64,000 nt of DNA from the human T2T-CHM13v2.0 reference genome, Homo sapiens (GCF_009914755.1 NC_060925.1); one strand, 5' to 3'. Positions 1 through 64,000 are shown, counted from the stretch's first letter. Numbers and translations: made by a program. Notes: generated from the sequence alone by a model not told the origin.

Positions 1-47
1 GGCCTCCCAAAGTGCTGGGATTACAGGCGTGAGCCACTGCGCCCGGC
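1..47 (-). mobile_element. Alu 5' end (cut by window edge)
   Basis: ggcctcccaaagtgctgggattacaggcgtgagccactgcgcccggcc. Confidence 0.9.
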
Positions 48-1882
48 CAATTTTCTCTGTTAAATGTCTCTTCCTGTCTATGTATCTCCACCTCTGCTGC
101 CACCTTTCTAACTCAGTCTGCCTTTATCTCACAGAATACAATAGTAGCCATTGAAGGGGTCTTAGCCAAGGAAAGATGTGATTACTTTTGCATTTAAGAG
201 ATGTCTCAAGTTTATAATGTGGAGAAGAGACTGAAGAGTCAGAAAAATGAAGCGAGGAGTTAGTTATAAGACTATTGCTCATCTGTTAAGTCTTATATTA
301 GGTTTCTATGAAGGTGTATCTGCTGGGCAAATGAAAAGCCTAATTGCATAGAGTAAGAGATCAGTTGTCTTCTGCTCTGCTGCAGTCACGGAGAAAGCAT
401 TTCCTTCAAGCAAGCCAGCCTGTTCACCTGTGTTGTTGATCTATTCATTTCGTTCTAATTCCCAAGGGTATTGTCTTTCCTACCTGTCAGCCCTTTCCAC
501 TGGCTCAAGATGGCATGATGATTTTCCATCCAGGGGAAAGTCCTCCCTTGGCCATGTATTCTGCCTCGTTTCCCTCTTTCCCTACTTTTCCTGCTTCTCA
601 GAAGAGTGGGCTACATGTGGTGTCTGCCTTTTCCATTCAGGTCCCAATTTTAGCAGATTGCTGAAGCTTATCTAGTAAAGGTTACCATGGATCTCCAACG
701 GGCCCCTTCATCTCCACGTTGTCTTTTGCTGTGTCTTTTATTGTTACACACTCTCTTCTTCAGGATCATCTTACCTTGACTTCTGTGACATCTGGTTTTA
801 TTCTGTGACATTTCATGTTAGATGGTCCTCATTGATCTCTTTCATAAGTTCTTCTGTCTGCCCCATAAGTGCTTCTCAGAGTTGAACCTTCACGCTTCTT
901 ACCTCCCTGCTGCTGTCTCCCTGGTCCATTTTATCCATCATTCTCATCATTTCACTTTCCATCTATAGCTTGGTGGTATCCAGTCAATAGCTCTAGCTGT
1001 TCCTAGATTATTGGGGTTCAGACTTTTTATCTCCAGCTGTCCAGTTCTCTGCTGGACATCTAATCTGTATGTCCCACATACACCTCAGAATCTGTATAGC
1101 TAACTAATTCTTAGCCCCTGTACTTTACTGCCTTCCATCCCTAAGCTGTGGTGTCTATTTCAGGGCTGGCCCCACCACCCATTCTGTTGCCCAAAACAAA
1201 ACTGAACCATCACCCTGCCCTGCCCTTCTCTTTAGCACCTGTCATTACCCTTGTTTGGCTCTGTACCATCTCTGGCTTGAACTATTTCCATAGGTTTACG
1301 GTTATACTTCCTTTCATGGCTGTGTTTCCTGAAATTCATCCCTCTTACCAGTCCCTTGATTCCTCTATTTTCCCTTGGTTCTGCCCTCTGCCCTCTGCCC
1401 TTTCTTCCTGTCCAGCTGTTATTAGGATTATCTGAGTAACTGTTTCACCAACCCTTAATTCTCCTTTGCAATCTTTCCTTCCAGACTGACCAGGAAAAAA
1501 AGCAGCCTGGAATCTGCCAACTCACCTTCTCTGTTCCTATAACCAGGTGTCTGGCTGCTCCTGGGAGAGTGGGTGAGTTATACAGATCCACATTCTGCAG
1601 CCTCAGGATCCCTTCTTCCATCTGTCCCTTTTAGTCCAGTCTCAGAGAAAAGGCGCCTGCTCTCCTGGTCACAGCTAGCCACACCCCTGTGGTCGGAAGT
1701 CATCCCGTCCAGCCTCTTCTGAGACCTTTGGCATGCATCTGCTCCCTTTCCTCTATCTTCAGCCTTTCTCTCAGGGGACTTCTTCTATTTGGTCTATAAA
1801 CAGGTCCGAGGCTTTAACACCACTGAGCTGTATACTTAAAAATGGTTAAAATGGCATATTTTATGTTATGTGTATTTTAATG

Positions 1883-1885
<3 letters not shown>

Positions 1886-1913
<28 letters not shown>

Positions 1914-2200
1914 GAGACAGAGTCTCGCTCTGTCGCCCCGGCTGGAGGCAGTGGCTCTATCTTGGCTCACTGCAAGCTCCGCCTCCCAGGTTTACATCAT
2001 TCTCCTGCCTCAGCCTCCCGAGTAGCTGGGACTATAGTCACCCACCACCACACCCAGCTAATTTTTTTTTTTTCTATTCTTTAGTAGAGACGGGGTTTCA
2101 CCGTGTTAGCCAGGATGGTCTCAATCTCCTGACCTCGTGATCCACCTGCCTCGGCCTCCCAAAGTGCTGGGATTACAGGCATGAGCCACCACGCCCAGCC
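1886..2200 (-). mobile_element. AluY-like, in an old L1 3'-end fragment
   Basis: 28-nt poly-T followed by a full Alu body with gcaagctccgcctcc and ttagccaggatggtc. Confidence 0.9.
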
Positions 2201-2625
2201 AACACAATTTTTTAAAAGTGGAATGCTAATTAATAAAAACAAAAAAACAGGTCCAGGACTTTTGCATCTAGGGAGAGCATTTTTTGCTTTAATTCATATC
2301 ATCCCTTTACTTCTCATTCAAACTTTCCCATTATTCTGTGGCCACTGTCTTTAGTTCCTCAGCAGTTCATTTAGTCTTCAGTCCATTCAGTATGAGTTCT
2401 CTTCTGACTATATTTATAAACTTTTTTTTTTTTTTGGCACAATCACTGTTTCAGGTAACCTGAGTAAAACAAAGGAACACAGGTAAGAGGAAAGAGTTTA
2501 TCCCAGTTCCTCCCTGTTGAACTGAGCCCCCCAAAAGATAGGATATGCAGCAAGATAGAGATGGTGGTTGCACAACATTTGTGAATGTACAAAATACCAC
2601 TGAATAGTTCACTTTAAAATGATTA

Positions 2626-2985
<360 letters not shown>

Positions 2986-3770
2986 TCACTACATGTAATT
3001 GGGGTGCCAACACCTGTCCTCTGAGCTTCTGAGCTCATCCTAAAGCAAAGCACTCTCCTTTGGGAAGCATAAGGATTACTTATCCTACAGACTTCATTTC
3101 AAAGTGCTTGTTTAGGGGACAATGAAAATGGGCAAATCAGGGCTTCCTCAAGGATAGAAACTGACTTGCTCATCTCCAGGCCCTTGACAGTCCCAGCACA
3201 CAGCAAACATTTTATTTTCTTTACAAAAGAGCTAGAGGGCCATGTGAATAAAATAAGTTCCGTTGTGAGATTCTTTATTTCACTAATTATCCTTTGATAG
3301 CTTGGGACTTTGTGTGCCTGTGACTTGATAGATCTGATGTAGTCTGAGTCGGTAATTTCAATGTGATCTTGTATATTACCTTGTAATAGCATTGAGCCAG
3401 CTGGTGGAGCACTGCAGCAATACACTGAGAGAAGCCACTATTTGCTAGGACACTAGACCATGGGCAGCAACTTATTTTAGAGTTTGGATATAAACTTATT
3501 AACAAACCAAATGGAAAGGTGAAGTGTTTTCTTCACTCTAAAATGCTATCCTAGAAAGCCATTTTTCTTTTAATTTCTGGCCTTTAAACTTCTTTAAATA
3601 GGCTCATTTATCTACTATGACTGTGTTGGGAAGTTGTCAATTAAGAAGACACTATCTTTGAGTTATAGAAGATTAATCCATTTGGAACTAGTCATACTGG
3701 TTTGAGTAAAGCTTTCTGACTTTTCTGTTATTGTTGTTAGAAATTATTCCTGCTTTTCCTTTCCTTTTAG

Positions 3771-3962
<192 letters not shown>

Positions 3963-5986
3963 TAAAAAAATAAAGAAATAAAAGTCTCATCTTAAAATTA
4001 AACAAAAAAAAAAACAGTCTCTTTTTCAACCCCTCACAATTTAATCAACTCAAGGACAGCTCACTTGGTCAATCAAAAGCCTAGGGCCTAATCATCAGGC
4101 CTCCAGTCTAGGCAGAAGAGGATGTGCATCTCTGAAGGTTGTTTTCTGTTTTTTTGTTTCCTTTTAACTGCAGACCTACAGGCTTCAGACTAACTTAGTC
4201 AAGTAAGACTTATAGACTAACTTAATGCCAGATATTCAGTAACGTTACAAAAGAAATACAAAGAATTCCTGTATATACTTCACCTAGATTCCCTTACAGC
4301 ATTTCCTTTATCCTTTTCCTAATACTCTGCTGTGTTTTTCCTATAATTAAGGGCATTATCTTATGGTACAAGTATCAAAATAAGGAAATTAACATTGAAC
4401 AAATACTAGTAATACTGACCTGACTCATATTTCACCAGTTGTCCCAGTCATGTCCTGTCTAGCTAAAGAAAATCGTAGCTCATGTGTTGCGCTAGAAATC
4501 CTAGAAAGTGTTCAACTTTCTTCTGTATCCACTTCCATATTAGACTCTTTTAATCTAAAATAATTCCTTAGTATCTGTATTTGTGTTTCATGCTAATTTT
4601 TTTTTTTTTTAAAGAACAGGCTAATTATTTTGAAGTGTGAAATGGTTTGAATTTGAGTGATGTTATCTCAGTATTGGGCTCGGGTTGTGTACCTTTGCTA
4701 GGAACACCCCGGAAGCGATGCATTCTTCTCAGTGGGTCGTGTCAGCAATGCATGGTGCCTGTCGGTTTCATTACTGGAGATGTTTCACTTCCATCAGTTG
4801 GTTATCGTTATGACTGCCAGGTTTCTCTGCTGTAAAGTTATTATTTTTTCCCTTTATAATTAATGAATATCTTGTGAAAAGACTCTTTGAAAATGGCTAA
4901 ATACCCTGTTTTGCATCATACTTTACCCCACTCGTTTTTGCACCCACTGATGATTTTTGCCTGAATTAATTATTATGTTAATGATTGCCAAATGATGACT
5001 TTTCTAATTTCATAAAGAGCTTTCCTTATGAAGAGTATTTTTACTTATTTGTGTTTTATATTTTTTTCTTCTAGGAAAGCTCTTAACTTCACTTGCCTTC
5101 CTCCTCATCCCTTTTAATATTTTGTTTTAATTCAGTCATTTACTTTCCTGTCAAATATTTCTTCTTCCTACTGACTGTTTTCGAGATTGCTGACTTATAC
5201 CCTGAATCTGTCAGAGAATGTTACAGTGTTTGGGACCAAGGGTGGTGGTGAGCCATTTCTTAAGTGATGATCACAGATTACCTGGCCTCTGTTACATTTA
5301 GATTTCAAAAAAACAGATAACACATGGATACCAGTGAATCTTGAGATTGATGGCCTGAGGAGTATATTTGGAAACTCAAATTATCCCTCCCAGCCACATG
5401 ACACCCATTCACCCTGGCAGTGAGTCCAGCACATAGAGAAATACCATTCTTCTCACCTTGTCCTATGAATTTGTAGATTTTTTTTAATCTCTCCAAGAGA
5501 AGCTTTGTTTTCTCTTACTACAACCAACCAATTCAATACAGTGGTTAACAGTTGGCTTTTTAAGTCAGACTGACTTGGGTTCCATTCACAGCTCTGCCAT
5601 TTATTGGATGCATGACCATTTTACAAACAAGAAAGCTAAGGCTTAGACCTTGTTAATTATGTGGTATTAAACAAAGCACGTAAGATAACTGTATATAAAA
5701 TGATGCTAATATAGTGCCCAACTAATATATGTTAGCGATCATCACTGTTATTATTCTGATCCATAAAAATTTACATTTTTAATATTCTTGCATTATGTGA
5801 AATTGTTTAACTAGAAACAGTACTTTTACCTTATCAGAGCAAATCGTTTATGTGTATGGCAAAAAGGCAGAAAAAGAGGATGGGTATTCCCTCTAAATAT
5901 AGACTTATTCTTCCGTTTTCTGATTTGAGATGTGATTTGATAACATGACAACTGAAATTATTCAAAATGTAACATTTACTTTCAAG

Positions 5987-6116
5987 CTACAAAGAGCCAT
6001 CCAGGAGCATCCTGTTGTTCTGCTGCCTAGTCATCGAAGTTACATTGACTTCCTCATGTTGTCTTTTCTTCTATACAATTATGATTTGCCTGTGCCAGTT
6101 ATAGCAGCAGGAATGG
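5987..6116 (+). CDS. GNPAT: GNPAT exon 4, with acyltransferase motif I (HRSYID = HX4D)
   Basis: ttcaag acceptor, G|gtatgt donor, 130 nt; [43 protein letters not shown] lies in ORF 5945..6178. Confidence 0.97.
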
Positions 6117-6439
6117 GTATGTATTGTTTTTCTGTTTTTTTAACTGTAAAAATTAAAAAGTTCACTGGCATATTCTAGCAGTACTGAGGTATTTGAAGAT
6201 GATGATGAAAATAGCCTCTCCTCCTTTCTTCCAGTCCTAGCACTGAATAACTTGAGTTATGTCCTTTGTCCTGTGCTTTACTGTGCCTGAACAGACATCT
6301 GCAGGAGTTCATGCACACAGGGTTCTTTGGTGTAGGCTTAAAAAATGAGACTGCACTACTTACAGGTATTAGCTGCCTTTTGCTTTTTTTATTTGATAAT
6401 ATATTAATGGCTACCTCTCTAGGCAATAAATAGATCTAA

Positions 6440-7560
6440 CTTTTTAAAGTTTATTTTTAATTGTGATAAAATACATATAACATCAAATTTGCCATCTAAG
6501 TCATCTTCAAAAATATAGTTCAGTGGCATTAAGTACATTTACATTGTTGTGCTGCTATCAACACCATCCATCTCCAGAACTCTTCATCTTGCAAAACTGA
6601 AATGGTACCCATTCAACACACTCCCCGTTCTACCCTCCCCCTGACCCTGGGCAATCAGCATTCTACTTTCTGTCTCTGTGAACTACTCTAGATGCTTGAT
6701 ATAGGTGGAATCATACAGTACTTGTCCTTTTGTGACTGGCATATTTCACTTAACAGAATGCCCTCAAGGTTCATCCATGTTGCAGCATGTGTCAGAATTT
6801 CCTTCCTTTTTGAAGTTGGAAATGCATCTGCTCAAGACCCTGCTTTCCATTTTTTTATATATATACAAAAATGGTATATATGGAATTGCTGGGTCTTGTG
6901 GTAATTTTTTTTCATTTTTTGAGGAACCACCATACTGCCTTCCTTAGCAGCTGCACCATTTTACATTCCCACCAAAAGTGCACAAGAGTTCCAGTTGTTC
7001 TACATCCTTGCCAACACCTGTTATTTTCTGATATGTTTTATAATAATTTTAATGAGTGTGAAGTGGTATCTCCTTGTAGTTTTGATTTGCATTTCCCTAA
7101 TGATTAGTGATGCTGAGCATCTTTTTTGTGTGCTTATTGGCCATTTGTATATCTTTGGAGAAATGTCTGTTCAAGTCCGTTATTTTTTAATTAGGTTGTT
7201 TGGGGCTTTTTTTGTTGAGTTGTAGGAATTGTTTCTACATCCTGGATATTCACCCCTTATCAGACAGATGATTTGCAAATATTATCTTCCATTTCATGGG
7301 TTACCTTTTCACTCTGTTGATTGTGTTATTTGATGCATGGAAGTTTTTAATTGATGTAGTCCAATTGATCTATTTGTTTCTTTGGTTCCCTGGTTCCCTG
7401 TGCTTTTGGTATCAGATCGAAGAAATCATTGCCAAATCCGAGGTCATGAAGCTTTTCCCTTATGTTTTATCCTAAGAGTTTTATGGTTTCAGGTCTTACA
7501 TTAAGATCTTTGGTTTTTTGAGTTAATTTTTGTATATGGTGTAAGTTAAGGGTCCAACTT
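6440..7560 (-). mobile_element. Old L1 (L1MA/L1MB-type) 3' fragment in intron 4
   Basis: Typical antisense L1 3' sequence: gttttgatttgcatttccctaatgattagtgatgctgagcatc, agaaatcattgccaaatccgaggtcatgaag. Confidence 0.85.
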
Positions 7561-8334
7561 CATGTCTAACATTAATTTTAATAGCCATATAATATTCAGC
7601 AGTGTGGATATTTCATAATTTAGTAGTTTTGCTGTTATAAACAATGTCATAATACATTTTTATATTGGTGCTTTTATTCCTGTAAGATCGATTCCTAAAA
7701 GTGGGATTGCTAAGGCATATAAGTTGTTTATCCACTCCCTTTTAGGGTAGCCAGGAAAGCCAGGATTCAAGTATACACGTTTGTTAATAAATGCAGTGAA
7801 TGGTAAGGTTAAAACTGCCAAGAACTTAAGCACTTTAAAAGCATTTTCATCTGAACAAACTTGTGAGGAAGTTATTTGAAAACTAGGGGAAATGAAGAGA
7901 AAGACTATTTTAAAACTGCTGGTAGCAATCTTCCTTTCTTACAAGATTTGCCTTATTTAATCTCTTCCAACAAAAGTAGGTTGATGTTTTTTCCTGGTAG
8001 GCAAAAGATGAGAGCGGGTTTGGCCTGGCTGTCCAGAGCATGAAGGGCACATATTGGTCTGTTGTCAGGCTCAGCAGCATGGCTGACTAAAGACATTGAC
8101 ATCATGACATTGTCATGTTGCTCTGCTGTTGCCCCTGGCTCTAGCTGGCCTACTTGTAAAGGGAGTGGTGCATGGAGAAGCACAAGGTAACCTCCCAGTG
8201 AGCACCTGGCCCACAGAATCCCTTCTTTTCTATAATTCTATTAGGTATCTCTTATGTATTTTAATGTCAAAGTATAATAATATCATAGGGGTGTCTTACA
8301 TTTATGAAATCTTTCTTAATAATGTTTGAGTTTA

Positions 8335-8470
8335 GGCCAGGCACAGTGGCTTATGCCTGTAATCCCAGTACTTTGGGAGGCCGAGGCAGGAGGACTGCTT
8401 GAGGCCAGGAAGTTTGTGACCAACCTAGCCAACATAGCGAGACCCTGTCTCATAAAATAAAATAATAAAA
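8335..8470 (+). mobile_element. FLAM/Alu left monomer
   Basis: Single Alu arm with A-rich tail. Confidence 0.8.
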
Positions 8471-8556
8471 TATAAATGAAAAATAAGCATGTTTAAGTTT
8501 AGATCTTTATAGAAGATTTCAAGATCTGCAAATAAATATTATCCCCTCTTTTTTAG

Positions 8557-8684
8557 ACTTCCTGGGAATGAAAATGGTTGGTGAGCTGCTACGAATGTCG
8601 GGTGCCTTTTTCATGCGGCGTACCTTTGGTGGCAATAAACTCTACTGGGCTGTATTCTCTGAATATGTAAAAACTATGTTACGG
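8557..8684 (+). CDS. GNPAT: GNPAT exon 5, motif II (GAFFMRR)
   Basis: ttttag acceptor, CGG|gtaaat donor, 128 nt; overlaps ORF 8568..8768. Confidence 0.97.
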
Positions 8685-8861
8685 GTAAATGCAAATAATT
8701 CCCAACTACTCTTAAGCCATATTTTCTTCACTGATGTTTGCTCATTTAAACTCTTAACTTCTGAATAGAACACTTAGCTATTTTGCTTTCCCTCAAGAAC
8801 TGCTTATAACCTCAGCAATTGGTTTAATCTGTGTGACTCTCTTGTTTAATTTTCACTGTAA

Positions 8862-9107
<246 letters not shown>

Positions 9108-9189
9108 TAAAACTTGACGCTTTATTTAACAAGATATTCTTTTCAAGTGTAAATGTATAACTGTTGATATTTACGGGATTAGTGTATAA

Positions 9190-9468
<279 letters not shown>

Positions 9469-9540
9469 TGACTGACACATCAACTAATTTCTAAATTTAC
9501 TGCTTTTCGTTTTCTTCCCCCCCTGTTATGGTACTATTAG

Positions 9541-9711
<171 letters not shown>

Positions 9712-10905
9712 TAAAATCCAAAGGTGTGAGTTGCAATGCTGGAGTTGACCACTTCTCTTGATTTACTTAAGATTACAGAGAAAATGATCAGAAATGCTGT
9801 TATCATTCCGTTTTCATCAGTGGAAACCTTCAATTAAAGAAGAATTATGTGTTTGTCCCAAAAAAAGATAAGCTGTGAGATATGTATGTCAAATATGCAA
9901 AATCAGACAATGATCATGTTTCTCAAGGGAACTAAAGTGGGAATAAATAATGCCATTATTAACAAGTATATGTGCAGGAATTGTTGAGCACTATTGGTAA
10001 GCTAGCCAAAGTATGTACTATTATTTTTGACCCTAGAAAGGATTGCATAATGGTAATGAATGGGAGTGAGTCCTTAGTCTCTAGAGAGTTATAGTTTTAT
10101 AGGCAAGAAAATATATTAGGTTCTTTCAGGATAAAGAACACAGATACACATTTGAGTTTTCTTAATTAGGAGAAATATACCTGGACAAGTAAGGGAGACA
10201 AACCATCTGCCCCTCCAGGCCTCATGTGCTGCAACATCATTTGTAACTTATCTGTAGCTTTAGCAGTTTCCCAGCAGCTACATTAGTCATCACAGACGCT
10301 TATGTTAGTTTTTTTCCTGACACAGGCTCTCTCTTTAGATCTCAAATTGGTTTGGCTGGCTATTACCTAGTACAGGGCACCCTTACTGGCTGCATCTTTC
10401 ACATTAAGCCACCTGTGTGGCAATTTTTAGGTCATGTGTGTATCTCTGCTCCAGCCAGCTCTGTGCAGGCCTTATTGTACTATTCAAAGTTTGGTAATCC
10501 ATGCATGAAGTCAGACAAACTGAATGGCACCCATTCAGTATAAAATAGTTATTATATAATCTGTTAAGTGTGTTCTACAATGGAGATATGTTCAGCGTGC
10601 TATGCATTCTGAAAAGATAGTAATTTAGTCTACTGGGGCAGGCATCCATTCTCAGAGAAACGATGTATCCTATTTAGGAAGCAACAAAAGTTTTTTGCCT
10701 GGAACCAGGAATAATAGGACCCTGGACCCCTTCAGTATTTTTACCATCTCTCAAGAGGATATTCCAGAAATGTATGGTCAGATTACACTATAGTAAAGCA
10801 AAGGAATACTGTTTGCACCTGACCTGAGAGAATTCAGTTGGCACAAAGTATGAGAAGCCTTCTAAAACGTCTAGAGTCTTTTTCCATCCCCATTTGTCTA
10901 AGTAA

Positions 10906-11172
<267 letters not shown>

Positions 11173-11284
11173 TAGGTAGGACATATGTGTTGAGAATGCT
11201 TGCTTAATTTGGAAGAGTTAAAACCTGGACCTGAAAAATCTATAGAGGACTTGAGCAAAGGATTGCTCAGAAAGAGAAAGGACA

Positions 11285-11581
<297 letters not shown>

Positions 11582-11704
11582 GAGAAAGGACACCAAATCT
11601 GTTTTTATCACTATAGGACACAGTGAACACAGCACGTTGATTATTTGAGAATAATTGTTTACATGTCATTTCCCACTACGAGACTCTGAATATCTTGAGG
11701 ACTA

Positions 11705-12264
<560 letters not shown>

Positions 12265-13924
12265 TCAACCCAATACTGAATACCTCCTCTGTGCTGGGTA
12301 CTACCAGGGATATGAAGATGAACAAGATGCCATCCCCATCCTGGACGTTCCCCTGGGTTGCAGAGGGCAGGGTGGGTGGGTAATGTGTAAACAAGTTGTG
12401 AGGGTTCAGTGAACAGAGACAAGGAGCAACATGCATGCTGCAGAGGGTTCCTGAGAGTGCTGCAGAGGAAAGGGACCATACTCAGGAAGACTTCACAGAA
12501 GCGACTTTTGAACCCTTCAGGAAGACCAGGAGAGGATCCTCGCCAAGGCAGGGATGAGGAATGCAAGATGGGAGGCTTGGGCCCCAGAGATTCATCAGTG
12601 ATATTAAAGTGTTGGCCCAGATGGGGTGGTGGGTAGATGGAAAATAAAGATGGACCTCCCCGCCTCCTCCCCACCATCCACCATCAGAAGACTGGAGGTA
12701 TAGAAACAAGTTAGGAGGCTGCTCTGTCCCAATGAGAAATGCAGGATGCCTGAGATGCCTGAGCCGCAGCAGTGGAGGCACTCAGGGCACAGCCAAGAGA
12801 TGAGGAGGATTTACTGACAAAAATGCCAGTCACCAAGAGAGAGACAAATCAGACACCTGTTCTCAGTGCTGTGATGGGCTGGGTCTGGTAGGAGGCAAAG
12901 GATGTGTTAATTATGATACAAGTAGCAAGTGTTGGATGTCATGAGAAATAGCTAAAAGGGCTCAAACCCATCATTGTTTGGCCCAGGAACATATGAAAAC
13001 ATAGGTACTTGTTTTTCTAAAGTGTTTTGCTTTTTCAGGATGGGATAAATGCCATAACTAATCCATAACTAAGAGTATCTGTTCAGTGTCACTACAGTTC
13101 TGTTCCTTTTTTCTTTTTTTATGCAGATTACCCCACATTCCTAAGCATGTTCATATCTCAAGCTTTTTATGATCATTTCACATAAAATATTATTCAATTG
13201 AGCAAGCTGAGACAAGGCAAGTTGTTCAAGAATGAATGTGATCAAGTCCAGGAGGAAGCCATACCTCTCACTTGTCCCTGCCTTGAAGCAGTAGCAGAAC
13301 TTGCCACCCAACTTGAGCAGTGTGCCACTGCCAGCCAGCTCTTTGGCTCAGGTTAACTGCAGAATAATTTTCCGTGCTGAGAATATTTGTTAAATATCAC
13401 CATCTCTTCATTATGCTTCTGTAATTCTACCTGCCTGGCAGCTGTCTGCAGGCCAATATGTCAGGTGATAAGCTACCAACTGCCATGGAGCTGCCCCTTT
13501 AGTTATCTTTGATTTGGGGAAAACTGCAAAGTGATATTTTTACCATTTTAGTATGGGTCTAAGCAAGGGGTGTGTGTGCATGTGTGTGTGTGTTGTATGT
13601 TTTAATGTATTCATACACTAATCATGGGCCTTTTTCTTAGTATTCTTACATTCCCGTGCATGTGACTTTCCAGTTATGTAACTTGCTGTTAGAAAACTTT
13701 AGATTCCCTTGGTTCCTGAAGTACACAGAAGTGGTGTTCATTTTCAGAGTAGAAACTGATGTGCCTTTCAGAATGGCTGACAAATTTTGGGGGTAAGAAA
13801 GTATGTTACATGTCCTTAGAGAGAGAGAAAGAATTGATTTATGAAATAGTACTTTTAAATTTTTCTTCAGATTTGGTATCATTACCGTAATTGGTAGACA
13901 GTAAAACCTGTCACTTGAAAATGA

Positions 13925-14293
<369 letters not shown>

Positions 14294-15084
14294 TAGAAGA
14301 GGTCTGGCCATTCCATTCCATTTAGGGAGCCACATTTGAAGCCTTGTAATGTTCAGCCTCACGCCGGTGAAGAGCAGGCCTATCACTGAGAAAAAGTTAG
14401 CTTTGTTCCCCAAATACTTGTTCATCTGCTTCGAATTTTGGAATTGGGAGGACCTGGAAATAATCTAAACCTTTCCTTCTATAAATATGGAAAATGAGGC
14501 CTAGAAAGTTGCATAATTACTGAGAGAAGGATCTGGCATTTGAGTACAGTTCTCCACTTCCTGGTCTGCGGCACTGTTTTGGCTGTGCCAGCTCCCTGAT
14601 CCAGCAAAGGCAGGTGGGCAGATGAGCAGTCAGCAGTCGATGAGTACTCCCGAGATGCATGGTCTTGTTCTAATTGTATCAGGAGTATAAAAATGAGTAC
14701 AGTACACGTCATGTTCACAGGAGCCTGTAGTCAAGGCCAGGGGGTTCTGTCAAGGCCCTATGTTAGAATTACTAGGGGAGTGAGCCCCACCCCAAAGTTT
14801 CTTCAGTTGACCTGGGGTATGGGCCAGCCATTGGTGTTTGGTTTTGGTTTTGGTTTTGGCTTTTCAAAGCTCCACAGTGATTCTAAGGAAAAGTGCTACA
14901 GATATAATAAAGATACCAGGAAATATGAATATAGAGGGAAATTAAGAAATCAGTACCTTTCCTTCCCTACTAGGGAGCCATGGGGTAGGGAAAAATGAAG
15001 CGTCCTGGCCTCTAAGGACTGTGATGTCTCGCTGAGTAGAAGCCTGGTTGTAGGTTAGAGTCAATCATTTAAAAACTATGCTAG

Positions 15085-15426
<342 letters not shown>

Positions 15427-15550
15427 TTAGCTTCCCTCAGGGGACTTAATTCTTGTCCCTGTTACATGAATAAAATATGCCTTTGAAATACATTTTGTGA
15501 TAGTAAGGACTTCCTGGTACTCCCTTAAAGTTTAAAGGGCAATGTTGTAA

Positions 15551-15694
<144 letters not shown>

Positions 15695-15952
15695 TGAGTT
15701 CTAGAAATGTTAGGGGTGAATTCACAGATGTGTCTCAGGCAGTGTGCCATCCCTTTCTTCAAGGCAAAGTGGGGCAGACTTCAAGAGAAACTGGGGCGCT
15801 CACAGTTCAGCAGACTCTAGTTTGATTCTTGATCAAGTTTAATTAATAACTTAGGGATTATATGGTGAGAGGAGAGTCATTCTTTGAACTATCAGTGTGG
15901 CCATTACAACTAAACTAACTTTATTTTAGTAAACGTTTAAAAATCAGCACAC

Positions 15953-16324
<372 letters not shown>

Positions 16325-16447
16325 TTACTTTGAGAGTAGTGAGTGCTGGTCCTGCCTGGTCTAGACAGCTGAGGGGTCATCAGGCTCGCAGAGCTGGACT
16401 GCTGCTGGGTTGAAGTGGGAAGTGACAGTAGATGAGAGGCATGTTAG

Positions 16448-16814
<367 letters not shown>

Positions 16815-17185
16815 AGAAATTTTTTAACCATAGCATAATTCTAAGTATTTTTAGGACTTGCTGTATGTATTTCCTATTTAAATTAAGGAGTGGTTCTGCA
16901 AAGTAAAAGAAAATCCATCACCCAGGTTGTGATTTGTAAGGCTCAGAAATGTTGTGTTTGAAAACATTTTGAATGTAGAGCAGATGCTTCTCTGGCTACT
17001 ATCTCACAACCAGAATTGTTCTGGAGGTTGGGGAAATAGCTGGTATTCTGTTGTCTGAGGGCATGTGGCTGCATATATTCAGATAGGCAGTGTATCCATT
17101 AACCTAGATGAGGGGGTACATGTATTCAGATGGGCACTATACCCATTAACCTAGATGAACATTATGGCTTCCTCTTCCCTTCTAG

Positions 17186-17458
<273 letters not shown>

Positions 17459-18478
17459 TAATACGATCAGTGATTTCACCTCACCAGTGAGACCTTGCTC
17501 CCCGCATTCAGGAGGAAGCTTGGTTCATTACAGACCCAAGAGGACAACAGCTTAGTGATGCCATGGTCACAGTATTCACAGGACCACAGTTACACCCACG
17601 CATCATCTGTCATACTGTGTCTCATGTCTTAACGAGGCCTTCATGTCAGTCAATATGTAACCTCGAGGTTTGATATATATCAGGCACTCAGTAAAGGCAA
17701 GACTTGAGTGATACATAAAGTCAGTTACAGATTACCAGATGTTTATGTTGGAAAGAAAAAGTTCAAGTGCAAGTTCTGAAAGCGTTTGTCAGAGCTCTTG
17801 GGAGTAGTTAGAGAGATGGGATGGTATGTTGCCCAGCAGGAATTGTGGCAGGACTCAACGGGAGAGAAAGAGTCTGAAACATAAACTGTAGGAAGGACTT
17901 CCACATGCTTGAGAGAAGAGGATGCTGTGACTCGGCTCTGTTCATATAATACATGCACTGGCTCTGGGCACCTGGACCCACTTCCTGGTGCTTGTGGTCC
18001 GTGAAATAACTCATTCAGCCTCCTTGCACAAAGTCTAGCACTTACTGAGCATTTGATAAATGCTAGTTCTACCCTTAATCACTGTTCTACAGTAGAAATC
18101 ATCAAGTATTTTAGGGCATGGTACTTTGTTAGGTGTATTTAGAGAAAAAAAGCAAAGTTATTAAAATCTGACCCCTCTCTTCCCAAGTAGCATAAGAGAT
18201 ACGAAGCTGATGGTAATTAACTTGTACCCCTTGAAGTGAGAAATTATACTTTAATAAATGTCATTATTATTTTAAATCTTTTTCTAATTGTAAAATGTAA
18301 ACTCAAAGGAGATGCCCTAAAAATTCTTTGGTTTTTCTGGGCTCATTCCTTGGAGGGTCTTTATGCTGCTCTCTTGTGATATATCCTTCTCTTAAGAGGG
18401 GCAATGTAAAGTTATTTACTATTCTGTTGAACTTGGCTATCCTTTTTCTCTTTCTGTTCCCCTCATCCTTCCTCTTAA

Positions 18479-18607
<129 letters not shown>

Positions 18608-18610
18608 TGA

Positions 18611-18763
<153 letters not shown>

Positions 18764-19378
18764 TAAGTACTGTACAAGATCCCATGAGTGCTCAAGGAAC
18801 AAGGAAATGAATGACATTTGAGCTCAAAATCCAGAGAGACATAGAAATGGATGATCTAGGAAATGCTATATTCTACTTTCCTTATCCATCCTCTAATTAG
18901 TTAAGTCAGTGTGAGTTATCCTGAAAATTGTATGTGGTTATGAATAGAAATGCAACTGAAGCAAAGAAAGGAAGAAATAACTTTAGGCCAATATTTTTGC
19001 TTTGACTTAATGTTGAAATTTATAATTACAAGAAAGATTTTCGGGAGTGTAGTGGGCATATGAGTGTAGACACACATAAATACACACATAATACATATAT
19101 AGATACATACCTGTATATGTATATATAAACATATAGATGTATGTTCTTCTAAGTGGTTGAATTTAACAGTGATAAAGCTTAATAGTAAACTCTGGCAGTC
19201 ATGTCTCTTATGTGGTCAGAAGAATGAAGCAAGAAGCCAGGAGGTGGGACAGGAGCCTGAGGCCTTTCGACTACTTAGGCCCAGCCTTGAGGAAGGCAAT
19301 TGAAAAGTAGTCTTACAATAGCTACGTCAGGAACAAAATATAAAAGTTGTCTTTTCCCCAGAGTTTATGTAATAATAA

Positions 19379-19513
<135 letters not shown>

Positions 19514-20762
19514 TAAGAAAGTATACTGTGGCACCAAATACTTTATCAAAATGATCAGTAAGTAGTAGAGTTCTAACATAAAAGGGAATTACTTATGCAG
19601 TCTGGAATTTTCTCAAGGAAGCTAACGAGAAAGCACAAAGAAAATTAACAAAACACAGCAGGCATAAAAGAAGCAGTCTTACACAGTAGAAAGAGTCAGT
19701 CCCTAACATGACTGGTCTCAGCCAGAGGCCCAGACCCTTCACATCCTTGCCTCAGAGAGAGTACCTCATCTCCACTCTTTGTTTGATGCTCTCACTGTCT
19801 GTCTTGCATTGCTTCTTTCCCAAGTGAGAGATTAGTGTCAGTGTCTCTATCATGTAGACTTTCTGAACTCAGAATTAGGGCTGATAGCACATCCTTGGGA
19901 GAATAATCCAACCCTTACTCTTCTCTAGAGCCTATCAGCTATGAAGAAATAGTCTAGTCCAAAAAGAGTCCTTGAGTGTTGTCTTCCTTGACATAAGAGT
20001 CCTTGAGTGTTGACATAAACAGAGGTACAATCAGAGGGGGTCAAGAACACTTTTCCTAGCAATGATGCGGCCATTTTAGAAAGGAGGGTGTTAACATTTG
20101 GAAAAAATAATCTGCTGATTATATTGAATGGCGTGATGTCCTTGAGTGGATCGTCTTCCAAGTACTGTTTTTGTACCTAATCTTAATTCAGTACCTCGTC
20201 AAACCTGCATGGAAGAGCTTTAGATAAATGTCTGTTGGGATTTGCGGAAGACCAGAATGGGGCATACGGAAAAGGAGAATGGATGAAGAAAAGGGTAGAA
20301 GGGCAGTGGGGTAGTTGTTGCATATCGGGAAGGCGGAAGTACTAGACCTTGTAGAAAAAAATATGTAGGTCGAAATCCCAGTCTTCTATTTATATCGTGT
20401 CTGAAGAGGTGCATATACCTAAAACAACCACAAACACCTCGCCCTGTGAGGGTGACGGAATCAATTACTTAATCACGGAAAGCAGATGTGATGTGAGCGT
20501 GAACATACTGGACTGGAGTTCAGAAAACATGACGGGGTTCAACTCCTGGCCCTGGCCCTGTGGCTCTGGCCATGCTGTCACCTCTTGGAGCATCTACCGC
20601 TTCCCTTGTGGAGGGGGCTGGCGTCCCCATGGGTACTGGCCAGCCTGTGAAGCTCTGCACAAGTCTCCAGCTTCTCCCCTGGACAGTCGCCCAAGGAACA
20701 GCTGTATGAGGAAGGGCAAAATCAGCATCATTTCATGAGCTGCTTCTCTTTTTTCATCTTAG

Positions 20763-20806
20763 GTTGTAAGACACCAATAGGAAAACCAGCCACTGCAAAA
20801 CTTTAA
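20763..20806 (+). CDS. GNPAT: GNPAT last coding exon (16): GCKTPIGKPATAKL*, C-terminal PTS1 (AKL)
   Basis: catcttag acceptor; GCA AAA CTT TAA ends in the peroxisomal targeting tripeptide. Confidence 0.96.
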
Positions 20807-21265
20807 TAATCAACAAATAGTTATGGAAAATTCGGTCACGTAATTACTCTCATCGAAGGACTCATTACAACAAACAGGGAAGTAAAGGAAGAGACACATC
20901 CTCTCATACTCCCTGAGACTCTGAGAACAGTGGACGCAGAGGGAAGAGATGATCATTGGAAGCAATCAGTTTACTCTTCCCCACCACAGTGGTTAAAAGG
21001 CGTTTGTATCTGACACTATGTGTGTGTTTTAAAATAAACTTTTGGAAACATGTTTGGAAAAGCAAAGCTCAGCTCATTTCACTAACACTTTTCAGCTTAC
21101 TATATGTATTAAACTTTTATGTTGACTTTTGAATTAAAGTATGACAACACTGAAAGCTCTGGATATTAAAAGAAAATGAAAAGGGCATATCTACGTTACT
21201 TGTAGCTTGCTTTAATTAAAGTTGCCTCAAACAAGTACAAATTTGAAAGAGATATTTAATAAATT
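20807..21265 (+). terminator. GNPAT: GNPAT 3' UTR with clustered polyadenylation signals
   Basis: AATAAA at 21033 and 21258; ATTAAA at 21108, 21133, 21165 and 21215; cleavage sites cannot be determined from sequence alone. Confidence 0.75.
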
Positions 21266-21649
21266 AGCTAGCTTACTTTAAATGTTGGCCACCCTAGGGC
21301 CTTAATTAACAAAAATGAATTAGTCAAGTATGTGCAACAAAAAGATGCTGTGTGATGCACCATAAATATGTGTAAGAATTCAAGAGAAGAGAAATTTAGA
21401 GTAAGTAGGTAACACCAGAAACCTTGGCAAGTAGCCACCTCTGGAAGTGACATGTAAGCTGAGAACTGGATTGAGCAGGAGCCAGCCCCTAGAGTGGCAG
21501 GGTTGGAGTGACGGAGGAAGGGACAGTGGAGTGCAGTGTGCCAGGAGAAAATAGTGATCAGGACGTCCTGGGGCAGGTTCCAGAGCTCCCAAAAGATCAA
21601 CATGGCTGGAACAAGAGTCACAGATAGTGAAATTGAAGACAGAGGCAGG

Positions 21650-22005
21650 CGCATTAGTCAGTTTCAGGGTGCCATAACACAACAGCTTAAACACAGCTTA
21701 GGCAGCTTAAACACAGACCTATTTTCTCACATTTGTGGAGACTGAAAGTCCCAGATCAAGGTACTTGCATAGTAGGTTCATTTTGAGGCCCCTTTCTGGG
21801 CTTGTAGGTGGCTGCCATCTTACCGTGTGCTCAGAATGACCTCTGGGTGTACTCGGAGAAGAAGCAAGTTCTCTGATGCCTCTTCTTTTAAGGACACTGA
21901 TCCCATCATGAGGCCCCCGTCGTGACTTCATCTAACATTAATCACCTCAAAGACTCCTCTCCAAATATAGGCACATTGGGTTAAAGGTTTCAACATATGA
22001 ATTTG
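21650..22005. mobile_element. MaLR LTR (MLT1-type)
   Basis: tattttctcacatttgtggagactgaaagtcccagatcaagg ... aaggacactgatcccatcatgagg ... gtttcaacatatgaattt. Confidence 0.7.
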
Positions 22006-22719
22006 ATTCATGTTGGGATTACAGGCATAAGCCACTGCGCCCGGCCTCAAAAGTCTCTTAAGGCGGGATTCTGGGATTACCTGCATTCAGGGGTCCTGCA
22101 ATGTGTGTGTGTGTTCCCCAGGACCAGGCTGTTTCTGCTGCACATTGAGATCGGAGAGCCATCTTCTCCATGCATTGGTGACCAGGAGGCCCTCTCTGTG
22201 GCTCTGCTTGGGGCTGGTTCTCGATTTCTTTGGGAAGCCAGGGAGGAGTCTGTTGAGATTGACCAAGAGCGAGTTGAAGAGTCAGTTGAACAGTGTTCCT
22301 GGCTGAGGACTCTCCTGTATGCCTGTTGAATAGGGGACCTGAGCTGCTGTTCTCCAGGGAGAGAAAAGCTGTGAGTCCAGGGCAATTGGGAGAACAGGAC
22401 CCTGGCCAATTCTTGCAATGTAGACATGCCTTAGAAAGAATCCCCATACACCCAATTCGTTACTTGTTTTTCTTTACCCTGACACTCATGCTGTGCATGT
22501 ACATGTTGAAGAATGAGTCAGATGACCTTTATTTCCTTGTAGGTCTGTTTGTAACACATGCCAAGTTTAGACAAAGACTTTGGAGTTTTGGGTGCAAGTG
22601 GCTAGACTTGTCTCCTGGCCAGCTCTGTCATTAGTCAAGCAAGCAGACAATGTGGAGGTGAAAGGAAAATGGGGTGCAGTGAAAACCAAATGAGGCTCTG
22701 CAGCAGAAGCAGCTCTAGG

Positions 22720-23502
22720 TGGCTGGGCATGGTGGCTCACACCTGTGATCCCAGCACTTTGGGAGGCTGAGGCCAGCGGATCATGAGGTCAAGATATCAA
22801 GACCAGCCTGGCCAACATGGTGAAACCCCATCTCTACTAAAAATACAAAAGATTAGCTGGGCGTGGTGACACGCGCCTGTAGTCCCAGCTACTTGTGAGG
22901 CTGAGGCAGGACAATTACTTGAACCCGGGAGACAGAGGTTACAGTGAGCCAAGATAGCGCCACTGCCTGGTGACAGAGCGAGACTCCGTCTAAAAAAAAA
23001 AACAAGAAAAAAAAAGAAGCTCCAGGCATGGGAGCAGAGCTTATCACTTCTCAATTTCGTCATTAACCACCCTCTCTCGACACTTTAAATAAACCTAAAA
23101 TTATTGTGAAAGAATAACATGCTTACTGTGCTACCAACCTTCAAAGTATGTACTCTGTCCCCAACCCCAGACCTGCTGCTACACACACCCATACCTTTCA
23201 ACCACATTGCTAGCTGGATGCAGAGGCTCGGGCCTGTAATCCCAGCACTTTGGGAGGCCAAGGCGAGAGGACCACTTGAGCCCAGGAGTTCAAGACCAGC
23301 CTGGGCAACATAGTGGACCCCATCTCTACAAAAAATACAAAAATTAGCTGGATGTAGTGGGACACACCTGTAGTCCCAGCTACTCAGGAGGCTGAAATGA
23401 GAGGATCACTTGAGCCTGAGAAGTCAAGGCTGCAGTGAGCTGTAACTGCACCACTGTACTCCAGCTTGGATGATGAGTGAGACCCTGTCTGAAAAAAAAA
23501 AA
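22720..23502 (+). mobile_element. Two sense Alus (AluS ~22720-23017; AluJ ~23212-23502)
   Basis: Alu consensus blocks with poly-A tails. Confidence 0.85.
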
Positions 23503-23525
23503 ACATGGCTTATGCCCCTTCACTA

Positions 23526-24790
<1,265 letters not shown>

Positions 24791-24976
24791 ATTTGCATCC
24801 TTCACTCACAAACGGCCTCGGCCAGCTGCTCGACATTATATTGTGGCGCATTGCTGCAGCACCCCACTCACAGATATCTGCCACCTTTCAAGTTCAGCTG
24901 AGCCATGGCAGAAATCACAACTCTTCCCTCCTCCCTTCCTCCCATCAATAAAATGGAATTATTCAGCGTGAGGTAG

Positions 24977-28400
<3,424 letters not shown>

Positions 28401-28622
28401 TTACGTGAGCAACTTTTGCACAGGAATCCCATGGAAACTTACTGCTGCAAAATCAAGCACAGTTCAAGAAATCATATCAGCTTTGTTATCTCAGCTTCCC
28501 CTCATGGGTCTTACAGATGTCAAGAAAATGATGCCCATTTACAAAAGAATGGCCAAAGTCAAAGGAAATAGTCAAGGGACTTGTCCCTGCAGGGTGGAAA
28601 TTTTCAAATATTAAGAACTGGG

Positions 28623-29462
<840 letters not shown>

Positions 29463-30115
29463 TCAGGCACATGAATCAGGACAAAGACTGGTGCAGGGAT
29501 CAGGGTCCCTTGGCCTGATCCTCAACAGAGATCTGGGGCTTGTGCATATATGTGAGGATAATGGAAATAGGGTGGAGAAAAACTTCTGAGAGTCCTTTCC
29601 ACAGGATCCCAGTGCATTATGTTATCAAAACCTGTTGGTGAAGTCCTAATTGGGTGACAGTTTGCTAGGGAGCATCTGGGGATATAGAGATTGATGAGAT
29701 GAAGGTGAAAGTTTGCATGAAAATTGGAACATTAGAACGGACTTCCTGTGAAGTGCTTGTGTATCCTCTACCTAAGTGTATTATTAGATGGAATCATGTC
29801 TGACTGGGAGCACTTCCCATTCCTAGTATTATAAAATCAAAGGTATGTAAGTTTGCCCTTCTGCAATCATTAATTGGGCATATTAAATGGGAACCTATAG
29901 AATTGCCTGAGCCCGCATAGCTTGTTAATTTGACACAGTGTCAGATGAATCCTGGTAGACAAAAAGAGATTACCACTTTAACTGCTGACATGTTAGAAGT
30001 TGGAGTGCTGGTACTAACAAATGTTCTGTACAAATGTCCCATGTGTGGCCCATGAAAAAGGGAAGTGGCTCATCAAGATTGCAGTAGATTTTCCAGGCTT
30101 GAATAAAGTAGTATT

Positions 30116-31013
<898 letters not shown>

Positions 31014-31014
31014 T

Positions 31015-31220
31015 AGAACAACTATTTCCATAGCGTTTGCTCTGTGTTAGTTATTGTAAGTAATCTAGTGATGATTTAAAATATAGGGAAGGATGTGCAT
31101 GGGTTATATGCAAATACTATGTCATTTTAAAAAAGATACTTCAGCCCCTTGAGATTTTAGTATCCCCTTAGGGAGGGGTCCTAGAACTAATTCCCCACAG
31201 ATACCCAGGGACACCTGTAT
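31015..31220. mobile_element. MER2 DNA transposon fragment
   Basis: gtaatctagtgatgatttaaaatatagggaaggatgtgcatgggttatatgcaaatactatgtcatttta...cccccacagatacccagggacacctgta. Confidence 0.75.
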
Positions 31221-31878
31221 CTGAAATTGCATTTCCACAGACTAGAGTCTATGGTAAAAAACCACAAGTGCTGCCTAATGGTGAGCACTTGAATTTTGGC
31301 CCAGAAAATTTCCAGATGGGACGGTATGGTATGTGTCATTTCGGAGACAATTATTGGGTCGCTATTTTGGGGGCATTAATTGAAAGTGCTCGTAGGACTG
31401 AAAGATATTAAATATTCTGAAGATCTGACATACCCATGATGTCTTGGGTGATGTCAGAGAAATACTAATGAGGAAGCTACTGCCCAGAAGAGCTGACTTT
31501 GTAATAAAATGGAAATAATTTATACAGGAACATGATACTGGAGGAATGCAAAGAGGTTTGCATCATATTCACAAGCAGGTAGGCTCATTACCTCTAGGAC
31601 CAACTTTGGAACCATATGAGGCGCTGCCAGATCCTATAGACATGTGTCTGGTGATGCCTCATGAACACCTCTCCACTGACCAATAAAAATCTCCTTGGTT
31701 TACATTAACACTTCTAAAGTAGACGGTCAGCATCCTGTTTGGAAAGGTCCCCACTGTAACCAACTGATGGTAAAATGAATTGAAGAGGTTGAGAACAAGT
31801 AAGCTCAGTGAGCTGAACTGCATGCTATTTTCCTTGCAGTGATGGAAGAATTAAACAATTAGAGCCCTGAAGTCTAGA

Positions 31879-33292
31879 TGTGTCCGGAATTGGTGGGCTC
31901 TTGGTCTCACTGACTTCAAGAATGAAGCCGTGGACCCTCGCGGTGAGTGTTACAGTTCTTAAAGGTGGCGTGTCCAGAGTTTTTTCCTTCTGATGTTCGG
32001 ATGTGTTCGGAGTTTCTTCCTTCTGGTGGGTTCGTGGTCTCGCTGGTGCAGGAGTGAAGCTGCAGACCTTCGCCACGAGTGTCACAGCTCTTAACGCGGC
32101 ACGTCTGGAGTTGTTTGTTTCTCAGGGTGGGTTTGTGGTCTTGCTGGCTTCAGGAGTGAAGCTGCAGACCCTTGCTCTCAATGTTACAGCTCATAAAGGC
32201 AGTGTGGACCCAAAGAGTGAGCAGCAGCAAGATTTATTGCAAAGAGCGAAAGAACAAAGCTTCCACAGTGTGGAAGGGGACCCACTTCGGTTGCCACTGC
32301 TGGCTTGGGCTGCCTGCTTTTATTCTCTTATCTGGCCCTACCCACATCCTGCTGATTGGTCCATTTTACAGAGAGCGGAGTGGTCTGTTTTGACAGGGCG
32401 CTGATTGGTGTGTTTACAATCCCTGAGCTAGACACAAAGGTTCTCCACGTCCCCACCAGATTAGTTAGATACAGAGTATCCACACAAAGGTTCTCCAAGG
32501 CCCCACCAGAGTAGCTGGATACAGAGTGTCCATTGGTGCACTCACAAACCCTGAGCTAGACACAGGGTGCTGATTGGTGTGTTTACAAACCTTGAGCTAG
32601 ATACAGAGTGCCGATTGGTGTATTTACAATCCCTGAGCTAGACATAAAGGTTCTCCACATCCCCACCAGACTCAGGAGCCCAGCTGGCTTCACCCAGTGG
32701 ATCCCGCACAGGGATGCTGTGCACCCGCACTCCTTGGCCCTTGGGTGGTCGATGGGACTGGGCACCATGGAGCAGAGGGTGGCGCTCGTTGGGGAGGCTC
32801 GGGCAGCACAGGAGCCCATGGAGGTGGTGCGAGGCTCAGGCATGGCGGGCTGCAGGTGCCGAGCCCTGCCCCGCGGGAAGGCAGCTAAGGCCCGGTGAGA
32901 AATCGAGCACAGTGCCGGTGGGCTGGCACTGCTGGGGGACCCAGTACACCCTCCGCAGCCGCTGGCCCAGGTGCTAAGTCCCTCATTGCCCGGGGCTGGC
33001 AGGGCCGGCCGGCTGCTCCGAGTGTGGAGCCCCCCAAGCCCACGCCCACCCAGAACTCCAGCTGGCCCGCAAGCGCCGGGTGCAGCCCCAGTTACCACTC
33101 GCGCCTCTCCGTCCACACCTCCCTGCAAGCTGAGGGAGCCGGCTCCAGCCTTGGCCAGCCCAGAAAGGGGCTCCCACAGTGCAGCGGTGGGCTGAAGGGC
33201 TCCTCAAGTGCCGCCAAAGTGGGAACCCAGGCAGAGGAGGTGCCGAGAGCGAGTGAGGGCTGTGAGGACTGCCAGCACGCTGTCACCTCTCA
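31879..33292 (-). mobile_element. Solo LTR12C (ERV9 LTR)
   Basis: Minus strand starts TGAGAGGTGACAGCGTGCTGGCAGTCCTCACAGCCC and ends CCCACCAATTCCGGACACA; CCAAT-containing internal repeats at 32350-32660. Confidence 0.93.
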
Positions 33293-33353
33293 CCTTGGCC
33301 AAGGATGTGGATCTCACCCTTTACTTTCTGCCTTAGAAGTAATCTTATTTCCT

Positions 33354-34268
<915 letters not shown>

Positions 34269-34904
34269 CATATATATTCTAATACCATCACTTTGGAGCT
34301 TAGGATTTCAACATAGGAATTTCCACAGGGACAGCAACATTCAGACCATAGCAAAGGCCTCCTGGAGGCTGCTGCCTCAACTTCATCAAAACTGCCGCTA
34401 AAGCCTCCTGGAGGCTGCTGCCTCAACTGCATCTTCAGCAGTCTAGGGTGTGTCAGCTCAGGGATAACAGAAGGCTGCCTTTCAAAGTTGTGTCTCAATA
34501 AGAAGGTCACCGGTTGTGGCTTGTAGAAAGTTTCTTATTAGTGTTCTTCAGATAACTATGAATGAAAGAATTCTAGGTGGTTGTTTGGTTTTCTAAATCT
34601 CATTTATGAAGAGTTTGCATTTCTTTTGTGATTTTGACACACACTGTGTGATGAAACAGAGTCCTTCTTCATGCTTGTAAGCTGTGGGTAAGGTAGTCCT
34701 ACGGGAATGGGCTTTTATAAGGACCCGTGGACACCCACTGCTTGGTTTCCTTTTAGGTCCGATTTCCTGTCTTCTAGGTTTCATGTTTCTCGTTGAAATT
34801 AAGGGTTGAGAATATAGGTAGGTGTATATTTATTTATCCCTCAATTCTGGAGAGAAGAAGATCTGTTTTCAAGGCATCTGAGCCTCAGAAACTCTACCTT
34901 GAAG

Positions 34905-35080
34905 TCAGTGGTTGTCAAATAAGGGCAATTTTGCAATGTCTGGAGAGAATTTTGATTGTCACAACTGGGGAGTGCTGCTGGCACCTCCTGGACTGAGACC
35001 AAGGATGCTGTGGAGCACCCTGAAACAAAGGTCAGCCCCCCAATGAAGAGTCATCTAGTCCCAAATGTCACTAGTACTGC
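34905..35080. mobile_element. MER20 DNA transposon
   Basis: cagtggttgtcaa...gcaatgtctggagagaattttgattgtcacaactgggg...aaggatgctg...ccaaatgtcactagt. Confidence 0.7.
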
Positions 35081-36099
35081 TGCTCCTGGGGTCAATTTTA
35101 CCTTCTCCCCTGCCACTGAGAAAGCTGAAGGAAGGATGAGAGCCCAGGCATTCAGCCAGACTCCTGGACATGTGGACCATGGAATTACCTGACTAAGGCT
35201 GCAGGTTTAAAAATGCCATCCAGCTTTAATTTTTGGAATGTAAGAAACAAGCATCATTAAGAGGAATTTATTTAAAGCATTTTCCTGGAACAAAATGATA
35301 TTTGTTTGGAGATACAGCTGCAGCCAGAGATGTTAAAACTTCTTTCCACAGTTTGGCATCTGTCTATGGGTTTGCATCATTCTCTTCTCTCGTTACCAAC
35401 TAGGGGTCTTTATTTCTTGTGGTCCCTGCGCCTTCCAGTTGCTCATGAGCTTCATGTCACAAAATCGAGGGTTGCAGAGAAAGATTGACCCCTTCATGCT
35501 GCCTCCAGCTTCCAGGAAGTACCATGTCTGTCCACGTCTGGCTAGGTAACTCTCTGGGCAGCTGCTGCCAGAATTATGTGGCTGAAATGAGGAAGAAGAA
35601 GCCCTTTCCTGAAAGAGGGGTTGTGCCAGGGGCCAAGGTGGAGTGTTCTATGTTCTAAGAGGACACTTTCTGAATCAGGCCCCTGAGTTGATGTTATGTC
35701 TCTTGACTGGGGAGTAATCACCAGGACTTTGGGGTTCCTAGAATTGGATTACAGTGTGATGGCTGTGTTTATGTCACAGTGGAGGCTGAGACATAGGAGT
35801 AGAGCTGAGAAACATCTGAGGCAATCTTGAAGCTGGCCTGGCAGCTGGACCGTGCAGGACTCTGGGGATGAGGAAAGGCTACCGCTGGGTAGGGCGGATG
35901 TGGACATTGCAAGCGTGGGTACTGTGGATGAAGACACGGCTGGACAGTGTAGGAGTGGGCACTGGGGATGAGCTGGGCAGTGCAGGTGGAAGGACCTGGG
36001 AGTGAGGAAAGGCTGCAGCCCCTGCACTGCTGCTGCCAGAGGTTCCCACCTAGCAGGAGGTGATTTGCATTCTTCTTGCAGTGCCTGTAACAGTGTATA

Positions 36100-36370
36100 C
36101 AGTTGTCCCTCAGTATCCTTGGGAGATCCTTCCAAGACTCCCAATCTGCAGATGTTCAAATACCTTATTTAAAACAAATTTTATTTGCATAGAACCCAAG
36201 CACATCTTCCCACATACTTGAAATCATCTATACCTGAAACAATGTAAATGCTGTGTAAATAGGTATTCTAGTTTTTTGCTTGTATTTTGTTTTGTTATTT
36301 TTATTGTGTTTATTTTTCCAAATATATTTGATCCAAACAAGGTTGTTTGAATCCCAGGATGCAGAAGACC
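36100..36370. mobile_element. MER2 DNA transposon
   Basis: cagttgtccctcagtatcc...atctgcagatgttcaaataccttat...aaatcatcta...acaatgtaaatgctgtgtaaatag. Confidence 0.75.
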
Positions 36371-37020
36371 AATAGAAACTGATTTCTGTGAGCAACAACA
36401 TAATGAGACTTATCAACCTGAGTACAACAGCAGGCATCACTGTAGTCCCTGCACTGGGCTGTGCGTGACTGCTGTGTAGTCCCTGCACTGGGCTGTGAGG
36501 AGGCACTGCATCCTCGGGTATTGTCCCTCTGTGATGGGGCCCAGTTTGCCGGAGTTCCACTGAGGCAGGACTCAGCACTAGGCAGTGAACAGATCCTGTT
36601 TCTGAGGTGTCTTCTACATGTTCTGCTGCCTCAGGGATGAGGAGCAACCTTGGCTCCACCTGTCTCCACCAATGTGTAAAGCCAATTTCCTACTGAAGGC
36701 AGGGAACACCACCACCTCCCACCTGCAGTCCCCGACCCTATGCAGTTTACACAGTGTCTCTTCATTCGTTAGTTGTCATGGTGAAGAAAGAAGTCAGTAG
36801 CAAAATGACCCTCTTATGGAATTATGAAATGGGGTTGTCATGGGGAACAGTGATCTGCAGGGGACCTGGGGACCTTGACACTAAGCAAGTGAGAAGGCAG
36901 CCAGCTGTCCTTTAACAGCTACTGTTTGTCCAGCATGCAGGTAAGTTAGTCCCAGTGACTCCAGTAGACCATGACGGTGATAATGCAAGAGGGGTGCTAA
37001 CTCGAAATAGTGGCTTTACA

Positions 37021-37720
<700 letters not shown>

Positions 37721-37852
37721 GAAATAGTGGCCTTACATGTGCTGCACTAAGAGCTTCACAGATACTCACCCAGACCAATGTTCAGAGACAGGGAGCATCC
37801 CCATGAGAAGTAGAGGAAGCTGAAGATGAGGAGCTGATCCCCTCACACTGTA

Positions 37853-38948
<1,096 letters not shown>

Positions 38949-41900
38949 GTTATTGAACGTGGAACCCAGGTATGGCTCAGACCTGGCCCAAAACTCAACT
39001 TCGGGGACATGCCCACTGACATTAACTTCCTGGCATTGCCCACCTGGCCTTAACTTCTCAGACATCCCTACTCGGCCTCAAACAGCTGATACTATTCACC
39101 TGATTTTAACCATCTGGTTTGACCCTCCCAGCCTTATACACAGAGCCTTCACAGCTGTCCTTTCACATTCTAGTCTTACGTAGGCGGCTATAGATTCCTG
39201 GCCTTAACCTCTGGCCTTACCCATGTGGCCTTAATCTTTTGGCCTTAATCCCCTGTCCTTACAAATGGAATGTTACCCACCTACCTTAACCTCTTCAACT
39301 TACACACCTGATGTTCACCACGTAACTTTATAGAGCTGGCCTTCACTTCCTGGCCTTATCTACCTGGCCTTAACCACTTGGCATTATTCACCTTCCGGCC
39401 CAACACACTAGGCCTTACTCACGTGGCCTTATTAAACATATGACCATACTCACCCACCTGGCCTCACCTAGCATGACTTAATCTTCAGGACTTATACCCA
39501 TCTGGTGTTAACCATGTACCTTTACTCAGCGGGGCTTCACCTCCAAACAGCACCCTCTCTGTCCCACTCATGTATAATTAGCCTCTTGTCATTTAGCTGG
39601 CTTACAGACTTGGCCTTGATCCTCCCAGAAGTTTCCCCATTGATTTACCAGCCTGATGTGTTAACCAAATAGTTTTTTATTCAGCTGGATTTAAACACCA
39701 ATTTTAACAACCTGGACTTACTCACCAGATGTTACTTAACTTGATGGCCTTAATCACCTTATCTTGTCCTCATAGTATTACTAATCTGGCTTTATCCACC
39801 TGGCCTTATGAAACTCCTGGCCTTACCCAGTCTTAATTTTCTGGCCTAAAAGAACCGGGCTTACCAACCTGGCCATAACCTCCTGCCTTTAACCACCTGT
39901 TTATAACCAGTTATTTAATTTGCTGGCCTCATTCTCTGGTCAGTATCCAACTGATCTTACCCATGAGGCCTTACACCCTGGCCTTACCCGCCTCATTTTA
40001 CTGCACGGGGCAGACCCCACTAGCCTTCCTCACCTGGCCTTCCCCTATGGGCCTTAACCTCATGGCCCTAACAACCTGGATTAGCCACCTAGTTTCCCCA
40101 CTTAGTCTTACTGACCATACATGACCCACATGGCCTTTATACTTAATTGACCCAAATGTCCTTAACCTTCTGGTTTTACCTACAGGCCTTAGCCCCTAGG
40201 CCTTACCCCACTGGATTTATCTCTCTAGGTTGATTCCTCTGGACTTATCCCCCTTCCATTATTCTCTAGATTTCCCCTGCCCAGTCTTAGACACCTTTCT
40301 TAACCCATCTGGAGTTAACCAACTGGCCTTAAACTCATGGCTTTACCAACCTGGATCACCAACTGAGCTTACCAACCTGCCCTTCCCGCCTGGCCTTATC
40401 CTTCCATTCTTAGTCACATGGACATCTTCCTGGCCTAAACTGCCTAGCTTTAACCTCTTAGCACTACCCAATTGGAGTTATCAATCCACCTTTAATCAGT
40501 AGGCCACTGGGTTGAGGCCTACTGATTAAAGGTGGGTTGACAACTCCAATCGGATAGTGCTAATCACCTGGACTTTTAAATTCCTTGGCATCCTGACTTG
40601 GTCTTACATCACCTTGGTCTTAACCTAGATCTACCCACCTGCCTCGTTAACCTCCTGGCCTTACTCATCCAGTATTACTCCTGTGACGTTATGCACCTGA
40701 CTTATACAACTGACCCTATTGGTATTAACCTCATGGTTTTACCAACCAGAATTACTGAGCTGATTTTGCCTACTCAACCTTACTCTGCTGGCCTTCAGAA
40801 TTTGTCTCAACCTTCTGGTCTGAGTCACCTGTCCTGGCTCTACCGGCCTTAATCTAGTGGCATTATCCTCTGTCCTTGCCCCAGGCCATACTTTCCTAGC
40901 CTTCACCTTTTGGCCTGACCACATGGCCTTATCCAGCTGACTTTATGCACTTGACCATTTAAGCCTCCTGGATTTACCTGCTAGGTGTTAGCCACCTGGC
41001 CTTACTAGACTTATACCCATATTCATCTGCCTGGCGTCACCAAGCATGACTTAATTTGCTGGTGTTATACTCATCTTGTGTTAACTAGCTAGCTTTATCC
41101 AGCTGGCTTTCAGCTCCTCACCTTACCCTCAGTGTCTTACCCATGTGGTATTAGCCTCCTGTCATAATTGAGGTAGCTTGCAGACTTGGCCTTAATCCTC
41201 CTGGGGGTTTCCTTATTGATTTACCAGCCTGGTGTTAACTAAATAGTTTTTTTAATTCATCTGGATTTAAACAACGTGGTTTCAAAAACCTGCCCTTCCT
41301 CACCAGACCATATTAACCTTACTGTCTTAATCACCTTATCCTCATGGTATTACCAATCTGGCTTAATCCATTTGGACTTAAATAATCGCCTAGCCTTACT
41401 CACTCAATCTTAATTTTCTGGACTGACATACCTGGCCTTACCCACCTCATTTTACCACCCTGGCCAGAACCTGTTAGCCTTCCCCACCTGGCCTAACCCT
41501 ATTTGCATTAACCGCATGGTCTTAAAACCTGGAGTAGCCACCGAGTGTTGCCATCTGGTCTTACTGACCATATATAACCCACATGGCCTTCACAATTGGT
41601 TTACACGGTGGTCCTTAACTTTCTGGTTTTATATACCTGGTCTTACCCCCTTGGCATAAGGCCCCTGGATTTACCTTTCTAGGTGTATTCCCCTAAACTG
41701 AGCCCTACCCTTATTCCCTAGATTTCCCCTCGTGTCCTCCTGTGACTGAGACACCTTGCATTACCCATTTGGACTTACCCAACTGGTCCTAACCTCACGG
41801 CCTTACCAACCTGGATAACCAACTTAGATTTTCTACCTGGACTTGCCACCTAGTGTTAAACTTCCATTCTTAGTCACATGGCCTTCATCCCCTTGCCTGA

Positions 41901-44900
41901 ACTACCTAGCTTTAACTTCTTAGCATTACATAATTGGAGTTACCACCTAGCTTTATCCAGTAGGCCTTAAACTGCTGGCCTAATCCACCTGGCCTTTTAA
42001 ATTACTTGGCTTCCGGACTTGGTCTTAACCTAGATTTACCCACCTGCCTTGTTAACCTCCCGGCCTTACTTACTCAGTGTTAATCCCCAGGTCTTACACA
42101 CTTGGCTTACCCACCTGGCCTTACCCTACTGGTGTTAATGTCATGGCTTTACCTACCAGAATTAGCCAATTGGTCTTACCAACCCAGACTGACCCAGCTG
42201 GTCTTCATAATTAGTCTCAACCTTCTGATCTTACTCACCTGTCCTAGCCCTACGTGCTTTAACATCGTGTCATTATCCTCTGGCTACCCCGGCTATACTT
42301 TCCTAGCCTTCACCTATTGGCCTTACCACATGGCCTTAACCACTTGGCCTTATTAACCTCCTGGCTTTATTCACTAGGCCATAACCACCACCTAGGCTAA
42401 TTAAACTTATAGCCATGCTCACCTGCCTTAGTCACCTGCCTGGCCTCACCAAGCATGACTTAATCTGCTGGCCTTATATCCATAAGGTGTTAACCAGATA
42501 GCTGTATTAAGCTGGCCATCACTTCTTCCCTTCCCCTCAGTGTCTTCTCCACCCAGTGTCATTATTTACCTGGCTTACCAACTTGGGCTTCATCCTAAGG
42601 CCTGGGTGTTTCCCTGTTGATTTACTGGCCTGGTGTTAACCAAATGGTTTCTTATTCAGCTGGATTTTAACACCTGGTTTTAATAACCTGGTTGTACTCA
42701 CCAGACTTTATTAATCTCATTGCCTTATCTTATCCTCATGGTATTATGAATCTGGCTTTACCCATCTGGCCTTACTAAATACTCATGGACATGCTCACCC
42801 AGTCTTAATGTCCTGGCCTAAGAGACCTATCCTTATCCACCTGGCCATAACTTCCCACCATTTTCCACCTATTCTTAACTACCTGGCTGTCCTCAATGCC
42901 CGTCAGTACCCACCTGATCTTACTGATGAGGCCTTACTCCCCTGCTGATACTCCCTGGCCTCACCCACCTCATTTTACTGGAATGGCCAGACCCCAGTAT
43001 TCTTAGCCTCCTGGGCTAACCCTATTGGCCTTATCCTTGTGTACTTAACAACCTGGAGTAAGCAACTAGTTTTCCCACCTGGTCTTACTGAGCATACATG
43101 ACCCACGTGGCCTTCATACTTGGTTTACACAACTGTTCTTAACCTTCTAGTTATATCTACCGGGACTTAACCCCCTGGATTTACCTCCCTAGGTTCACTC
43201 CCCTAGACTTAGGCCCCTTTACTTACTCCTCAGATATCTGCCCCCCTGGATGTAGACACTTTGCATTACCCATCTGGATTAGACTGGTCTTAACCTCATG
43301 GCCTTACCATCCAAGATTACCGACTTAGCTTACCTCCCTGGCCTTCCTCCCTGGCCTTAATGTTCCATTCTCACTCACATGGCCTTAACCTTCTGGCGTA
43401 AGGTGCCTAGCTTTAAACTCTTAGCTTTACCCACTTAAACTCAGCCACCTAGTTGTATTCAGGGAGGCCTTAACTTACTGGCCTTACCCATCTGGCCTTT
43501 TAAATAGCTTGGCTTCCTGACCCGGCCTAAGCCTCATGGTTTTGCCAACTTAGATTTACCCACCTGCCTTATGAACCTCCTGGCCTCACTCATTCAGTAT
43601 TAATCCCCTGGCCTTATGCACCTGGCTTACCCACCTGGCCTTACCCTACTGGCTTTAACATCATGTCCTTACCAACCAGAGTTATCCAACTGATCTTACC
43701 TACTCGGCCTTAACCAATTGGCCTTCACAATTAGTCTCAACCTTCTGGTCCTACTTAGCTGTCTCAGCCCTACTGGTCTTAATCTAGTGTCATTGTCTGC
43801 TGTCCCAGCCCCTGACTTTACTTTCCTGGCCTTCACCTATTGGCTGTATTTTCTTGGCCTTACCCACTTGGCCTTGTTCAACTACTGGCCTCACCCAGTA
43901 GGCCTTCTACAACTGACATGATCAACCTGACAGCCAGACTCACCTGCCATATTCACCTGCCTGGCCTAAGCCAGCATAATATGACTTAATCTGCTGGCCT
44001 CATACCCATCTGGTGTTGACTACATGGTTTTATTCAGCTGGCCTTCACCTCCTTGCCTTCCCTGCACTGTCTTGCCCACCTAGTATTAGTTTCCTGTCAT
44101 TATTTAGCTGGCTTGGCAACTTGGCATTAATCCTACTGGGAATTTATCCTTTGATTTACCAGCCTGGGGTTACCCAAATAGTCTTTTCTTTGGCTAAATT
44201 TAAGTGCCTGGTTTTAATGATCTGGCCTTACTCACCAGACTGTATTAACCTCGTTGCCTTAATTACCTTACCCTCATGGCATTATTAAACAACCTTCATC
44301 CATGTGGCCCTATGAAACTCCTGGCCTTACTGACCCAGGCTTAATTTCCTGGCCTGACTAATGGTCTTGACCTTATCTACCTGGCCATAACTTCTCGCCA
44401 TTATCCACCTGTTCTTACCCACCTGGCTTTAATTCGCTGGCCTCAGTCTGCTGTCAAGACCTACCTGGTCTTGCCCATGGCACCTTACTACCCTTTCTTT
44501 ACTCCCTGGCCTTACCTACTTCATTTTCTCACCCTTGCCAGAACCCATTAGCTTTCCACACCTGGCCTAAACCTATGGGCCTTAACCTTATAGTCTCAGC
44601 AACCTGGATTACCTACCTAGTTTTCCTACCTAGTCTTACTCATCATGGGTTTCATGCTTAGTTTACACAGCTGTCCTTAACCTTCTAGTTTTATTTACCA
44701 GGGCTTAGTCCCCGGTCTTATTTTTCTAATTTACCTCCCTAGGTTTCCTCCCCTGGACTTATTTCCCTGCCCTTATTACCAAGATTTCCCCCCACACCTG
44801 GACTTAACACACCTTACATTTCCCACTTGGACTTCCCCATCTGGCCTTAACCTCATGGCCTCAATAGCTTACCAACCTGGCCTTCTCACCTGGTCTTAGC

Positions 44901-47277
44901 CTTTCATTCTTAGTCACATGGCCTCAACCTCCTAGCCTAATCTGCCTAGCATTAACTTCTCAGCCTTACCCAGTTGGAGTTATCCACCTAGCTGTACTTG
45001 ATGGCCTTAATTTTACTGGCTTTACCCATCTGGCTTTTTCAATCGCTTGGCTTCCTGACCCAGTGTTAACATCATGGTTTTGCCAAAATAAATTTACCCA
45101 CCTGCATTATTAACCTCCTGACCTTACTCATTCAGCATTAATCTGCTGGCCTTATGCACCTGGTTTACCCACCTGGCCTTACCCTACTGGCCTTAACTTC
45201 ATGTCCTTACCAACCCGAATCACCCAACTGATTTTATCTACCCAGCCTTACCCATTTGGCCTTCACAATTAGTCCCAACTTCTGGTCTTGCTCACATCTC
45301 ACAGCCCTACTGGCCTTAACCTGGTGGCATTATGCCTAGTCCTGACCCATGACCTTACTTTCCCGGACCTCACCTATTGACCTTCCCATGTGGCCTTATT
45401 TATCTGGCCTTACCCACTAGGCCTTCCCCACCTGACCTTATTAACTTTAGGGCCATACTCACCTGCTCTCTTCACCCACTTGGCCTCAGCCATCATGACT
45501 TAATCTGTTGGCCTCATACCCTTCTGGTGTTGACTACCTGGTTTTATTCAGTTGGCCTTCACCTCCTCGCCTTCCCACACTGTCTTACACAACTAGCATT
45601 AGCCTTGGGTCATCGTTTGTCTGGCTAGGAGAATTGCCCTTAATCCTACTGGGTGTTTCCCCCATCGATTTCCCGGCCTGAGAAAAGTCTTTTTATTTGG
45701 CTGGTTTTAAACACCTGGTTTTAACAACCTGACTGCACTCGGCAGAACTTATTAAGCTCCTTGGCTTCATCATTTTATCTTATCCTCGTGGTATTACAAA
45801 CCTGGCATTATCTGTCTTTATTAACCTCCTGGCCATACTCACCAAGTCTTAATTTCCTGGCCAAAAAGTCCTTCCCTTACCCGCTTGGCCATAACTTCCC
45901 GCTCACCATTATTCACCTGTTCTTACCCACCTGGATTTAATTTCCTGGCCTCAATCTCTGGTCAAGACCCATCCCGCCTGATCTTGCCCATGAGGCCATA
46001 CTCAGCTGCCTAACTTACTCCCTGGCTTTATCCACCACATTTTACATCCCTGGTCAGATCCCATTAGCCTTCCCCACCTGGCCTAACCCTATGGGCCTTA
46101 ACCTCATGGCCCTAAAAACTTGGATTAGCCACGTAGTTTTCCCACCTCGTCTTACCAACCATACATGACCCACATGGGCTCCACACTTGGTTAACACAAC
46201 TGTCCTTAGCCTTCTGGTTTTACCTACCAGGACTTAACCCCCTGGATTTACCTCCCTAGGTTTACTTTCCTGGTCTTATCCCCCTGCTTTTACTCCCTAG
46301 ATTTACCCCCAACTGCATGACCTCATCCCCACATTTTGACACCTTGCATTACCCACCTGGCCTTAATTTCATGGCCTTACCAACCTGGATGACCAACATA
46401 GCTTACCAACCTGGCCTTCCTGCCTTGTTTTAAGCTTTTGTTTTTACTCTCATGGCCTTAACCTCCTGGCCTAATCTGCCTAGCTTTAACCTCTTAGCAT
46501 TATCCAGGTGGAGTTAGCCACCTAGCTCTATTCAGGGAGGCCTTAACTTACTGGCTTTAGCCACCCAGCCTTTTCAATTGTTTAGCTTCCTAACCATCTT
46601 AACCTCATGGTTTTGCTAACTGAGATTTACCCACCTCCCTTATGAACCTCCTGGCCTTACTCATCCAGTATGAATCTCCTGGCCTTATGTACCTAGCATA
46701 CTCACCTGACCTTACCCTACTGGCATTAATGTCCTGTCCTTACCAATCTGAATCACCCAACTGATCTTACCTCCTCAGCCTTACCCACTTACCTAAGCCT
46801 TACCTTACCCATTAATTTGCCTTAACAATTAGTCTCAATGTTCGATTCTTCCTTCCTCAATTGCCCCAGCCCTACTGGTCTTAACCTGGTGTCATATCCT
46901 CTGTCCCAAACCTTGGCTTTCCTTTCCTGGCCTTCACCTGGTGGCATTCCCACATGGCCTTATTTACCTGGCCTTACCCACTAGGCCTTCCCCACCTGAC
47001 CTTATTAAGCTTAGGGCCATACTCATCTGCCCTCTTCACCTGCTTGGCCTCAGCCAGCATGGGTTAATCTGCTGGCCTTATACCCTTCTAGTATTGACCA
47101 ACTGGTTTTATTCAGCTGGTCTTCACCTCCTCACTTTCCCCACACTGTCTTACCTACCTAGCATTAGCCTTGGGTCATCATTTGTCTGATTTGGCGACTT
47201 GCCCTTAATCCTACAGGGTGTTTCTTCCGTTGATTTCCGAGCGTGGGTCTTTTATTCAGCGGGATTTAAACACTTGT

Positions 47278-47604
<327 letters not shown>

Positions 47605-49637
47605 TTAAACACCTGGTTTTAACAACCTGACTGCACTCAGCAGAACTTATTAAGCTCTTTGGCTTCATCACTCATCTTATCCTCATGCTATTACAAACCT
47701 GGCATTATCTATCTGGCTTTATTAACCTCCTGGCCATACTCACCGAGTCTTAATTTCATGGCCTAAAAGTTCTGCCCCTACACACCTGGCCAGAACTTCC
47801 CGCTCGCCATTATCCACCTGTTCTTACCCATCTAGCTTCAATTTGCTGGCCTTGATCTCTGGTCAAGACCCACGTGATCTTGCCCATGAGGCCTTACTCC
47901 ACTGCCGTTACTCCCTGTCCTTGCCCACCTTGTTTTACAGCCCTGGCCGTGCTCCATTAGCCTTTCTCACCTGGCCTAAACCTATGGGCCTTAACCTCAT
48001 GGCCCTAACAACCTGGATTAGCCACCCAGCTTTCCCATCTAGTCTCAACAACCATACATGACCCACATGGCCTTCACACTTGGTTTACACAACTGTCCTT
48101 AGCCTTCTGGTTTTATCTACCAGGACTTAAACCACTGGATTTACCTCCCTAGGTTTACTTCCCTGGACTTATCCCCCCTTGCCCTTATTCCCCAGATTTA
48201 CCACTGCTCCCTCACCCCATCCCCCAGACTTAGACACCCCCCATTAGCCACCTGGACTTACCCACCTGGCCTTAACTTTATGGCCTTACCCACCTAGATG
48301 ACCGATATAGCTTACTAACCTGGCATTCCCACCTGGCCTTAACCTTTTGTTCTAACTCACATGGCTTTAACCTCCTGAACTAACCTGCCTAGCTTTAACC
48401 TCTTACTATTACCCAGGTGGAGCTATCTACCTACCCATATTTAGGGAGGCCTTAACTTACTGGCATTACCCACCCAGGCTTTTCAATCACTTGGCTTCCT
48501 GACCCAGTCTTAACCTTATGGTTTTGCCAACTTATATTTAACCACCTGCCTTATAAACCTCCTGGCCTTTTGCATTCAGTATGAATTCCCTGGCCTTATG
48601 CACCTGCCTTACCCACCTGTCCATACCCCACTGGTGTTAAGATCGTGTCTTAACCAACCAGTAGTACCCAACTGATCTTACCTTCAAAACCTTCCAGTTG
48701 CCATTCATAATTCATCTCACTCTCTGGTCTTTTCTGTTCTAGTGCTACTGGCCTCAAGCTGGTATCATTATCCTCTGGACTTACCGCTGGCCTTAGTTTA
48801 CTGGCTTTTACCTATTGTTCTTACCACATGGCCTTATCTACATGGCCTTAGCTACTAGTCCTTAGCCCCCTGGCCTTACTTCCTTGGCCTTACCCATCTA
48901 TTTTTATATTCCTGTCTTTATGCACCTGTCTCTACTTACCTGGATTTACAAAACTGGCCTTTCCATCTTTCCGTTAATGTCCTGGATGTGACCTCCTAGC
49001 CTTCACCATGAAGACGTACACACCTAGTGCTAGCTACCTAGCTTCACACAGCTATCATTAGGGACCCGGGCTTGCTTCCTGCATTAACCTTTTGATGTTA
49101 ATATCCTTGCATTGAACTCTGGCTTTAGCACTGGGTCTTTATGTTTCTGCCTTGTCAATCTCCAGGCCTTACTCATCAGATACTATCATCTTGTTTTTTA
49201 CCACCTGGCTTTCAATTATTGGCTTCATCAACCTCGTGGCCTCACATATTACTAATGTCCTGGCCTAACCTGGTTTTATCCATCTGTCCTTAATGTAATG
49301 GTCTACCCCTGTGACTTTATACTGCGCTAAACCCCAGGGCCTCAGCTTCATGGCTTTACCTTTTTTGTCTTACCTACATGGATATGTCCACCTGGATTTA
49401 CCAACCTGGACTTATCAACCTGGACTTACCGCCTGGACTTTACCTTCTGAGTTAGCCAACTTGCCGTTATTAATATTATGGCCTTATCCACCTTGGTCTC
49501 AACTTCCTGGCCTGAAGTAAATGGGCTTAGCCATCTGCCCATAACCTCTTGATCTCACGTATCAGGCCTTATGCCCCTGCCCTTGACTACATCTCTGAAT
49601 CCCCCACCACCACCTTCTGCCTTACTTTCCTACTCTC

Positions 49638-49639
<2 letters not shown>

Positions 49640-49671
<32 letters not shown>

Positions 49672-49948
49672 ATGGAGTTTCACTCTTGTCGCCCACGCTG
49701 GAGTGCAATGGCACGATCTCAGCTTACCACAACCTCCACCCCCAGTTTCAAGCGATTCTCCTGCCTCAGCCTCCTGAGTAGCTGGGATTACAGGCATGCG
49801 CCACCACACCCAGCTAATTTTGTATTTTTAGTAGAGACGGAGTTTCTCCATGTTGGTCAGGCTGGTCCCCAACTCCCGATCTCAGGTGATCTGCCTGCCT
49901 CGGCCTGCCAAAGTGCTAGGATTACAGGCGTGAGCCACCGCGCCCGGC
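49640..49948 (-). mobile_element. AluSp-like with a (TG)n microsatellite tail (49640-49668)
   Basis: tttctccatgttggtcaggctgg; TG tract in place of poly-T. Confidence 0.88.
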
Positions 49949-52044
49949 CGACCTTTCTACTCTTTACCCCTAGCCCGTACCCACCTGGCCTTAAGCTTCT
50001 GGCTTTACCCACTCGGTTCTCTATGCCTGGACTTACGAGCTCCCTCATTTTACCCGGTCTTAACCTAAAGGCCCTCCCCACCTGACATATCCACCTGAGT
50101 TAGTCACTATTTTTTATTCACCTAACCTTAATCTATTGGCCTTAACCACCCAATCTTACCCACCTGGCCTTATCTACCTGGCCTTATCCACCTGGGCGTA
50201 ATCTTCTTGACATACATACCTAGTATTTTGTCACTGGCCTTACACTTCTAGCCTTAACCCACAGGTCTTACCCCCTGACCTACCCAACTGGTCTTATTAG
50301 TCTTCTGGCCTCAACCCACTTTGCTTACATACCTAGCTAACACACCTGGCCTTACCCACCTAGGCTTAATTTCCTGTCACTACCCACCTGTCCTTATGTC
50401 CCTGGCCTTCCCATGTGGCAGTAACCTCATGGCCTGAACTCCTGGCCATGGCTTCCTGGCCTTACACTCATGGCCTCACCCTGACGGCATTTCTCCCTGT
50501 ACCTACCCCATGCCTTACTTAACTGAACTTACACACCTCACCTTATTAACCTCCTGGCCATACTGACCTATTTTTAATCTACTGGCCTTCCACACATTGC
50601 TTATACCTCTGGCCTGCCCTCTTGGCTTATCCACTTGGGCTCAATCTCCTAGCCTTGTGGTCCTGTCCTGACCCTGTAGCATTAGCCCCTAGGGTTATCC
50701 CTTGGACATTATTATCTGGACGTGGGCTACTGGACTTAGCTTGACGTTTTAACCTCCTTACCTTAACTGTCTGACCCACCTGGTGTTAGCCTATTGGCTG
50801 TTGTCAGTTGACTTACCCACCTGGTCTTAATTTTCTGGCCTTATCCTGCTGGCCTTAGCCAGCTGGTGTTTAATTTCTTACTTTTATGCTCCTGGATTTA
50901 AATTCTGGTTTTACTCACCTGGCTTACCCACATGGCCTTACGTATGTGGCTTGACCACCTGGTGTTACCAGCCAGGCCTTATCTGTGAGCCCATACTCAC
51001 CTTGCTTTAATCTCATGTTCGTACTCTGTGACCTTACCCATCTTACCCATCTTGGCCTTACCCATCTTGCATTACCCAACTTACTTTATGCCCCTGGCCT
51101 TCCCTAACCCCACCAGCCTTATCTACTTGACCAGTTGCTACTGGCCTTGATGTCATGTCTGTACAAATGAGGATCACCCTCCTAGATTTCCCAAGTAGTC
51201 TAACCCGTCATGCCTTAACCGCTGGCCTTCATGCCTGGCCATAACATTCTAGTGTTACCCACCTGGATTCATCTCCCTGCCCATAACTACATGGCTATAA
51301 TGTCATGTGCTGCCGCCCTGGCCATCCCCCGTAGCCCTTAACCCATGGTGCTTATCATTCTTGGTGTAGGCCTCTGGCATTCCCCTATCCTTACCCACCC
51401 AGCAGCCTTACTTTCCTGGCCTTAACTAACTGGCCTTACCCACCTGCCCATACCCACTTGGTCGTACCCACTTGGCCTTAGCTCCTTTGCCTTCTCTTCT
51501 TACCCTTACCTTACCTGGCCCACCTCCAGACCTTTACAGCCTGGCCTTGAACGCCCAGCATTAATCTCATGGCCTGTGCCCTTTGCCTTAGCCTCCTGGC
51601 TTTGCACACCTGACCCTAACCTCTTGTCCTTAAATAACCAGATGTAAATTACCTAGTGTTACTTAGCTGGTCTTAACCTCACGGCCTTACCCACCTTGTC
51701 TACCAATCTGGCTGTAATTCTTTGGCCTTGTCCCCTTTGCCTACACCCCTGGCCTCCCCCTGGCCTTACTTTCCTGGGCTAAGCCACCTGGTCTTATTAA
51801 CCTCCTGGCATTACTCACCTGGTCATAATCTTATGGCCTTATGCAGTTGGCCTTAATTTTCTACCCTTATCCCTGTGGCCTCAGCCATTTAATTTTAACC
51901 CAATGGCCTTACCCCAGCCTCAGTCTAGTTGGCTTAATCCCCATGGCTTTACCCTCCCTGCGTCATCTCCCTGGTCTTATCCACCTAGCCTTGTCTGTCT
52001 GCTACTACCCACTTGCTTTTACCCAGCTGGCTTATCAGCCTTAA

Positions 52045-52576
<532 letters not shown>

Positions 52577-52663
52577 GTCTTGAAAAACAAACAAAAGTGG
52601 CTTTCCACAGCTTAGGTTAACTTCCTGCCCCTGCCTACCTAGTCTTGCCCATCTAATCGTATC

Positions 52664-52900
52664 CTGTGTCTATCCGGGTTCTCCAAAGAAACAGAGCCAG
52701 TGAGAGATATGTAATATGTATGAAAGATCTGTTTCAAAGAATTAGTCTATGTGATTGGGTGGGGCTAGCATGTCTCAAAACTTGATGCCGATGTCTTAAA
52801 GCAGAATTCCTTGTTCCGGAAACCTCAGTTTTTGGTCTTAAAACCTTCAACTGGTTAGGTGAGCCAAACTGACATTATTGAGATAATGTGACGTGTAACT
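52664..52900. mobile_element. MLT2-type LTR fragment
   Basis: gggttctccaaagaaacagagccag...aaagaattagtctatgtgattg...gcagaattccttgttccggaaacctcagtttttggtcttaaaaccttcaactgg. Confidence 0.7.
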
Positions 52901-53059
52901 ATACATCTATATACACACATACAAATACATGTGAAATTACTTATATGTAAACCAGTAAATATATGTAAAAGGATAAATATATAATCAGTGCCTAGCACAT
53001 AGTGGGTGATCAAAAAAATCTGCTATACCCTCATGGAGTGGTTTCTGCCAATATTCCCA

Positions 53060-56612
<3,553 letters not shown>

Positions 56613-57209
56613 CAGTTATCATCGTATTTTAACAGACCATGTTGCCAACATGATGTTCAATGTCTTCCATTTTGAAAAGTTAAAGATACTGTGGTTCACT
56701 CTGCAACCCATATTAACTGGTACATGAGCTTTCTCCTCTTTCTCCTCTGGGACTGGATAGTTTAGGTGAAGAAACACTGCGCCTCCAAGGGCTCCTGATT
56801 CTGTACAACATTATCTACCTTGAGCCATTTTTGACTCTTCACGTGTATATAACAACCAATAATGAGTCCTTTAACAAGGTAACGGCAGTGGAAATGTATA
56901 ATAAATGTTGAAGACTTTGTGGTTAAACATACCTGTTCATTGAGGTGGGTCTTGTCCCTGTAGATGTAAGTTCCCTTCGTAGTGGCTAAGACTGCAGGTG
57001 GGTGCCACCACTGTAGGGGTCTAACTTGGAGCTTGCTACAGAAAATCCCACGTGCCACACCCTCAGATCCATGGAGCGGGGTTTTTTCTCCAGGTGAAAA
57101 GAAAATAACAGATGGGGAAGAGCTATCCAGAGGTGGGGTGAATCCTGGCAAGCAGGCTTGGCCATGGAACGGGGTGCCCCACATTCAGCCTAGGCCACTT
57201 ATTTTCTGC

Positions 57210-57382
57210 AGCCTTGCTACTCAAAATGCAGGGTCTGCAGACTAGGAGACCATAAGAATCAGCATCAACTAGGAGCTTGTCAAAAAGCAAAATCATAGCC
57301 CTATCCCAGAGCTGCAGCATCAGAATCTACACTAGGCAGGAATCCCAAGTGACTCCTTTGCTGTTGAAGATTTGAGAAGCAA
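57210..57382. mobile_element. MER5-type DNA transposon
   Basis: gctactcaaaatg...atcagcatcaactaggagcttgtcaaaaagcaaaatc...atcagaatct...aagatttgagaagc. Confidence 0.65.
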
Positions 57383-59388
57383 GTGCCCTAGAATACACTG
57401 GGAAGCCATTTAAGGTGTTTGGGTCAAATATAGAGTGATTTGAGGTTTCTCCTTAGTTTAGCGCTCCTCAGTAAGACAGCCCTCCCAGGTTAACCCATTT
57501 TACACTAGGTTTTTAAGATAAAAACCACCTAGGGCTCATGGGCTCAACATTTTGGGTCTTGTCACCATAAATATTTATGAAGCACCTCTCTTGTGCAAGG
57601 CAGTGTGGCCTGAGTGGAGATGGTTTGGATATTCCAAAATGGAACCAGTTTTCCAGAATATGGAAGAAAGCTTCACTGTTGAGCACATTTTCTAAACTTT
57701 CGTGTAAATCAACGTAGGGGTTTTTGAAATTCCTTTTATACCTGTACCAATCATCAGTATAATCGCAACGTTTGCAGCAGTGGATGGTGAACTGAAAGAA
57801 GCAAAGCAGATAGATTCAATGGTCACTGAAAATCACATGTTCAAATTCAAAATGAATGTTTGGTTTTAAAAAAGCATTAGATCTATAATAATTATTCTTA
57901 ATTGATTATAGTTTGGTGTCAATTCTGTAACTCAAAGTACTTCTAATGTTTCTAGCTTGTAGTATTTCTAGTGCTTTCAGATGAGTTATCATCCTTATAA
58001 TTAGCAATATATATGAAAGTTTAACAATTTTTTAAATAGTTTTTCGTTTGTTCCTAAGAAGGTAAAGCATGATTCCTATAATCTCATTCACATAATACTT
58101 TCAGTTGGAAAATCATCTTCAACATGGTATAACAATAATCTCATTGAAGTATAATTAGCACAAATTCAGACGAAGTGCTATTGTTTAATGAGTTTTATAT
58201 TTTTAAAAGTAAATTAATTAGGCCTCATGCATACTTCCCGGGAATCTGAAAGAGCTGATCATATCAGTTACTGTGGAGGGAGGTTTTCCTCACCCTGCCC
58301 ATGAACTGCAGGGACAACAACATGGCAAAGGCTGGCCATCCTTCTTGGCTGATACTTTACTTTTACACCTTTCTTCTTTGATTGATTTTTTTTTTCCTGT
58401 ATAGGAAAATATTTCCATGGGCCTTAACTTCAGGAAACCTAAATTTCAAGTTCACCTTTACCAAGGGAACCTGGATCAGTGGTTACATCAACTTCTTTGT
58501 GGCACTTGCACACAAGAGACAGGGTCTCTCTCTGTCACCCAGGCTGGAGTACAGTGACACAATCATAGCTCACTGCAACCTTGAAGTCTTGGGTTCAGGT
58601 GATCCTCCCACCTTAGTCTCTTTTTACCTTGATGTGACTCCATTTGTCCATTTTTTGCTTTGATTGCTTCTGCTTACTCAATAATTCTTTGCTCAGACCA
58701 ATGGCCTAGATGGGTTTCCCAGTGTTTTCTTGCAGTAGTTTCATAGTTTGATGTCTTAAGATTTAAGTCTGTAATACATTTAGAAAATTATCTTAGTTGA
58801 TCACTTATTTGGAATTAAGCTGTGTCTTTGGGAATAGCAAATGTATAGTATAGAATGTGTTGCTTGGTTATGTCTAAGCTTGGGTTCAGAGAGTTATGCA
58901 AATAAAACAACAAGCAAAGTGCTGCCATCCTCTTCGTAAGGACCATGTGTGCAGCTGGGTCAGAGGAAGGGCTGGAAGCCCAGCCCCAGTGCCGGCTACC
59001 TTTCTGACTGTAAGCAAAGTCTTATCACAGCTTGATGCCTCTGTGTTCCTATCTGCCAAATGGATGCAAAACCCCGTGTCTTGGGCTGCAATGAGAATGA
59101 AAGGAGACAGGGTAGGTGGTCAAGCTCAGTAAGGGGTCCATCATGTCACTCTGGTACTTGAGACGGGGACTGGTAGCAATGAGCCTTCTGGGCCTTCCGT
59201 GGCACTGAAGCAGGGGTCATGGGGGCCACTGGGTGGCGCCAGCGACGCTCAACCGGCAAAGAGGGGAAGGGAGAAAGCAGAGCCCAGGGAGGGCTGGAGG
59301 GAGTCTGGTCTTGAGCCAGAAAACCACAGGGGGATGGGCCGCCGATGGGCCCAGGAAATAGAGGTGGCTACCAAGAGCAAAAACAGTG

Positions 59389-59958
<570 letters not shown>

Positions 59959-60074
59959 CATTTTTGTTTTTCACTGAAGTCCATTGTCTATCTTCTCTCT
60001 CACACATATTTTTCTCTTTCTCCTTTTTTTCTGTTTCTCTCTTTATTTAAAATCCTGGTGAGGCCCATTATACA

Positions 60075-61558
60075 CAATTGACCAGTGAGCAACATAGGTT
60101 TGAGCTGCATGGGTCCACTTATACTCGAACTTTTTTCAGTAAGTCTCTCCTGCCTCCCTTTCCATCCCCTCCATCTCTTCCACCTCTGCCACCCCTGAGA
60201 CAGCAAGACCAACTCCTCCTCCTCCACCTCCTGTTCTTCCTCCTACTCCTCAGCTACTCAATGTGAGGATGAGGAGGATGAAGACCTTTAGGATGATCCA
60301 CTTCCACTTAATGAATAGGAAATGCATTTTCTTTTCTTATGATTTTCTTAGTAATATTTTCTTTTCTCTAGTTTATTATAATACAGTATGTATTCTTATG
60401 CATGATGTATACATATATGTATTCATATTCTTATACATACTGTATTCTTATAACATATATACATATAACATACAAAATATGTGATAATTAGCTGTTTATG
60501 TTATTGGTAAGGCTTCTGGTCAACAGCAGGCTATTGAGAGGTGACAACCTGCCAGCAGCCCTCGCTCGCTCTCGGCGCCTCCTCGGCCTCGGAGTCCGCT
60601 CTGGCCACGCTCGAGGAGCCCTTCAGCCCGTCGCTGAGCTGTGGGGACCCGTCTCTGGGGCTGGCCGAGGCCGGAGCCGGCTCCCTCTGCTTCCGGGGAG
60701 GTGTGGAGGGAGAGGCGCCTGCGGGAGCTGGGGCTGCACGCGGCGCCCGCGGGCCGGCACGGGTTCTGGATGGGCGCGGGCTTGGGGGACCCCGCACTGG
60801 GCGCGGCCAGCCGGCGCCTGCTGGGCTTGACTTGGGGATGAGCTCCCTCTGGGCTGCCAGAGTGCCCAGGCTAGGTGCCACAAAGTCCCGTGGCAAGTGC
60901 CAGTGAGAAGTGAAGCCGGCTGGGCTTCTAGGAGAGGTGGGGACTTGGAGAACTTTTCTGTTTAGCTAAAGGATTGTAAACGCACCAATCAGCATTCTGT
61001 GTCTAGCTAAAGGTTTGTAAATGCACCAATCAGCGCTCTGTCAAAATGGACCAATCAACTCTCTGTAAGATGGACCAATCAGCTCTCTGTAAAATGGACC
61101 AATCAGTAGGATGTGGGCGGGGCCAGATAAGGGAATAAACGCAGGCCACCCTGGCCAGCAGAGGTAAACTGCTGGGGTTTCCTTCCACGTTGTGGCGGCT
61201 TTGTTCTTTCGGTGTTTGCAGCAAATCGTGCTGCAGTTCACTCTTTGGGTCTGCGTGGCGTTTGTGAGCTGTGGACACTCACCGGGAAGGTCTGCAGCTT
61301 CACTCTTCAAGTCAGCGAGACCACGAACCTATGGGGAGGGATGAACAACTCCCAACGCGCCGACTTTAAGAGCAGTAACTTTCACCGCGAGGGTCCGTGG
61401 GTCCGCGGCTTCATTCTTGAAGTCAGAGGCCAAGAACCCACCAATTATGGCCACACTATCCGTAGGGAAATTTTTCGGGAGTTGAAAGTTAAAGGTGGAT
61501 TTTCGAGTGCATGAGTGGTGAGTGCCCACAACCCCGGCATTGTTCAAAAGTCAGCTGT
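60075..61558. mobile_element. Tigger2-family DNA transposon interrupted by an LTR12
   Basis: TIR-like caattgacc..tgagcaac at the start and ttgttcaaaagtcagctg at the end; gcatgggtccacttatac. Confidence 0.75.
60535..61455 (+). mobile_element. Solo LTR12 (LTR12E/D-like), CpG-rich 5' part
   Basis: TGAGAGGTGACA...CCACCAATTATGGCCACA; 4-bp TSD CTAT at 60531-60534 and 61456-61459; accaatca repeats at ~60980-61105. Confidence 0.9.
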
Positions 61559-62371
61559 ATACCTATTACATGTGTAGATGAATAGTATTTCCTGATGTTT
61601 GTGTTATTTTTCTTCTTACATTTTTCTTTACCTTTTTTCACAGTTCAAACAAGCTTTGTTTTTTTGTCTCAAAAGTTGGCAGCGGGGCAGCAAGCAAGAA
61701 ATCACCAGCAAAATGTTTCCCTCTCAGACTTTTGTTTTCAATGATTGAAGCCCAAGCCAGGGTAGGATTTGCAGGAGGAGGCAGAGGGAGCAGGAGGGCG
61801 TGAAGCCTTCCCAATCTAGTAAGGAAGTTCTCTTCAGGGCAGAGGGAGAGCAAAACCCCAGAGGGGTGCAATCTTGCAAAAGGTCAATGAGCCACAAACA
61901 CAGATGGGCTCAGAAGCTATAGCCTCCATAGCTTAGCACAGAGACCCGTGGAATCTGAAGGTGCTGCTGGGATGGGCAAGAGGGACAACTCAGCAGCTTC
62001 TCATCTGTTCCTGTGACTAATGACCGGGGGAAGCCCCCGGCCTCCGTACTGGTCTTGGGGCAGTGTCCCCAGCCATGACAGAAGCTAAGGCTGGGGTTGA
62101 TGATATTTAACCAGGCCCTGCTCCTTCCTTACATTTGGAACTGATTGGGAAGTAGACACAAGAGGCAAGTGGATGGGAATACAAATAACTTTATTCCCAA
62201 TAAACTTGGGCTTCAGGCTGTGCCTGGCCAGGCGGGCTTGTCTCTCCTTCTCTTGCCAGTTCTAGATATAGGTGGGAGCAACAGAAAAGCCTGCATATCC
62301 CGCAGGCTTTGAGCCTGGAAGTGGGATTACTTTGTAGTATTAGTTTGGGGTATTTATGTTTGTCCGAAGTA

Positions 62372-62915
62372 CAGTCACATATTGATTACCAACGGGGATA
62401 CATTCTGAGAAGTGCATTGCTAGGCGATTTCGTGGTAGTGGGAACATCATAGAGAGTAATTACGCACACCTAGATGCTGTGGCCTACTGCACACTCGGGC
62501 TACGTGGTACAGCCCGTCACTCCTAGGCTACAATCCTGCACAGTCCCTACAATCCTAGGGACTGTCCTGAGGACTGCAGGCAGCTGTAACACAAGGGTAA
62601 CTGTATCTAAACATATCTCAACATAGAAAAGATAACAGTGAAAATATGGTATAAAAGATGAAAAATCATCACCTATATAGAGCGTTTAGCATGAATGGAG
62701 CTTTCAGTACTGGAAGTTGCTCTGGGTGTCAGCGAGTGAGTGGTGAGTGAATGTGAAGGCCTAGGACGCTACTGTGCACTATGGGAGACCTTAGAGACAC
62801 TGTTTGCTTAGACTATGCTCAATTTATTTTAAAAATTTTCTTCATTAATAAATTCACCTTAGCTTACTGTAACTGTTGTACTTTATAAACCTTTTAATAT
62901 TTCAAAACTTTTTGA
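62372..62915 (+). mobile_element. Tigger3/MER7-family DNA transposon fragment
   Basis: aacggggatacattctgagaagtgcattgctaggcgatttcgt...gaacatcatagag...cacctagatg. Confidence 0.8.
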
Positions 62916-62917
62916 AG

Positions 62918-63985
62918 ATTGGGCACAGTGGCACATGCCTGTAATCCTAGCACTTTGGGAGGCTGAGGCAGGAGGATTGCTTGAGCCCAGAAATTCGAGA
63001 CCAGCCTGGGCAACATGGTAAGACCCTGTCTCTACAAAAATTTTTTAAAACTTAGCCAGGCATGGTGGCTTGTACAGCACAATTCCATATCCCTACTCAT
63101 TTTTTGACTGCTTGTTCTAACAATTACTGAAAAGGAGTATTAAAATGTCCCATTATTCTTGTGAATTTGTCTGTTTCTTTTAGAGTTGTGGACCATTTTT
63201 AGTTAAAATATATTTTGTTTGTTTTACAGATGGGGGTCTCACTGTGTTGTGCAGGCTGGCCTCAAAAACTTCTGGGCTCAAGCAATCCTCACACTTCAGC
63301 CTCCCAAGTAGCTGGGACTACAGGTGTGTGCTGCCATGCCCAGCTGATTCACATAATTCCAAGTTACGCTTTTTGCCTTAACATCCATCTTTATTTGATA
63401 TCATTATGGCTATACTAGCTTTCTTTTGATTGGTGTTTGCATAGTATATCTTTTTCCATTTGTAAAGTTTTATTCTTTATATAGCTTTGTGTTCAAGATG
63501 TTATGCTCATAAGCAGCATATGACTGTTATTTATGTTGTTATCCAGTTCAAAAACCTGTATATTTCATTTAGGGATCTTGATCCATTTATATTTAACATA
63601 ATTAATAATATGTTCAGGTTTAAATTTTCCATCTTACTATTTACTTTGATTTGTTCTACCCCTTTTATGTTTAGTTTTGTCTCATTTCTTTTTTTTTTTT
63701 TTTTGAGACGGAGTTTCCCTCTTTTGCCCAGGCTGGAGTGCAGTGGTGTGATCTCGGCTGACTGTGACCTCCACCTTCCAGTTTCAAGCAATTCTCTTGC
63801 CTCAGTCTCCTGAGTAGCTGGGATTACAGGTGCCCGCCACCCCGCCCGGCTAATTTTTGTATTTTTTAGTAGAAACAGGGTTTCACCATGTTGGCCAGGC
63901 TAGTCTGGAACTCCTGACCTTGTGATCCGCCTGCCTCGGCCTCCCAAAGTGTTTGGATTACAGGCATGAGCCACTGCACCCGGCC
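62918..63985. mobile_element. Alu fragments (+ 62918-63070; - 63225-63345), old L1 fragments, AluS (-) 63687-63985
   Basis: Alu sequence; L1-like aaggagtattaaaatgtcccattattcttgtgaatttgtctgtttct. Confidence 0.75.
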
Positions 63986-64000
63986 TGTCTCATTTCATTT

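What the first reader, a model, noticed from the sequence alone, without database searches (positions are those of the whole stretch)
38975..52660. ~13.7 kb degenerate 14-bp tandem array downstream of GNPAT, not a satellite family I recognise
Seen: outside three Alu insertions the whole interval is built from diverged copies of CTGGCCTTACCCAC / CTGGCCTTAACCTC (exact phase at 51430-51485 and ~50161-50195). That is on the order of 900 monomers by length/14. The + strand is C/T-rich, G-poor and CpG-poor, and the monomer orientation is uniform except for one short inversion. Inference: an old, large, interstitial array in a gene-dense euchromatic interval is unusual, and it may be too diverged for standard repeat maskers. 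It could be a multivalent protein-binding platform (the minus strand reads TAAGGCCAG, close to the NR5A-type YCAAGGYCA site; zinc-finger arrays are also candidates), a repetitive lncRNA template, or an R-loop/G-skew element.
Basis: partly seen in the sequence, partly recalled or inferred. Interest (0 to 1): 0.85.

Follow-up and report, generated by a model that had tools for sequence, protein, structure and literature searches.

The report
Ancient decayed 14-bp repeat array family
The 13-kb stretch downstream of GNPAT is a real but very old and decayed array of about 890 copies of a 14-base unit, the largest member of a small family of related loci on five chromosomes, and nothing I could test suggests it does anything today.

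Summary
Window 38,975-52,045, plus a remnant to about 52,660, is a uniformly oriented, degenerate 14-bp tandem array. It holds about 887 monomers that are 69% identical to CTGGCCTTACCCAC, and standard TRF settings flag only 3.3% of it. Positions 39,332-48,896 also carry a ~1.5-kb higher-order repeat of 6.6 units that are 68-82% alike.

The array is not an orphan. It sits at the same place in an old low-copy paralogous block (U-A-B-array-C-C'). Other copies lie on chr4q, chr13q (inside the TFDP1 span), chr2q31 and chr3q25 (two loci), at JC distance 0.28-0.49.

At distance about 0.10, after Alus had already inserted, chr1 sequence from 36,249 to about 48,370 was copied into another old paralog. 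That copy now exists twice, at chr3:162.85 Mb (19.5 kb) and chr2:187.47 Mb (6 kb).

The array has diverged as fast as or faster than its flanks. Decay at C and G positions is mainly C>T and G>A. There are no long ORFs, no Rfam match, no RefSeq transcript and no RefSeq regulatory feature. The proposed NR5A site occurs 4 times in ~887 monomers, and G4 motifs are not enriched.

Best reading: a neutral relic minisatellite enlarged by unequal exchange, which later served as substrate for ectopic exchange. I could not check Dfam or other species.

The parts
33653..36097 (+). Upstream flank ('B' and a piece further upstream) of the old paralogous unit. It is interrupted by an Alu at 34,060-34,270.
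   Evidence: Collinear with chr4 (minus strand) at 68-72% BLAST identity, and with chr13 for 34,510-35,567. JC K is 0.32 to chr4 and 0.48 to chr13.
36096..36371 (+). Interspersed repeat inserted into B in the chr1 lineage. By recall it looks like a Tigger-type MITE. The 5' end of the segment copied to chr2/chr3 lies inside it, at 36,249.
   Evidence: Dispersed copies span the breakpoint: 39 matches scored out of 407 candidates. chr4 is a precise empty site, with chr1 36,097|36,371 matching chr4rc 10,044|10,046. The chr2 and chr3 copies start at 36,249.
36373..37018 (+). Last part of flank B, shared with chr4 (old copy) and with chr2 and chr3 (young copies).
   Evidence: Substitution identity is 70.9% to chr4 and 90.5-90.7% to chr2 and chr3. 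The only genome-wide matches are those three loci.
37019..37720 (.). Alu-containing insertion specific to chr1, younger than the copy to chr2/chr3.
   Evidence: Alignments to chr2 and chr3 resume at 37,721 and overlap by 15-17 bases on the paralog side, the mark of a target-site duplication. Masked at 37,018-37,245 and 37,421-37,730.
37721..38974 (.). Sequence between flank B and the array. It holds Alus at 38,063-38,604 and an interspersed repeat at about 38,734-38,960. It is shared in place with chr3. chr2 keeps only 37,721-37,765.
   Evidence: One contiguous alignment, 37,721-38,778 to chr3, with 89.1% substitution identity. At least 1,206 candidate copies of the repeat.
38975..39331 (+). 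5' part of the 14-bp array, without the higher-order repeat.
   Evidence: Its ortholog on chr3 is 88% identical.
39332..48896 (+). Higher-order-repeat zone. It holds 6.6 units of about 1.45-1.55 kb, each about 108 monomers. A chr1-specific Alu lies at 47,283-47,604.
   Evidence: nhmmer unit map. Units are 68-82% identical within chr1. The Alu is absent from the orthologous chr2 and chr3 units.
48897..52045 (+). 3' part of the 14-bp array, without the higher-order repeat and unique to chr1. An Alu lies at 49,631-49,954, with (TG)15 at 49,640-49,669.
   Evidence: Only monomer-level similarity to the rest of the array. Only short matches elsewhere in the genome. 70.9% identity to the monomer consensus.
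52046..52590 (.). An Alu with a second Alu inserted into it, both sitting inside the end of the array.
   Evidence: Read directly. Masked at 52,194-52,460.
52591..52660 (+). Last remnant of the array beyond the Alus.
   Evidence: Read directly.
52663..53026 (+). Downstream flank C' of the old unit. It contains an old LTR-like repeat (type named from recall).
   Evidence: The best genome-wide matches are chr3:162,797,360-162,797,722 (67%) and chr2:175,207,908-175,208,142 (68%), each lying downstream of a small array of the same monomer.

Best explanation
This is a relic minisatellite with no present function that I can detect.

Shown: a 14-bp array was already present at one site in a low-copy genomic block (order U-A-B-array-C-C'). 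That block was duplicated to at least six places long ago, at JC K about 0.3-0.5. In three old copies the array is 0.4-0.7 kb, on chr4 it is 4.5 kb, and on chr1 it is 12.4 kb net of Alus.

Shown: on chr1 a ~1.5-kb block of about 108 already diverged monomers was amplified in tandem to 6.6 units. It then decayed without homogenisation.

Shown: at K about 0.10, after Alus had entered the flank, chr1 sequence from 36,249 (inside an interspersed repeat) to about 48,370 (inside the array) was copied into a locus that was itself an old paralog. That locus now exists twice, on chr3 and on chr2.

Inferred: the original array arose by slippage and unequal exchange, and so did the higher-order repeat. 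The transfer was a homology-associated ectopic event (conversion or break-induced copying between paralogous arrays) rather than a random insertion. Since then everything has drifted neutrally with a GC-to-AT bias.

Dates are inference from recalled neutral distances. The old burst falls around the eutherian radiation, and the young transfer falls around the time New World and Old World monkeys split.
For: The array is real and uniform in orientation.

Higher-order units group by position across chromosomes and not by array. chr1 42,955, chr2 11,689 and chr3 20,923 are 89-91% identical. chr1 44,506, chr2 13,376 and chr3 22,635 are 86-90% identical. Units within chr1 are 68-82% identical.

Flank K for chr1/chr2/chr3 is 0.092-0.117 and array K is 0.107-0.196.

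In the monomer, positions T2, T7, T8 and A9 are kept at 0.81-0.86 (A13 only 0.57). C and G positions are kept at 0.46-0.74, and C>T or G>A is the commonest change at each of them except position 10 (C>A). CpG observed/expected is 0.16.

The old paralogs are collinear on both sides of the array. Each flank piece has only these loci as genome-wide matches:
- A: chr4 over the full length and chr13, with a shared embedded repeat.
- C: chr3:162.80 only.
- C': chr3:162.797 and chr2:175.208.
- U: chr2:187.468, chr13 and chr3:162.850, from 4 candidates in all.

Old K is 0.28-0.49.

chr1 as donor: the interspersed repeat is complete in chr1, chr4 is a precise empty site, and chr2 and chr3 hold only its last 122 bases at the junction.

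Alus at 38,063-38,604 are shared in place with chr3.

No function signal was found: no stop-free stretch above 178 aa, no Rfam match, no RefSeq feature, and no enrichment of the NR5A site, G4 motif or PRDM9 13-mer.
Against: No functional data of any kind could be consulted: no ChIP, RNA, methylation or population variation. 'No function' therefore rests on sequence and RefSeq annotation alone.

The G-rich strand carries 76 CAGGTG E-boxes, 76 GGTAAG (5'-splice-site-like) and 150 AGGCCA. Shuffles give 3.7, 9.2 and 2.9. A multivalent platform is therefore not excluded by motif content.

The elevated K in some array blocks (0.19-0.20) may partly reflect misalignment or non-orthologous units, so the rate comparison is rough.

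The paralogs were found through their arrays, so copies that lost the array would have been missed.

The 5' junction of the young transfer is not homologous, so simple gene conversion does not explain it without a further deletion.

Orthologs in other species were not examined. All dates come from recalled rates.
Confidence: 0.75

Rival explanations
1. The block U-A-B-array-C-C' is an uncharacterised, low-copy, very large mobile element, or a set of retrocopies of one long RNA. On this reading the 14-bp array is its internal VNTR, which expanded after insertion on chr1 and chr4.
For: At least six dispersed copies of similar age, K 0.28-0.49, lie on different chromosomes with the array always at the same internal position. 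Array length varies from 0.4 to 13 kb between copies, as internal VNTRs of mobile elements do.
Against: Collinear homology between chr4 and the chr3/chr2 block spans at least 18 kb of chr4, from chr4rc 29,085 to 47,163. By recall that is longer than the usual mammalian elements. The copies contain other families' repeats nested at the same places. The 10 longest non-Alu stop-free stretches of the chr13 and chr4 copies gave no Pfam family above its cut-off.
Confidence: 0.12
2. The array is a working multivalent platform. On DNA it would bind E-box factors (ZEB, SNAI or bHLH classes) or a KRAB zinc-finger protein. As a G-rich minus-strand RNA it would carry many U1-type 5'-splice-site-like motifs.
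For: Motif densities on the minus strand are far above shuffles: CAGGTG 76 against 3.7 and GGTAAG 76 against 9.2. The array is retained at all paralogs found.
Against: The motifs follow automatically from the monomer sequence. The array has diverged at or above the flank rate. The decay pattern follows base identity and not motif boundaries. There is no annotated transcript or regulatory element. Retention is biased by how the paralogs were found.
Confidence: 0.07
3. The chr3 and chr2 copies arose by ordinary duplicative transposition to a random site, and the nearby old paralog sequence is coincidence.
For: The 5' junction (old U sequence joined to the middle of the chr1 interspersed repeat) is non-homologous. 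That is typical of end-joining at segmental duplication borders.
Against: The sequence directly upstream of the junction is the U part of the old unit. It has only 4 candidate matches genome-wide and is collinear with chr2:175.2, chr13 and chr4. By my rough estimate, a random landing inside one of about six such loci of about 15 kb in 3.1 Gb has a chance near 3 in 100,000.
Confidence: 0.05

Closest known systems
Classical minisatellites (VNTR arrays of 10-100-bp units, G-rich on one strand)
   Same: A 14-bp unit in head-to-tail copies with one orientation, kb-scale length, strong purine/pyrimidine and G/C strand asymmetry, and an interstitial euchromatic site.
   Different: The copies are only about 69% like the consensus and standard TRF sees 3.3% of the array. 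It has a 1.5-kb higher-order layer. Present-day length variation is unknown. The PRDM9 13-mer is absent, at 0 against 1.5-2 in shuffles.
Higher-order-repeat satellites (alpha-satellite type organisation)
   Same: Two nested periods, with a multi-monomer block amplified in tandem.
   Different: Units are 68-82% alike, where by recall active HOR arrays have near-identical units. There is no homogenisation, because orthologous units on other chromosomes are closer than neighbours. It has only 6.6 units, is not centromeric, and belongs to a family of about seven loci.
Old interchromosomal segmental duplications and interlocus gene conversion between them
   Same: Multi-kb blocks shared between chromosomes, borders inside repeats, and a later exchange between paralogs.
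   Different: Identity is mostly below the 90% used to catalogue segmental duplications: 83-91% for the young set and 64-77% for the old set. No gene is carried. The exchanged tract is centred on a tandem array.
Internal VNTRs of mobile elements (for example the SVA VNTR)
   Same: A tandem array that travels together with fixed flanks and differs greatly in length between copies.
   Different: No element hallmarks were found, only a handful of copies exist, and the flanks hold other nested repeats.

Membership tests
Minisatellite / VNTR | Tandem head-to-tail copies of a 10-100-bp unit | tested here: met
   Lag-14 identity is 0.413 against 0.269 expected. About 887 monomers, with alignment score +4,706 against -635 for a shuffle.
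Minisatellite / VNTR | Length polymorphism between individuals | not testable with these tools
Minisatellite / VNTR | Strand asymmetry (G-rich against C-rich strand), as in classical minisatellites (feature recalled) | tested here: met
   GC skew is -0.22 to -0.44. C is 3,991 against G 1,869.
Satellite with higher-order repeats | A second, longer period made of a fixed run of monomers | tested here: met
   6.6 units of about 1.45-1.55 kb at 39,332-48,896.
Satellite with higher-order repeats | Units kept alike by homogenisation within the array | tested here: not met
   Units are 68-82% identical within chr1. Orthologous units on chr2 and chr3 are 86-91% identical.
Catalogued human satellite or repeat family (Dfam / RepBase) | A match to a library consensus | not testable with these tools
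   No repeat library was on hand. The RefSeq soft-mask covers only the Alus, but it also misses a repeat with at least 407 candidate copies. The monomer strings do not appear in the searched papers. The main text of the T2T repeat preprint contains none of 'GNPAT', '14 bp', '14bp', 'new satellite' or 'unmasked', and its supplements are closed.
Segmental duplication (catalogue definition, recalled: at least 1 kb and at least 90% identity) | Length of at least 1 kb shared between loci | tested here: met
   A 5.7-kb array block and more than 9 kb of flank between chr2 and chr3. About 12 kb of chr1 is represented on chr3.
Segmental duplication (catalogue definition, recalled: at least 1 kb and at least 90% identity) | At least 90% identity | tested here: not met
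   BLAST identity is 81-90%. Substitution-only identity is 82.7-91.4%. The old set is 64-77%.
Transposable element carrying an internal VNTR | Many copies, or defined termini with target-site duplications | tested here: inconclusive
   Flank pieces have only 2-4 paralogous matches genome-wide. The ends of the unit were not reached.
Transposable element carrying an internal VNTR | Remnants of element-encoded proteins | tested here: not met
   0 of the 10 longest non-Alu stop-free stretches from the chr13 and chr4 copies reached a Pfam cut-off. This covered 10 of 127 such pieces of 55 aa or more.
   4 and 0 exact sites in 12,425 bases and about 887 monomers. The consensus monomer differs from the motif in its 5' extension.
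R-loop / G-quadruplex-prone element | Sustained GC skew | tested here: met
R-loop / G-quadruplex-prone element | Clustered G-runs (canonical G4 motif) above chance | tested here: not met
   3 on the G-rich strand against 2.0 in 50 shuffles.
R-loop / G-quadruplex-prone element | Transcription through the element | not testable with these tools
   There is no annotated transcript and no expression data. The array lies 17.7 kb beyond the GNPAT 3' end and 23 kb beyond that of EXOC8.
Repeat-bearing lncRNA gene | An annotated or detectable transcript | tested here: not met
   RefSeq has no transcript in 38,975-52,660. Rfam gives 0 matches. Expression data were not available.

The most novel reading that the evidence does not exclude
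A degenerate interstitial minisatellite has acted, over roughly 100 million years, as the core of a recurrently duplicating and exchanging block. First a burst of at least six dispersed copies arose. Much later a 12-kb tract was copied from the chr1 array into another old copy on a different chromosome, and that copy was then duplicated again. If the array itself promotes the breaks and the homology search, this is a small non-genic 'core duplicon' driven by a tandem repeat. Alternatively the block is an undescribed giant mobile element with an internal VNTR.
Probability: 0.15. Interest if true: 0.55.

Novelty: new member of a known kind. Interest (0 to 1): 0.33.

Why it matters
It shows that a 13-kb tandem array can sit in a well-studied euchromatic interval while being almost invisible to standard tandem-repeat finders. 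It also shows that such an array can be traced through two rounds of duplication and one interchromosomal exchange.

For annotation, seven loci totalling about 45 kb could be labelled as one family. For genome evolution, it is a clean case in which a higher-order repeat formed and then simply decayed without concerted evolution. It is also a case in which a younger duplicate landed inside an older paralog.

It gives no reason to expect an effect on GNPAT or EXOC8.

Tried and rejected
Coding or structured RNA. No stop-free stretch exceeds 178 aa, and those present are low-complexity or Alu-derived. Rfam gives 0 matches at gathering score over 34,000-54,000. Rejected.

Motif readings. NR5A, ERR, G4 and the PRDM9 13-mer were counted and are not enriched. 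E-box, GGTAAG and AGGCCA are enriched only because they are part of the monomer.

Inversion. None found.

High-copy element. The flank pieces were searched genome-wide and are low-copy. The hits that are numerous belong to nested older repeats and Alus.

LTR pair. The LTR-like repeat inside A and the one in C' show no similarity to each other by blastn at E up to 1 or by nhmmer at E up to 10.

Other exact two-monomer matches. chr1:66.63 Mb, chr4:105.90 Mb and chr4:180.82 Mb showed little or no 14-bp period in their 3-kb loci and were dropped. Eight of 65 three-monomer pattern matches lie in unrelated tandem repeats or are chance, and the reversed control gave 4. Two of 90 profile hits (chrX:47,509,053 and chr15:57,299,357) were not followed up.

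Literature:
- 'GNPAT' + 'EXOC8' + 'tandem repeat': 0 papers.
- A general search on degenerate 14-bp repeats: 41 papers, 15 listed, none relevant by title or abstract start (listing only).
- Four monomer strings in either orientation: 1 paper, about TSG101 transcripts and unrelated by title (listing only).
- T2T repeat papers listed. In the main text of the preprint 10.1101/2021.07.12.451456, 'GNPAT', '14 bp', '14bp', 'new satellite' and 'unmasked' occur 0 times (passage search only). Its supplementary tables, which may list new repeats, are closed.

Not done:
- Any comparison with other species, because no mammalian genomes are on hand.
- A Dfam or RepeatMasker run.
- Naming the Alu subfamilies.
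- Finding the outer ends of the old unit.
- Working out the relation between the two chr3 loci, which lie 50 kb apart in opposite orientation.

Full report
1. THE OBSERVATION

Base identity at lag 14 is 0.413 against 0.269 expected from composition, with weaker echoes at 28, 41/42, 55/56 and 69. In 400-bp windows the excess starts at window 38,801, is strong from 39,201 and stops after window 51,601. It dips only at the Alus.

A wrap-around alignment to CTGGCCTTACCCAC gives 886.7 monomers over 12,408 non-Alu bases at 69.3% identity, with 344 insertions and 350 deletions. The first piece scores +4,706, and a shuffle of it scores -635.

TRF at a low threshold reports only islands of two to five copies. 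With standard parameters it covers 434 of 13,071 bases.

The + strand is C/T-rich (C 3,991, T 4,017, A 2,548, G 1,869), and CpG observed/expected is 0.16. GC skew is -0.22 to -0.44 in the 1-kb windows starting at 39,000-51,500.

I found no inverted block. The three Alu sites hold four Alus, since 52,046-52,590 is an Alu within an Alu.

2. THE SECOND PERIOD

BLAST self-alignments have offsets of about 1,454-1,560 bases and their multiples. Ungapped autocorrelation has local maxima near 1.5, 3.0, 4.6 and 6.2 kb.

nhmmer with one unit as query maps units at 39,332 (partial), 39,978, 41,432, 42,955, 44,506, 46,022 (split by an Alu at 47,283-47,604) and 47,915-48,896 (partial). In a 440-base shared stretch these units are 68-82% identical.

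From 48,897 to 52,045 only the 14-bp period remains. That part has no long match anywhere else in the genome.

3. YOUNG RELATIVES ON CHR2 AND CHR3

A 3.2-kb piece of the array finds long matches on two other chromosomes: chr3:162.85 Mb (90% over 968 bases) and chr2:187.47 Mb (82% over 1.9 kb). Periodicity profiles give arrays of about 19.5 kb on chr3 and about 6 kb on chr2, in the same orientation and with the same skew.

The higher-order units group by position across chromosomes and not by array. chr1 42,955, chr2 11,689 and chr3 20,923 are 89-91% identical. chr1 44,506, chr2 13,376 and chr3 22,635 are 86-90% identical. chr1 47,915 and chr3 28,217 are 87% identical. The higher-order repeat is therefore older than the spread to chr2 and chr3, and there has been no homogenisation since.

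The flank is shared too. 36,249-37,018 matches chr2 and chr3, and 37,721-38,778 and 38,902-40,072 match chr3. The second of these tracts carries the Alus at 38,063-38,604 in place, so the event is primate-age.

Substitution-only JC distances are 0.092-0.117 for flanks and 0.107-0.196 for array blocks. The Alus at 37,019-37,720 and 47,283-47,604 are absent from the chr2 and chr3 counterparts, so they are younger.

4. DIRECTION OF THE YOUNG EVENT

The shared tract starts at 36,249. That position lies inside an interspersed repeat occupying 36,096-36,371. Dispersed copies of the repeat run across the position (39 matches scored out of 407 candidates).

chr4 has the flanking sequence without the repeat, joined precisely: chr1 36,097|36,371 matches chr4rc 10,044|10,046. 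chr2 and chr3 have only the last 122 bases of the repeat, preceded by unrelated sequence.

chr1 is therefore the source.

At the 3' side the chr3 array ends at the equivalent of about 48,370. The chr2 array ends 9 bases earlier, against what I recognise from memory as the 3' part of an L1. chr3 has since grown by internal duplication, for example units 17,576 and 24,127 at 90%.

5. OLD RELATIVES

Pattern and profile searches find further arrays of the same monomer:
- chr4:106.805-106.809 Mb, 4.5 kb, opposite strand.
- chr2:175.207 Mb, 0.45 kb.
- chr13:112.868 Mb, 0.4 kb, within the TFDP1 span.
- chr3:162.802 Mb, 0.7 kb, opposite strand, 50 kb from the large chr3 array.

Of 65 matches to three core motifs spaced at 14 bp with up to 2 mismatches, 57 fall in these seven loci, and the reversed control gave 4. 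Of 90 profile hits, 88 do, but only 150 of about 1.1 million first-look candidates were scored.

The arrays of these old copies share only monomer-level similarity with chr1 (shown for chr4 by nhmmer; for the chr3 small array by BLAST). Their flanks, however, are collinear on both sides.

I call the pieces U, A, B, array, C and C'.
- chr4 has A, B, array and C.
- chr13 has U, A, B, array and C.
- chr2:175.2 has U, A, array and C'.
- chr3:162.80 has array, C and C'.
- chr1 has B, array and C'.

Each piece, searched genome-wide, finds only these loci:
- A matches chr4 over its full length at 74% and chr13 at 72%. Its middle 350 bases are a common LTR-like repeat that the three loci share in place.
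- C of chr13 matches only chr3:162.80.
- C' of chr1 matches chr3:162,797,360-162,797,722 and chr2:175,207,908-175,208,142.
- U matches only chr2:187.468, chr13 and chr3:162.850, from 4 candidates in all.

JC distances are 0.28-0.49. Collinear homology between chr4 and the chr3/chr2 block spans at least chr4rc 29,085-47,163. The 10 longest non-Alu stop-free stretches, out of 127 of at least 55 aa, gave no Pfam family above its cut-off.

I read this as an old burst of segmental duplication. A very large low-copy mobile element is not excluded.

6. THE ACCEPTOR OF THE YOUNG EVENT WAS ALREADY A PARALOG

The block upstream of the chr3 and chr2 junctions, which those two loci share at 87-91%, is the U part of the old unit. 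The chr1 tract therefore went into a locus that was already related to it.

That points to a homology-associated ectopic event between paralogous arrays, followed by duplication of the recipient between chr3 and chr2. The 5' junction itself is non-homologous, so either copying ended by end-joining or a later deletion trimmed it.

7. FUNCTION

Nothing I could test points to one.
- The array has diverged at least as fast as its flanks.
- Within the monomer, T2, T7, T8 and A9 are kept at 0.81-0.86 (A13 at 0.57). C and G positions are kept at 0.46-0.74, and C>T or G>A is the commonest change at each of them except position 10. This is the pattern of mutation bias and not of a protected motif.
- There are no ORFs of note, no Rfam match, and no RefSeq transcript, enhancer or silencer in the interval.
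- The NR5A-type site is present 4 times and the ERR-type site 0 times. Canonical G4 motifs number 3 against 2.0 in shuffles. The PRDM9 13-mer occurs 0 times against 1.5-2.0.
- The G-rich strand does carry 76 CAGGTG, 76 GGTAAG and 150 AGGCCA. These are consequences of the monomer sequence.

Functional genomics data were not available, so a binding or RNA role is unlikely but not excluded.

8. TIMING (INFERENCE, FROM RECALLED NEUTRAL DISTANCES)

- K of about 0.10 between the young copies, together with Alus shared in place, fits an event near the split of New World and Old World monkeys.
- K of about 0.3-0.5 between the old copies, and 18-32% difference between higher-order units, fit the time around the eutherian radiation.
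- The higher-order amplification is specific to the chr1 lineage, because chr4 lacks it.
- The 14-bp array itself predates the old burst, since it sits at the same position in every copy.

9. NOVELTY

I found no mention in print. I could not query Dfam or RepBase, and the supplements of the T2T repeat paper are closed.

The lack of soft-masking is weak evidence, because a repeat with at least 407 candidate copies next to the array is also unmasked.

In kind, this is a minisatellite with a decayed higher-order layer inside old segmental duplications. I rate it a new member of a known kind, of modest interest.

Noticed in passing
window 36,096-36,371: A complete interspersed repeat (Tigger-type MITE by recall) with at least 407 candidate copies genome-wide is not soft-masked in the RefSeq FASTA. 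chr4 preserves its precise empty site.
   Followed up: yes
window 52,046-52,590: An Alu with a second Alu of opposite orientation inserted into it, with a short direct repeat at the inner junctions. Both sit inside the last monomers of the array.
   Followed up: partly
L018-L020 (chr3:162,852,484-162,871,976): The chr3 array is 19.5 kb, longer than the roughly 9.4 kb of chr1 from which it derives. Two of its units (locus coordinates 17,576 and 24,127 of the joined chr3 stretch) are 90% identical, so it grew by internal multi-kb duplication after the transfer.
   Followed up: partly
L046 (chr3:162,797,360-162,802,300, minus strand): An old paralog with a 0.7-kb array, C and C' lies only 50 kb from the large chr3 array and in the opposite orientation. 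It falls within the spans of LINC01100 and IL12A-AS1. Whether it and the U block at 162.83-162.85 Mb are two halves of one rearranged old copy is open.
   Followed up: partly
L047/L037/L048 (chr13:112,862,001-112,872,000): The chr13 paralog lies inside the span of TFDP1 and is the most diverged copy (K 0.35-0.49). This fits a fast-evolving GC-rich subtelomeric setting.
   Followed up: no
L022 (chr2:187,475,300): The chr2 array ends against what looks, from memory, like the 3' part of an L1. That is 9 bases short of the point where the chr3 array ends.
   Followed up: partly
window 4,001-4,400: In the part of the window outside 34,001-58,400, this was the only 400-bp bin that passed the lag-13/14 excess filter (0.34 against 0.24). 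It lies in GNPAT next to the exon at 3,771-3,947.
   Followed up: no
chr2:174,813,739; chr16:60,766,088; chrX:51,880,407: Perfect or near-perfect tandem repeats with GGCCTTA at 14-bp spacing but a different remainder of the unit. They are unrelated to this family.
   Followed up: no
chrX:47,509,053 and chr15:57,299,357: Single weak hits of the array profile (E about 2-3e-4) outside the seven known loci.
   Followed up: no
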